Shown here piece after piece: positions 1 through 64,000 of a DNA stretch of 64,000 nt (positions within the stretch are counted from its first letter, which is position 1; every line of letters starts with the position of its first letter). Position numbers and translations under genes: made by a program. Source of the stretch: Macrostomum lignano. Lineage: Eukaryota. The stretch is taken from the NCBI GenBank assembly GCA_002269645.1, contig NIVC01000736.1, positions 124,001 to 188,000 on the forward strand. Reading direction: 5' to 3'. Under the pieces are notes generated by a model, which saw nothing but the letters and a program-made list of their open reading frames with translations, did not search any database and had not been told where the DNA came from.

Positions 1-2181
1 AGAAGAAGCCATTTTGCAAATTTTCGCAAATACTTACTAAGTAAATGCTTGGTATAGTAGTTTTCTCTATGAATCAGCTGGAAAATCTTTTGTTATAGAA
101 TAGCTATTTTCACAAGATTAGGGCAAGAGGGTCCTCCTTATATACCCATCAGCTATATATAGAATATTCTAGAAATAGAAAATATTAGAAAGTTTAGAAA
201 ATATAATAGTATATTTAGATTGAACCGCCCCAACCGACTTTATGTGTTTCAACTATATAAATATAGAAAATTAGTTACGGGGTCCACTGGACCCCAAGAA
301 CCCCCAATATAATAAGTTCACTTGGTGAACTGGGCTTATATAAAATAAGAACAACGATGCTTATATGGTTGAATACCTTCAAAAATAATAATTCTCCTAG
401 CATCTGGTTGTTTTAACATAATACTTAGTATGATTTAATTCTAACTAAAGATACCGTTGGGGTCCAATGGATCCCAAAATCTTTCGAGGGTTAATAGGCA
501 ATACATCCATTCCAGCTAGTCTAATCATGCGAAAGTTGAGCTTGAGTTGTGTGCAAACAGACTGGCCATCAGAAGAGTCGAGTCGCAATTCAAGCGCCTG
601 TCCAATGGCGTCTTTGGTCTTACAAAGCAATTCAAACGGATCGCAGGCACAGTCGAAATAAAGTGTAGCACTTGAAAGACATTGTTGTGCGCTGTTGATA
701 TGATTGCAGATCGGAATGGGATTCCTGATAAATGGATGAGGAAATAAAATATGGTATAGAATTTAAAGCAAAGTGTACTAAATATTCTTGAACAAAGCCA
801 ATTTTAAATTTTCAGTTTTAAATTTAAAAAATGTACTGTCCTTTTAAGAAGCAAATCCCATGGCGTTTTGATATGATTCAGATAGCTATGGAAATTGGCA
901 TATCGGTAATCAGTGGATCGGAGCTTGAGAATCCCAACAGTTTGAAATTTGCTCATAGATTTACTCAACTTGGGCGTTTCATTTAAATGAATCATCTGTC
1001 TGATTAGTTGTGGGGATTTCTCAGATTTGTAATCTATTATTCAAATAATTCGCAAACTTTATAGTTAATCTAACTCACTGTTGGTCCCAGGTTCAACACT
1101 GAAATTGGCGGACTCTAGCAGCGAGCCCTGTCCTATGGGTTCCCAAACCGAATCCTCCATCAGACAGTAGTCAGTTCGATGGAAATGATTGAAAATCAAG
1201 TCTGGCATGTTTTTTCATCAGCCTTCAAAGCCATTATATGCTTGTATTACGAGCTTTTTATTTTAAAAGAAATTATAAAAATTAGTGAAAACAAATAGAA
1301 ACACTAAAAGCTTTGAACAAAATTGCTTGATAGATAATTAAAAATTATGCATAGAATAACTTGTATTTACTTTCAGCTTGCAAAAAGTTTTGGGGTCCCA
1401 GAAACGACAATAAACAACACGTAAACGGTAGAGCATACTACGACCATATAAGTTTACAGCCGAAAGACCACAATGCTCATTTTAGATAGGATATGCCCCA
1501 TTTCACACCTCTAGTGTATGAGAACATAATCCCTGTAATGAGAGATCCCATTAGCTAATTCGAAACAGTAATTGCTTCAGATAATTGGTTGCATAGCTGC
1601 AATTGAACTATAGCCACTGCACTTCTTGATTTCGTAATAAGCTACATATATTGCATTTGATAGATATCCAAGTCTTTCAGCTAGCTGTTAATTTCTACAC
1701 ATTAAACACTACAAACTATATACAATACACATTTAAAATTGCACATTATCTTTTACCCATGATTACCGCTAATTAGCAATCTACCCATTAAAAAAATTAA
1801 ATGCAAAATTATGAGTTGCTAAGCCGGATTCAAAAGTTACCCCCGAGGTCAACCAAGTATTCCCCCACAACACTGCTAGGAAGGACGAGCTGAATAGACA
1901 CGAAGGCTGCTGCTGCACTCCAGAAGAAGCCGTCTCAGCCGCACCCGTTGTTGCCCCCGCCATTGCTTCCGCATCCATCGTTGATGGTTGAGCAGGGCCA
2001 GATTCCAGCTCGCGGAGAATGTCAGAAGTACAGTTTTCTGGCATCATCATCGTCCAAGCCTGCTCAAGATTCTTTCCAGCTGTTGTACTCACGACTCTCA
2101 GGAAGGGTGTGTCTACGAGGGTCAGAGTACGCGGGCCCATGCTGGCCTGCGTCAGGGCGCGAGTGTCCGCACGGGACCCTA

Positions 2182-2283
<102 letters not shown>

Positions 2284-2779
2284 TTACAGTACAGGGTGGT
2301 CCCTGGCAGAGTACCTGGCCAAGTCCCCCCTTAGTCGGCGTCAGGACACACGGACTGCTCCTGCTGCAGCCCCTGAAATGAAGGAGACAAAGCAGTGACT
2401 TACTACACGTACAGCTCGCCCTTGCGCGTGCGGCATGTATATTTTACCTAACTGTCTTGCTAGTTGCTATTATATCAGACACAAGCTGTTGAAACCCGCG
2501 GATTTTGAACCCGGGGAATTCCAATCCCCGGAACTACTTTTGCATGTATTCTGAAATCTAAGGTCATACACAAACAAAAACTTGTTAATAGTTAGTAGAA
2601 TAGAGGTAGACATAAAATGGACACATTCGTGTAAAATTAGGATTTGAAGCAAACATTGATATTGTTGGCTGGGTTACTTCACAGAATGTCAGGCAATGTC
2701 TGTCTGACTCTAAAACATGTATTGGCAAACTCTGGCCTCTCCCTGACTCTCACTATGTCCCTTGGATCCTTTAAAATTT

Positions 2780-3461
2780 CTATCGTCTCTTCAGTTTCCT
2801 CTCTTCTCTCTCGTCCCTCGTCTCTCCTCTCTCTTCTCTCCTCTCCTCTCTCATATCTTCCCTCATCTCTCTTCTCTTTCATCTCTCTTATCTCTTGTCT
2901 CTTCTCTCTTCTCTCCTCTCTCCTGTCTCCTCTCTACTTTTCGTTTTCTCTCTCCTCTCCTCTCTCCTCTCTACTCTTTCGTTTTCTCTCTCCTCTCCTC
3001 TCTCCTATCTTCTTTCGTATCTTCCCTCATCTCTCTTCTCTTTCATATCTCTTATCTTATCTCATCTCTTCCCTTTTCTTTTCTCTCTCCTCTCCTCTCT
3101 CCTCTCTACTTTTTCGTTTTCTCTCTTCTTCTCTCTCTCCTCTCTCCCCCTCTTCTCTCGTCTCTTCCTTCTCCTCTCTATTCTTTTCTCTCTTCTCTTA
3201 ACTCTCTCCTCTCTCTTCTCTCCTCTTTCCTCTCTCTCTCCTCTCTCCCCTCTTCTCTCGTCTCTTCTTTCACCTCTTTCCTCTCTCTCTTTCCTCTCAT
3301 CTCTTTTCTTGTTTTATCTCTTCTCTCTCCCCTCGTCACTCGTCTCTTCCCTCACCTCTCTTCTCTCTTGTCTGCGTTTTTATCTCTCCTTTCTCTTCTT
3401 TTATCTTTTCTCTCTTATCTCTTCTCATTTCTCTCTGCTCTGCGCTCTCTCTCTCTCTCTG

Positions 3462-3555
<94 letters not shown>

Positions 3556-4330
3556 ATCTCTCCTCTCCCATCCCTCTTCTACTCTCTACTCTCTCCCCTC
3601 TTCATTCTCCTATTTCCTCTTCTCTCTCCCTGTCTCTCCTCTCTCCTCTAGTCTCTGTAATCTCTTCTCTCTTATCTCTCCTCTGTTCTCTCTACTCTCC
3701 CATCTCTCGTCTGTTCACCCTCATCTCTGCTCTCTCATCTGTCATCTTTACTCTCTAATACGTTCTCTCACTTATCTCCTCTGTACTCTTCTCTTTCACC
3801 TCTTCTGACTCCTCTCTTTCCTTACTCCTCTCTTCTATACTCTCTCTCCTCTAATATCTTCTCTCATCTCTCTGCACTCTCCTCTCACCTTTTTCATCTC
3901 TTATCTTTACTCTCTCATCTCTCCTTTCATTTGTCTCATCTCTACAATCTCATCTCTCCTTTCTCCCCTCTTATTACATCCCTCTCTTATCTCTATTATC
4001 TCTATCTCTTCTCTTCTCACTCTTCTCTCCCCCTCTTATCTTCTCTCTTCTCTATCCTTTCTACTCTCTCCTCTCCTCTTGACCCTCTGTCATCTTCTTT
4101 CTGCTCTCTCATCTCTACTCTTTTCTCACTCTTCTCTACTCTCCTCTCATCGATCCTCTGTCTCATCTCTCCCCTCTTCTCACCTTTACTCTTTCCTCTC
4201 CCTCCTTTCTCCCCTCCTCTCGCTTCTTCCTCCCTTCTTCTCTGCTCTCTCCTCACCACTTGTCTCTTCTCTTATCTTCCATGTTTTCTCTTATCCCCGT
4301 CCCGCCTCTCCTCTCTTCTAATAGTCTATT
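2780..4330. repeat. Polypyrimidine (CT-rich) low-complexity tract with a near-pure (CT)n core at about 3445-3555
   Basis: The + strand is almost entirely C/T for about 1.5 kb. The overlapping Leu/Ser-rich and Arg/Glu-rich ORFs are translation artefacts. Confidence 0.95.
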
Positions 4331-5890
4331 CCTTCTCCTTTCCACTCTCATCTGGCCCGCACATAAGCTGGATTCTTTATCTGGCTTTTGAAGTAAAATC
4401 TGCCGATCACTGCTTCGAAAGCCAGTTTGTGGGACGTACTACTCTCATCGTTATTCTCATGCTTTGATCACGTCATCTTTCTTGCCAATTTGCAGCCCTG
4501 AAAGGAATTTGTGTATCTTCAGCTCCACTGCAGTCTGCATCAGTCTAACAACCAAGGAAATACGCATTTCTTAGGCCATTTAAATTTCAAAGTACTTTTA
4601 AGAGAAACTTAAAATTTCCATGGTGTGCCTAATTTAGTAGGGTTGTATTTCATTGCATCGCATCACCTTTTCATAAATATTTCGCTTTTACAAACCATGC
4701 TGGATTGCCTCGATTTGCCAATTGCCATCCACTGTTAAACTGCTGCAGAGTTTGCCAATACAGAGGGGAGGGCAGTGGTTAGAATTTCTCACTAAACTGT
4801 TATGGCTAAACGTAGCCTCTCCACTCTCGGGGTGCAGAGAAGGCTATAAATAAAGTTATTCCAAAACACTGTACATTTGCTCAAGGACTACTTAAGTAGA
4901 AGGACGCTGCACTCCCGAATGGTGTAGATTTTTTTGAAGGCCATTTTTCAAAATGCTGTTATTTTTAAATGGTTGCATGTAGAGGTCTAGTTTTTTCACG
5001 GGGTTGCTCAGAATTTATTCCTCTTTTAGATGAGTGAACAGTTTCGGCTGCAACTACATGTATTCGCGAGAAATGTACAGCAAGGTACTGTTACCCCCTT
5101 CTTTATTATAGAACAATAAAGCTAGGATATTTAAAGGATAATTCCGACAATTGAGCTAATGTAATCCAATTAAAATGAGATGAGATTAACAAAGAACGAA
5201 GCCCGTCAGTCTGTACTTTTCAAAAGCCATCCCTGATCTTTTCAACAATAAAATAACAAAGAGCAAAAGCAGAGAAACTGGCACAATGCCAGTGCTGATA
5301 ACAATCGATGTATCGTTGTTGGACTGGAAACAAAAAATGTTGAACTGAACTGGTTGCTTGTTGCACAGCAGCTCATTGTACTTTAATCTCAATTGATAGC
5401 TACAGTAAGGCAAATATGTATGTAAGGCTGCAAATATAAAACTGTGTATAGTGTATAGTGTATAGAAACTGTGGCAACTATTGGGTAGGCAACAGCAGTA
5501 AAATGCAGAAACCAACTTATGAAAGCAGCAACAAATGTTTAAACCAACGTATGAAAGCAGCAACAGATGCATAAACCAACTTATGAAAGCATAAGCATAT
5601 TCAATGACGTGAATGTGAATTGGGTCTGTATAAAACATGGACAACCATGGACTATGGGTCAAATTACATGCTCAATCAATTAACAATGTTCGCTTCAATT
5701 CTACGAGCTATGTTGCCTCCGATTTTGGCTTATTGCATTTTTGGTTGGATATTTCGATATTTTCCAGTGTCCACTTCGTTTGTTTAAATTAGAGGTGTCT
5801 AAGTGTACAATGGGTGTTCAAGTTTTATACGAACTCGGTGTGTTGATAGAATGTCACGGATTTCTCAAAAAGCGTACAAACAGCTCATAA

Positions 5891-6505
5891 CTAACTTGAT
5901 GCTAACTTTCGCAGACGCCGTCCACTGCCGGGCGTCTCTCGTACATGGTCCGAATCACGACGCACGAGTCCTTTAAAAAATGTGTTAGCTAACCTCCTGG
6001 AAATGCGGCTAACCTGAGCTGGATCTGAAACAGTTACATCCATGAAAGCTTCAAAAACGTTAATAAAAGATCGGACACAATAGTTGACGCAGTGGATCTT
6101 GACAGAGGAGAAAAAAGCATAGCACAGGCTGGAGAAAACTAAAAGCCACTCTGGCGGGTGCCGGAGCTTGCCACGAGATAGCAGCGATGTAAATTCGCTA
6201 CCGCCAGGAAACTCAGTTGCAAATGCTTCAAAAACTTCTGGAAGATGCTCTTTAGCAGCAACGTAACCGGAAATATAGTACAAAGAAGCATTCTCCTCAT
6301 CTGTATTGTGGCTGATCTTGTCTTGAAGCTGATCAAACACCTCTAGATCAGAGTCCTTCATCCCATCGGAACAGCATGTCGCCGGCTCATGAGCCTCAAA
6401 GCTGTTCTGAAGCGCTCCGTACAATTTCATTCGGTGCAGCCGAGCACTGGCCATAACTTGCTCGACTGTTATGTAGTAACACCCGCCGTGGCCCTGGCGG
6501 TAGAG
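5891..6505 (-). pseudogene. Out-of-frame C-terminal remnant of a P-element-type transposase
   Basis: Reads YRQGHGGCYYITVEQVMASARL...LYYISGYVA...LSRGKLRHP, matching motifs that follow the catalytic Glu in P/THAP9-like transposases. It is in a different frame from the THAP exons, with TGA just upstream at about 6509-6511. Confidence 0.75.
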
Positions 6506-7292
6506 AGCTCAGACACTGACACTGGGGTGTTATGACGATTTGCAATAACAGAAAAGTCGGACATGACTGAAATTGAGCATTCAACTCTTAGTTCCCAAAG
6601 AAGGACAAATCGCACACATGATTCGTCACGCTGCACTATCCACTCATTTGCAACGAAGTCAAGGGTGGCAGATTTCTCAACAAAGGAACTCCATGAGTGA
6701 ATCCGATCAGTCTCATTGAATGAGTCCATTTCATCAGCAATTTGAGCCCGCTGGTTTAACAGAATACCGCGGCGTTGAACATCTCTAGAGTGCTCTGAAG
6801 TAAGAATAATAATATGTAAGGTATGAAATCAGACAAAAACTTAATTAAGTAAAATATTATAGAAAGCCTATCATTTGGTACAAACTGTAATATTTAACCT
6901 TGCTATGAGATATACTTACTTGGCTCAGTCAGGCGAAGAGAGCCTGTTGGAAGATTTGGGAATACACTTGGTGGGTCCATAGGGCGCATGAATCGCTTGA
7001 CCTTTAACATTGGTGCATTTGTTGGCCAATGTTTTTGGCAAATGCCCATGTATTTAGATGGACTCTAAAACAGTAAGTATTATATCATATTGTACTAATG
7101 TTCCATTAGCATGTGAATTAAGCAAGACAAGAATATGCAATAGCAGCAATAGCACCATACCTTAACATTTGGTGGCAAAGCTCGGATCCACATGCTGTAG
7201 TCTTCTTTATCCTTTGGAAAGCTATACACTGTCACCTTCTCACCAGATTTGTAGTTACTTGTACACTTTGGAAGACAGCATTTCATTGGCAT
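6469..7292 (-). CDS. Truncated THAP-domain protein of about 200 aa from the deleted P-like element; exons 7292-7161, 7064-6920, 6794-6469
   Basis: The spliced frame gives MPMKCCLPKC...YSFPKD...WIRAL...|SPSKYMGICQKHW...PPSVFPNLP, the C2CH THAP signature with conserved P, W and F. Both introns are GT-AG with compatible phases (0 and 1). The frame runs 603 nt to TAA at 6469-6471. Confidence 0.8.
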
Positions 7293-8529
7293 TGCAGAAA
7301 TTCTGAAGCTAACAAAAAGAAATATATACAGCTTCTATACATTATATCTAGTAAAAAAATTGCTACAATACTGTATTGCTTTTATCCCAACAGGCCAATA
7401 TAATCAATTCTATACTAAATCACTTCAATAGTATTACTAAAGTTGAAAATTTGTCTTCTAAAGTCTATTATACGCATTTTCCTTTAGAATCACTTTCTAT
7501 ATATAAATATTTATATTTTAAATTCAATGCAAGGCCTGAGTATTGAATATATCTTGGTTCCATTAAACTAGACTAGGTTAAAAAACTGCTCTCCAAACAG
7601 CAGAAATAAATTCAATATGTTGTTAGGCCTATCATTTAAATAAAATATAAAGTTTCAAGACAAGTCTGAAAATAGAACTTTTGTATCCAGTAGAACCGTT
7701 TAAGAAGCCTAATCTACAGATATTTGACAGAATAGTAAAATTAGTACCTTCTATACAATATGCAAGTATCTAATATCTATCTACCTTCAAATTAAGAATA
7801 ATACTTTATAACGATCTACTCATAAACTAATCAGTAGGTCCTTTCTACACAACATTTTTGTAGAACATGCTAAAAAAGCATAGTAGGCCCTAGATATTAT
7901 TATATATCAGGCATAGCCAGGGTATAGACTAACATTTAATATAGAATGTCTATAGCTAATTTAAATTTACCAAAAAAATAAAGACATAGAAAGCAGTCAT
8001 CATAGAATGCTAAAGAAACTACTGATTATTGAGAGAAACTAACACTTTAATCCAACCTTTAACATTTAACATTACAGAATTGAAAACCCTCGAAAAAATA
8101 CGAAGTATTTAAAAGTAAACGTGTCAAGGACACTAACTTGGCGAAATACAATAGAGGAGCGAATACACTAGGTCTTTTTGATAAGTTTCAGCAGTTTTTT
8201 CTTTTCAGCAGGGTTGTAGTCAGTCTGAGCAAGCCATTGAAGATGAAAATCGTGAATTTTTTGTATCTCGTTAATGTATTTTTCGGCGAAAATTGGCCTT
8301 CAAAAAAAATTACACGAACCGCGAGTGCAGCGTCCTTCTATAAACGATACTTAAGTAGTCCTTGCATTTGCTATGTACATTCAGTCCTATCGCCTGACCC
8401 TTCGTCTGGCTCTGGGGGAATGAGTGAGTGAGTAGCAAAAACAACAGAAAAAGGAGACAAACTTCACATGCTTACAGTTTCTTTTTCGGTTGAGTTACAG
8501 AGTTGAAACTTTACATTTAGACAGAGAAT

Positions 8530-9064
8530 GGGTCAATGAAGAATTGTGTCAAGTTTGAAGTTAATCGCTTTACGTGGAGCAAACTTATGGCAGCCGAAAG
8601 TTAGTCCATTTTGAAACCCTTTTACACATCTGGGCCGCCCAGATCGGGAAAGAGAGGCAGGCGGGCGGAGGTTGGGGTGGCTGTCTCGCTGACAAAAAAC
8701 AGCCCAACTTTAAAAGTGCACAGCGCCGTTCAGGATTAACTTTGAGAATCGAAATTTTACACGATTGTGTCAAAATAGTTGAAAATTGTCTGTGTCAAAT
8801 TTGAAGAGAATCGGTAGAAGTGGAGCAGCGTTATGGAGGATTAAGTGAAAAAATCGCGCATTTTGAGCAGTTTTTTGTACTTTTAGGTAGGAAGACTCAA
8901 ATTTAGGAAATTAAAAGGTAGCCTAAGACATTCTCCGTAGTAAGTTTAGGGTGGGTGTAAAGTTTGGTGTCATTTGGTTGAGCGGTTTGGGAGTCCATAG
9001 CGATCAAAATTGTCCACACACAGACACACAGACAGACAGAGTTTTGATTTTTATATTTAGAGAT
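8530..9064 (+). mobile_element. Probable non-autonomous Helitron/HINE-like element or fragment
   Basis: Repeated GTCAA(G/A)TTTGAAG motifs, and a 3' end GTAAAGTTTGGTGTCATTTGGTTGAGCGGTTT...(ACAG/ACAC)n...TTTTATATTTAG. This is typical of invertebrate non-autonomous Helitrons with an internal microsatellite. Ends are approximate. Confidence 0.5.
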
Positions 9065-10093
9065 AATAAAAACATAGCATAAACTTTCCGGGATTGAATC
9101 CCGACCCTGTGAATCCCGGGATCCCGGAAAAAGCCCTAGTTTCAGTGACCCCTAGTTTACACGTTACATATGTGTATACACTAATTATTTTCTTATCGTT
9201 ATTGAACAAAAGTAATAAAACTGATAACATTCCCCGCCCAGTTAGTTTTAAAGACCGCCACTTCACTCTCCCGCCGCCGAATTCAATAAAAACCAGCAAT
9301 ATCAACAAAAACAAAGCAATAAACGGCGCTTTAAAAGTTCACTTTCACAAAACATTCAGTCCAATTTACTCAAGTGCGGAGGCACCCATGACCAAACCCA
9401 GTCACCATTTAAAAAGACTCTCACTGAAATGTTTATTAAAAAATCAAAACTTCCTACAGGACACATTTTACGCAGCCAAATTGCTACGATTTTATTTTTG
9501 TTTCAATGGAATGATCGTATAGTCAGCACACAAATGTTTAGGGAACTCTTGTTGAGATGAGAGGCATGGAAGTGAGATTTTTCAAACTTAGGAAAACTTA
9601 CTGCAATTTACAAACGTGTATTGTCGGCTTAAAACAATGTACTTTGAGTCCAGGAGCAGAGTCCATGGCATGTATTAAAACAACAGCGGCTATGTTCTCT
9701 CATTAGGCCCCACGCTATTTCCATGGCTTTCTCTGCAGAGTTCTCCCACATAGGCGCCCGCCCGATGCGGGCCCATGGCTTTTTCATGGTAATTCCTGTG
9801 GCAGAGCGCACCAATGCATTTACATAGGCTCCTATGTTCACACACTGTAGGCCCGTGGTTTTCCCACGGAAATTCCTGCGGCAGAGGGCACATAACTCCT
9901 ACTGTTGTCAAAGAAAATCTGCGAATGACTGATTTGAGCATGGGTAAATTTGGATAGCTTTTTGCTTAGTATATTTTGACTTCAAGAGCAAACAACATAT
10001 ACTTGAAGATACTATAACTAATCTTACTCTGTCTGTTTTGTCTGTATTTATTGGAGCCATACAAACCACATCCTCACCCAATGCTGCAGCCAG

Positions 10094-13007
10094 ATGAAGC
10101 TTCACAAGCGAGCCAGATCCCCATCGCCCGAGAAATCGCCAGCCCCGTCTGCTGCATCGAATGGGGCAGCCAGAGCCTCAGATTTGAGCAGTCGGAAACT
10201 GCTGACCAGAAGTGAGAACAAGAGGACTCGCCAGCTGATTCAGCGGCTGGAGGAAGCTGACTCTCGCAGCTGCAGCAGCGATGGAGCTGCAGCCGAGGCC
10301 GCTGGTGGCACTTCGGCTGGGAGCGCAGGCAGCGACAGGGACAGCGGGAATGGCGATCAGGACGATTTTAATGGACAGGTGAATTGCTGATTGATTGTTG
10401 ATTGGATCCGACTCTCAACAGGGGAATTCCCGGCATCCAATCTGAATCCAGCAGGGGAATTCCCGGCATCCAGTCCGATTCCAGCAGGGGAATTCCCGGC
10501 ATCCAATCCGATTCCAGCAGGGGAATTCCCGGCATCCAGTCCGATTCCAGCAGGGGAATTCCCGGCATCCAATCCGATTCCAGCAGGGTAATTCCCGACA
10601 TCCAATCCGATTCCAGCAGGGGAATTCCCGGCATCCAATCCGATTCCAGCAGGGGAATTCCCGGCATCCAATCCGATTCCAGCAGGGGAATTCCCGGCAT
10701 CCAATCCGATTCTAGCAAGGGAATTCCCGGCATCCAATCTGATTCCAGCAGGGGAATTCCCGGCATCCAATCTGAATCCAGCAGGGGAATTCCCGGCATC
10801 CAATCTGAATTTAGCAGGGGAATTCCCGGCATCCAATCTGATCCTTGCGAATTCCCGGCATCCAATCCAAATTCCATCAGAGGAATTCCCGTCATCCAAT
10901 TCGAATATCAACAGATAATTCCCAGCATCCGATTCAAATATACAGTTATCCCACCATACAGTTCAATTCTTAGGCCAATTATTTCTTAACATTCATTACG
11001 AATCCCAAGAATTGGATTCCCAGCATTAATTAGCTTCATTGAATACGCGCTCTAAACCGCAGAAAGCGGCAGCAGACGACGTGACGGTGACTGAGCAGGC
11101 GCACGCCATCATCGTGCCCTCCTACGCCACCTGGTTCGACTACAACTCCATCCACGCGCTGGAGAGGCGCAGCCTTCCGGAGTTCTTCCTCGAAGGCCGA
11201 CCGACCAAAACTCCTGAGGCCTACCTGGCCTGCCGCAACTTCATGATTGACACCTACAGGCTCAACCCGCAGGAGTACCTCACCTTCACTGCCTGCAGGC
11301 GGAATTTGCATGGCGACGTGTGCGGCATCCTCAGGGTGCACGCTTTCCTGGAACAGTGGGGCCTCATCAACTACCAGGTGAGGCTGAACTTGAGTCTGGG
11401 CTTGCGTTTGAGCCTTTGTTAGACCCCACAGTAGAGTTTGACTCTTTGTCCGACCCCACAGTAGAGTTTGACACTTTGTCCGACCCCACAGTAGAGTTTG
11501 AGTCTTTGTCCGACCCAACAGTAGAGTTTGAGTTTTTATCCGACCCAACAGTAGAGTTTGAGTCTTTGTCCGACCCCACAGTAGGCGTTTGAGTCTTTGT
11601 TCGACCCCACAGTAGGAGTTTGAGTCTTTGTTCGACCCCACAGTAGGAGTTTGAGTCTTAGTCCGGGATTTCCCTCAGCCGTAAGCTCATCGTAGCTCGC
11701 GTGACTCACTGCATCCACCTCGCTCACCCCTGCATGGACACCGACAGGTGGACAAGGAGTCCAAGCTCGCCGCTCTTGGCCCGCCATCTGCGTCGAATTT
11801 CCGCGCCCTATCGGACAGCCCGGCTTGTCTGGCGCCGCTGAAACCCGCGCCGCCGTCCGGCGCCAGCGAAAAAGTGAACGGCGCCGCTCATCCGTCTGAC
11901 AAGGACAGCTCAAAGGACGCCGCTAGCGACATCCAGAAGTCCGAGGCGAGCTCGAAGCAGCCGGACAAGCCGCCGGCCAGCCGCAAGTCGGACTGGACGG
12001 ACCAGGAGACGCTGAGCCTGCTGGAGGGCCTCGAGCTATTCAAAGACGACTGGAACCGAGTGGCCGAGCACGTGGGGTCCCGCACCCAGGAGGAGTGCGT
12101 GCTGCACTTCCTGAAGCTGCCGATCGAGGATCCGTTTTTAGAGGGCGCCGAGGAGGCGCTGGGCCCGCTGATCCACCAGCCGATTCCCTTCAGCAAGGCC
12201 GGCAACCCCATCATGTGCACCGTGGCCTTCCTGGCTGCCACTGTTGATCCCAGGATTGCCAGCGCCGCCACCAAGGCTGCTCTGGACGAGTACGCCAAGA
12301 TGAGGGACGAGATTCCCAACTGCGTGCTCAAGTCTCACCAGCAAAGCGTCGGCGACAAAGAGGCAGCGGATCCCGCCAAGAGTCCCAAAGAGGCAGCGGA
12401 TCCCGCCAAGAGTCCCAAGGATTCAGCGGATCCCACCAAGAGTCCCAAAGAGGCAGCGGATCCCGCCAAGAGTCCCAAAGAGGCAGCGGATCCCGCCAAG
12501 AGTCCCAAGGATTCAGCGGATCCCACCAAGAGTCCCAAAGAGGCAGCGGATCCCGCCAAGAGTCCCAAGGATTCAGCGGATCCCACCAAGAGTCCCAAAG
12601 AGGCAGCGGATCCCGCCAAGAATCTCAAGGCGGCAGCAGATCCCGCCAAGAGTCCCAAGGCGGCAGCAGATCCCGCCAAGAGTCCCAGAGAGGCTGCAGA
12701 TGAAGAGGCCAAGAAGGCTGAGCCGGCCTCAGCCTTGGCCGCAGCGGCGGCAAGCGCCAAGCAGCTGGCACAGGCTGAGGAGTCCAGGATCAAGAGCCTG
12801 GTGGGCTCTCTAGTGGAGGCTCAGGCAAAGAAGATTGAAGCCAAGCTGCGCCACTTCCATGAGCTGGAGTCGCTGATGGACAGGGAGCGCGAGCACCTGG
12901 AGTCTCAGCGCCGCCTGCTGCTGGAGGAGCGCCAGGAGTTCTACCAGGAGGTCAACCAGTTTGCCATGTCGGCTGCTGGCGCGTCTCAGCGAGAATGCAG
13001 CGGCTGA
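10094..13007 (+). CDS. SMARCC: SWI/SNF (BAF) complex subunit, SMARCC/SWI3/Moira family, about 619 aa; exons 10094-10378, 11063-11377, 11748-13007
   Basis: SWIRM domain ([16 protein letters not shown]...[44 protein letters not shown]). SANT domain ([49 protein letters not shown]). Also [17 protein letters not shown] and a C-terminal coiled coil ([14 protein letters not shown]). Both introns are phase 0 GT-AG. The 5' start is uncertain. Confidence 0.95.
10420..10900. repeat. 33-bp intronic minisatellite (AGCAGGGGAATTCCCGGCATCCAATCCGATTCC), about 14 copies
   Basis: Direct tandem copies in SMARCC intron 1, each with the palindrome GGGAATTCCC. There are no unique spacers. Confidence 0.95.
11415..11660. 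repeat. 30-bp intronic minisatellite (GTAGAGTTTGAGTCTTTGTCCGACCCCACA), about 8 copies
   Basis: Tandem copies in SMARCC intron 2. Confidence 0.93.
12357..12690 (+). repeat. Coding 30-bp tandem repeat encoding about 11 copies of K(E/D/A)(A/S)ADP(A/T)KSP
   Basis: In frame within SMARCC exon 3, between the PFSKAGNP region and the coiled coil. Confidence 0.9.
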
Positions 13008-13289
13008 GGGCCCGGAGGTCAACAGACCCGCTGTATATTTTGCAGTACAAAAAGTGTCCGCATGTACTGCCTTTTAACCCTTTGAAGATGACCTTGTTGC
13101 TGTTTAGTAACAAAATCATGGCCAAATTTGAAATTTAAAGCATTGGCAATTCCCCCCCCCCCTACACAATTTATATAGTTCGTTCGGTTTGAATTAAGCA
13201 TTTCTGTATCATTTCAACTCGTGTTTTATCTTGAATTTCCTGGCATTAGTGTTTTTTTAATTACAAGCAAAGTCTCCTGCTCGCTTTCT

Positions 13290-13295
13290 AATAAA
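13290..13295 (+). terminator. Candidate polyadenylation signal (AATAAA) of the SMARCC gene
   Basis: AATAAA lies about 285 nt after the stop in an AT-rich 3' region and is followed by a GT/T-rich tract. A second AATAAA occurs near 13477. Confidence 0.4.
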
Positions 13296-13489
13296 TAAGC
13301 TGTTCCTTTGTGCATTTTGTATGGCTAAGGCTGCGGCTTTATGGCCTGATTTATTACTCGCTGAGCTGGGCTTTATCATTTAGATCTCATTTTCAATATT
13401 TTTAATGTTGATTAGATGTGCTGATTGGTGGAAATGGCACCGTGTCTTAGAAATTCCATTTGCATGGACTTAGATAAATAAACGGGTTG

Positions 13490-13615
13490 AAGGGTTGCAG
13501 GTGAGAGAAACTGGGTTGAAGGGTTGCAGGTGAGAGCCTGGGTTGAAGGGTTGCAGGTGAGAGAGATTGGGTTGAAGGGTTGCAGGTGAGAGAGACTGGG
13601 TTGAAGGGTTGCGGG
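13490..13615. repeat. Short tandem repeat of about 28-30 bp (CTGGGTTGAAGGGTTGCAGGTGAGAGAGA), 4-5 copies
   Basis: Direct repeats visible in the sequence. Confidence 0.85.
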
Positions 13616-13639
13616 TCATCGATCTGTAATTATGCAAGT

Positions 13640-15128
13640 AGGCAGGGATTCAGGTCAAGGTAGGCAGGGATGCATGTCAGGGTAGGCAGGGATGCAGGTC
13701 AGGGTAGGCAGGGATGCAGGTCGGGGTAGGCAGGGATGCAGGTCAGAGTAGGCAGGGATGCAGGTCAGGGTAGGCAGGGATACAGGTCAGGGTAGGCAGG
13801 GATGCAGGTCAGGGTAGGCAGGGATGCAGGTCAGAGTAGGCAGGGATGCATGTCAGGGTAGGCAGGGATGCATGTCAGGGTAGGCAGGGATGCAGGTCAG
13901 AGTAGGCAGGGATGCAGGTCAGGGTAGGCAGGGATACAGGTCAGGGTAGGCAGGGATGCAGGTCAGGGTAGGCAGGGATGCAAGTCAGAGTAGGCAGGGA
14001 TGCAGGTCAGAGTAGGCAGGGATGCAGGTCAGAGTAGGCAGGGATGCAGGTCAGAGTAGGCAGGGATGCAGGTCAGGGTAGGCAGGGATGCAAGTCAGAG
14101 TAGGCAGGGATGCAGGTCAGGGTAGGCAGGGATGCAGGTCAGAGTAGGCAGGGATGCATGTCAGGGTAGGCAGGGATGCAGGTCAGAGTAGGCAGGGATG
14201 CAGGTCAGAGTAGGCAGGGATGCAGGTCAGAGTAGGCAGGGATGCAGGTCAGAGTAGGCAGGGATGCAAGTCAGAGTAGGCAGGGATGCAGGTCAGGGTA
14301 GGCAGGGATGCAGGTCAGAGTAGGCAGGGATGCAAGTCAGAGTAGGCAGGGATGCAGGTCAGGGTAGGCAGGGATGCAGGTCAGAGTAGGCAGGGATGCA
14401 TGTCAGGGTAGGCAGGGATGCAGGTCAGAGTAGGCAGGGATGCAGGTCAGAGTAGGCAGGGATGCAGGTCAGAGTAGGCAGGGATGCAGGTCAGAGTAGG
14501 CAGGGATGCAGGTCAGGGTAGGCAGGGATGCAGGTCAGGGTAGGCAGGGATGCAGGTCAGGGTAGGCAGGGATGCAGGTCAGAGTAGGCAGGGATGCAGG
14601 TCAGGGTAGGCAGGGATGCAGGTCAGAGTAGGCAGGGATGCAGGTCAGAGTAGGCAGGGATGCAGGTCAGAGTAGGCAGGGATGCAGGTCAGGGTAGGCA
14701 GGGATACAGGTCAGGGTAGGCAGGGATGCAGGTCAGAGTAGGCAGGGATGCAGGTCAGAGTAGGCAGGGATGCAGGTCAGAGTAAGCAGGGATGCAGGTC
14801 AGGGTAGGCAGGGATGCAGGTCAGGGTAGGCAGGGATGCAGGTCAGGGTAGGCAGGGATGCAGGTCAGGGTAGGCAGGGATGCAGGTCAGGGTAGGCAGG
14901 GATGCAGGTCAGGGTAGGCAGGGATGCAGGTCAGGGTAGGCAGGGATGCAGGTCAGAGTAGGCAGGGATGCAGGTCAGAGTAGGCAGGGATGCAGGTCAG
15001 AGTAGGCAGGGATGCAGGTCAGAGTAGGCAGGGATGCAGGTCAGAGTAGGCAGGGATGCAGGTCAGAGTAGGCAGGGATGCAGGTCAGAGTAGGCAGGGA
15101 TGCAGGTCAGGGTAGGCAGGGATGCAGG
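13640..15128. repeat. 22-bp minisatellite (GGTAGGCAGGGATGCAGGTCAG / AGTAGG variant), about 67 copies
   Basis: The tandem array fills most of the SMARCC-VPS41 intergenic region. Confidence 0.97.
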
Positions 15129-15197
15129 TGCACTGCATTTAACTGCATGAATGCACTTACAAATCGCACTTTGCACTGCGCTTCTTTTTTGGTCTTC

Positions 15198-16775
15198 ATG
15201 GAGAAGCTCGAGGAAAGCCGCGAGGCCACCGAGGAGCCACCCGAGGCTGGCTGCGACAGCGAGGCGGAGTACGAGGAGCTGGAGCCGCGGCTCAAGTACC
15301 ACCGGGTCGGGCAGGGCAACACAGATCTGCCGCGCATCCTGGACAAAGACTTCATCACCAGTTTAGCCGTGCACAGCAAGTTCATCTGCGTTGGCACCAA
15401 CTGGGGCAACATCTACATTCTTGACCACATGGGCAACAATATCCAGGGCAGGTCTTTGTCCGGCCATAGCACCACAGTCAATCAGATCTCCGTGGACGAG
15501 AAGGGCGAGTACCTGGCCAGCTGCTCCATGGACGAGAGAGTCATCATTCACAACCTTTTCAACAAGAAGACCTATTCCACTCTGAAGCTGGACAAGCCAG
15601 TGAGGGCTGAGTGGATTCTCAAAGCCACATTGTCCTCTGCCAATGCTGTGCACGCAAAGTGCATCCTGACATCAGTCACTAGACAGTAGAGGGGGGCATT
15701 TTAGCAATAAGCTATACACTTTAGAAAACTCAAAAACTCGTTAAAGTTTCGAGCTTATGGAGTTTACTGTCTTCTTTAGTGTGAAATGAGTTCATGATTC
15801 ACTCGGGCGGCCCTGAAAGTACACTTAAAAGTGTACTCCAGGTAATGAAAGTACACACTAAAAGTACATGTGGACTAAAAGTGCACTCCAGACAATGAAA
15901 GTAAAAGTATGGCTGCAGTAGCCTGGTTTAGTAGTGAAAGTAAAAGTAGACCCAGGCATTAAAAGTACTCTGAGACACTAACTACATCAGTTGTATGAAA
16001 TTGTACGAATTCATTAACAGGTGTACGCCGTGGCCATCTCGCCGAACTTCGCCGCCACGCAGTCATACGTCACTGGCGACGACCGGCTGATCCTGGTGGA
16101 GCCCGGCTTCATCAAGAAGCAGCACCGCGTGCTGGCGGAGGCCAGGCCGAACTGCGGCGCCATTCGCTGCATTGTGTGGGCCAACAGCCTGGTGGTGTGG
16201 GGCACCGAGGAGGGCGTCCGGGCCTACTGCCTGGTGGAGCGGCGCAGCCTCACCTCTCTGCCCAGGCCGGCCACCGAGACCGACAGGACAGCCGCTTTCA
16301 TTCAGGTTTGAGGGACATTTTCACATTTAATGACCCATCCTCTGACCCATCCTTTAACCCATCATGTGACCCATCCCCTGACACATCCTTTAACCCATCA
16401 TGTGACCCATCCCCTGACCCATCCTTTAACCCATTATGTGACCCATCCCCTGACCCATCCTTTAACCCATCATGTTACCCATCCCCTGACCCATCCTTTA
16501 ACCCATCATGTGACCCATCCCCTGACCCATCCTTTAACCCATCATGTGACCCATCCATTAACCCATAGTTAGGGGTTTTAGCCTAGTGGTCAGAGCGTCG
16601 GACTCACGACTGAAAGGTCTGGGGTTCGATCCTTGACCAATTCGGAACAATTTGTGTCCTTGAGCAAGACATTCAACTCTGCATTGCTTTGGTTCACCCA
16701 GCTGTAAAATGGGTGCCAGCATTAGCTGGGGTAATTTAGGGTGTGTGTGAGTGGTGTTTGTGTGTGTGTGTGTGT

Positions 16776-16827
<52 letters not shown>

Positions 16828-19800
16828 CGGCCCCCAGTCTGAGCTGTCTGACCAATAACTGTGGCTGAGCTGTCGGTTGCACATCTGCCCATTGGGACAG
16901 GTGTAATCAATAATAATTATTATTATTATTGACCCATCCTTTGACCCATCCTCTGACCCATCCTTTGACCTATTCTCTAACCCATCCATTGACCCATCCC
17001 CTGACCCATCTTTCGACTCATTATTTGACCCATTCTCTGACCCATCCTCTGACCCATCCTCTGACCCATTTTTTGATCCATTCTCTAACCCATCCTCTGA
17101 CCCATCCTTTGACCCATTCTCTAATCCATCCTTTGACCCATTCTCTAACCCATCCTTTGACTCATTCTCTAATCCATCCTTTGACCCATTCTCCAACCCA
17201 TATCTTTGACCCATTCTCTAACCCATCCTTTGACCCATTCTCTAACCCATCCTTTGACCCATTCTCTAACCCATCCTTTGACCCATCCTCTGACCCATCC
17301 TTTGACCCATTCTCTAACCCATCCTTTGACCCATTCTCTAATCCATCCTTTGACCCATTCTCTAACCCATCCTTTGACTCATTCTCTAATCCATCCTTTA
17401 ACCCATTCTCTAACCCATCCTTTGACCCATTCTCTAACCCATCCTTTGACCCATTCTCTAACCCATCCTTTGACCCATTCTCTAACCCATCCTTTGACCT
17501 ATTCTCTAACCCATCCTTTGACCCATTCTCTAACCCATCCTTTGACCCATCCTCTAACCCATCCTTTGACCCATTCTCTGACCCATCCTTTGACCCATTC
17601 TCTAACCCTATGAAAAATTGGCCCGAATTTTCGCCCGAAAACATATGAAATTGGGCCCGGAACTTTAAATTTGCGGGTGAAAACTAAAAAGCGGTCGATT
17701 CACCCGGAAAGCACGCCGACAAAACGGTTGAAACTAAATCGGGCGAAAAAGCGGGACTCTCGCCCGGAAAGCGGGGAAAGCAGAAACCCAGACGTGCGGG
17801 TCTCTAGCCCGTTTTTTTTCTAAAAGCGTGTCCTGAGGGACTTTGACGTGACGATGCAGATTAAAAATGGGTTTAAATCAATATAGCTAAACGAGTAGGA
17901 AGCTAGGTGCCCAGGTTCCAAGATTCAACCAAGATCCAAATGTGGATTTTTGCACCACCTTAGAATGGATGCTTTATGTGTGTGAAGTTTTGTCTTGTTT
18001 TGTTTTTCCAAGTCTGAGTTATACTGCACTTATAGACTAAATTTATGAAAAAATGCTTAAATATTGATATTATTGCTTACTATACCCATACGGTTATTCA
18101 AATTTTAAAAAATTATTACTTTTGCACCACCTCAGGATGGGTGCCTTATGTGTGTGAAGATTTGTTTTCAAATGATTTTCGAGGTCTGAGTTATGGTGCA
18201 CTTATAGAATAAAAACTGTGCTCTCTGATAGTGGATATTTTTTGTGAATTATCAAAATACTTTTTAATGAAAGGCTTTCTAAACACTAGACTATACTTTA
18301 AATAAGGCTGAAAGCATAAATGTTTGAACTAATGCTTTCACTAATAAAAATATTTTCAATGAAGATTCGTTTCCATTAATTTATCAACCGGTTTATCGCA
18401 TGCTGTCTGAATTTGGAAATTTACAAATTCGTAATTTTTAATGTTATTTAGCCAACTTAAGCAGTGAAAAGGAACCAAATGGATATTTAGGATGTGCATT
18501 ACTTCTTAAAAATACAATTGCTGCAAAAGTTTTTGCTGTGGCTAAGAAACTTGACTCTTTTTGCAAAAACTTGATTGGCTTCATTCACATAAACGTATGA
18601 TTAGACAGCGCGATAACTTCAATTTGGCATATTAAAGCTGATAACAGCTTCTTTATTAGATTTTTCCCGTATAAAACCTTTGCTTTTATTTATTTTTGTT
18701 AACAATTATTTCCTAAAAAGTCGCAGGACAGTGCAATATTCTAATAAATTGCTGAGATTTGTTATACTACATTGAACCGAAGTTTTGAGAACGACCCCGC
18801 CACGTTTTCAGAACTTCGATATTTTATGTGCTAGCTAGTGAAGCGTGTTTTGTTACTTTTGTATTAATTTATCATAATCTAACAGACAAAGTTTATTTAA
18901 CTTCAAAAATAGTCAATGTGAATTATTTCACTAAATGAGTCAATAGCAAGGACTGACCCCCTGCCCCTGCCCTGGTTCAGGAATTGGCAGTCACATAGTT
19001 AATTATAATTTAATTAAGTCCAGTAATTAGCCTATTTATTTATTTCTTAAAGTTAGTAAAAATAGAAAATAATTTAGAAAACTTATCCTGATTAATATTT
19101 CACCTATAATGAAGATAGTATTGTATATGAGCACAGAGAGCTTGCTGAATGGTAAAAAGTTTTAGAACATAAGTAACAAATCAATTTAAAAAACCATTTA
19201 TAAAGTCCAAATATAGCTCGTAAAACTCTGAGTAGCATTAATATAATTTTTGCTTTTTCAAGTTTGTATAGTCTATATAGTACTTTTTAGAAAGCTATGT
19301 ATTCACATTATTTTTTAATCTGTATGCTTTTTGTATTTTATTTAATATAATTTTGATAACTTATTATATTCTAAGGGAACCTAAAGCCTAGAACTGAGCA
19401 TTTTTCAAGGAAGCTAATAACTTGAAAAAGTTTTGCAATTTAACATATTCCCAGAGATAAAGGCCCTTTATATCTTATAAATAAGCCTTCTTTTTGCTCT
19501 TATATGAATGTTTTAGATCTAATAATCTGAATATGTTTTGTAGAATAAACATTTACCATCAGATTTAACATTCCAAGCACTGTACTTATACCATTATAAT
19601 TAAAGAAAAATTATTAATAATCAATTTTGTTGCCTTTTAATTTAGGTTTAGATTTTATTGATCAATAAACAGAATTTTAGCATCATCATACCATGCTCCT
19701 AAGTCATTTATGCTATGTATACATGCCCCTCAGCCAAGTTTTCCTCTGGCCATTAATGTCTGATGACATTGGACTGCTAAGCGTCATCGCCGGGATTATG

Positions 19801-22800
19801 CCGTGCACTACAGGACTGGTGTTAGGCGACATACTCCAGCCCAAACAGTCTATTTTAAAGTCATGTAAAATCACAAAATCCGAGCTGCAGCGTGCCTACT
19901 CCCAATGCCGAGAGGGCCAACTACCGAGAAAGACCAGCGTCGCTAGAAAGGTGACGAAGACCAAACCAGGTGATGTTTTCATTTTTTTGTATTGTAGTGT
20001 TGTTTAAAACGTTATTGACGCTTTTCTGCAACTGCGCCCCCTTCTACTCCAGGTGCGCTGCTTCGATTAGCTGGTGCTGCAGCATCTCAGCTGCCAGAAT
20101 CTGCTGTTACACCACCCAGCACCAGGCTCACAACCAGTGACACTGCTAACATGTTCAATCAAGCGCAGTATCGCATCCTGTCGCTCGCTGAGTTATAAAT
20201 CTATACCTAAACTTTGAACTTATGAATTTCTATCGCATTTGCTTTTGTTCTACACTGATTTGTTTTTTTCATTGCTTCGTAATGTGGCTGCGACTGGGAG
20301 GGAGGGATCTCGAAGTCACCTTAATTTGCACCAGACCCCATTACTGATCTCGGTTCTTCCTATCCTTCCGAATGTTGCTATTTCCCCCTCACATCGTTTC
20401 TCTCCTTTCTCCATGGTCGCGCTAATACTTTCCCTATCTTAGCTATTTCACATGTGCATTCTGTGTGCACCCCTCTCCTTGCACTCTGTGCCTTAGATCT
20501 ACCTCTTTTCAGTTGCAAACGTACTAGTATATTTGGTTATTTCTTAGCTGCAAATGCCCTATAAATAGTTAGTTATTTCTCCTTTTTATGGTTTTCTTCA
20601 GAATTTCTCTACGTCAAGCCCCTTCATGTTATCTTCTTTACAACTTTGTTTGTTTCTGTTTCGATTCTTTTCTTAACCCTCCTTTGCTTTTATTACTTTA
20701 ATGCTTTAATGCTTTTGCTTACTGAACGTATTGAATGCATACATTAAATATTTAAATAAACTATCGCGCACACTTTTTCTTATTATGTGGCCAAGCTTAA
20801 ACATTTCTATCTAGATCTAGATTTCTTATTGAATCCCTCCAGAATTGCCTTATTTTTCTTCTCGATACATGTAGCTCTCTTGGAGGGGGTCATTTAGCTC
20901 GTACATGCAAAATCTTCCTATTCAACTATAGATACAAGTTTTATTACAGTATGAAAAGTGGCAGTCACCGTAATTAAGTTTATGCCCTCTAAAAACTTAC
21001 TATAATATCGTGCACTATCACTAAGACCAAAAGCAGGAAATATGACCAGCTCTTCGGGCCGGATTTGCAAGCAAAATATCGGTTAACTGGCCCGGATTTT
21101 TCGGCGCAAAATAATTCTGGGTGAATCGCCCGTAAATATTCGGGTATAAATGCGGGTGCATGCACGGGTGCATCGCCCGAAAAACGAACTTTTCGTAACG
21201 ATTCCGGGCCAGTAGCCCGGCAATTTTTACACCCGCAAAGTGCTGACGATTTCGGGTGAAGAGTAGGGTGAAAATTCGGGCCAATTTTTCATAGGGAACC
21301 CATCCTTTGACCCATTCTCTAACCCATCCTTTGACCCATTCTCTAACCCATCCTTTGACCCATTCTCTAACCCATCCTTTGACCCATCCTCTAACCCATC
21401 CTTTGACCCATTCTCTAACCCATCCTTTGACCCATTCTCTAACCCATCCTTTGACCCATCCTCTAACCCATCCTTTGACCCATTCTCTAACCCATCCTTT
21501 GACCCATTCTCTAACCCATCCTTTGACCCATTCTCTAACCCATCCTTTGACCCATCCTCTGACCCATCCTTTGACCCATTCTCTAACCCATCCTTTGACC
21601 CATTCTCTAACCCATCCTTTGACCCATTCTCTAACCCATCCTTTGACCCATTCTCTAACCCATCCTTTGACCTATTCTCTAACCCATCCTTTGACCCATT
21701 CTCTAACCCATCCTTTGACCCATCCTCTAACCCATCCTTTGACCCATTCTCTGACCCATCCTTTGACCCATTCTCTAACCCATCCTTTGACCCATTCTCT
21801 AACCCATCCTTTGACCCATTCTCTAACCCATCCTTTGACCCATTCTCTAACCCATCCTTTGACCCATTCTCTAACCCATCCTTTGACCCATTCTCTAACC
21901 CATCCTTTGACCCATTCTCTAACCCATCCTTTGACCCATTCTCTAACCCATCCTTTGACCCATTCTCTAACCCATCCTTTGACCTATTCTCTAACCCATC
22001 CTTTGACCCATTCTCTAACCCATCCTTTGACCCATCCTCTAACCCATCCTTTGACCCAGTCTCTAACCCATCCTTTGACCCATTCTCTAACCCATCCTTT
22101 GACCCATTCTCTAACCCATCCTTTGACCCATTCTCTAACCCATCCTTTGACCCATTCTCTAACCCATCCTTTGACCCATCCTCTAACCCATCCTTTGACC
22201 CATTCTCTAACCCATCCTTTGACCCATTCTCTAACCCATCCTTTGACCCATCCTCTGACCCATCCTTTGACCCATTCTCTAACCCATCCTTTGACCCATT
22301 CTCTAACCCATCCTTTGACCCATTCTCTAACCCATCCTTTGACCCATTCTCTAACCCATCCTTTGACCTATTCTCTAACCCATCCTTTGACCCATTCTCT
22401 AACCCATCCTTTGACCCATCCTCTAACCCATCCTTTGACCCATTCTCTGACCCATCCTTTGACCCATTCTCTAACCCATCCTTTGACCCATTCTCTAACC
22501 CATCCTTTGACCCATTCTCTAACCCATCCTTTGACCCATTCTCTAACCCATCCTTTGACCCATTCTCTAACCCATCCTTTGACCCATTCTCTAACCCATC
22601 CTTTGACCCATTCTCTAACCCATCCTTTGACCTATTCTCTAACCCATCCTTTGACCCATTCTCTAACCCATCCTTTGACCCATCCTCTAACCCATCCTTT
22701 GACCCATTCTCTAACCCATCCTTTGACCCATTCTCTAACCCATCCTTTGACCCATTCTCTAACCCATCCTTTGACCCATTCTCTAACCCATCCTTTGACC

Positions 22801-25800
22801 CATTCTCTAACCCATCCTTTGACCCATTCTCTAACCCATCCTTTGACCCATTCTCTAACCCATCCTTTGACCCATTCTCTAACCCATCCTTTGACCCATT
22901 CTCTAACCCATCCTTTGACCCATTCTCTAACCCATCCTTTGACCTATATCTTTACGCCTTCCTTTGAGTTTCGGACGCCCCGGGCCCTCCATTGCAGGCC
23001 TCCGATGAGGCGAACTTCATCGCCGCCTTCCGCCGCAGCGTGTACATCTGCCGCATCGCCCCGGACCCGAACAGCGGCCGGAGAGTCGGCCAGATCGTGG
23101 CCAGCTTCAGCTTCCCGATGACCGTCTGCGGCATCTGCGGCTTCGGCAAGGAGCTGCTGCTGCTCAGCCAGAAGGAAAAGGAGAAGCCGCAGCTGCACCT
23201 GGTGGAGCCCGGCATCGACACCTACGTGGAGCTCGCGATTGAGGAGCTCAAGGTGACCGAGAGGTCTAGTAGACTGCAGTGGCCGGGTCTAGTAGGCTGC
23301 AGTGGCCGGGTCTAGTAGGCTGCAGTGGCCGGGTCTAGTAGGCTGCAGTGGCCGGGTCTAGTAGGCTGCAGTGGCCGGGTCTAGTAGGCTGCAGTGGCCG
23401 GGTCTAGTAGGCTGCAGTGGCCGGGTCTAGTAGGCTGCAGTGGCCGGGTCTAGTAGGCTATAGTGGCCGGGTCTAGTAGGCTGCAGTGGCCGGGTCTAGT
23501 AGGCTATAGTGGCCGGGTCTAGTAGGCTGCAGTGGCCGGGTCTAGTAGGCTGCAGTGGCCGGGTCTAGTAGATTGCAGTGGCCAGGTCTAGTAGGCTGCA
23601 GTGGCCGGGTCTAGTAGGCTATAGTGGCCGGGTCTAGTAGGCTGCAGTGGCCGGGTCTAGTAGATTGCAGTGGCCGGGTCTAGTAGGCTGCAGTGGCCGG
23701 GTCTAGTAGATTGCAGTGGCCGGGTCTAGTAGGCTGCAGTGGCCGGGTCTAGTAGGCTGCAGTGACCGGGTCTAGTAGGCTGCAGTGGCCGGGTCTAGTA
23801 GGTTGCAGTGGCCAGGTCTAGTAGGCTGCAGTGGCCGGGTCTAGTAGGCTGCAGTGGCCGGGTCTAGTAGGCTGCAGTGGCCGGGTCTAGTAGGCTGCAG
23901 TGGCCGGGTCTAGTAGATTGCAGTGGCCAGGTCTAGTAGGCTGCAGTGGCCGGGTCTAGTAGGTTGCAGTAGCCGGGTCTAGTAGGTTGCAGTGACCAGG
24001 TCTAGTAGGCTGCACTAGTCAGGTCTAGTAGGCTGCAATGGCCGGGTCTAGTAGGCTGCAGTGGCCGGGTCTAGTAGATTGCAGTGGCCAGGTCTAGTAG
24101 GCTGCAGTGGCCGGGTCTAGTAGGTTGCAGTAGCCGGGTCTAGTAGGTTGCAGTGACCAGGTCTAGTAGGCTGCACTAGTCAGGTCTAGTAGGCTGCAAT
24201 GGCCGGGTCTAGTAGGCTGCAGTGGCCGGGTCTAGTAGGCTGCAGTGGCCGGGTCTAGTAGGCTGAAGTGCTCATACCTTGTTGCGTCCCTTCACTTCAA
24301 AGGGACGCAACAAGGTCACTTCAAACTTCTCGCTTCTGCAAAGCGAGGCAGTTGGTAACCAGGGCTGACCTGGCAATTCCAGGTGCGCGGTTTCGAGCGC
24401 TACAGCCCAGCAAACTTTCGGTTTGAGCAACTTCGCTCAGAGGGCATGTACTTTATTGTGTGCCCCAAGGACATCATCTGCGCCCAGCAGCGGGACAGGT
24501 CCGACCATCTGCAGTGGCTGCTGTCGCGCGGCAAGTTCAAACAGGCCCTCGACGATGTCAAACAAGGCGGCTCGATAGGGGAGTTCACTGCGGCCAGCGT
24601 CGGCCGGAAGTACATTGATCACCTGCTGTCTGTCGGGCAGTTCGGCCAGGCCGCTGAGCTCTGCCAGACTGTCCTGTCCGGCAAGGAGGAATGGGAGGCC
24701 ATGGCGTACCAATTTCACCAGGCCGGCTGCACCAGTGCGCTGGCCAGGTTCGTCCTGAAGCTGGGTGGGGTGGCTGGGGCATTGGGAGTGGGGTGGCTAA
24801 GGCATTGGGAGTGGGGTGGCTGGGGCATTGGGAGTGGGCTGGCTGGGGCATTGGGAGTGGGGTGGCTGGGGCATTGGGAGTGGGGTGGCTGGGGCATTGG
24901 GAGCGGGGTGGCTGGGGCATTGGGAGCGGGCTGGCTAAGGCATTGGGAGTGGGCTGGCTGGGGCATTGGGAGTGGGCTGGCTGGGGCATTGGGAGTGGGG
25001 TGGCTGGGGCATTGGGAGTGGGCTGGCTGGGGCATTGGGAGTGGGCTGGCTGGGGCATTGGGAGTGGGGTGGCTGGGGCATTGGGAGTGGGCTGGCTGGG
25101 GCATTGGGAGTGGGCTGGCTGGGGCATTGGGAGTGGGCTGGCTGGGGCATTGGGAGTGGGCTGGCTGGGGCATTGGGAGTGTGGGGTGGCTGAGACAGAA
25201 CCACATTAGGAGTGGGTTGGGCCACAGTGTACACATTGGGAGTGGTGTGGTGTTAATAATGCTGTATTCAAAACTCACCTGTAGACACCTGCCGAAATCC
25301 AAGCCCCAGCTGGACACCAGCGTGTACGACTTGGTGCTAAACGAAGTGTTCAAAACCGACAGAGAGCAGTTCCTCGAGCTTATTAACTCCTGGCCTAGCA
25401 ACCTGTTTAGCGTTCGAGCTGTGACTCGGGTGAGCTGAAATCTAAATGATTAAGCAATCAACTGACAGCATTGACTAAGCTTTTCCCTACTTTTTTGCTG
25501 TCCCGAACCGCCCAGGTGGTGGCTGAGGACCTGAGCCGGCAGCCGAACGACCAAATTCTGAACCGCTGTCTGGCCCGGCTGTACGAGCTGTCGGGTGAGC
25601 ACGAGAAGACGCTGAGCATCCTGCTCAAGCTGCGCAGCTGCGACGCATTCGCTCTGGTGCGGCGGCACCGCCTGCATAGCCACGTGGTGAACAAACTGCC
25701 ACTGCTGTTCAGCATCAACCGGGAGCGGACCCTGCAGATGCTGCTGGATGATCAGGTCGCTCAGATGAAATTGGCTGTAGTTGTGCCTGTAATTTGGCTG

Positions 25801-27702
25801 TGATTTGGCTGTAATTTGGCTGTAATTGTAGGGGAGCGGAGAAATTGGAGATTTGGCTGTAATTGTGACTGTAAATACGGCTGTAATTGTGACTGTAAAT
25901 ATGGCTGTAATTTTGACTGTAAATATGGCTGTAATTGTTACTGTAAATATGGCTGTAATTGTGACTGTAAATATGGCTGTAATTGTGACTGTAAATATGG
26001 CTGTAGTTGTGACTGTAAATATGGCTGTAATTGTGACTGTAAATATGGCTGTAATTGTGACTGTAAATATGGCTGTAATTGTGACTGTAAATATTGCTGT
26101 AATTGTGACTGTAAATATGGCTGTAATTGTGACTGTAAATATGGCTGTAATTGTGACTGTAAATATGGCTGTAATTGTGACTGTAAATATGGCTGTAATT
26201 GTGACTGTAAATATGGCTGTAATTGTGACTGTAAATATGGCTGTAATTGTACCTGTTCTCAATGGCAGGCTGGCTTCTCCATCAGCTCCATCATCTCCGA
26301 GCTGTCATCGAATTCCGGCCTGCTCTGCGACTATCTGGACGCTGTGCACTTGAAGGACCCGGCCAGGGTGGAGAAGCACGCGGACAAGATGGTGGAGCTG
26401 TACGCCGACCACGCCAGGCAGAAGCTGCTGCCGTTCCTGCGCTCGTCGAGCGGCTTCAAGTACGAGCTGGCGCTGGCGCTGTGCGCTGACCGGCAGCTCA
26501 CGGAGGAGACCGTGTACATCCTGGCCAGGATGGGCCGGCGGCGGGACGCCCTGAACCTGCTTCTGGATGAGCAGCAGTTCGACCGAGTGGTGGGTGAATT
26601 TCCTTACCTTTTTTCATATTCTTCGAAGAATTCAAAAATCGCTTTCGAACTCGCGTCTCTCAGGTGCAATTCTGCCGCGACGAAGCGGACCCGGAGCTGT
26701 GGATGGCCGCCGCCGAGGCCGCCAGCGACAGGCCCAGGCTGATCACCACCCTGCTGGAGAACTCTGGCAGCGAGGTGGACCCGGCCATCCTCATCCACAA
26801 GATCCAGCCCGGCATGGTGGTGCCCGGCCTCAGAAACTCCATTGTGAAGCTGCTCAGCGACTACCGGGTTGGCACCGCTCTCACCCAGGGCTGCGCCACC
26901 ATCCAGTCTCAGGACTGCCAGAACCTCATTCACAAGCAGGTGGGCTTTCACGCTCGTACGGGGAATCACGGATGTTTGGACTAGTCAGATTAGAGAATAG
27001 GTCTCAGTGAGATTAGAGAATAGGCCTCAGTGAGATTAGAGAATATGTCTCAGTGAGATTAGAGAATAGGTCTCAGTGAGATTAGAGAATAGGTCTCAGT
27101 GAGATTAGAGAATAGGTCTCAGTGAGATTAGAGAATAGGTCTCAGTGAGATTAGAGAATAGGTCTCAGTGAGATTAGAGAATAGGTCTCAGTGAGATTAG
27201 AGAATAGGTCTCAGTGAGATTAGAGAATAGGTCTCAGTGAGATTAGAGAATAGGTCTCAGTGAGATTAGAGAATAGGTCTCAGTGAGATTAGAGAATAGG
27301 TCTCAGTGAGATTAGAGAATAGGTCTCAGCGAGATTAGAGAATAGGTCTCAGTGAGATTAGAGAATAGGTCTCAGCGAGATTAGAGAATAGGTCTCAGTG
27401 AGATTAGAGAATAGGTCTCAGTGACATAGGCAACAGCCCAAATCCCGTACAATTTATAAAATTCCCAGATCGCGTTCGCCCGCCGCCCAATGTCTGTGAG
27501 TCCCAGCAGCAATCTGTGCGTTCGCTGCCGAACTCCCCTGCTGGTTGCCAGGCGGATGGGGGAGGCCCCGCCTGACGCCGGCGAGGCGCACCTGCTGCTG
27601 TTCAACTGCGGCCACTACTTCCATGCGGAGTGCCGCCAGGGCAGCGAGGCTGCCGCAGTTGCCGACACTGACTGTCCAGCCTGTGCTGGCATGTGCTACT
27701 GA
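15198..27702 (+). CDS. VPS41: Vacuolar protein sorting 41 (HOPS subunit); exons 15198-15599, 16021-16305, 22998-23252, 24383-24747, 25285-25429, 25516-25755, 26269-26589, 26664-26939, 27469-27702
   Basis: Acidic N-terminus then EPRLKYHRV. WD40 propeller (LAVHSKFICVGTNWGNIYILDHMGN, VNQISVDEKGEYLASCSMD). VRGF...YFIVCPKDII...DHLQWLL. Clathrin-heavy-chain-like repeat (KMVELYADHARQKLLPFLRSS, VYILARMG). C-terminal RING-like CVRC...CGHYFHAEC...CPAC. All introns are GT-AG with consistent phases. Confidence 0.96.
16571..16930 (+). mobile_element. tRNA-derived SINE with a CORE/V-like central domain, an internal (GT)n tract and an (ATT)n tail
   Basis: A-box-like TAGCCTAGTGGTCAGAGC and B-box GGTTCGATCC. 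These are followed by TGTGTCCTTGAGCAAGACA...CTGTAAAATGGG, which resembles the conserved SINE CORE/V motifs. The element ends in ATAATAATTATTATTATTATT. Confidence 0.85.
17606..21296. mobile_element. 3.7-kb non-autonomous TIR DNA transposon with CCC...GGG termini (CMC/EnSpm-like)
   Basis: Perfect 27-bp TIR CCCTATGAAAAATTGGCCCGAATTTTC at 17606 and its reverse complement ending at 21296. Subterminal CGCCCG/CACCCG-AAA repeats at both ends. AA is duplicated on both sides relative to the host repeat unit (apparent 2-bp TSD). No transposase ORF is seen. Confidence 0.88.
23268..24265. repeat. 23-bp intronic minisatellite (CTGCAGTGGCCGGGTCTAGTAGG), about 43 copies
   Basis: Tandem array in VPS41 intron 3, starting about 15 nt after the donor. 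Confidence 0.96.
24765..25195. repeat. 23-bp G-rich intronic minisatellite (GGCTGGGGCATTGGGAGTGGG[C/G]T), about 18 copies
   Basis: Tandem array in VPS41 intron 4. Confidence 0.94.
25850..26250. repeat. 24-bp intronic minisatellite (AATTGTGACTGTAAATATGGCTGT), about 16 copies
   Basis: Tandem array in VPS41 intron 6. The CNCDCKYG and TVNMAVIV ORFs are artefacts. Confidence 0.95.
26985..27423. repeat. 23-bp intronic minisatellite (AGTGAGATTAGAGAATAGGTCTC), about 19 copies
   Basis: Tandem array in VPS41 intron 8. Confidence 0.96.
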
Positions 27703-27871
27703 CTGTGTCACAGCCTTGCCTTCTAGTCTTTGTCAAAGTTTGTCTACTGATAACTGGATAGTAGTGTAGTGCGAGTGTGTTGCAGAGTAGAAATCCTGAT
27801 CAGCCCAGCTCTAGCCTTGGTCTAAATAGGCTAGCTAATGAGCTGTAGAGGACAGGAACCGGTCTTGGCAG

Positions 27872-27901
27872 TCAGACAGACAGACAGACAGATAGACAGA
27901 C

Positions 27902-27976
<75 letters not shown>

Positions 27977-27993
27977 TAGACAGATAGACAGAC

Positions 27994-28072
<79 letters not shown>

Positions 28073-28077
28073 TAGAA

Positions 28078-28108
<31 letters not shown>

Positions 28109-28137
28109 TAGACAGACAGACAGACAGACAGATAGAA

Positions 28138-28190
<53 letters not shown>
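27872..28190. repeat. (CAGA)n microsatellite with TAGA variants
   Basis: Seen directly. Confidence 0.97.
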
Positions 28191-28192
<2 letters not shown>

Positions 28193-28649
28193 GCTAAACA
28201 AGCTGGTGTGTCAAACTGTGAGTGTTGGTTATTATGAAAACTTTTGCATATTCCAAGCACTACTCTAATTATTTAGTTTAGAAATATTATCACTACATCA
28301 ACTTGTATCGATTGCTCTGACTTTTTATTGATTGGTCATTTCTACATTGATATTGCAAACTGATAGCTGTGTGATTCTCTTTTATATACGCTCGTAATTG
28401 TTTAATACAGATGTATAATTTCGGTTAAAGATTATCTGAGTCAGAAATCAATTGTACAGACTGTTCTTTCCATAAATATGTATTTAAATTTTTAACTAGA
28501 TGATTTTAAATACAACTACAGTAAAATCATTATTTGGTATTTCTATACATCTGCTGCTGTCTGCAAGCCTGGCAGACACACCAGCCCTGCGAGTCAATTG
28601 GAATGGTTCATGGATTCTGCAATTGGTCATTTAAACTTTGCTCAGAACT

Positions 28650-29275
28650 TACAGAATTACCACTCAGCCCCTACAGAATCGCCACTCAGCCCCTACAGAA
28701 TCGCCACTCAGCCCCTACAGAATCGCCACTCAGCCCCTACAGAATCGCCATTCAGCCCCTACAGAATCGCCACTCAGCCCCTACAGAATCGCCACTCAGC
28801 CCCTACAGAATCGCCACTCAGCCCCTACAGAATCGCCACTCAGCCCCTACAGAATCGCCAATCAGCCCCTACAGAATCGCCAATCAGCCCCTACAGAATC
28901 GCCACTCAGCCCCTACAGAATCGCCATTCAGCCCCCACAGAATCGCCACTCAGCCCCTACAGAATCGCCACTCAACCCCTACAGAATCGCCATTCAGCCC
29001 CTACAGAATCGCCAATCAGCCCCTACAGAATTACCACTCAGCCCCTACAGAATCGCCACTCAGCCCCTACAGAATCGCCATTCAGCCCCTACAGAATCGC
29101 CACTCAGCCCCTACAGAATCGCCACTCAGCCCCTACAGAATCGCCAATCAGCCCCTACAGAATCGCCACTCAGCCCCTACAGAATCGCCACTCAGCCCCT
29201 ACAGAATCGCCAATCAGCCCCTACAGAATCGCCACTCAGCCCCTACAGAATCGCCAATCAGCCCCTACAGAATCC
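28650..29275. repeat. 22-bp minisatellite (CAGCCCCTACAGAATCGCCACT), about 28 copies
   Basis: The tandem array ends about 40 nt upstream of the sorting-nexin ATG. Confidence 0.96.
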
Positions 29276-29314
29276 GGACGTTCTTGCAGTGCAACCTGCG
29301 GCAATGCGGATGCC

Positions 29315-32005
29315 ATGATGAATAAGGACCAGCAGCTTCTCTTGAAGGCCTGCGGGCTGATTTCGGTGGCTTCGGCGCTGCGGCTGCTCTGGCAGGGCTC
29401 GCCCATCTTCCTCGCCGCCATCACCCTGCTGGCAGCCGCTGTCGCTTTCGCCCTCGCCGATGAAGGCCAGTCCTGGGAGCGGCTGCTCCGCTGCCTCATC
29501 TCCAACGCAGAGGCGCCGCCGTCCTCCGTGCTGCGCCGCCACCGCGAGGCCGAGCTGCGTCGGTCCGTCGAGTCGTTGAAGTCGGAGATTCTTGAGGCCT
29601 GCCTGGCCTCCTGGCTGCGCCCGCTGTCCGCAGGGCCGGACAGTCCGGAGCTGGCCCGGACACTCGGCGAAGCCCGCCGGGCCGTCGACTGCGCAGCTGA
29701 CGGCCTGCTGGCCCGGCTGGAGGCCTGCGGGCGGCCCGCGCTGGCGGCTCGCCTGCTGCGGCTGGCGTGTCGCTTCCTGGCGGCTCGCTTCCGCGCCATC
29801 GATGAGGGCGAAGGGGAGAGCGGCGGGTGGCTGCTGGCCGACTGCTGGCCCGACCTCTGCTCGGAGGAGTCGGCGGGGCTGCTGACTGGTGAGATTATCG
29901 GGTTTATGGGATTATCGGGTTTATGGGATTATCGGGTTTATGGGATTGTCTTGTTTATTGGGATTATCGGGTTTATGGGATTATCTGGTTTGTGGAATTA
30001 TCGGCTTTATTGGATTAACTGGTTTATGGGATTATTGGGTTTATTGGGTTATCTGGTTAGTGAGATTATCTGGTTTACGGGATTATCTGGCGTGCTCTTA
30101 AATGCTCAGGATTCGGTGAGATGAGCAGAAATGGATGGTGTCGCAAAGGCATGCCGCCAGGGTTTCCCACCCCAAGCCAATGGCCGCATTTTTTGCTCGA
30201 GTGGCTCCCGTACAGGCCGAGCCCCGACCCCTTCTTCACCTCGCAGCTGCCGTGAACACCGGCCTCACCCACCTGCTGCCGCCGCAGGAGGCCGCCTGCG
30301 GTCCCCTGCGGCAGCTGCTGCTGCACTCGCTGTGCTACCGGCTGTGCCGACCTGCCCTGGCGCGCGCCGCACAGCTGCCCTCCTGCTGCCCGCTGCGACC
30401 GCCGGAACTCGGCGACAGACCCGCCGTTGTGTTCGACCTGCCTGGCGACTGCGGCTGGGACGGCTGCGCTGAAGATGGAGCGGCCGGTGACAGGTGGATT
30501 GAGGTGAGCAGATGCTGCAGCTGTGGCTGGGGCCATGAACTGCAGGCAGATGATGCAGCTGTGGCTGGGGCCATGAACTGCAGGCAGGTGCTGCACACTG
30601 AGCTGTGGCTGGGGCCATGAACTGTAGGCAGGTGCTGCACACTGAGCTGTGGCTGGGGCCATGAACTGCAGGCAGATGATGCAGCTGTGGCTGGGGCCAT
30701 GAACTGCAGGCAGATGATGCAGCTGTGGCTGGGGCCATGAACTGCAGGCAGATGATGCAGCTGTGGCTGGGGCCATGAACTGCAGGCAGATGCTGCAGCT
30801 GTGGCTGCGGCCATGAACTGCAGGCAGATGCTGCACACTGAGCTCTGCAATTCACCCTCCCCACCCCGTCTTCCACGTCAAGGCGCAGGCAGCGCCGCTC
30901 GGGATGCCGGTCCGCGGCAGCATCCCCTCGCTGTCTGCGCTGCACCGCACTGAAGATCCTGACGGCCCGGCTGGACGTGTCCAAGGCTGCGACAATGACG
31001 AGGGATCGATGAGTCAGCTGTTCTCATCGGCCAGCCACAGGCGGAGAACAAAGTCTTCCAGCACCAGTGGCACCTCTGGGGAAACCGCGCATGCGGCTGT
31101 GAGTGCGGAGGTCCGCCTCAAGTCCAGTGCCAGTGAGTGAAAGGTGGGGCAGACAGGCAGTGTGCAAATGTGTGAGTTGTCCTTGGCAACGCAAGCCACC
31201 CGCACTCCTCAGGCGCTTCTGTGGGCAACATTTCCGGCGTTGAAGCTGCCGCTGCCGCTCATGCCGCCCTCAGGCATCGACCATTTGAGAACATCGTCAT
31301 TGTTGGCACCGAGAAAGTGATTGACAGGAAGGGCAAGGCGTACACCTTGTATATTATCAAGGTAGGCATGCCAGAGGTTTTTTACACATTAAGTACACAT
31401 GAACGCGTTGATTAGTGCAGCTGTACTCATCGATAAGTATACATTAGCACTTTGATTAGTGCAGCTGTACTCATCGATAAGTATACATTAGCACTTTGAT
31501 TAGTGCAGCTGTACTCATCGATAAGTACACATTAGCACTTTGATTAGTGCAGCTGTACTCATCGATAAGTACACAATAACGCTTTGATTAGTGCAGCTGC
31601 ACCTCATCGAAAAGTACATTTGAAACAATTGTTTAGCTCGTACAGCAGTTAAATTCTGTTTTCATCCGCTCTCCGCTCCTCCCCCCGCCGCAGTATCTCG
31701 CCTGGTACTCCGACGTGGATCGCAGCAGGCAGCAGCAGCCACCGGCGTGTAAGTCCGCCGTCTCCCGTCAGCGGGTTGTAAAGCGTCGCTACAAGCAGTT
31801 CGCCGGGCTCTACAAAGACCTGTGCGCCCACAGGGGCTATCGGGACCGCCTGCAGTCGGTGCGCGGCCCCGACTTCAAATCCCGTCTGGTGGTCGGAGAG
31901 ATGCACGAGACTCGCATCGCCAGGAGAATCGGCCTGCTGACCGACTTCCTGCAGGTTTGGGGCTGCACTGTATGTAGCTTCTGTATGTCTGTCTGTCCGT
32001 CTTAG

Positions 32006-32048
<43 letters not shown>

Positions 32049-35000
32049 AAATCTGTCCCAATCGAGATAAATTTAATGCTTATAGTTAAAAAGTTTCTCA
32101 TTTGCTCAGCACACTTGCCTACTGACAGTAGCAAATATCGCGTACGCTATCCGCCCATCTGATAGGCTCTAATCGCCACTCCGGAGGTGTGCACCTCAGC
32201 AGAGCTGAAGGCATTTCTTGACTACACAGACGATAGCGACCCGCTGCCGGCCAGTGCGGCGGTTGGCGACTCGGCGGGTGGCTTCAGGCCGAAGCTGGAG
32301 AGGGTGAGCCGCCATCCCGGATCACTGCATCCAGTTGGGTTTCTGGGGCTTGTTCCGTGCCAGTGAGGCTCTCACTGTATTTCTGGGGCTTATTCCGGGT
32401 CAGTGAGGCCCTCACTGTGTTTCTGGGGCTTATTCCGGGTCAGTGAGGCCCTCACTGTATTTCTGGTGCTTATTCCGGGTCAGTGAGGCTCTCACTGTAT
32501 TTCTGGTGCTTATTCCCAATCAGTGAGGCTCTCACTGTGTTTGTGGCGCTTATTCCGGGTCAGTGAGGCTCTCACTGTGTTTTTGGGGCTTATTCCGGGT
32601 CAGTGAGGCTCTCACTGTGTTTTTGGGGCTTATTCCAGGTCAGTGAGGCTCTCACTGTGTTTTCAGTCCTGAGCTCCCCAATCCCTGCCCAGGTGCTCTC
32701 TGACGTGGCCGACCTTCTGCCGAGGCTGTTCTCAAGCGGTGGTCAGTTGGAAAACGCAACCGGGCCGCCCCTGAGCTCGGAAGCCAAGGATGAGCAGCCT
32801 CGGCAGCCTTGTGTGGAATTTGAGTTCAGCCTGCAGGTGAGCCGCGTTCGGGATGAAGTGTCTGACATGGCCTTTTTTATTGTCAGTCTGCTCGCAGCCG
32901 CAGGCGGTTTTGCGTTTGTACTCTAATTTTACTCAAATTGCTGAGCCCCAACAGTCTGTCAGCTGAGCAAACCTGCTCAGTTTGTCTTTTATTGGCTTCA
33001 AATTTTATTGCTAATCATAAAACTGATAATAATCTCTGGCTCGCCTTCTCTGCGCTCAGAGTCAGTTCTCTGCGCATTGCGGTAACATGAGCCATGAGCA
33101 TTAGGTATTTGTTTTCTGGTTTAAACTAATTAGAAACTGTTTGTTTGAATGTGGGACAGATTCGGCATAGAACTTTGGATATCTGGTAGAGTACGCTGCA
33201 GATTAGGTAAAGTAGGCTTTTTGTAGAGTTTCTGTAGATTTGACAGATTAGGTTGTAGATTTGGTAGAGTAGGCTGTAAATTTGGTAGAGTAGGCTGTAG
33301 ATTTGGTAGAGTAGGCTGTAGATTTGGTAGATTCGGCTGTAGATTTGGTAGAGTACGCTGTAGATTTGGTAGAGTCGGCTGTAGATTTGGTAGATTCGGC
33401 TGTAGATTTGGTAGATTCGGCTGTAGATTTGGTAGAGTAGGCTATAAATTTGGTAGATTCGGCTGTAGATTTGGTAGATTAGGCTGTAGATTTGGTAGAG
33501 TAGGCTGTAGATTTGGTAGAGTAGGCTGTAGATTTGGTAGATTCGGCTGTAGATTTGGTAGAGTAGGCTGTAGATTTGGTAGAGTAGGCTGTAGATTTGG
33601 TAGATTCGGCTGTAGATTTGGTAGAGTAGGCTGTAGATTTGGTAGAGTGGGCTATAGATTTGGTAGAGTCGGCTGTAGTTTTGGTGAAGTAGGTTTTAAA
33701 TTTAGTAGAGTAGGCTGTAAATGTTTTCCTGCAATTTCACAGTCTCTTGTCTTTTCCCTTTAAGATCCCACAGGCTGCTCAGCTGATCGCTGATGAGGAA
33801 AGAAAGATGGCCGCCCTGGCAGCTGACCGAGACCGCTGTGAGTCTACATAAATCGACCCGCTTGAAGCATGTCTTGACCCAGCTCTCGACCCACCTCTTG
33901 AAACATGTCTTGACCCAGCTCTTGACCCACTTCTTGAAACATGTCTTGACCCAGCTCTCGACCCACTTCTTGAAACATGTCTTGACCCAGCTCTCGACCC
34001 ACTTCTTGAAACATGTCTAGACCCAGCTCTCGACCCACTTCTTGAAACATGTCTTGACCCAGCTCTCGACCCACTTCTTGAAACATGTCTTGACCCAGCT
34101 CTCGACCCACTTCTTGAAACATGTCTTGACCCAGCTCTTGACCCACTTCTTGAAACATGTATTGACCCAGCTCTTGACCCACTTCTTGAAACATGTCTTG
34201 ACCCAGCTCTCGACCCACTTCTTGAAACATGTCTTGACCCAGCTCTCGACCCACTTCTTGAAACATGTCTTGACCCAGCTCTTGACCCACTTCTTGAAAC
34301 ATGTCTTGACCCAGCTCTCGACCCACTTCTTGAAACATGTCTTGACCCAGCTCTCGACCCACTTCTTGAAACATGTCTTGACCCAGCCCATTTCAATTCT
34401 TTAAGGCGCTCCTCCACCTCCGCCCCCGCTGCCGCGCTCCGGAGCCGCTGACGCGGAGGTCGAAACCCTGCACGACCTGGAGGCAGCAACCCACCAGCTG
34501 GCCCTGCTGCTCACGGAACGCTACCGCCCCACCTGGTGGCCAGCGGTGCTTCAGGGACCGCTGTGCCGGCTGACTGCTCTAGCGGTTGCCAGGTAAGTCA
34601 TTGCAGCTCATCGCTTGCACTGCATCCACTGGTACGGCCTTCTCTTGATCCTGTTACTCCAATCAAATCTGATTATTGAGTGGCCCGGATCTGTATGAAC
34701 AAAATCTTGGTACAAAATTAGAATCAATATTTTACACTTCTGTCTCTCTTTGTGTGCGTACCTTAATTTTCGGATTAGTGACCTGTGGGATTAGTGACCT
34801 GTGGGATTAGTGACCTGTAAGATCAGTGACCTGTGGGATTAGTGACCTGTCAGATTAGTGACCTGTCGGATTAGTGACCTGTCGGATTAGTGACCTGTCG
34901 GATTAGTGACCTGTAGGATTAGTGACCTGTCGGATTAGTGACCCGTGGGATTAGTGACCTGTTGAATTAATGGCCTGTAGGATTAGTGACTTGTCGGATT

Positions 35001-35504
35001 AGTGACCCGTGGGATTAGTGGCCTGTCAGATTAGTGACCCGTGGGATTAGTGACCTGTGGGATTAGTGGCCTGTCAGATTAGTGACCCGTGGGATTAGTG
35101 ACCTGTGAGATGAGTGAACTTTGTAAAGAATTGGTGAATTCCGTGTAGATGCTAGCCATGCAGGTGAATCCGTGAACTCCTTTAATTCCAGGGCCGTCCA
35201 CCTGGGCAGCCGCCGGCTGCTCGCCCCTGAGCGGCTCCGGAGGCTGCTGGACTGGCTGATCCTGGCGACTCGCCAGCAGCAGCTCCATGCTGTCGCTGAC
35301 GAGCTCGAAGCCCCGCCTCAGCCGCCAAAGCCGCCGCCGCCGCCCAGGCTGCTCAGCTTGCTGTGCCGGTGGCAGCTCGGGCCGGACTGGACGGACCGAC
35401 TGGCCGATGAGGCTCGCCAAGTCCTCGGCTCCGAGTGCGACAACCGGCGACTCCTGGCAGCCTGCGGCTTCGAGTGCCTGCTGGCGCTGCGGCTGCTGGA
35501 GTGA
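29315..35504 (+). CDS. PXA-PX-Nexin_C sorting nexin (SNX13/14/19/25 group, SNX19-like as no RGS domain is seen); approximate exons 29315-29888, about 30201-30503, 30889-31132, 31213-31361, 31694-31954, 32166-32303, 32693-32836, 33774-33837, 34406-34592, 35192-35504
   Basis: Two N-terminal hydrophobic helices. PXA-like EILEACLASWLRPLS and LTHLLPPQEAACGPLRQLL. PX domain (IVIVGTEKV...YTLYIIK...VVKRRYKQFAGLYKDL...RIGLLTDFLQ|ALIATPEVCTSAELKAFL). Nexin_C-like end (DNRRLLAACGFECLL). The exon 2 acceptor is uncertain, as it needs a GAG acceptor or a missed exon. Confidence 0.78.
29893..30088. repeat. 17-bp intronic minisatellite (GATTATCGGGTTTATGG), degenerating 3'-ward
   Basis: Begins within the splice donor context (GTGAGATTATCGG). 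Confidence 0.9.
30508..30842. repeat. 38/41-bp intronic minisatellite (ATGAACTGCAGGCAGATGATGCAGCTGTGGCTGGGGCC)
   Basis: Tandem array directly after the donor at 30504. Confidence 0.93.
31410..31620. repeat. 44-bp intronic tandem repeat (GATTAGTGCAGCTGTACTCATCGATAAGTA[T/C]ACATTAGCACTTT), about 5 copies
   Basis: Seen directly. Confidence 0.92.
31985..32047. repeat. (TCTG)n microsatellite
   Basis: Seen directly, in an intron. Confidence 0.9.
32338..32665. repeat. 40-bp intronic minisatellite (TTCTGGGGCTTATTCCGGGTCAGTGAGGCTCTCACTGTGT), about 8 copies
   Basis: Tandem copies, each carrying a CAGTGAG-gct-CTCACTG stem-loop. Confidence 0.93.
33240..33720. repeat. 21-bp intronic minisatellite (GTAGATTTGGTAGAGTAGGCT), about 22 copies
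   Basis: Seen directly. Confidence 0.94.
33862..34388. repeat. 36-bp intronic minisatellite (TTGAAACATGTCTTGACCCAGCTCTCGACCCACTTC), about 14-15 copies
   Basis: Seen directly. The unit is three related 12-mers. Confidence 0.95.
34775..35107. repeat. 16-bp intronic minisatellite (GGATTAGTGACCTGT[C/G]), about 20 copies
   Basis: Seen directly. Confidence 0.93.
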
Positions 35505-36600
35505 CTGGGGAGTGCTGGAGTGACTGGGGAGTGCTGGAGTGACTGGGGAGTGCTGGAGTGACTGGGGAGTGCTGGAGTGACTGGGGAGTGCTGGAGTGAC
35601 TGGGGAGTGCTGGAGTGACTGGGGAGTGCTGGAGTGACTGGGGAGTGCTGGAGTGACTGGGGAGTGCTGGAGTGACTGGGGAGTGCTGGAGTGACTGGGG
35701 AGTGCTGGAGTGACTGGTTGAGTGCTGGAGTGACTGGGGAGTGCTGGAGTGACTGATTGAGTGCTGGAGAGACTGGGGAATGCTGGAGTGACTGTGGAGT
35801 GCTGGAGTGATTGGTGAGTGCTAGAGTGACTGGGCAGTGCTGGAGTGACTGGCAATGCTGGAGTGACTGGGCAGTGCTGGAGTGACTGATTGAGTGCTGG
35901 AGTGACTGATTGAGTGCTGGAGTGACTGATTGAGTGCTGGAGTGACTGATTGAGTGCTGGAGTGACTGATTGAGTGCTGGAGTGACTGATTGAGTGCTGG
36001 AGTGACTGATTGAGTGCTGGAGTGACTGATTGAGTGCTGGAGTGACTGATTGAGTGCTGGAGTGACTGATTGAGTGCTGGAGTGACTGATTGAGTGCTGG
36101 AGTGACTGATTGAGTGCTGGAGTGACTGATTGAGTGCTGGAGAGACTGGGGAATGCTGGAGTGACTGTGGAGTGCTGGAGTGATTGGTGAGTGCTAGAGT
36201 GACTGGGCAGTGCTGGAGTGACTGGCAGTGCTGGAGTGACTGGGCAGTGCTGGAGTGACTGATTGAGTGCTGGAGTGACTGGCAGTGCTGGAGTGACTGG
36301 GCAGTGCTGGAGTGACTGATTGAGTGCTGGAGTGACTGGGCAGTGCTGGAGTGACTGATTGAGTGCTGGAGTGACTGGTTGAGTTCTGGAGTGACTGGGC
36401 AGTGCTGGAGTGACTGATTGAGTGCTGGAGTGACTGATTGAGTGCTGGAGTGACTGATTGAGTGCTGGAGTGACTGGTTGAGTGCTGGAGTGACTGGGCA
36501 GTGCTGGAGTGACTGGGCAGTGCTGGAGTGACTGGGCAGTGCTGGAGTGACTGGGCAGTGCTGGAGTGACTGGGCAGTGCTGGAGTGACTGGGGATTGAC
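35495..36600. repeat. 19-20-bp minisatellite (GAGTGACTGGGGAGTGCTG / GAGTGACTGATTGAGTGCTG)
   Basis: The tandem array's first unit overlaps the sorting-nexin stop codon (CTG GAG TGA). Confidence 0.95.
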
Positions 36601-37712
36601 TAAGGGTCATTGTGAGGTCACTCATGCATGCTTGTCATTACTATAGTTGGCATGATTCATCCATTAACAATTGCTCTGAGTGGCAAATCCTGTAAATATG
36701 GAGTCCCTGCTAGTCCTCAATCCCACGCCAAGTTTTCACAACTTTAAGAATCAAATTAAGTATGCACTTGCGTGCTGTGCTGCTTCCATATTCAATCTAG
36801 TATAATGAAATTTCTATGTAAAAGCCTTGTAATATTATTATAACTGTATAATAGAGTTTTACCTGAACAAGCGTTTTATTGTTATTCAATATGTCAATAT
36901 GACAATTGTCAATCTGTCATTCACGATAATTAGATGTCGCAGACTCGTGGTGTACTCTGAGGCGAGTACTAACTATTATTAAACGAATAAAACATGGAAA
37001 ATTTCCTAATGGAAAAAATCAGTTGAGCAGGAGCTGCAGGGCGAACTCTCGTTTGGCGCGCTTGTCTTCCCAGATTGAGAGAGCGCGCTTGAGAGGCGAC
37101 CGCGTGCAGCTCCTGCTGTTCAAGGGCAATGCACCTGGTCAGCCAACTCTCCCTACCAGCATGCAGCCAAGAGCCTGAAAAAAAGAAAAGATAATATTCT
37201 CAAAATCATTTCTCATTTGAGGCTGAGGGAGCGCCTTCACAGCGGTACGCATTCGCAGTGTTTTGACTGAGGCGCAGCCCCTGATGAAGGGTAGCCCAGA
37301 AACACTAAACCAGCCATACAGTTGCTAGGGGGCCCTCGCAGGGATAGCGGAGTGGGGATTCTAAACGCTCTCGCTAGGCTTCTGTCCCTCCCAGTGCTTT
37401 CAGTCCCTCCCCGTCAGCGGTACATTCTCTGCTCGTGTCCGGGTCTTCTCCAGCTCCGTCCAAGTTGTCTCCTGACCGGGTCGATCTCATCCCGTTGCCA
37501 GGAGGGTCCGCGGCCGTCACTGATCGGCCTGCCCTCCGATGCCGCGGCCGTCTGCTGGCTGAACTGATGGAGTGGCTCAGGCAAGGAATTCTCTACAACT
37601 GGGACCCGGCTGAGAATAGGCCTTTGTGTGGGGCGTACCGACAGGCCTAGCGTACCCGTGTTTTTGCCGAAAATCAGGCGAATAAAGGTCAACGATTTTG
37701 CAAAACAAAGAA

Positions 37713-38008
37713 AGGCGTACTATAGGCGTACTGTCATAACATACAGCTGCTTGGCAGCACCATTCATGTACATTACCAGGATTGTGAGGCGTACTATAGG
37801 CGTACTGTCATAACATACAGCTGCTTGGCAGCACCATTCATGTACATTACCATGGATTGTGAGGCGTACTATAGGCGTACTGTCATAACATACAGCTGCT
37901 TGGCAGCACCATTCATGTACATTACCAGGATTGTGAGGCGTACTATAGGCGTACTGTCATAACATACAGCTGCTTGGCAGCACCATTCATGTACATTACC
38001 AGGATTGT
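37713..38008. repeat. 74-bp tandem repeat, about 4 copies
   Basis: AGGCGTACTATAGGCGTACTGTCATAACATACAGCTGCTTGGCAGCACCATTCATGTACATTACCAGGATTGTG recurs at 37713, 37787, about 37862 and about 37937. Confidence 0.93.
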
Positions 38009-39015
38009 GCTATCGCATAAACTCGCACTAAGAAGTGACACAAGGGCACACTGTCATATCTGGCAAGAGCATAAGTCACATGTATGACAAGCTGAGCTCA
38101 AGTGCCAGGTGACAAGTCCAAAATGCCAGTGCATCGCAAGCAAGCCTTCTCCATACAAATAAAGATATGGAGTTCAATTCAAAAGACTGTCGCCAGGCGC
38201 ACGAGCTCGCATATGGATGAGCTGGAATGAAAATCCGCACCATTCCACTTCTCTGGGCTGCTTGATTGAGTAGAGTAGCGGCCGCAATGGGGATGCATTG
38301 CAAACTGAAATATTACGCCAAATTAGAGTCTAAGAGGGCGCCAATACTAACTGGGGATTATGCAGAGTTTCTATCAATTCAGTCAGTTGGAAAAAACTGC
38401 CCTGCACAGTAAAGAAGTACATTTTTTCACAATGCGCTCAGGAGGCAGCGCGGGAAGGCGACTCCCGGGCCGCCCACATCGGCCACGCGGCTTCCCGCAG
38501 ACGGTCTCTGCTGCTGATTGCCCGGCCTCATCTGCGCCCATCCCCGCCTGAGCCGCAGCAACAGCTCCACCTTGATGTGCACGCGGCTTGTAGGCATCTC
38601 TGCATGCGGAGAGCCCAGCAGGTGAGTTGATGAGGCAGCGCAACGGCTTTCCCAGCTTGGGAAAGTTAACAGTCTCTGAGGTGGGGCCGATGACTTGAAA
38701 AGCTGCTGGTAGGGCGATTAAATTTCCTCCTGCCTGCCGGCGGCAAGCCCAACAGCTTCGCAGCTCCGCGCCACATGCAGCATGCGGAGCGGCGCCCGCC
38801 TTCCCCCATTTGGCAAATTTCGTTATTCATGACCAGCGCGGGACGTCGGAGGGGCTGAGGTGGCTGCAGTCTGAGCTGACAGCTTGGACAACAGCTGGTT
38901 GCTAGGGGTGATTGAGCTCAACAACGGGAGCAGTGATAAATTTTACTGCATGCAGGATTTCTGCCGACTGCCTCATCCCGAGCCCTCGCATCCGCAATAC
39001 CGCACTGCAGCCAGC

Positions 39016-40050
39016 ATGGCAACCAGCTTCATCGCTACTCCAGTCTCCGTTCTGCTTGCAGCGGCCTGCCTGGCCCAGCTGGTCCACTGCGAGAGACTGC
39101 CGAGCTCCTGGCACCGCCTGAGCAGCCCGCAGTGCCTGGCTGAGAATCTGGCAGTGCGAGCGACTCAGAATCTGAGAGGCATCAGCGAGTGCCTCATGAA
39201 GGCTGGCTCGAGCGGCCTGCAGGTGGCCCAGTTCGACTCGGACACTCGCCAGTGCTCGCTCTTCCAATACATCGCAGTGTGCCACCTCATCGAAGGACTC
39301 GCTGCTGCAGAGAGCTCGCAGCTCCGCCGCTGTGCCGCATTCGCCAATGCCAGAGCCGCCAAGTTCCTCACCTTGAGCAGGAAGCTCATGCTGGGTGTGG
39401 GCTCGAAGCTGAGGGCCGCCTGGGTGATGAGCGACGATGCGGACGCCAGCAGGAGCAACTTGGTGTGCGGCCAGACGCAGCAGTGGATTTTGGAGAATGT
39501 GGAGTGGAGCAGCGAGGGAGCCAAGCTCGACGGAGTGTCGTCCAAGATGTGGCTGGAGAACGTGGAGTTCGCGAGCGTGAAGCAGGGACTCACGTGGCTG
39601 CTCAGGCTCAAGCGGGAGAACACAGAAGCAGCGTTTCTGGAGACCTACGACTGCACCACTAACATCAGGGGAGCCGCTCTCTGGAACGGCTTGCCAAATG
39701 TAGCAGGCCTGTACTTCATCAGGTTACCTCAGGTCCCTTCCAGCTATTCTTCTTACAGAACCGCACCGGAAACGAACTCGTTTGACCCGAATTCGTTCGT
39801 GGAAGTCGGCCTGACGTCGGCGACTCTCTCCACCCAGAAAGTTTTCTCTAACGGAGGCTTCGTGCCGCCAGGGCAGGTGATTGCAGAAGTCACAAATCCT
39901 GCAACGAGCATTCCAAACTGCACCTGCATGTCACTGGGGTTTCTACTTGGCGACTCGCGAGTGCTGAACGGCACGGTGCAGGCGGTGGCCGTCATGAACG
40001 ACTCGATGACCGAGGCTGAGATCCGCAGCTTCTTCGATCTGGTGCGCTGA
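39016..40050 (+). CDS. Single-exon secreted protein of 344 aa: signal peptide, Cys-containing PAN/Apple-like module, C-terminal LamG/concanavalin-like beta-sandwich
   Basis: Long ORF (38884-40050) with exon-like GC content. The ATG at 39016 opens MATSFIATPVSVLLAAACLAQLVHC (signal-like). Cys spacing C..x..C...FDSDTRQCSL is PAN-like. The WSSEGAKLDGVSS...LTWLLRLK...VQAVAVMNDSMTEAEIRSFF pattern resembles the ends of LamG_3/pentraxin-like domains. Confidence 0.72.
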   Translation: MATSFIATPVSVLLAAACLAQLVHCERLPSSWHRLSSPQCLAENLAVRATQNLRGISECLMKAGSSGLQVAQFDSDTRQCSLFQYIAVCHLIEGLAAAESSQLRRCAAFANARAAKFLTLSRKLMLGVGSKLRAAWVMSDDADASRSNLVCGQTQQWILENVEWSSEGAKLDGVSSKMWLENVEFASVKQGLTWLLRLKRENTEAAFLETYDCTTNIRGAALWNGLPNVAGLYFIRLPQVPSSYSSYRTAPETNSFDPNSFVEVGLTSATLSTQKVFSNGGFVPPGQVIAEVTNPATSIPNCTCMSLGFLLGDSRVLNGTVQAVAVMNDSMTEAEIRSFFDLVR

Positions 40051-40087
40051 ACTGCTGGTGAAAACTGGATGAACTGACTGTAAACTG

Positions 40088-40470
40088 TGAAGGCTATGGA
40101 TAAATCCAAGTTGCTTTAATCCCAGTTGCTTTAATCCCAGTTGCTTTAATCCCAGTTGCTTTAATCCTAGTTGCTTTAATACCAGTTGCTTTAATCCCAG
40201 TTGCTTTAATCCCAGTTGCTTTAATCCCAGTTGCTTTAATCCAAGTTGCTTTAATCCAAATTGCTTTAATCTCAGTTGCTTTAATCCAAATTGCTTTAAT
40301 CGCAATTGCTTTAATCCCAGTTGCTTTAATCCCAGTTGCGTTAATCCCAGTTGCTTTAATCCCAGTTGCGTTAATCCCAGTTGCTTTAATCTCAGTTGCT
40401 TTAATCCCAGTTGCGTTAATCACAGTTGCTTTAATCCCAGTTGCTTTAATCTCAGTTGCTTTAATCCCAG
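40088..40470. repeat. 15-bp minisatellite (CCAGTTGCTTTAATC), about 25 copies
   Basis: Seen directly, just after the stop of the secreted-protein gene. Confidence 0.95.
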
Positions 40471-40555
40471 CTGCTCCACGTTGGCTTTATTGTTCACGTG
40501 CGGCTGTCTCGCCCTCTTTCCGCATATCGTGTGCTTTTCTTCCCTCTCGCTAGTA

Positions 40556-41293
40556 GGCAGTCAGTCAGTCAGTCAGTCAGTCAGTCAGTCAGTCAGTCAG
40601 TCAGTCAGTCAGTCAGTCAGTCAGTCAGTCAGTCAGTCAGTCAGTCAGTCAGTCAGTCAGTCAGTCAGTCAGTCAGTCAGTCAGTCAGTCAGTCAGTCAG
40701 TCAGTCAGTCAGTCAGTCAGTCAGTCAGTCAGTCAGTCAGTCAGTCAGTCAGTCAGTCAGTCAGTCAGTCAGTCAGTCAGTCAGTCAGTCAGTCAGTCAG
40801 TCAGTCAGTCAGTCAGTCAGTCAGTCAGTCAGTCAGTCAGTCAGTCAGTCAGTCAGTCAGTCAGTCAGTCAGTCAGTCAGTCAGTCAGTCAGTCAGTCAG
40901 TCAGTCAGTCAGTCAGTCAGTCAGTCAGTCAGTCAGTCAGTCAGTCAGTCAGTCAGTCAGTCAGTCAGTCAGTCAGTCAGTCAGTCAGTCAGTCAGTCAG
41001 TCAGTCAGTCAGTCAGTCAGTCAGTCAGTCAGTCAGTCAGTCAGTCAGTCAGTCAGTCAGTCAGTCAGTCAGTCAGTCAGTCAGTCAGTCAGTCAGTCAG
41101 GCACCCACTCACTCAAGTCAGTCAGTCAGTCAGTCAGTCAGTCAGTCAGTCAGTCAGTCAGTCAGTCAGGCACCCACTCACTCAAGTCAGTCAGTCAGTC
41201 AGTCAGTCAGTCAGTCAGTCAGTCAGTCAGTCAGTCAGTCAGTCAGTCAGTCAGTCAGTCAGTCAGTCAGTCAGTCAGTCAGTCAGTTAGTCA
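40556..41293. repeat. (TCAG)n microsatellite of about 730 bp with two identical GCACCCACTCACTCAA interruptions
   Basis: Seen directly. The SQSV ORFs are artefacts. Confidence 0.97.
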
Positions 41294-41866
41294 GGGAATA
41301 AAATTCGAGAGAAACTAACTGCAGTCTCAGTGCTGTATTTCGAACTGGATGGTCGAGTGAGTGAAGTGCGTAGTAGTGAAGAAAGTAGTAGTCTCTCGTT
41401 TTTATTTTTACGAAAAAATCTAAAATCTGGATATCAGAGGATGTAGCGATAAGTCTAGAGCTGATGATCAGTGAGTAAGCGGGGCCCTACATTCTGTCTA
41501 GCATGGCATAACATGGCATATTGGATACACTTTTCAACTGTTGCATTAACGCTTTTACATTACATAAACTCCCGTTAAAAAGATCAATTTTAAATCTAAT
41601 CGAGATTAATGAAGTATAACAAAAAGTACTTTTAGTGCGTTTTCTAATCGTACATCGCCTTGCACAGTTGCAACTAAAAACCTACGAGAACTTGAATAAG
41701 TGGCTAAGAGACGGGAAAAGTGGCCCAAAAGTTGAAAAGCCACAACGGCATGTCGTTAAACTGTTTGTTTTAAAAAGAGCAGAAAACTCCGCACTACTCA
41801 GGCCCGAAGGAACTCTTGATTCTTTCACCTGACGTCCTGCAGGTCTTTGTGCTGAACGTCTTTGTC

Positions 41867-44800
41867 TCAGGTGTCCTGGTTTTCAGCCAGGGCAGCCAGC
41901 TGCCGATGCGGGGGCAGCTGCCTGCTCGGTCCTGAACTGCTGTTGCTCATCTTCTGGACGAGCGTCTCCAGTTTCCGCAGGCGCTTCAGCTCCTTTTGAA
42001 TGTCCTTGATCTGCTCAAAGATTATCTTGTTGCCCTCGTCCAGATCTTCCTCGTCGATCACGACGCCTCGGAAGGTGGAGCGCTGGCCCCTGCAGCTGAT
42101 GGCCTGGTAGTACAAGTAGTAGAGGAACACCTCGACTTCGCTCTTCTCGGTGCTGCGCGGTGCCGTTCGCTTGCCGTCGCTACTCTTGTTTCGCCGGAAG
42201 CGCCTGATGATCCACGCGATGAGGCGGCGCAGCTCCAGCAGCACGTTGAACGGTGGCGGCAGCTTGGAGCGCATGAAGAACTCCTGGGTGAGGTCGTACT
42301 TCTCGAACTGCCACATGGCGGTTGACTCGCGATTCACGGCGTCAATTGTCTCACTAAACATCGCCACGATGACGTTGAGCAGAAGAATCTGGACTATCAC
42401 GATGTAGATGACCATGAAGATGTTAGTAACCAGCAGAGATCCTGTCTCGTGAACGCAGTCTTCTTTGGCATCCGGAGAACTGCAGAGATTCGTCTTGTCA
42501 TCCAGGCCGTACTCGCCGACGATCATAAAGAAGGTCGTTCTGAACATCCGCACAGCGATCTCCTGCGCCTCTGTGCCGTTGTCGGTATCCCCTGGGCTCA
42601 GAGATGATGTGCCAAAGTTGGTCGGTGGGTACAGCAGCGCCTGGAACACAACTCCGAAGCCGATCATCAGGATGAACAGGATATACAAGAATGGCAGGAA
42701 GTCCTTCTTCACCATGAGCGCCATCATCTTCAGCTTGGGGCCGAGGCTTTCCAAGATCACCGAAACGAATAGCAGTCGAATCCAGTACACCAGGCAGGTT
42801 GTTGACAGCAGCACCAGAGCCCAGTATCGAACACTCTCAGCATGCTCAGACTTTCCTGAAATTTCGTCATCCAGCCTCAACGCAAAGCTTATGATGCCAC
42901 AAAGTATAGCCGTCAGATCGATCAGGTTCCAGCCATCCGAGAAGTAGGAGGCGAGCGATTCGTCCTTTTTGCTCTTGAAGATCTCGTTAATTTCCTCCAC
43001 CAGAAAGCCCAGCAGACACACGTAGCAGATGCACTCCGACACACTCATCCTCTTGTTGAATAGGCGCATCACGACGAACGACAGAAGCAGAACAAACATC
43101 ACGTGCGCCGTCACGTGGAACCGAAATTTTACGCAGGGGATATCATAGAAGGCGTTTAACTCTTTGAATACTCGCCGCACATACGATGGCTTCTTGGGCG
43201 GCACTTCCGCTTCAGGTGGCTGCGGCAGGAGCCGCTCCTCTGCGCCTGTCATCTCGTGCCCGTGATGCTCGTTGTGGCTGTGCAACGCACTTTTCACCTG
43301 CACGAACTTGCTGTCCTGCAAGATCTCAGGATTCTTAAAGGTTGGCGACTCTTTACGGAAGCGTTCCATGATCAGCGGTAGGAGCAGCATGAGCGGCGGC
43401 ACGAAACCCATGAGAATGGCGCCCTCCATCTTCCAGACGTTGCTGCGGACGAAGAAGAAGTCGGAGTACCAGAACATGTCTAACGTGTCCTGTACCACAT
43501 CGATGGTGACGAAGCTGCTGGACTCGCCCCTGGCGGCCAGGTCGATGGCGTCGTAGTCACCGTAGGATCGGAGCGGAAGCCTCAGGTACTCCATGGTGAG
43601 AATGTTGTTCTGCGACGTGTCGAATTCCTTAATGCGTCGCAGAGCTTGAATAGCGATCCCCTCGCACGTGTTGGCCATATTTATTGCCTTGTTTCTATAA
43701 ACGTCCTCGATGCTTCGCAGGATGCTGAGGCAGCGAAGCAGTTTAGCCATGAGAAGCGCCTGTGGGATGAGATCGTACGGCTCTTGGCGCAGAAGGTGTG
43801 GCGTTAACTTAAACCGGCCTGTGAGCACGCTCCACATAGCCAGGGTACGGACTGGGTCCTTCATTACTTCTATCGGCGAGTCCAGGTTGCAACGATCCGT
43901 CTGTTCGTCAATGAAGTCGGTGTGCCTCAGCTGCCACAGTTTCGTGGTTTTGGACACTAGCATGTGCAGCTTGTCGTAGGAGACTCGTTGCGTCACTTCT
44001 TGCAAGCTTTCGCCGGAACCGAGGATTTTCGTTTGTTGCTTCTGGTCTTCGTCTTCGTCTTCATCATCTTCGTCTTTAAGGCACTCGCGCCAGACCAGGC
44101 CTCGGATCCCCACCCGCTTTGCAATAAGCGTCTTCTCGTACACCTCGACTATGTTACTTTCCAAGAATTGAACGATCTTGCCCCACAGAACTCCTAGATT
44201 CATGAGTTCCTGCAGCAAAATCTCATTCTCAGTTACGAGCACATGTCGAAAGATGCTCTCTGCTATCTTGGGCACCAGGTCCTTGGAGATGATTTCGTCT
44301 ACCAAGCCGTTGCTCACAGCACGGATTATGATCTGTACAAACTCGTTGATGTCGATTCGTTCGTCTGACTCAATATAGCTCAATAGCATTTCGTTGGTTG
44401 CTTCATCCAGCCGGTTTTGGAAGTACTCAATGTCTGTGTCCGTTGGGACGAAAGTGCGCCTGTACTCGTTGTCAATCTTGGTCAGAGTGTCTAAAAACTT
44501 TCTAGCTGAGTCCGTGCTGAAAACCGTGCGGAAACTTCCGGCTTCCGGACACTTGACTACCTTGTTCGCCAGCAGATACCCGTAGGTATCGAGGATTGCG
44601 TTGTCCTGGTTCATGATCACCAGATCAAGCGGCGTCCGTCCTTGCAAGTCTTTAACAGCAATGTCGGCTCCGTGCTCAACAAGTACGGCAAACAGTTCCG
44701 CGTTGCTGTTTGTGGCCGCGATGTGCAGCGGGGTGAGTCCGCGGTTGCCAATGACGTTGATGTGCTCAGAGTGTTCATGTAGGAGGACGCCCACCGTCTC

Positions 44801-45229
44801 CAGGTACTCCTCTAGGGAGGCCCGATGGATTGGCCAGTCGTTCAACCGATCCGGCGCATTGCATTTGGCTCCATGTGCGAGTAGTCGGCTGATGAACCTG
44901 GAGTCTTTGATTGCGGCCGCTTGGTGCAGGGTCGACTCCGTGTTCACAGTGGCAGTGTTAGGATCGGCTCCCAGCTCTAGTAGCAGCTCCACGGTCTCAA
45001 AGTGACGCTTCTCGAGGCCCAGGTTGAGAGCCGACTTGCCTGCGCTGTTTAAGGCGTTCAGATCGGCGCCGTGCTCCTTCAACAGACGGATCACCTCAAT
45101 TTTGTTGTCTGTCGCGGCCCGGTGCAGCAGCGTCCGGTCATTCTGACGACTGTCAACGTCCTCAGCTTTGTCATCAAGCAGCTGGCGAAGCTGCGTCACC
45201 GACGGGTAGGCGGACCACAGGCTGCTCAT
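41867..45229 (-). CDS. Intronless TRP cation channel of 1120 aa: 5-6 N-terminal ankyrin repeats plus TRPM-type MHR3/4, pre-S1, S1-S6, TRP box and coiled coil
   Basis: Ankyrin repeats (TLLHRAA...LLKEHGADLN, LTPLHIAA...LVEHGADIA, GRTPLDL). TRPM-like PVRTLAMWSVLTGRF, ALLMAKLLR and FYDIPCVKF. Also YFSDGWNLIDL, LGPKLKMMALMV, pore MIVGEY, LLLNVIVAMFSET, TRP box WQFEKYDL.QEF and LPPPFNVL. Confidence 0.93.
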   Translation of the reverse strand: MSSLWSAYPSVTQLRQLLDDKAEDVDSRQNDRTLLHRAATDNKIEVIRLLKEHGADLNALNSAGKSALNLGLEKRHFETVELLLELGADPNTATVNTESTLHQAAAIKDSRFISRLLAHGAKCNAPDRLNDWPIHRASLEEYLETVGVLLHEHSEHINVIGNRGLTPLHIAATNSNAELFAVLVEHGADIAVKDLQGRTPLDLVIMNQDNAILDTYGYLLANKVVKCPEAGSFRTVFSTDSARKFLDTLTKIDNEYRRTFVPTDTDIEYFQNRLDEATNEMLLSYIESDERIDINEFVQIIIRAVSNGLVDEIISKDLVPKIAESIFRHVLVTENEILLQELMNLGVLWGKIVQFLESNIVEVYEKTLIAKRVGIRGLVWRECLKDEDDEDEDEDQKQQTKILGSGESLQEVTQRVSYDKLHMLVSKTTKLWQLRHTDFIDEQTDRCNLDSPIEVMKDPVRTLAMWSVLTGRFKLTPHLLRQEPYDLIPQALLMAKLLRCLSILRSIEDVYRNKAINMANTCEGIAIQALRRIKEFDTSQNNILTMEYLRLPLRSYGDYDAIDLAARGESSSFVTIDVVQDTLDMFWYSDFFFVRSNVWKMEGAILMGFVPPLMLLLPLIMERFRKESPTFKNPEILQDSKFVQVKSALHSHNEHHGHEMTGAEERLLPQPPEAEVPPKKPSYVRRVFKELNAFYDIPCVKFRFHVTAHVMFVLLLSFVVMRLFNKRMSVSECICYVCLLGFLVEEINEIFKSKKDESLASYFSDGWNLIDLTAILCGIISFALRLDDEISGKSEHAESVRYWALVLLSTTCLVYWIRLLFVSVILESLGPKLKMMALMVKKDFLPFLYILFILMIGFGVVFQALLYPPTNFGTSSLSPGDTDNGTEAQEIAVRMFRTTFFMIVGEYGLDDKTNLCSSPDAKEDCVHETGSLLVTNIFMVIYIVIVQILLLNVIVAMFSETIDAVNRESTAMWQFEKYDLTQEFFMRSKLPPPFNVLLELRRLIAWIIRRFRRNKSSDGKRTAPRSTEKSEVEVFLYYLYYQAISCRGQRSTFRGVVIDEEDLDEGNKIIFEQIKDIQKELKRLRKLETLVQKMSNSSSGPSRQLPPHRQLAALAENQDT

Positions 45230-46440
45230 TCCGGCGGATTGCTCTCGTGGGATGCCGCTTAGAGTGCGCCGAGTTTCTTTCCGTTTAACCGGTTAATAAT
45301 TGTTTAAAACGTGCGGGCGGTGCTTCTGTGGTGTTCAAACTGTCTGGGTTGCGAACTGCCTCCTCTCACTGATGGCGCTCTCTAGCTTTTTAACAGAAAG
45401 GGGCTGCTCACAAGAAGCCAATTGATAGGGCCGGGCGCGGGCTCCAGAGGTTCAGACAATTTTTTTTGCTCGAGTGCGCCCGCTTTCTGCTGCGGCTCTG
45501 TGCTGGAGGCGCACTCGCTATGCTTTTCTCTTTTTGCTTTTCGTTGCTTCCGAAAGCCTTCAGTTTTCAGTCTGGGCAGCGAACTTGAAAGTAAAGCCCC
45601 AGTTGATGACTGTCTGTCGTGTTTTTTCGCTCCTTGTGTTCGGTGCGCTCGCGGCGGTTCGACTGCCCATTGCTGCTGAGATGACGCGTTCGATGAAAAA
45701 ATACAATGGAAGGAAGAATGAAGGCATTCTCTGCTGGCTGAAGAGGCCCTGTCCCGACCTGGCCTCACAACAGGCACAATGAGTCCGCCATTGTGCTGCA
45801 GCTCACTCAGTGTCTGTGGAGCTCGCACATTCGGGGGCACCTGCCTATCTCTAAAAGTAGGCTCAACCCACCGCGTTTTTACTAGCCTAGCTTGCTGTCT
45901 AAGAAATCTGAAGGCACGCATTGCCTCATAGCGTATTTGCACCCAGCACTGGTTAGTGAGATGATGGCCTGGCTTGCATGCTCTGACTCGGAGCAGAATT
46001 CTGCTCGGGCACGAATTCTCTAACCTCATATTATGAATAGCTTGCTCATTTGCAAAATATTGAATTGCAGTTTTTATCTCAAAACAGCTGATTGCAGTTC
46101 CTTCCGTCAGTCAATCAAGGTTTTATTGACTCGGCGAATGTTCGTTTTATTTTCACTTTTTTTCTCATTACAAAAGCACTAAAAAGGCTCGTCGCCCACG
46201 ATCTCGCTCGCTACGCGCTATTTGCTTACAAATCTGTTTCACAAATCGGTACTTATAACTTCATCTTAAGTAGCGTAATACACTGAGAAGTAGATCGTGT
46301 ATTTATTGGCGGAACACTCCAGTCAATTAGATTTTTTAAGACTTAAGGAGTAAAATTGAACTGTCTTATCAGCCTATATGTACGATTAGTCAATCAGTTT
46401 GCCCACGCGGCTCGGTGAAGCTTCTCAGCTTAAGCGCCAC

Positions 46441-47196
46441 TCAGTCGTCCATTTCGTCCCAGTCGGGCACCACAATGGGCTCCTCTCCGATCGTCATCTC
46501 TTCCATGCGACCTCCTGGACGACCTGGACGTCCGGGACGACCGGGACGACCACCAGGGCGTCCGGGACGACCTGGAGGTCCCATTGGCGGGCAGCCCTTC
46601 CTACGGGGTGCCTTGGCGAAGGCGCTAGCAGTTTCCGCCCTGGTCGCCGGCCCGCTGCTGTTTGTCCAGATCTCGATACGGTCGCCGTCTTGGATCCTCC
46701 AGACGTCATCGTCAGTCTGCAGCAGCTGCAGGTTGTTGCGCACAATCCGAGTGATGTTAGTGACGTTGCAGTGGCGCCCCAAAGCACTGGCGAAGTCCCT
46801 GTACAGGTTGTCGCCCATCATGTAGTTGAGCTCCTCCGGCACTTGGAAGGCCATACTCCTGTTAAATGCCGGTATATGTTGGGAAAATTGATTAATGTAT
46901 TGCATTCATGTTAACACGTACTCACTTTGCAACTACTGAAGGCGAACAAGCGCGAATCACCTGTAGTACGGAGTCGAGTCGTCCACCTTGCGCACAAGGA
47001 ACTGCACAGTCCGGGCGTAGCCACCATAAGTGACGTTGGTTGCATTCTTCACGGCGACGGTCGCGTTGGTGCTGAAGTTGGCGGACCGGCGGAACAGTCT
47101 GAAGCTGAACGCGGCAGCGGGCGCAGGCATCAAGACCGCCATCGCGAGGCCCAGGGCCAGGGCGCTCAGCGCCAGATTTGGCAGTGAAAATCGCAT
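46441..47196 (-). CDS. Two-exon secreted orphan glycoprotein of about 217 aa; exons 47196-46961 and 46858-46441
   Basis: Signal peptide MRFSLPNLALSALALGLAMAVLMPAPAAA. A phase-2 GT-AG intron (TACAG|GTGATT ... TTTAACAG|G) joins two open frames. Seven N-x-S/T sequons, a GPPGRPGRPGGRPGRPGRPGRPGG repeat and an acidic tail. Confidence 0.75.
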
Positions 47197-48399
47197 TTGA
47201 ATTCGTAGAGCGCTGGAAATTTCGAAGAGTAGAAATTCGACCAACTATGGGCAATCGGTCGCACTCCCAGCTGCTGCTAGGCCTGGTGGCTCGCCTTTTA
47301 TCTTGAATTTTTTTGAGAAAGTCGAAAGCAGCCCCGACTGCAGCGATAAGGCAGGCAGTGAAACAGCGGAAAACTGCAGCTCAAGCTCTGACAGTTTTGG
47401 AGACATTCCACCTGAAGCCAGCTCTGCACTCAGGCCTGGCTTATCAACCTGTCTTGGTTGCCAGAGCACGCAGTAGAAATTTATTCTTTCATTTTTGGCG
47501 ATTTCCTAATGAGACTTCAGAATATCAGGTGATATTTTGCTGCTAAGATAAGCAGATACCTTGACCGGGCCAGCTTTATCGCGAACTGCGGCCTCCCCAT
47601 GCAGCAAGCGGTTAAGGTGGCTCTTCGCATTACCTCGTGACGAATTAAATTTTTGAGACGAAAGTCGAGACGAGATTTGGCATTCTAACAAGAAATGTTT
47701 ACTAATACTTACGACGGTCTAAGCGTGTGACCTAAACAAGCTTTTTAAACAACTTGACCTTGGAGAGTCGGCACCTATAGCTCTACTTATGGGGTCGTGT
47801 GTGCAAGAAAGACTCCAGCTACTCCTGTGTAGGAGTGTAGCTTAGCTTAAAAAAAGTTCAGAATCCTCATCAGTGCTGAAGGCTCGTTCATGAGGAACGC
47901 CATCAAACAGCTTGCACGTACTTTTTATCGCCCGTGTGACTCGACACTGACAAGTATTGGTCGGCCAAATGGATCCCGGACCACGCTGGTTTCCTCGGCG
48001 ACGAGTGTGCTGACCTGCTGGCTCTGCCAGCGCGCTTCTGGAGCCAAGCCCAGGGGCCCCCATCCCCGCCTCGGTGGTCAAGTTCTGTACTGACTCTGAG
48101 CATCTCCGCAGATGGCACGACACTCGGAATTGCAGGCAGTCTTGTGCCTGCCCGTCCGCTGTCCCTCCCCCCTCCTGCGTAGAGATCTTGGAGCAGTCAG
48201 CATGGCCCTCTCCAGGCATGACTGCTCCTCTTGCCACCGTTTCGCGTCACAATAGTACTACAGCACAGATATGAATATGAGTATAGTATAAAGCATCAAC
48301 ATAATAACAAGTTATAAAGTCAGATTGTATACGTTTGTAACCATGGTTACCACGGACTTCCAGGCTGGTACTGCATGGTGTGCGTACATGCGTGCGGGT

Positions 48400-51300
48400 A
48401 AAATCGCCCCCTTCTCAAAAACCGACTCTCCTAGAGAATCGCCCCCTCTTCCTCATAAAAAACCGACTCTCCTGGAGAATCGCCCCCCTCTTCCTCAAGA
48501 AACCGACTCTCCTGGAGAATCGCCTGAATCTTCCTCAAAAAACCGACTCTCCTGGAGAATCGCCTGAATCTTCCTCAAGAAACCGACTCTCCTGGAGAAT
48601 CACCTGAATCTTCCTCAAAAACCGACTCTCCTGGAGAATCGCCTGAATCTTCCTCAAGAAACCGACTCTCCTGGAGAATCGCCCCCCTCTTCCTCAAGAA
48701 ACCGACTCTCCTGGAGAATCGCCTGAATCTTCCTCAAAAACCGACTCTCCTGGAGAATCGCCCCCCTCTTCCTCAAGAAACCGACTCTCCTGGAGAATCG
48801 CCCCCCTCTTCCTCAAGAAACCGACTCTCCTGGAGAATCGCCTGAATCTTCCTCAAGAAACCGACTCTCCTGGAGAATCGCCTGAATCTTCCTCAAGAAA
48901 CCGACTCTCCTGGAGAATCGCCTGAATCTTCCTCAAGAAACCGACTCTCCTGGAGAATCGCCTGAATCTTCCTCAAGAAACCGACTCTCCTGGAGAATCG
49001 CCTGAATCTTCCTCAAGAAACCGACTCTCCTGGAGAATCGCCCCCTCTTCCTCAAGAAACCGACTCTCCTGGAGAATCGCCTGAATCTTCCTCAAGAAAC
49101 CGACTCTCCTGGAGAATCGCCTGAATCTTCCTCAAGAAACCGACTCTCCTGGAGAATCGCCTGAATCTTCCTCAAAAACCGACTCTCCTGGAGAATCGCC
49201 TGAATCTTCCTCAAAAACCGACTCTCCTGGAGAATCGCCTGAATCTTCCTCAAGAAACCGACTCTCCTGGAGAATCGCCCCCTCTTCCTCAAGAAACCGA
49301 CTCTCCTGGAGAATCGCCTGAATCTTCCTCAAAAACCGACTCTCCTGGAGAATCGCCTGAATCTTCCTCAAGAAACCGACTCTCCTGGAGAATCGCCTGA
49401 ATCTTCCTCAAGAAACCGACTCTCCTGGAGAATCGCCTGAATCTTCCTCAAGAAACCGACTCTCCTGGAGAATCGCCTGAATCTTCCTCAAGAAACCGAC
49501 TCTCCTGGAGAATCGCCCCCCTCTTCCTCAAGAAACCGACTCTCCTGGAGAATCGCCTGAATCTTCCTCAAGAAACCGACTCTCCTGGAGAATCGCCTGA
49601 ATCTTCCTCAAAAACCGACTCTCCTGGAGAATCGCCCCCCTCTTCCTCAAGAAACCGACTCTCCTGGAGAATCGCCCCCCTCTTCCTCAAGAAACCGACT
49701 CTCCTGGAGAATCGCCTGAATCTTCCTCAAGAAACCGACTCTCCTGGAGAATCGCCTGAATCTTCCTCAAGAAACCGACTCTCCTGGAGAATCGCCTGAA
49801 TCTTCCTCAAGAAACCGACTCTCCTGGAGAATCGCCTGAATCTTCCTCAAGAAACCGACTCTCCTGGAGAATCGCCCCCTCTTCCTCAAGAAACCGACTC
49901 TCCTGGAGAATCGCCTGAATCTTCCTCAAGAAACCGACTCTCCTGGAGAATCGCCTGAATCTTCCTCAAGAAACCGACTCTCCTGGAGAATCGCCTCTTC
50001 CTCAAGAAACCGACTCTCCTGGAGAATCGCCTCTTCCTCAAGAAACCGACTCTCCTGGAGAATCGCCTGAATCTTCCTCAAGAAACCGACTCTCCTGGAG
50101 AATCGCCTGAATCTTCCTCAAGAAACCGACTCTCCTGGAGAATCGCCTGAATCTTCCTCAAGAAACCGACTCTCCTGGAGAATCGCCTGAATCTTCCTCA
50201 AGAAACCGACTCTCCTGGAGAATCGCCTGAATCTTCCTCAAGAAACCGACTCTCCTGGAGAATCGCCTGAATCTTCCTCAAGAAACCGACTCTCCTGGAG
50301 AATCGCCTGAATCTTCCTCAAGAAACCGACTCTCCTGGAGAATCGCCTGAATCTTCCTCAAGAAACCGACTCTCCTGGAGAATCGCCTGAATCTTCCTCA
50401 AGAAACCGACTCTCCTGGAGAATCGCCTGAATCTTCCTCAAGAAACCGACTCTCCTGGAGAATCGCCTGAATCTTCCTCAAAAACCGACTCTCCTGGAGA
50501 ATCGCCCTTCCTCAAGAAACCGACTCTCCTGGAGAATCGCCTCTTCCTCAAGAAACCGACTCTCCTGGAGAATCGCCTGAATCTTCCTCAAGAAACCGAC
50601 TCTCCTGGAGAATCGCCCCCCTCTTCCTCAAGAAACCGACTCTCCTGGAGAATCGCCTGAATCTTCCTCAAGAAACCGACTCTCCTGGAGAATCGCCTGA
50701 ATCTTCCTCAAGAAACCGACTCTCCTGGAGAATCGCCTCTTCCTCAAGAAACCGACTCTCCTGGAGAATCGCCCCCCTCTTCCTCAAGAAACCGACTCTC
50801 CTGGAGAATCGCCTGAATCTTCCTCAAGAAACCGACTCTCCTGGAGAATCGCCTGAATCTTCCTCAAGAAACCGACTCTCCTGGAGAATCGCCTGAATCT
50901 TCCTCAAGAAACCGACTCTCCTGGAGAATCGCCCCCCTCTTCCTCAAGAAACCGACTCTCCTGGAGAATCGCCTGAATCTTCCTCAAGAAACCGACTCTC
51001 CTGGAGAATCGCCCCCTCTTCCTCAAGAAACCGACTCTCCTGGAGAATCGCCTGAATCTTCCTCAAGAAACCGACTCTCCTGGAGAATCGCCCCCCTCTT
51101 CCTCAAGAAACCGACTCTCCTGGAGAATCGCCTGAATCTTCCTCAAGAAACCGACTCTCCTGGAGAATCGCCTGAATCTTCCTCAAGAAACCGACTCTCC
51201 TGGAGAATCGCCTGAATCTTCCTCAAGAAACCGACTCTCCTGGAGAATCGCCTGAATCTTCCTCAAGAAACCGACTCTCCTGGAGAATCGCCTGAATCTT

Positions 51301-54300
51301 CCTCAAGAAACCGACTCTCCTGGAGAATCGCCTCTTCCTCAAGAAACCGACTCTCCTGGAGAATCGCCCCCCTCTTCCTCAAGAAACCGACTCTCCTGGA
51401 GAATCGCCTGAATCTTCCTCAAGAAACCGACTCTCCTGGAGAATCGCCTGAATCTTCCTCAAGAAACCGACTCTCCTGGAGAATCGCCTGAATCTTCCTC
51501 AAGAAACCGACTCTCCTGGAGAATCGCCCCCCTCTTCCTCAAGAAACCGACTCTCCTGGAGAATCGCCTGAATCTTCCTCAAGAAACCGACTCTCCTGGA
51601 GAATCGCCTGAATCTTCCTCAAGAAACCGACTCTCCTGGAGAATCGCCTGAATCTTCCTCAAGAAACCGACTCTCCTGGAGAATCGCCCCCCTCTTCCTC
51701 AAGAAACCGACTCTCCTGGAGAATCGCCTGAATCTTCCTCAAGAAACCGACTCTCCTGGAGAATCGCCCCCCTCTTCCTCAAGAAACCGACTCTCCTGGA
51801 GAATCGCCTGAATCTTCCTCAAGAAACCGACTCTCCTGGAGAATCGCCTGAATCTTCCTCAAGAAACCGACTCTCCTGGAGAATCGCCTGAATCTTCCTC
51901 AAGAAACCGACTCTCCTGGAGAATCGCCTGAATCTTCCTCAAGAAACCGACTCTCCTGGAGAATCGCCTGAATCTTCCTCAAGAAACCGACTCTCCTGGA
52001 GAATCGCCTGAATCTTCCTCAAGAAACCGACTCTCCTGGAGAATCGCCCCCCTCTTCCTCAAGAAACCGACTCTCCTGGAGAATCGCCTGAATCTTCCTC
52101 AAGAAACCGACTCTCCTGGAGAATCGCCCTTCCTCAAGAAACCGACTCTCCTGGAGAATCGCCTGAATCTTCCTCAAGAAACCGACTCTCCTGGAGAATC
52201 GCCTGAATCTTCCTCAAGAAACCGACTCTCCTGGAGAATCGCCTGAATCTTCCTCAAGAAACCGACTCTCCTGGAGAATCGCCTGAATCTTCCTCAAGAA
52301 ACCGACTCTCCTGGAGAATCGCCTCTTCCTCAAGAAACCGACTCTCCTGGAGAATCGCCTGAATCTTCCTCAAGAAACCGACTCTCCTGGAGAATCGCCT
52401 CTTCCTCAAGAAACCGACTCTCCTGGAGAATCGCCTCTTCCTCAAGAAACCGACTCTCCTGGAGAATCGCCTGAATCTTCCTCAAGAAACCGACTCTCCT
52501 GGAGAATCGCCTGAATCTTCCTCAAAAACCGACTCTCCTGGAGAATCGCCTGAATCTTCCTCAAGAAACCGACTCTCCTGGAGAATCGCCCCCCTCTTCC
52601 TCAAGAAACCGACTCTCCTGGAGAATCGCCTGAATCTTCCTCAAGAAACCGACTCTCCTGGAGAATCGCCCCCTCTTCCTCAAGAAACCGACTCTCCTGG
52701 AGAATCGCCTGAATCTTCCTCAAAAACCGACTCTCCTGGAGAATCGCCCCCCTCTTCGTCAAGAAACCGACTCTCCTGGAGAATCGCCTGAATCTTCCTC
52801 AAGAAACCGACTCTCCTGGAGAATCGCCTGAATCTTCCTCAAAAACCGACTCTCCTGGAGAATCGCCTCTTCCTCAAGAAACCGACTCTCCTGGAGAATC
52901 GCCTCTTCCTCAAGAAACCGACTCTCCTGGAGAATCGCCTGAATCTTCCTCAAGAAACCGACTCTCCTGGAGAATCGCCTGAATCTTCCTCAAGAAACCG
53001 ACTCTCCTGGAGAATCGCCTGAATCTTCCTCAAGAAACCGACTCTCCTGGAGAATCGCCTGAATCTTCCTCAAGAAACCGACTCTCCTGGAGAATCGCCT
53101 GAATCTTCCTCAAGAAACCGACTCTCCTGGAGAATCGCCTGAATCTTCCTCAAGAAACCGACTCTCCTGGAGAATCGCCTGAATCTTCCTCAAGAAACCG
53201 ACTCTCCTGGAGAATCGCCTGAATCTTCCTCAAGAAACCGACTCTCCTGGAGAATCGCCTCTTCCTCAAGAAACCGACTCTCCTGGAGAATCGCCTGAAT
53301 CTTCCTCAAGAAACCGACTCTCCTGGAGAATCGCCCCCCTCTTCCTCAAGAAACCGACTCTCCTGGAGAATCGCCTGAATCTTCCTCAAGAAACCGACTC
53401 TCCTGGAGAATCGCCTGAATCTTCCTCAAGAAACCGACTCTCCTGGAGAATCGCCTGAATCTTCCTCAAGAAACCGACTCTCCTGGAGAATCGCCTGAAT
53501 CTTCCTCAAGAAACCGACTCTCCTGGAGAATCGCCCCCCTCTTCCTCAAGAAACCGACTCTCCTGGAGAATCGCCTGAATCTTCCTCAAGAAACCGACTC
53601 TCCTGGAGAATCGCCTGAATCTTCCTCAAGAAACCGACTCTCCTGGAGAATCGCCCCCCTCTTCCTCAAGAAACCGACTCTCCTGGAGAATCGCCTGAAT
53701 CTTCCTCAAGAAACCGACTCTCCTGGAGAATCGCCTCTTCCTCAAGAAACCGACTCTCCTGGAGAATCGCCTGAATCTTCCTCAAGAAACCGACTCTCCT
53801 GGAGAATCGCCCCCCTCTTCCTCAAGAAACCGACTCTCCTGGAGAATCGCCTGAATCTTCCTCAAGAAACCGACTCTCCTGGAGAATCGCCTGAATCTTC
53901 CTCAAGAAACCGACTCTCCTGGAGAATCGCCTGAATCTTCCTCAAGAAACCGACTCTCCTGGAGAATCGCCTGAATCTTCCTCAAGAAACCGACTCTCCT
54001 GGAGAATCGCCTGAATCTTCCTCAAGAAACCGACTCTCCTGGAGAATCGCCTGAATCTTCCTCAAGAAACCGACTCTCCTGGAGAATCGCCCCCCTCTTC
54101 CTCAAGAAACCGACTCTCCTGGAGAATCGCCTGAATCTTCCTCAAGAAACCGACTCTCCTGGAGAATCGCCCCCCTCTTCCTCAAGAAACCGACTCTCCT
54201 GGAGAATCGCCTGAATCTTCCTCAAGAAACCGACTCTCCTGGAGAATCGCCTGAATCTTCCTCAAGAAACCGACTCTCCTGGAGAATCGCCTGAATCTTC

Positions 54301-57300
54301 CTCAAGAAACCGACTCTCCTGGAGAATCGCCTCTTCCTCAAGAAACCGACTCTCCTGGAGAATCGCCTGAATCTTCCTCAAGAAACCGACTCTCCTGGAG
54401 AATCGCCCCCCTCTTCCTCAAGAAACCGACTCTCCTGGAGAATCGCCTGAATCTTCCTCAAGAAACCGACTCTCCTGGAGAATCGCCCCCCTCTTCCTCA
54501 AGAAACCGACTCTCCTGGAGAATCGCCTGAATCTTCCTCAAGAAACCGACTCTCCTGGAGAATCGCCTGAATCTTCCTCAAGAAACCGACTCTCCTGGAG
54601 AATCGCCTGAATCTTCCTCAAGAAACCGACTCTCCTGGAGAATCGCCTGAATCTTCCTCAAGAAACCGACTCTCCTGGAGAATCGCCTGAATCTTCCTCA
54701 AGAAACCGACTCTCCTGGAGAATCGCCTGAATCTTCCTCAAGAAACCGACTCTCCTGGAGAATCGCCTGAATCTTCCTCAAGAAACCGACTCTCCTGGAG
54801 AATCGCCTGAATCTTCCTCAAGAAACCGACTCTCCTGGAGAATCGCCCCCCTCTTCCTCAAGAAACCGACTCTCCTGGAGAATCGCCTGAATCTTCCTCA
54901 AGAAACCGACTCTCCTGGAGAATCGCCTGAATCTTCCTCAAGAAACCGACTCTCCTGGAGAATCGCCTGAATCTTCCTCAAGAAACCGACTCTCCTGGAG
55001 AATCGCCTGAATCTTCCTCAAGAAACCGACTCTCCTGGAGAATCGCCTGAATCTTCCTCAAGAAACCGACTCTCCTGGAGAATCGCCTGAATCTTCCTCA
55101 AGAAACCGACTCTCCTGGAGAATCGCCTGAATCTTCCTCAAGAAACCGACTCTCCTGGAGAATCGCCCCCCTCTTCCTCAAGAAACCGACTCTCCTGGAG
55201 AATCGCCTGAATCTTCCTCAAGAAACCGACTCTCCTGGAGAATCGCCTGAATCTTCCTCAAGAAACCGACTCTCCTGGAGAATCGCCTGAATCTTCCTCA
55301 AGAAACCGACTCTCCTGGAGAATCGCCTGAATCTTCCTCAAGAAACCGACTCTCCTGGAGAATCGCCTCTTCCTCAAGAAACCGACTCTCCTGGAGAATC
55401 GCCTGAATCTTCCTCAAGAAACCGACTCTCCTGGAGAATCGCCCCCCTCTTCCTCAAGAAACCGACTCTCCTGGAGAATCGCCTGAATCTTCCTCAAGAA
55501 ACCGACTCTCCTGGAGAATCGCCTGAATCTTCCTCAAGAAACCGACTCTCCTGGAGAATCGCCTGAATCTTCCTCAAGAAACCGACTCTCCTGGAGAATC
55601 GCCTCTTCCTCAAGAAACCGACTCTCCTGGAGAATCGCCTGAATCTTCCTCAAGAAACCGACTCTCCTGGAGAATCGCCTCTTCCTCAAGAAACCGACTC
55701 TCCTGGAGAATCGCCTGAATCTTCCTCAAGAAACCGACTCTCCTGGAGAATCGCCCCCCTCTTCGTCAAGAAACCGACTCTCCTGGAGAATCGCCTGAAT
55801 CTTCCTCAAGAAACCGACTCTCCTGGAGAATCGCCTGAATCTTCCTCAAGAAACCGACTCTCCTGGAGAATCGCCTGAATCTTCCTCAAGAAACCGACTC
55901 TCCTGGAGAATCGCCTGAATCTTCCTCAAGAAACCGACTCTCCTGGAGAATCGCCTGAATCTTCCTCAAGAAACCGACTCTCCTGGAGAATCGCCTGAAT
56001 CTTCCTCAAGAAACCGACTCTCCTGGAGAATCGCCTGAATCTTCCTCAAGAAACCGACTCTCCTGGAGAATCGCCCCCCTCTTCCTCAAGAAACCGACTC
56101 TCCTGGAGAATCGCCTGAATCTTCCTCAAGAAACCGACTCTCCTGGAGAATCGCCTGAATCTTCCTCAAGAAACCGACTCTCCTGGAGAATCGCCTGAAT
56201 CTTCCTCAAGAAACCGACTCTCCTGGAGAATCGCCTGAATCTTCCTCAAGAAACCGACTCTCCTGGAGAATCGCCTGAATCTTCCTCAAGAAACCGACTC
56301 TCCTGGAGAATCGCCTGAATCTTCCTCAAGAAACCGACTCTCCTGGAGAATCGCCTGAATCTTCCTCAAGAAACCGACTCTCCTGGAGAATCGCCTGAAT
56401 CTTCCTCAAGAAACCGACTCTCCTGGAGAATCGCCTGAATCTTCCTCAAGAAACCGACTCTCCTGGAGAATCGCCTGAATCTTCCTCAAGAAACCGACTC
56501 TCCTGGAGAATCGCCTGAATCTTCCTCAAGAAACCGACTCTCCTGGAGAATCGCCTGAATCTTCCTCAAGAAACCGACTCTCCTGGAGAATCGCCTGAAT
56601 CTTCCTCAAGAAACCGACTCTCCTGGAGAATCGCCTGAATCTTCCTCAAGAAACCGACTCTCCTGGAGAATCGCCCCCCTCTTCCTCAAGAAACCGACTC
56701 TCCTGGAGAATCGCCTGAATCTTCCTCAAGAAACCGACTCTCCTGGAGAATCGCCTGAATCTTCCTCAAGAAACCGACTCTCCTGGAGAATCGCCTGAAT
56801 CTTCCTCAAGAAACCGACTCTCCTGGAGAATCGCCCCCCTCTTCCTCAAGAAACCGACTCTCCTGGAGAATCGCCTGAATCTTCCTCAAGAAACCGACTC
56901 TCCTGGAGAATCGCCTGAATCTTCCTCAAGAAACCGACTCTCCTGGAGAATCGCCTGAATCTTCCTCAAGAAACCGACTCTCCTGGAGAATCGCCTGAAT
57001 CTTCCTCAAGAAACCGACTCTCCTGGAGAATCGCCTGAATCTTCCTCAAGAAACCGACTCTCCTGGAGAATCGCCTGAATCTTCCTCAAGAAACCGACTC
57101 TCCTGGAGAATCGCCTGAATCTTCCTCAAGAAACCGACTCTCCTGGAGAATCGCCTGAATCTTCCTCAAGAAACCGACTCTCCTGGAGAATCGCCTGAAT
57201 CTTCCTCAAGAAACCGACTCTCCTGGAGAATCGCCTGAATCTTCCTCAAGAAACCGACTCTCCTGGAGAATCGCCTGAATCTTCCTCAAGAAACCGACTC

Positions 57301-60300
57301 TCCTGGAGAATCGCCTGAATCTTCCTCAAGAAACCGACTCTCCTGGAGAATCGCCTGAATCTTCCTCAAGAAACCGACTCTCCTGGAGAATCGCCCCCCT
57401 CTTCCTCAAGAAACCGACTCTCCTGGAGAATCGCCTGAATCTTCCTCAAGAAACCGACTCTCCTGGAGAATCGCCTGAATCTTCCTCAAGAAACCGACTC
57501 TCCTGGAGAATCGCCTGAATCTTCCTCAAGAAACCGACTCTCCTGGAGAATCGCCTGAATCTTCCTCAAGAAACCGACTCTCCTGGAGAATCGCCTGAAT
57601 CTTCCTCAAGAAACCGACTCTCCTGGAGAATCGCCCCCCTCTTCCTCAAGAAACCGACTCTCCTGGAGAATCGCCTGAATCTTCCTCAAGAAACCGACTC
57701 TCCTGGAGAATCGCCTGAATCTTCCTCAAGAAACCGACTCTCCTGGAGAATCGCCTGAATCTTCCTCAAGAAACCGACTCTCCTGGAGAATCGCCTGAAT
57801 CTTCCTCAAGAAACCGACTCTCCTGGAGAATCGCCTGAATCTTCCTCAAGAAACCGACTCTCCTGGAGAATCGCCTGAATCTTCCTCAAGAAACCGACTC
57901 TCCTGGAGAATCGCCTGAATCTTCCTCAAGAAACCGACTCTCCTGGAGAATCGCCCCCCTCTTCCTCAAGAAACCGACTCTCCTGGAGAATCGCCTGAAT
58001 CTTCCTCAAGAAACCGACTCTCCTGGAGAATCGCCTGAATCTTCCTCAAGAAACCGACTCTCCTGGAGAATCGCCTGAATCTTCCTCAAGAAACCGACTC
58101 TCCTGGAGAATCGCCTGAATCTTCCTCAAGAAACCGACTCTCCTGGAGAATCGCCTGAATCTTCCTCAAGAAACCGACTCTCCTGGAGAATCGCCTGAAT
58201 CTTCCTCAAGAAACCGACTCTCCTGGAGAATCGCCTGAATCTTCCTCAAGAAACCGACTCTCCTGGAGAATCGCCTGAATCTTCCTCAAGAAACCGACTC
58301 TCCTGGAGAATCGCCTGAATCTTCCTCAAGAAACCGACTCTCCTGGAGAATCGCCTGAATCTTCCTCAAGAAACCGACTCTCCTGGAGAATCGCCTGAAT
58401 CTTCCTCAAGAAACCGACTCTCCTGGAGAATCGCCTGAATCTTCCTCAAGAAACCGACTCTCCTGGAGAATCGCCTGAATCTTCCTCAAGAAACCGACTC
58501 TCCTGGAGAATCGCCTGAATCTTCCTCAAGAAACCGACTCTCCTGGAGAATCGCCTGAATCTTCCTCAAGAAACCGACTCTCCTGGAGAATCGCCTGAAT
58601 CTTCCTCAAGAAACCGACTCTCCTGGAGAATCGCCTGAATCTTCCTCAAGAAACCGACTCTCCTGGAGAATCGCCTGAATCTTCCTCAAGAAACCGACTC
58701 TCCTGGAGAATCGCCTGAATCTTCCTCAAGAAACCGACTCTCCTGGAGAATCGCCTGAATCTTCCTCAAGAAACCGACTCTCCTGGAGAATCGCCTGAAT
58801 CTTCCTCAAGAAACCGACTCTCCTGGAGAATCGCCTGAATCTTCCTCAAGAAACCGACTCTCCTGGAGAATCGCCTGAATCTTCCTCAAGAAACCGACTC
58901 TCCTGGAGAATCGCCTGAATCTTCCTCAAGAAACCGACTCTCCTGGAGAATCGCCTGAATCTTCCTCAAGAAACCGACTCTCCTGGAGAATCGCCTGAAT
59001 CTTCCTCAAGAAACCGACTCTCCTGGAGAATCGCCTGAATCTTCCTCAAGAAACCGACTCTCCTGGAGAATCGCCTGAATCTTCCTCAAGAAACCGACTC
59101 TCCTGGAGAATCGCCTGAATCTTCCTCAAGAAACCGACTCTCCTGGAGAATCGCCTGAATCTTCCTCAAGAAACCGACTCTCCTGGAGAATCGCCTGAAT
59201 CTTCCTCAAGAAACCGACTCTCCTGGAGAATCGCCTGAATCTTCCTCAAGAAACCGACTCTCCTGGAGAATCGCCCCCCTCTTCCTCAAGAAACCGACTC
59301 TCCTGGAGAATCGCCTGAATCTTCCTCAAGAAACCGACTCTCCTGGAGAATCGCCTGAATCTTCCTCAAGAAACCGACTCTCCTGGAGAATCGCCTGAAT
59401 CTTCCTCAAGAAACCGACTCTCCTGGAGAATCGCCTGAATCTTCCTCAAGAAACCGACTCTCCTGGAGAATCGCCTGAATCTTCCTCAAGAAACCGACTC
59501 TCCTGGAGAATCGCCTGAATCTTCCTCAAGAAACCGACTCTCCTGGAGAATCGCCTGAATCTTCCTCAAGAAACCGACTCTCCTGGAGAATCGCCTGAAT
59601 CTTCCTCAAGAAACCGACTCTCCTGGAGAATCGCCTGAATCTTCCTCAAGAAACCGACTCTCCTGGAGAATCGCCTGAATCTTCCTCAAGAAACCGACTC
59701 TCCTGGAGAATCGCCTGAATCTTCCTCAAGAAACCGACTCTCCTGGAGAATCGCCTGAATCTTCCTCAAGAAACCGACTCTCCTGGAGAATCGCCTGAAT
59801 CTTCCTCAAGAAACCGACTCTCCTGGAGAATCGCCTGAATCTTCCTCAAGAAACCGACTCTCCTGGAGAATCGCCTGAATCTTCCTCAAGAAACCGACTC
59901 TCCTGGAGAATCGCCTGAATCTTCCTCAAGAAACCGACTCTCCTGGAGAATCGCCTGAATCTTCCTCAAGAAACCGACTCTCCTGGAGAATCGCCCCCCT
60001 CTTCCTCAAGAAACCGACTCTCCTGGAGAATCGCCTGAATCTTCCTCAAGAAACCGACTCTCCTGGAGAATCGCCTGAATCTTCCTCAAGAAACCGACTC
60101 TCCTGGAGAATCGCCTGAATCTTCCTCAAGAAACCGACTCTCCTGGAGAATCGCCTGAATCTTCCTCAAGAAACCGACTCTCCTGGAGAATCGCCTGAAT
60201 CTTCCTCAAGAAACCGACTCTCCTGGAGAATCGCCTGAATCTTCCTCAAGAAACCGACTCTCCTGGAGAATCGCCTGAATCTTCCTCAAGAAACCGACTC

Positions 60301-63300
60301 TCCTGGAGAATCGCCTGAATCTTCCTCAAGAAACCGACTCTCCTGGAGAATCGCCTGAATCTTCCTCAAGAAACCGACTCTCCTGGAGAATCGCCTGAAT
60401 CTTCCTCAAGAAACCGACTCTCCTGGAGAATCGCCTGAATCTTCCTCAAGAAACCGACTCTCCTGGAGAATCGCCCCCCTCTTCCTCAAGAAACCGACTC
60501 TCCTGGAGAATCGCCTGAATCTTCCTCAAGAAACCGACTCTCCTGGAGAATCGCCTGAATCTTCCTCAAGAAACCGACTCTCCTGGAGAATCGCCTGAAT
60601 CTTCCTCAAGAAACCGACTCTCCTGGAGAATCGCCTGAATCTTCCTCAAGAAACCGACTCTCCTGGAGAATCGCCTGAATCTTCCTCAAGAAACCGACTC
60701 TCCTGGAGAATCGCCTGAATCTTCCTCAAGAAACCGACTCTCCTGGAGAATCGCCTGAATCTTCCTCAAGAAACCGACTCTCCTGGAGAATCGCCTGAAT
60801 CTTCCTCAAGAAACCGACTCTCCTGGAGAATCGCCTGAATCTTCCTCAAGAAACCGACTCTCCTGGAGAATCGCCTGAATCTTCCTCAAGAAACCGACTC
60901 TCCTGGAGAATCGCCTGAATCTTCCTCAAGAAACCGACTCTCCTGGAGAATCGCCCCCCTCTTCCTCAAGAAACCGACTCTCCTGGAGAATCGCCTGAAT
61001 CTTCCTCAAGAAACCGACTCTCCTGGAGAATCGCCTGAATCTTCCTCAAGAAACCGACTCTCCTGGAGAATCGCCTGAATCTTCCTCAAGAAACCGACTC
61101 TCCTGGAGAATCGCCTGAATCTTCCTCAAGAAACCGACTCTCCTGGAGAATCGCCTGAATCTTCCTCAAGAAACCGACTCTCCTGGAGAATCGCCTGAAT
61201 CTTCCTCAAGAAACCGACTCTCCTGGAGAATCGCCTGAATCTTCCTCAAGAAACCGACTCTCCTGGAGAATCGCCTGAATCTTCCTCAAGAAACCGACTC
61301 TCCTGGAGAATCGCCTGAATCTTCCTCAAGAAACCGACTCTCCTGGAGAATCGCCTGAATCTTCCTCAAGAAACCGACTCTCCTGGAGAATCGCCTGAAT
61401 CTTCCTCAAGAAACCGACTCTCCTGGAGAATCGCCTGAATCTTCCTCAAGAAACCGACTCTCCTGGAGAATCGCCTGAATCTTCCTCAAGAAACCGACTC
61501 TCCTGGAGAATCGCCTGAATCTTCCTCAAGAAACCGACTCTCCTGGAGAATCGCCTGAATCTTCCTCAAGAAACCGACTCTCCTGGAGAATCGCCTGAAT
61601 CTTCCTCAAGAAACCGACTCTCCTGGAGAATCGCCTGAATCTTCCTCAAGAAACCGACTCTCCTGGAGAATCGCCTGAATCTTCCTCAAGAAACCGACTC
61701 TCCTGGAGAATCGCCTGAATCTTCCTCAAGAAACCGACTCTCCTGGAGAATCGCCTGAATCTTCCTCAAGAAACCGACTCTCCTGGAGAATCGCCTGAAT
61801 CTTCCTCAAGAAACCGACTCTCCTGGAGAATCGCCTGAATCTTCCTCAAGAAACCGACTCTCCTGGAGAATCGCCTGAATCTTCCTCAAGAAACCGACTC
61901 TCCTGGAGAATCGCCTGAATCTTCCTCAAGAAACCGACTCTCCTGGAGAATCGCCTGAATCTTCCTCAAGAAACCGACTCTCCTGGAGAATCGCCTGAAT
62001 CTTCCTCAAGAAACCGACTCTCCTGGAGAATCGCCTGAATCTTCCTCAAGAAACCGACTCTCCTGGAGAATCGCCTGAATCTTCCTCAAGAAACCGACTC
62101 TCCTGGAGAATCGCCTGAATCTTCCTCAAGAAACCGACTCTCCTGGAGAATCGCCTGAATCTTCCTCAAGAAACCGACTCTCCTGGAGAATCGCCTGAAT
62201 CTTCCTCAAGAAACCGACTCTCCTGGAGAATCGCCTGAATCTTCCTCAAGAAACCGACTCTCCTGGAGAATCGCCTGAATCTTCCTCAAGAAACCGACTC
62301 TCCTGGAGAATCGCCTGAATCTTCCTCAAGAAACCGACTCTCCTGGAGAATCGCCTGAATCTTCCTCAAGAAACCGACTCTCCTGGAGAATCGCCTGAAT
62401 CTTCCTCAAGAAACCGACTCTCCTGGAGAATCGCCTGAATCTTCCTCAAGAAACCGACTCTCCTGGAGAATCGCCTGAATCTTCCTCAAGAAACCGACTC
62501 TCCTGGAGAATCGCCTGAATCTTCCTCAAGAAACCGACTCTCCTGGAGAATCGCCTGAATCTTCCTCAAGAAACCGACTCTCCTGGAGAATCGCCTGAAT
62601 CTTCCTCAAGAAACCGACTCTCCTGGAGAATCGCCTGAATCTTCCTCAAGAAACCGACTCTCCTGGAGAATCGCCTGAATCTTCCTCAAGAAACCGACTC
62701 TCCTGGAGAATCGCCTGAATCTTCCTCAAGAAACCGACTCTCCTGGAGAATCGCCTGAATCTTCCTCAAGAAACCGACTCTCCTGGAGAATCGCCTGAAT
62801 CTTCCTCAAGAAACCGACTCTCCTGGAGAATCGCCTGAATCTTCCTCAAGAAACCGACTCTCCTGGAGAATCGCCTGAATCTTCCTCAAGAAACCGACTC
62901 TCCTGGAGAATCGCCTGAATCTTCCTCAAGAAACCGACTCTCCTGGAGAATCGCCTGAATCTTCCTCAAGAAACCGACTCTCCTGGAGAATCGCCTGAAT
63001 CTTCCTCAAGAAACCGACTCTCCTGGAGAATCGCCTGAATCTTCCTCAAGAAACCGACTCTCCTGGAGAATCGCCTGAATCTTCCTCAAGAAACCGACTC
63101 TCCTGGAGAATCGCCTGAATCTTCCTCAAGAAACCGACTCTCCTGGAGAATCGCCCCCCTCTTCCTCAAGAAACCGACTCTCCTGGAGAATCGCCTGAAT
63201 CTTCCTCAAGAAACCGACTCTCCTGGAGAATCGCCTGAATCTTCCTCAAGAAACCGACTCTCCTGGAGAATCGCCTGAATCTTCCTCAAGAAACCGACTC

Positions 63301-64000
63301 TCCTGGAGAATCGCCTGAATCTTCCTCAAGAAACCGACTCTCCTGGAGAATCGCCTGAATCTTCCTCAAGAAACCGACTCTCCTGGAGAATCGCCTGAAT
63401 CTTCCTCAAGAAACCGACTCTCCTGGAGAATCGCCTGAATCTTCCTCAAGAAACCGACTCTCCTGGAGAATCGCCTGAATCTTCCTCAAGAAACCGACTC
63501 TCCTGGAGAATCGCCTGAATCTTCCTCAAGAAACCGACTCTCCTGGAGAATCGCCTGAATCTTCCTCAAGAAACCGACTCTCCTGGAGAATCGCCTGAAT
63601 CTTCCTCAAGAAACCGACTCTCCTGGAGAATCGCCTGAATCTTCCTCAAGAAACCGACTCTCCTGGAGAATCGCCTGAATCTTCCTCAAGAAACCGACTC
63701 TCCTGGAGAATCGCCTGAATCTTCCTCAAGAAACCGACTCTCCTGGAGAATCGCCTGAATCTTCCTCAAGAAACCGACTCTCCTGGAGAATCGCCTGAAT
63801 CTTCCTCAAGAAACCGACTCTCCTGGAGAATCGCCTGAATCTTCCTCAAGAAACCGACTCTCCTGGAGAATCGCCCCCCTCTTCCTCAAGAAACCGACTC
63901 TCCTGGAGAATCGCCTGAATCTTCCTCAAGAAACCGACTCTCCTGGAGAATCGCCTGAATCTTCCTCAAGAAACCGACTCTCCTGGAGAATCGCCTGAAT
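48400..64000. repeat. 40-bp satellite (CCTCAAGAAACCGACTCTCCTGGAGAATCGCCTGAATCTT), about 390 copies, continuing past the window end
   Basis: Exact 40-bp period (sequence lines recur every 120 nt). Variant units: CGCCCCCCTCTT (40 bp), 39-bp and 35-bp deletion forms. No long ORFs. Confidence 0.99.

What the first reader, a model, noticed from the sequence alone, without database searches (positions are those of the whole stretch)
41867..45229. Ankyrin-repeat N-terminus fused to a TRPM-type channel body: a non-canonical TRP architecture
Seen: residues of about 20-205 form 5-6 ankyrin repeats, while the rest carries TRPM-specific hallmarks. These are the MHR3/4 motifs 'P.R.L..WSVL..R' and 'AL...KL.R', the 'FY..P.VKF' pre-S1, a pore Cys pair (NLCSSPDAKEDC), 'W.F.+Y.L..EF...LPPPF' and a C-terminal coiled coil. 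Established: canonical TRPM channels lack ankyrins and begin with the MHR1/2 (SLOG-like) domain, whereas ankyrins typify TRPA, TRPC, TRPV and TRPN. Inference: the MHR1/2 sensor region has been replaced by an ankyrin array. This could be an undescribed lineage-specific TRP subfamily with different gating or partners, and flatworm TRPM channels are drug targets.
Basis: partly seen in the sequence, partly recalled or inferred. Interest (0 to 1): 0.85.

Follow-up and report, generated by a model that had tools for sequence, protein, structure and literature searches.

The report
Flatworm ankyrin-TRPM channel, meclonazepam-target family
This is a real, intact gene of the free-living flatworm Macrostomum lignano for an ion channel that has ankyrin repeats in place of the usual TRPM N-terminal domain, but this odd architecture is already published as that of TRPM_MCLZ, the schistosome target of the drug meclonazepam, so the gene is a new member of a known family.

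Summary
Window 41867-45229 (-) is one uninterrupted 1120-codon ORF. It is identical to Macrostomum lignano PAA64338.1-type protein BOX15_Mlig022043g1. It encodes six ankyrin repeats (about res 14-225), an all-helical MHR3/4-like region, a TRPM-type six-helix transmembrane body, a TRP box (WQFEKY) and a long C-terminal helix. No SLOG/MHR1/2 domain is present.

The reading as an undescribed subfamily does not hold. The same architecture is published for Schistosoma mansoni TRPM_MCLZ (Smp_333650), the meclonazepam target. That channel was expressed and recorded in HEK293 cells, is called 'TRPM-like', and is reported in all parasitic flatworms.

In my trees the window protein sits in a Macrostomum-only group of at least 10 paralogue lineages (99-100% bootstrap). 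This group joins the fluke and tapeworm ankyrin-type channels (53% on S1-TRP alone, 100% with MHR4 added), and no SLOG-bearing TRPM falls inside. Five of the six published drug-pocket residues are identical.

A second genomic copy differs at 14 nucleotides, 13 of them synonymous, so the gene is under purifying selection.

Verdict: new member of a known kind. The Macrostomum expansion itself is absent from the papers I could search. Interest is low to moderate.

The parts
41867..45229 (-). Complete single-exon coding sequence, 1120 codons plus stop, of the ankyrin-TRPM-like channel (M. lignano BOX15_Mlig022043g1-type)
   Evidence: ORF list. Exact protein match. Called as one gene on NIVC01000736.1. 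In-frame stop at 45293-45295, 22 codons upstream of the ATG.
44555..45190 (-). Ankyrin repeat array, res 14-225: about six repeats plus an N-terminal cap
   Evidence: Pfam Ank_2/Ank_4/Ank/Ank_3/Ank_5, E 1e-18 to 4e-25. Ankyrin-1, DARPin and NOMPC ankyrin matches. AF2 helix pairs 34-52, 67-85, 100-118, 133-152, 167-185, 200-225.
43910..44554 (-). All-helical linker, MHR3-like, res 226-440. It includes an acidic low-complexity patch (DEDDEDEDEDQ).
   Evidence: AF2 models are helical only, with no beta strands, so there is no SLOG fold. The sub-model of res 205-690 matches only TRPM structures over 300-440 columns. Profile-profile sequence homology to the MHR3 of SLOG-bearing TRPMs is not significant.
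43355..43909 (-). MHR4-type TRPM homology region, res 441-625 (motifs PVRTLAMWSVLTGR, ALLMAKLLR)
   Evidence: Pfam PF25508 TRPM2-like over res 381-574, above the gathering score. The phmmer alignment to TRPM3/4/7/2 begins here.
43184..43354 (-). Poorly conserved, low-confidence linker before pre-S1, res 626-682
   Evidence: AF2 pLDDT below 50 over res 633-679. Identity to paralogues is 3-25%.
42752..43183 (-). Pre-S1 helix (FYDIPCVKF) and S1-S4 voltage-sensor-like domain, res 683-826. Pocket residues are H705, H709, F742, E746, R818 and F821. The TRPM-type Ca2+-site residues are E746, E749, N768 and D771.
   Evidence: Hydropathy and motif positions. AF2 helices. Column statistics against 105 other TRPMs.
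42356..42730 (-). S5, pore helix, selectivity filter V904-G905-E906, pore loop with Cys pair, and S6, res 834-958
   Evidence: Pfam Ion_trans over res 710-968. Alignment to TRPM3, where the filter is YGE. C925 (the C of 'EDC') is invariant in the family.
42191..42346 (-). TRP helix with TRP box WQFEKY and the LPPPF motif, res 962-1013
   Evidence: Alignment to TRPM3. W973 is invariant in the family and P991-P993 are invariant or nearly so. AF2 helices 962-986 and 995-1013.
41933..42037 (-). Long C-terminal helix, res 1065-1099, predicted tetramerisation coiled coil
   Evidence: AF2 helix 1065-1099. Weak match to the coiled-coil family SlyX over res 1060-1108, E 0.012. The coiled-coil role is inferred.

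Best explanation
The gene encodes a functional subunit of a tetrameric, Ca2+-permeable, non-selective cation channel. It belongs to the flatworm 'TRPM-like' ankyrin-TRPM lineage, whose characterised member is TRPM_MCLZ (Smp_333650), the meclonazepam target of Schistosoma mansoni.

In this lineage an N-terminal ankyrin array of about six repeats takes the place of the SLOG/MHR1/2 nucleotide-sensing module of ordinary TRPMs. The rest of the TRPM scaffold is retained: MHR3/4-like helical domain, S1-S4 ligand pocket, S5-S6 pore, TRP helix and C-terminal coiled coil.

The window gene is one of at least ten paralogue lineages in a Macrostomum-specific expansion that is co-orthologous to the single-copy parasite gene.

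Inferred mechanism:
- Gating goes through the S1-S4/TRP-helix cavity, which keeps 5 of the 6 residues reported to contact meclonazepam.
- Gating probably also uses the TRPM-type transmembrane Ca2+ site (E746, E749, N768, D771).
- A Gly-Glu filter (VGE) should pass divalent cations.
- The ankyrin array serves as the cytosolic partner-binding or assembly module instead of SLOG.
- F821 occupies the S4 position that decides meclonazepam sensitivity, as in drug-insensitive tapeworm channels. I therefore predict this paralogue is not meclonazepam-sensitive.

Shown here: the architecture, the clade membership, the residue conservation and the purifying selection. Inferred: ion selectivity, Ca2+ dependence, the role of the ankyrin array and the drug insensitivity.
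For: Architecture:
- Ank repeats, TRPM2-like MHR and Ion_trans are found; no SLOG is found.
- PDB sequence hits to the non-ankyrin part are all TRPM, E about 1e-33.
- The AF2 model is all-helical (pLDDT 73.9).
- Foldseek hits for the full model are TRPM2/3/4/5/7 plus NOMPC. For res 205-690 the top 50 hits are all TRPM.

Family:
- An exhaustive phmmer search against 1.84 billion representatives puts ankyrin-bearing, SLOG-less proteins at the top. These come from M. lignano, Opisthorchis, Dicrocoelium and Schistocephalus (188-760 bits).
- These score above every hit in which a SLOG domain was detected or expected; the best is the N-terminally truncated S. rodhaini protein P0022, 166 bits.

Trees (neighbour-joining):
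- The Macrostomum clade has 99% bootstrap support.
- Its union with the neodermatan ankyrin-type channels has 53% support on S1-TRP (295 columns) and 100% on MHR4 plus S1-TRP (433 columns).
- No SLOG-bearing protein falls inside.

Identification of the parasite proteins as TRPM_MCLZ orthologues:
- The Dicrocoelium protein reproduces the published S. mansoni pocket spacing exactly: H-x3-H-x32-Y-x3-E-x74-R-x2-Y, offset +18.
- The tapeworm protein has F at the S4 variant site, as published for Echinococcus.
- The Schistocephalus entry is named 'TRPM7', as Smp_333650 used to be.

Window residues: H705, H709, E746, R818 and Y978 are identical to the published pocket residues, and F742 replaces Y864. 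The S1 His pair is found in 10 of 11 Macrostomum and 7 of 9 neodermatan-type sequences, against N/Y in most of the 105 other TRPMs.

Selection: the second copy on NIVC01001761.1 differs at 14 of 3363 nt, 13 synonymous and one I44L.

Literature: TRPM_MCLZ has N-terminal ankyrin repeats, no SLOG and three exons, and is a recorded channel (PMC10788528, PMC11731825, PMC12861061).
Against: - The S. mansoni TRPM_MCLZ sequence itself was not in my data set. Its identification in other parasites rests on residue spacing and published descriptions.
- The trees are neighbour-joining on alignments guided by HMMs built from ankyrin-clade members. That can inflate within-clade similarity. Support for the union is only 53% on the transmembrane region alone.
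- No expression or electrophysiology data exist for this gene.
- The TRP box of the Macrostomum clade (WQFE[KR]x) resembles ordinary TRPMs more than the parasite form (WLA[DE]RY).
- The pore filter also differs: VGE in Macrostomum, F-E with no Gly in the parasites.
Confidence: 0.8

Rival explanations
1. The Macrostomum ankyrin-TRPM clade is an independent lineage. It either gained its ankyrin array separately from the parasite TRPM_MCLZ lineage (convergent domain replacement), or it is an ancient separate paralogue. On either view it would be a distinct, so far unnamed subfamily.
For: - The union with the neodermatan clade has only 53% bootstrap support on S1-TRP.
- The TRP box and pore filter differ between the two subclades.
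- Ankyrin identity between the subclades is only 23-30%, no more than between unrelated ankyrin arrays.
- ANK+SLOG TRPMs also exist in flatworms (P0029, P0130). Ankyrin arrays have therefore been attached to TRPMs in more than one context.
Against: - The union gets 100% bootstrap support when MHR4 is added.
- Parasite ankyrin-type proteins outscore every hit in which a SLOG domain was detected or expected in the exhaustive search.
- The two subclades share the S1 His-His and S4 R-x2-[YF] signatures and the same S1-S2 spacing.
- The region between the ankyrin array and MHR4 shares motifs across both subclades: VLFRED..LL against ILLND..ELL, with L339 invariant and W349 nearly invariant.
Confidence: 0.1
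2. The locus is an intronless retrocopy or decaying pseudogene that is not expressed as a channel.
For: - The gene is a single exon in a genome whose genes usually have introns. It lies in a very minisatellite-rich region.
- No expression data were available.
Against: - The 1120-codon ORF is intact, and all conserved TRPM residues are present.
- Two copies differ by 13 synonymous changes against 1 conservative replacement. If about a quarter of sites are synonymous, the binomial probability is about 1e-7.
- The characterised schistosome orthologue has only three exons, so being intron-poor is a family trait.
- Both copies keep the same neighbouring PX-domain gene.
Confidence: 0.04
3. The protein is really a TRPN/TRPA/TRPC/TRPV-type or TRPS channel, and the TRPM-like motifs are superficial.
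For: - N-terminal ankyrin repeats typify TRPA/C/N/V.
- NOMPC is the top Foldseek hit for the full model.
Against: - The NOMPC sequence match covers only res 56-207, the ankyrin array, and its TM-score is the lowest of the top hits (0.26).
- Without the ankyrin part, the top 60 PDB sequence hits and the top 50 structure hits are all TRPM.
- The TRPM-specific Pfam domain PF25508 passes its gathering score.
- TRPS is reported to carry SLOG and Nudix domains and no ankyrin repeats (PMC7306681). Neither domain is present here.
Confidence: 0.02
4. The ankyrin-channel fusion is an assembly or annotation artefact.
For: An older gene model (A0A1I8IA76, 2489 aa) wrongly merges this gene with neighbouring ORFs.
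Against: - The fusion needs no splicing: it is one continuous ORF in the raw window.
- It recurs on a second contig, in at least 10 paralogue lineages and in three parasite genera.
- It is also seen in a full-length Schistocephalus UniProt entry, A0A0V0J4K6 (transcript origin is from memory, untested).
Confidence: 0.01

Closest known systems
TRPM_MCLZ (Smp_333650) of Schistosoma mansoni and its orthologues in flukes, tapeworms and monogeneans ('TRPM-like' group; formerly filed as TRPM7-like)
   Same: - N-terminal ankyrin repeats, no SLOG/MHR1/2, TRPM-type MHR4, 6TM body, TRP helix and C-terminal helices.
- Very few exons.
- S1 His-His, S2 Glu, S4 Arg and TRP Tyr pocket residues with the same S1-S2 spacing.
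- The same clade in my trees (PMC10788528, PMC11731825, PMC12861061).
   Different: - Shorter: 1120 aa, against 1321-1413 aa for the full-length parasite proteins retrieved here, with a compact uninterrupted six-repeat ankyrin array.
- Y864 is replaced by F742.
- The S4 variant residue is F, the drug-insensitive type.
- The pore filter is VGE rather than the Gly-less F-E.
- The TRP box is WQFEKY rather than WLA[DE]RY.
- It belongs to a Macrostomum expansion of at least 10 lineages, whereas the parasites are reported to have a single gene.
- One exon, against three.
Canonical TRPM channels (TRPM1-8; structures of TRPM2/3/4/5/7/8)
   Same: - MHR4, pre-S1, S1-S6, a pore loop with a conserved Cys, the TRP box and LPPP motif, and a C-terminal helix. 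Sequence E is about 1e-33 and the fold matches.
- Ca2+-site residues E/E(Q)/N/D are conserved.
   Different: - There is no SLOG/MHR1/2 domain; an ankyrin array sits in its place.
- S1 has His-His where most TRPMs have N/Y.
Flatworm ANK+SLOG TRPMs (M. lignano PAA85706.1; Clonorchis KAG5447154.1, 'TRPM2')
   Same: A flatworm TRPM body with ankyrin repeats at the extreme N-terminus.
   Different: - They keep a full SLOG plus a complete TRPM2-like domain and are about 1700-1800 aa long.
- They fall outside the ankyrin-only clade.
TRPN/NOMPC and TRPA1
   Same: An N-terminal ankyrin array followed by a 6TM TRP channel.
   Different: The transmembrane and pre-S1 regions of the window protein are TRPM-type. 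The NOMPC similarity is confined to the ankyrin repeats.

Membership tests
Flatworm ankyrin-TRPM ('TRPM-like', TRPM_MCLZ type) | N-terminal ankyrin repeat array | tested here: met
   Pfam Ank families over res 14-205, E down to 4e-25. Six AF2 helix pairs.
Flatworm ankyrin-TRPM ('TRPM-like', TRPM_MCLZ type) | Absence of the SLOG/MHR1/2 domain | tested here: met
   No LSDAT_euk or LSDAT_prok hit at E<=1, although the same search finds SLOG in P0029 and P0130. The AF2 model has no beta strands before S1.
Flatworm ankyrin-TRPM ('TRPM-like', TRPM_MCLZ type) | TRPM-type MHR4, 6TM body and TRP helix | tested here: met
   PF25508 and Ion_trans. Aligned to TRPM3/7/4/2 from res 441 to 1021.
Flatworm ankyrin-TRPM ('TRPM-like', TRPM_MCLZ type) | Groups with TRPM_MCLZ orthologues rather than SLOG-bearing TRPMs | tested here: met
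   NJ bootstrap support is 53% on S1-TRP and 100% on MHR4 plus S1-TRP. Caveats: NJ only, alignment guided by a clade HMM, and Smp_333650 itself not in the set. The orthologues were identified by pocket spacing.
Flatworm ankyrin-TRPM ('TRPM-like', TRPM_MCLZ type) | Conserved VSLD pocket residues (Sm H827, H831, Y864, E868, R943, Y1117) | tested here: met
   The window has H705, H709, F742, E746, R818 and Y978. Five of six are identical and Y to F is conservative.
Flatworm ankyrin-TRPM ('TRPM-like', TRPM_MCLZ type) | Forms a cation channel activated by meclonazepam | not testable with these tools
   This needs heterologous expression. The S4 variant residue is F821, as in meclonazepam-insensitive tapeworm channels (PMC12861061), so insensitivity is predicted.
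Canonical TRPM | N-terminal MHR1/2 (SLOG) domain | tested here: not met
Canonical TRPM | MHR3 and MHR4 helical domains | tested here: inconclusive
   MHR4 is met. For res 226-440 the fold search matches TRPM over 300-440 columns, but profile-profile sequence comparison is not significant.
Canonical TRPM | TRP box WKFQRY-type and C-terminal coiled coil | tested here: met
   WQFEKY at residue 973. AF2 helix 1065-1099. The coiled-coil assembly itself is inferred.
TRPS (soromelastatin, ced-11-like) | SLOG and Nudix domains, no ankyrin repeats, divergent TRP box 2 | tested here: not met
   No SLOG and no Nudix domain; ankyrin repeats are present. The family description comes from PMC7306681. TRP box 2 was not compared because no TRPS sequence was on hand.
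TRPN/TRPA/TRPC/TRPV | Transmembrane region closest to these families | tested here: not met
   Without the ankyrin part, the top 60 PDB sequence hits and the top 50 fold hits are all TRPM. The NOMPC match is ankyrin-only.

The most novel reading that the evidence does not exclude
The free-living flatworm M. lignano has expanded the ankyrin-TRPM (TRPM_MCLZ-type) channel into at least 10 divergent paralogue lineages, each present in 2-3 near-identical genomic copies, whereas parasites are reported to keep one gene. On this reading the anthelmintic target derives from an ancient flatworm-specific sensory channel family whose S1-S4 pockets have diversified. The ANK+SLOG TRPMs of the same genomes would then be relics of a stepwise replacement: ankyrin added first, SLOG lost later. 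M. lignano is transgenic-tractable, so it could serve as a model for finding the natural ligands and the role of the ankyrin array.
Probability: 0.3. Interest if true: 0.5.

Novelty: new member of a known kind. Interest (0 to 1): 0.3.

Why it matters
TRPM_MCLZ-type channels are validated anthelmintic targets, but their natural activators and the role of the ankyrin array are unknown.

A conserved, selected set of paralogues in a free-living, genetically tractable flatworm does two things. It gives a comparative series for mapping which pocket residues set ligand specificity. It also shows that the ankyrin-for-SLOG swap predates the split between Macrostomorpha and the parasitic flatworms.

It does not reveal a new TRP family.

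Tried and rejected
- Word-indexed homologue searches largely failed. Two single-sequence queries and one 10-sequence alignment returned only the protein itself, two frameshifted old M. lignano models, or nothing. I therefore could not retrieve Smp_333650 or named planarian sequences. The exhaustive search supplied the family instead.
- A search of all fetched proteins for the exact S. mansoni residue numbering found none. P0022 (S. rodhaini) turned out to be a Nudix-bearing protein of the TRPM_PZQ type.
- No supplementary tables of the TRPM_MCLZ papers are held.
- hhalign of res 213-440 against the region upstream of MHR4 in SLOG-TRPMs gave no significant match (E 0.7). Sequence alone therefore does not prove that MHR3 is retained. 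The fold search supports it.
- Neighbouring ORFs at 38884-40050, 45382-46029, 46441-46905, 46957-47244 and 28598-30124 have no Pfam domains. I rejected them as parts of this gene. The 2489-aa merged model P0003 is an artefact.
- I considered and rejected the TRPN/TRPA reading suggested by the NOMPC top Foldseek hit. That match is driven by the ankyrin repeats.


Full report
**What is there**

Window 41867-45229 on the minus strand is a single uninterrupted ORF of 1120 codons. It begins at an ATG, and an in-frame stop lies 22 codons upstream.

The protein is an exact match to a Macrostomum lignano protein. Its cluster representative is PAA64338.1, BOX15_Mlig022043g1, which differs from it by one residue (I44L). 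The window comes from contig NIVC01000736.1 of assembly GCA_002269645.1, where the same single-exon gene is called.

The surrounding 64 kb is packed with minisatellites. This ORF is the only long clean reading frame.

**Checking the observation**

Pfam finds the following:
- the five ankyrin families over residues 14-205 (E 1e-18 to 4e-25);
- the TRPM-specific PF25508 'TRPM2-like' domain over res 381-574, above its gathering score;
- Ion_trans over res 710-968;
- no SLOG (LSDAT) domain, even at E<=1.

The same library does detect SLOG in other flatworm TRPMs. The negative result is therefore informative.

Against PDB sequences the ankyrin part matches ankyrin-1, DARPins and the NOMPC ankyrin array. 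The rest matches only TRPM channels: TRPM3/7/4/2/5/8 fill the top 60, at E about 1e-33. The alignment runs from MHR4 (res 441) to beyond the TRP helix.

An AlphaFold2 model built on a 14-sequence family alignment has pLDDT 73.9 and pTM 0.68. It is entirely helical. It shows six ankyrin helix pairs (res 34-225), six transmembrane helices, a TRP helix and a 35-residue C-terminal helix. No alpha/beta domain is present that could be a SLOG fold.

Foldseek on the whole model returns NOMPC and TRPM2/3/4/5/7. A separate model of residues 205-690 (pLDDT 70.9) returns only TRPM structures in its top 50, with alignments of 300-440 columns. That is more than MHR4 alone can account for, so an MHR3/4-like helical domain is retained. 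Profile-profile sequence comparison could not confirm MHR3 homology. I mark that step as supported by fold only.

So is the inference that the ankyrin array stands where MHR1/2 normally is.

**Relatives**

The word-indexed protein search was nearly useless here. The exhaustive phmmer search with residues 211-1040 found 1543 relatives.

The best hits are M. lignano paralogues at 34-52% identity. Next come proteins from Opisthorchis, Dicrocoelium dendriticum and Schistocephalus solidus, plus some unnamed entries from SRA assemblies (Logan) and UniParc (MetaClust). All of these that are full length carry N-terminal ankyrin repeats and lack SLOG.

They outscore every SLOG-bearing TRPM: 188-760 bits, against at most 166 bits.

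At the 50% identity level there are ten M. lignano clusters of this type. Most contain two or three near-identical genomic copies.

**Literature**

Himmel et al. 2020 state that ankyrin repeats are absent from TRPM and TRPS (PMC7306681). Their phylum list, as far as the passage shows it, and a search of the text give no mention of Platyhelminthes.

The schistosome literature, however, already describes this architecture:
- Sm.TRPM_MCLZ (Smp_333650) is the target of the anthelmintic meclonazepam. [quoted passage not shown]
- It 'lacks the NH2-terminal MHR1/2 or SLOG domain' (PMC11731825).
[quoted passage not shown] - It was earlier filed as TRPM7-like, which is the name the Schistocephalus UniProt entry carries.

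None of these papers mentions Macrostomum or free-living flatworms in connection with this channel.

**Is the window gene of that family?**

I could not obtain the S. mansoni sequence. I therefore identified the orthologues by the published pocket residues: H827, H831, Y864, E868, R943, H946 and Y1117.
- The Dicrocoelium protein has H845, H849, Y882, E886, R961 and Y964. That is exactly the same spacing, at an offset of +18.
- The tapeworm protein has F at the S4 variant site, as published for Echinococcus.
- The window protein has H705, H709, F742, E746, R818, F821 and Y978. The S1-S2 spacing is the same.

The S1 His pair and the Y/F three residues after the S4 arginine are characteristic of both subclades. 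They are rare among the 105 other TRPMs in the alignment.

Neighbour-joining trees with 200 bootstraps gave these results:

| Grouping | S1-TRP, 295 columns, 127 taxa | MHR4 + S1-TRP, 433 columns, 102 taxa |
|---|---|---|
| Macrostomum ankyrin clade | 99% | 100% |
| Neodermatan/unnamed ankyrin clade | 74% | not reported |
| Union of the two | 53% | 100% |

No protein in which a SLOG domain was detected falls inside the union in either tree.

Caveats:
- The method is NJ only.
- The alignments were guided by HMMs made from clade members.

I conclude with about 80% confidence that the gene is a Macrostomum co-orthologue of TRPM_MCLZ.

**Is it functional?**

A second copy on contig NIVC01001761.1 is also intronless and has the same PX-domain neighbour. 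It differs at 14 of 3363 nucleotides. Thirteen changes are synonymous and one gives I44L. If about a quarter of sites are synonymous, a 13:1 split has a probability of about 1e-7. The ORF is therefore under purifying selection.

Conserved functional residues are intact:
- the TRPM transmembrane Ca2+-site positions (E746, E749, N768, D771);
- the pore filter V904-G905-E906, which aligns with YGE of TRPM3;
- the invariant pore-loop Cys;
- the S6 LLLN motif;
- TRP-box W973.

**Mechanism**

The architecture and the conservation are shown. The rest is inferred. I expect a tetrameric, Ca2+-permeable, non-selective cation channel. It would be gated through the S1-S4/TRP cavity and probably modulated by Ca2+. 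The ankyrin array would replace the SLOG module as the cytosolic interaction or assembly domain. The C-terminal helix would form the TRPM-type coiled coil. F821 predicts insensitivity to meclonazepam.

**Rivals**

- Independent origin of the Macrostomum clade: about 0.1.
- Silent retrocopy: about 0.04.
- Another TRP family: about 0.02.
- Artefact: about 0.01.

Each is set out with its evidence in the Rival explanations section.

**Verdict**

This is a new, free-living-flatworm member of a named and functionally characterised kind. It belongs to a lineage-specific expansion that I did not find described in the papers held here. Interest is about 0.3.

Noticed in passing
window 48414-64000: A 40-bp satellite (consensus CTCAAGAAACCGACTCTCCTGGAGAATCGCCTGAATCTTC) runs for about 392 copies at 96% match. 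It has a constant GC skew of about -0.31 to -0.35 and runs off the end of the window.
   Followed up: no
window 10400-41300: About 30 separate minisatellite arrays with periods of 12-74 bp, many of them over 1 kb long. A (CAGT)n array of 184 copies lies at 40558-41294 and a 15-bp repeat at 40103-40475, both just 3' of the channel gene. These repeats create many spurious long ORFs.
   Followed up: partly
proteins P0029 (M. lignano PAA85706.1, 1781 aa) and P0130 (Clonorchis sinensis KAG5447154.1, 1708 aa): A second non-canonical flatworm TRPM architecture: ankyrin repeats N-terminal to a full SLOG, TRPM2-like domain and Ion_trans. In the trees these proteins fall outside the ankyrin-only clade. 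They could be an intermediate in the domain replacement or an independent ankyrin gain.
   Followed up: partly
L002 10001-13363 (NIVC01001761.1) against window 41867-45229: A near-identical second copy of the gene lies on another contig with the same PX-domain neighbour. It has 14 nucleotide differences, 13 of them synonymous. It may be a homeologue or an allele of the duplicated M. lignano genome.
   Followed up: yes
window 11748-13007 (+): This ORF encodes Myb/SANT plus SWIRM-associated regions 1 and 3. It is an exon block of a SMARCC (BAF155/170)-type chromatin remodeller subunit.
   Followed up: no
window about 31867-35504 (+); L001 19726-23363: An annotated PX-domain gene (785 aa product) lies downstream of the channel gene and is conserved next to both copies.
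   Followed up: no
window 46441-46905 (-) and 46957-47244 (-): Two ORFs without Pfam domains lie upstream of the channel gene. One has a Gly-Pro-Arg-rich low-complexity stretch. An old 2489-aa gene model (A0A1I8IA76) fused them to the channel. This looks like a mis-merge.
   Followed up: partly
window 41401-41406 (-): An AATAAA motif lies about 460 nt downstream of the stop codon. It is a candidate polyadenylation signal and has not been verified.
   Followed up: no
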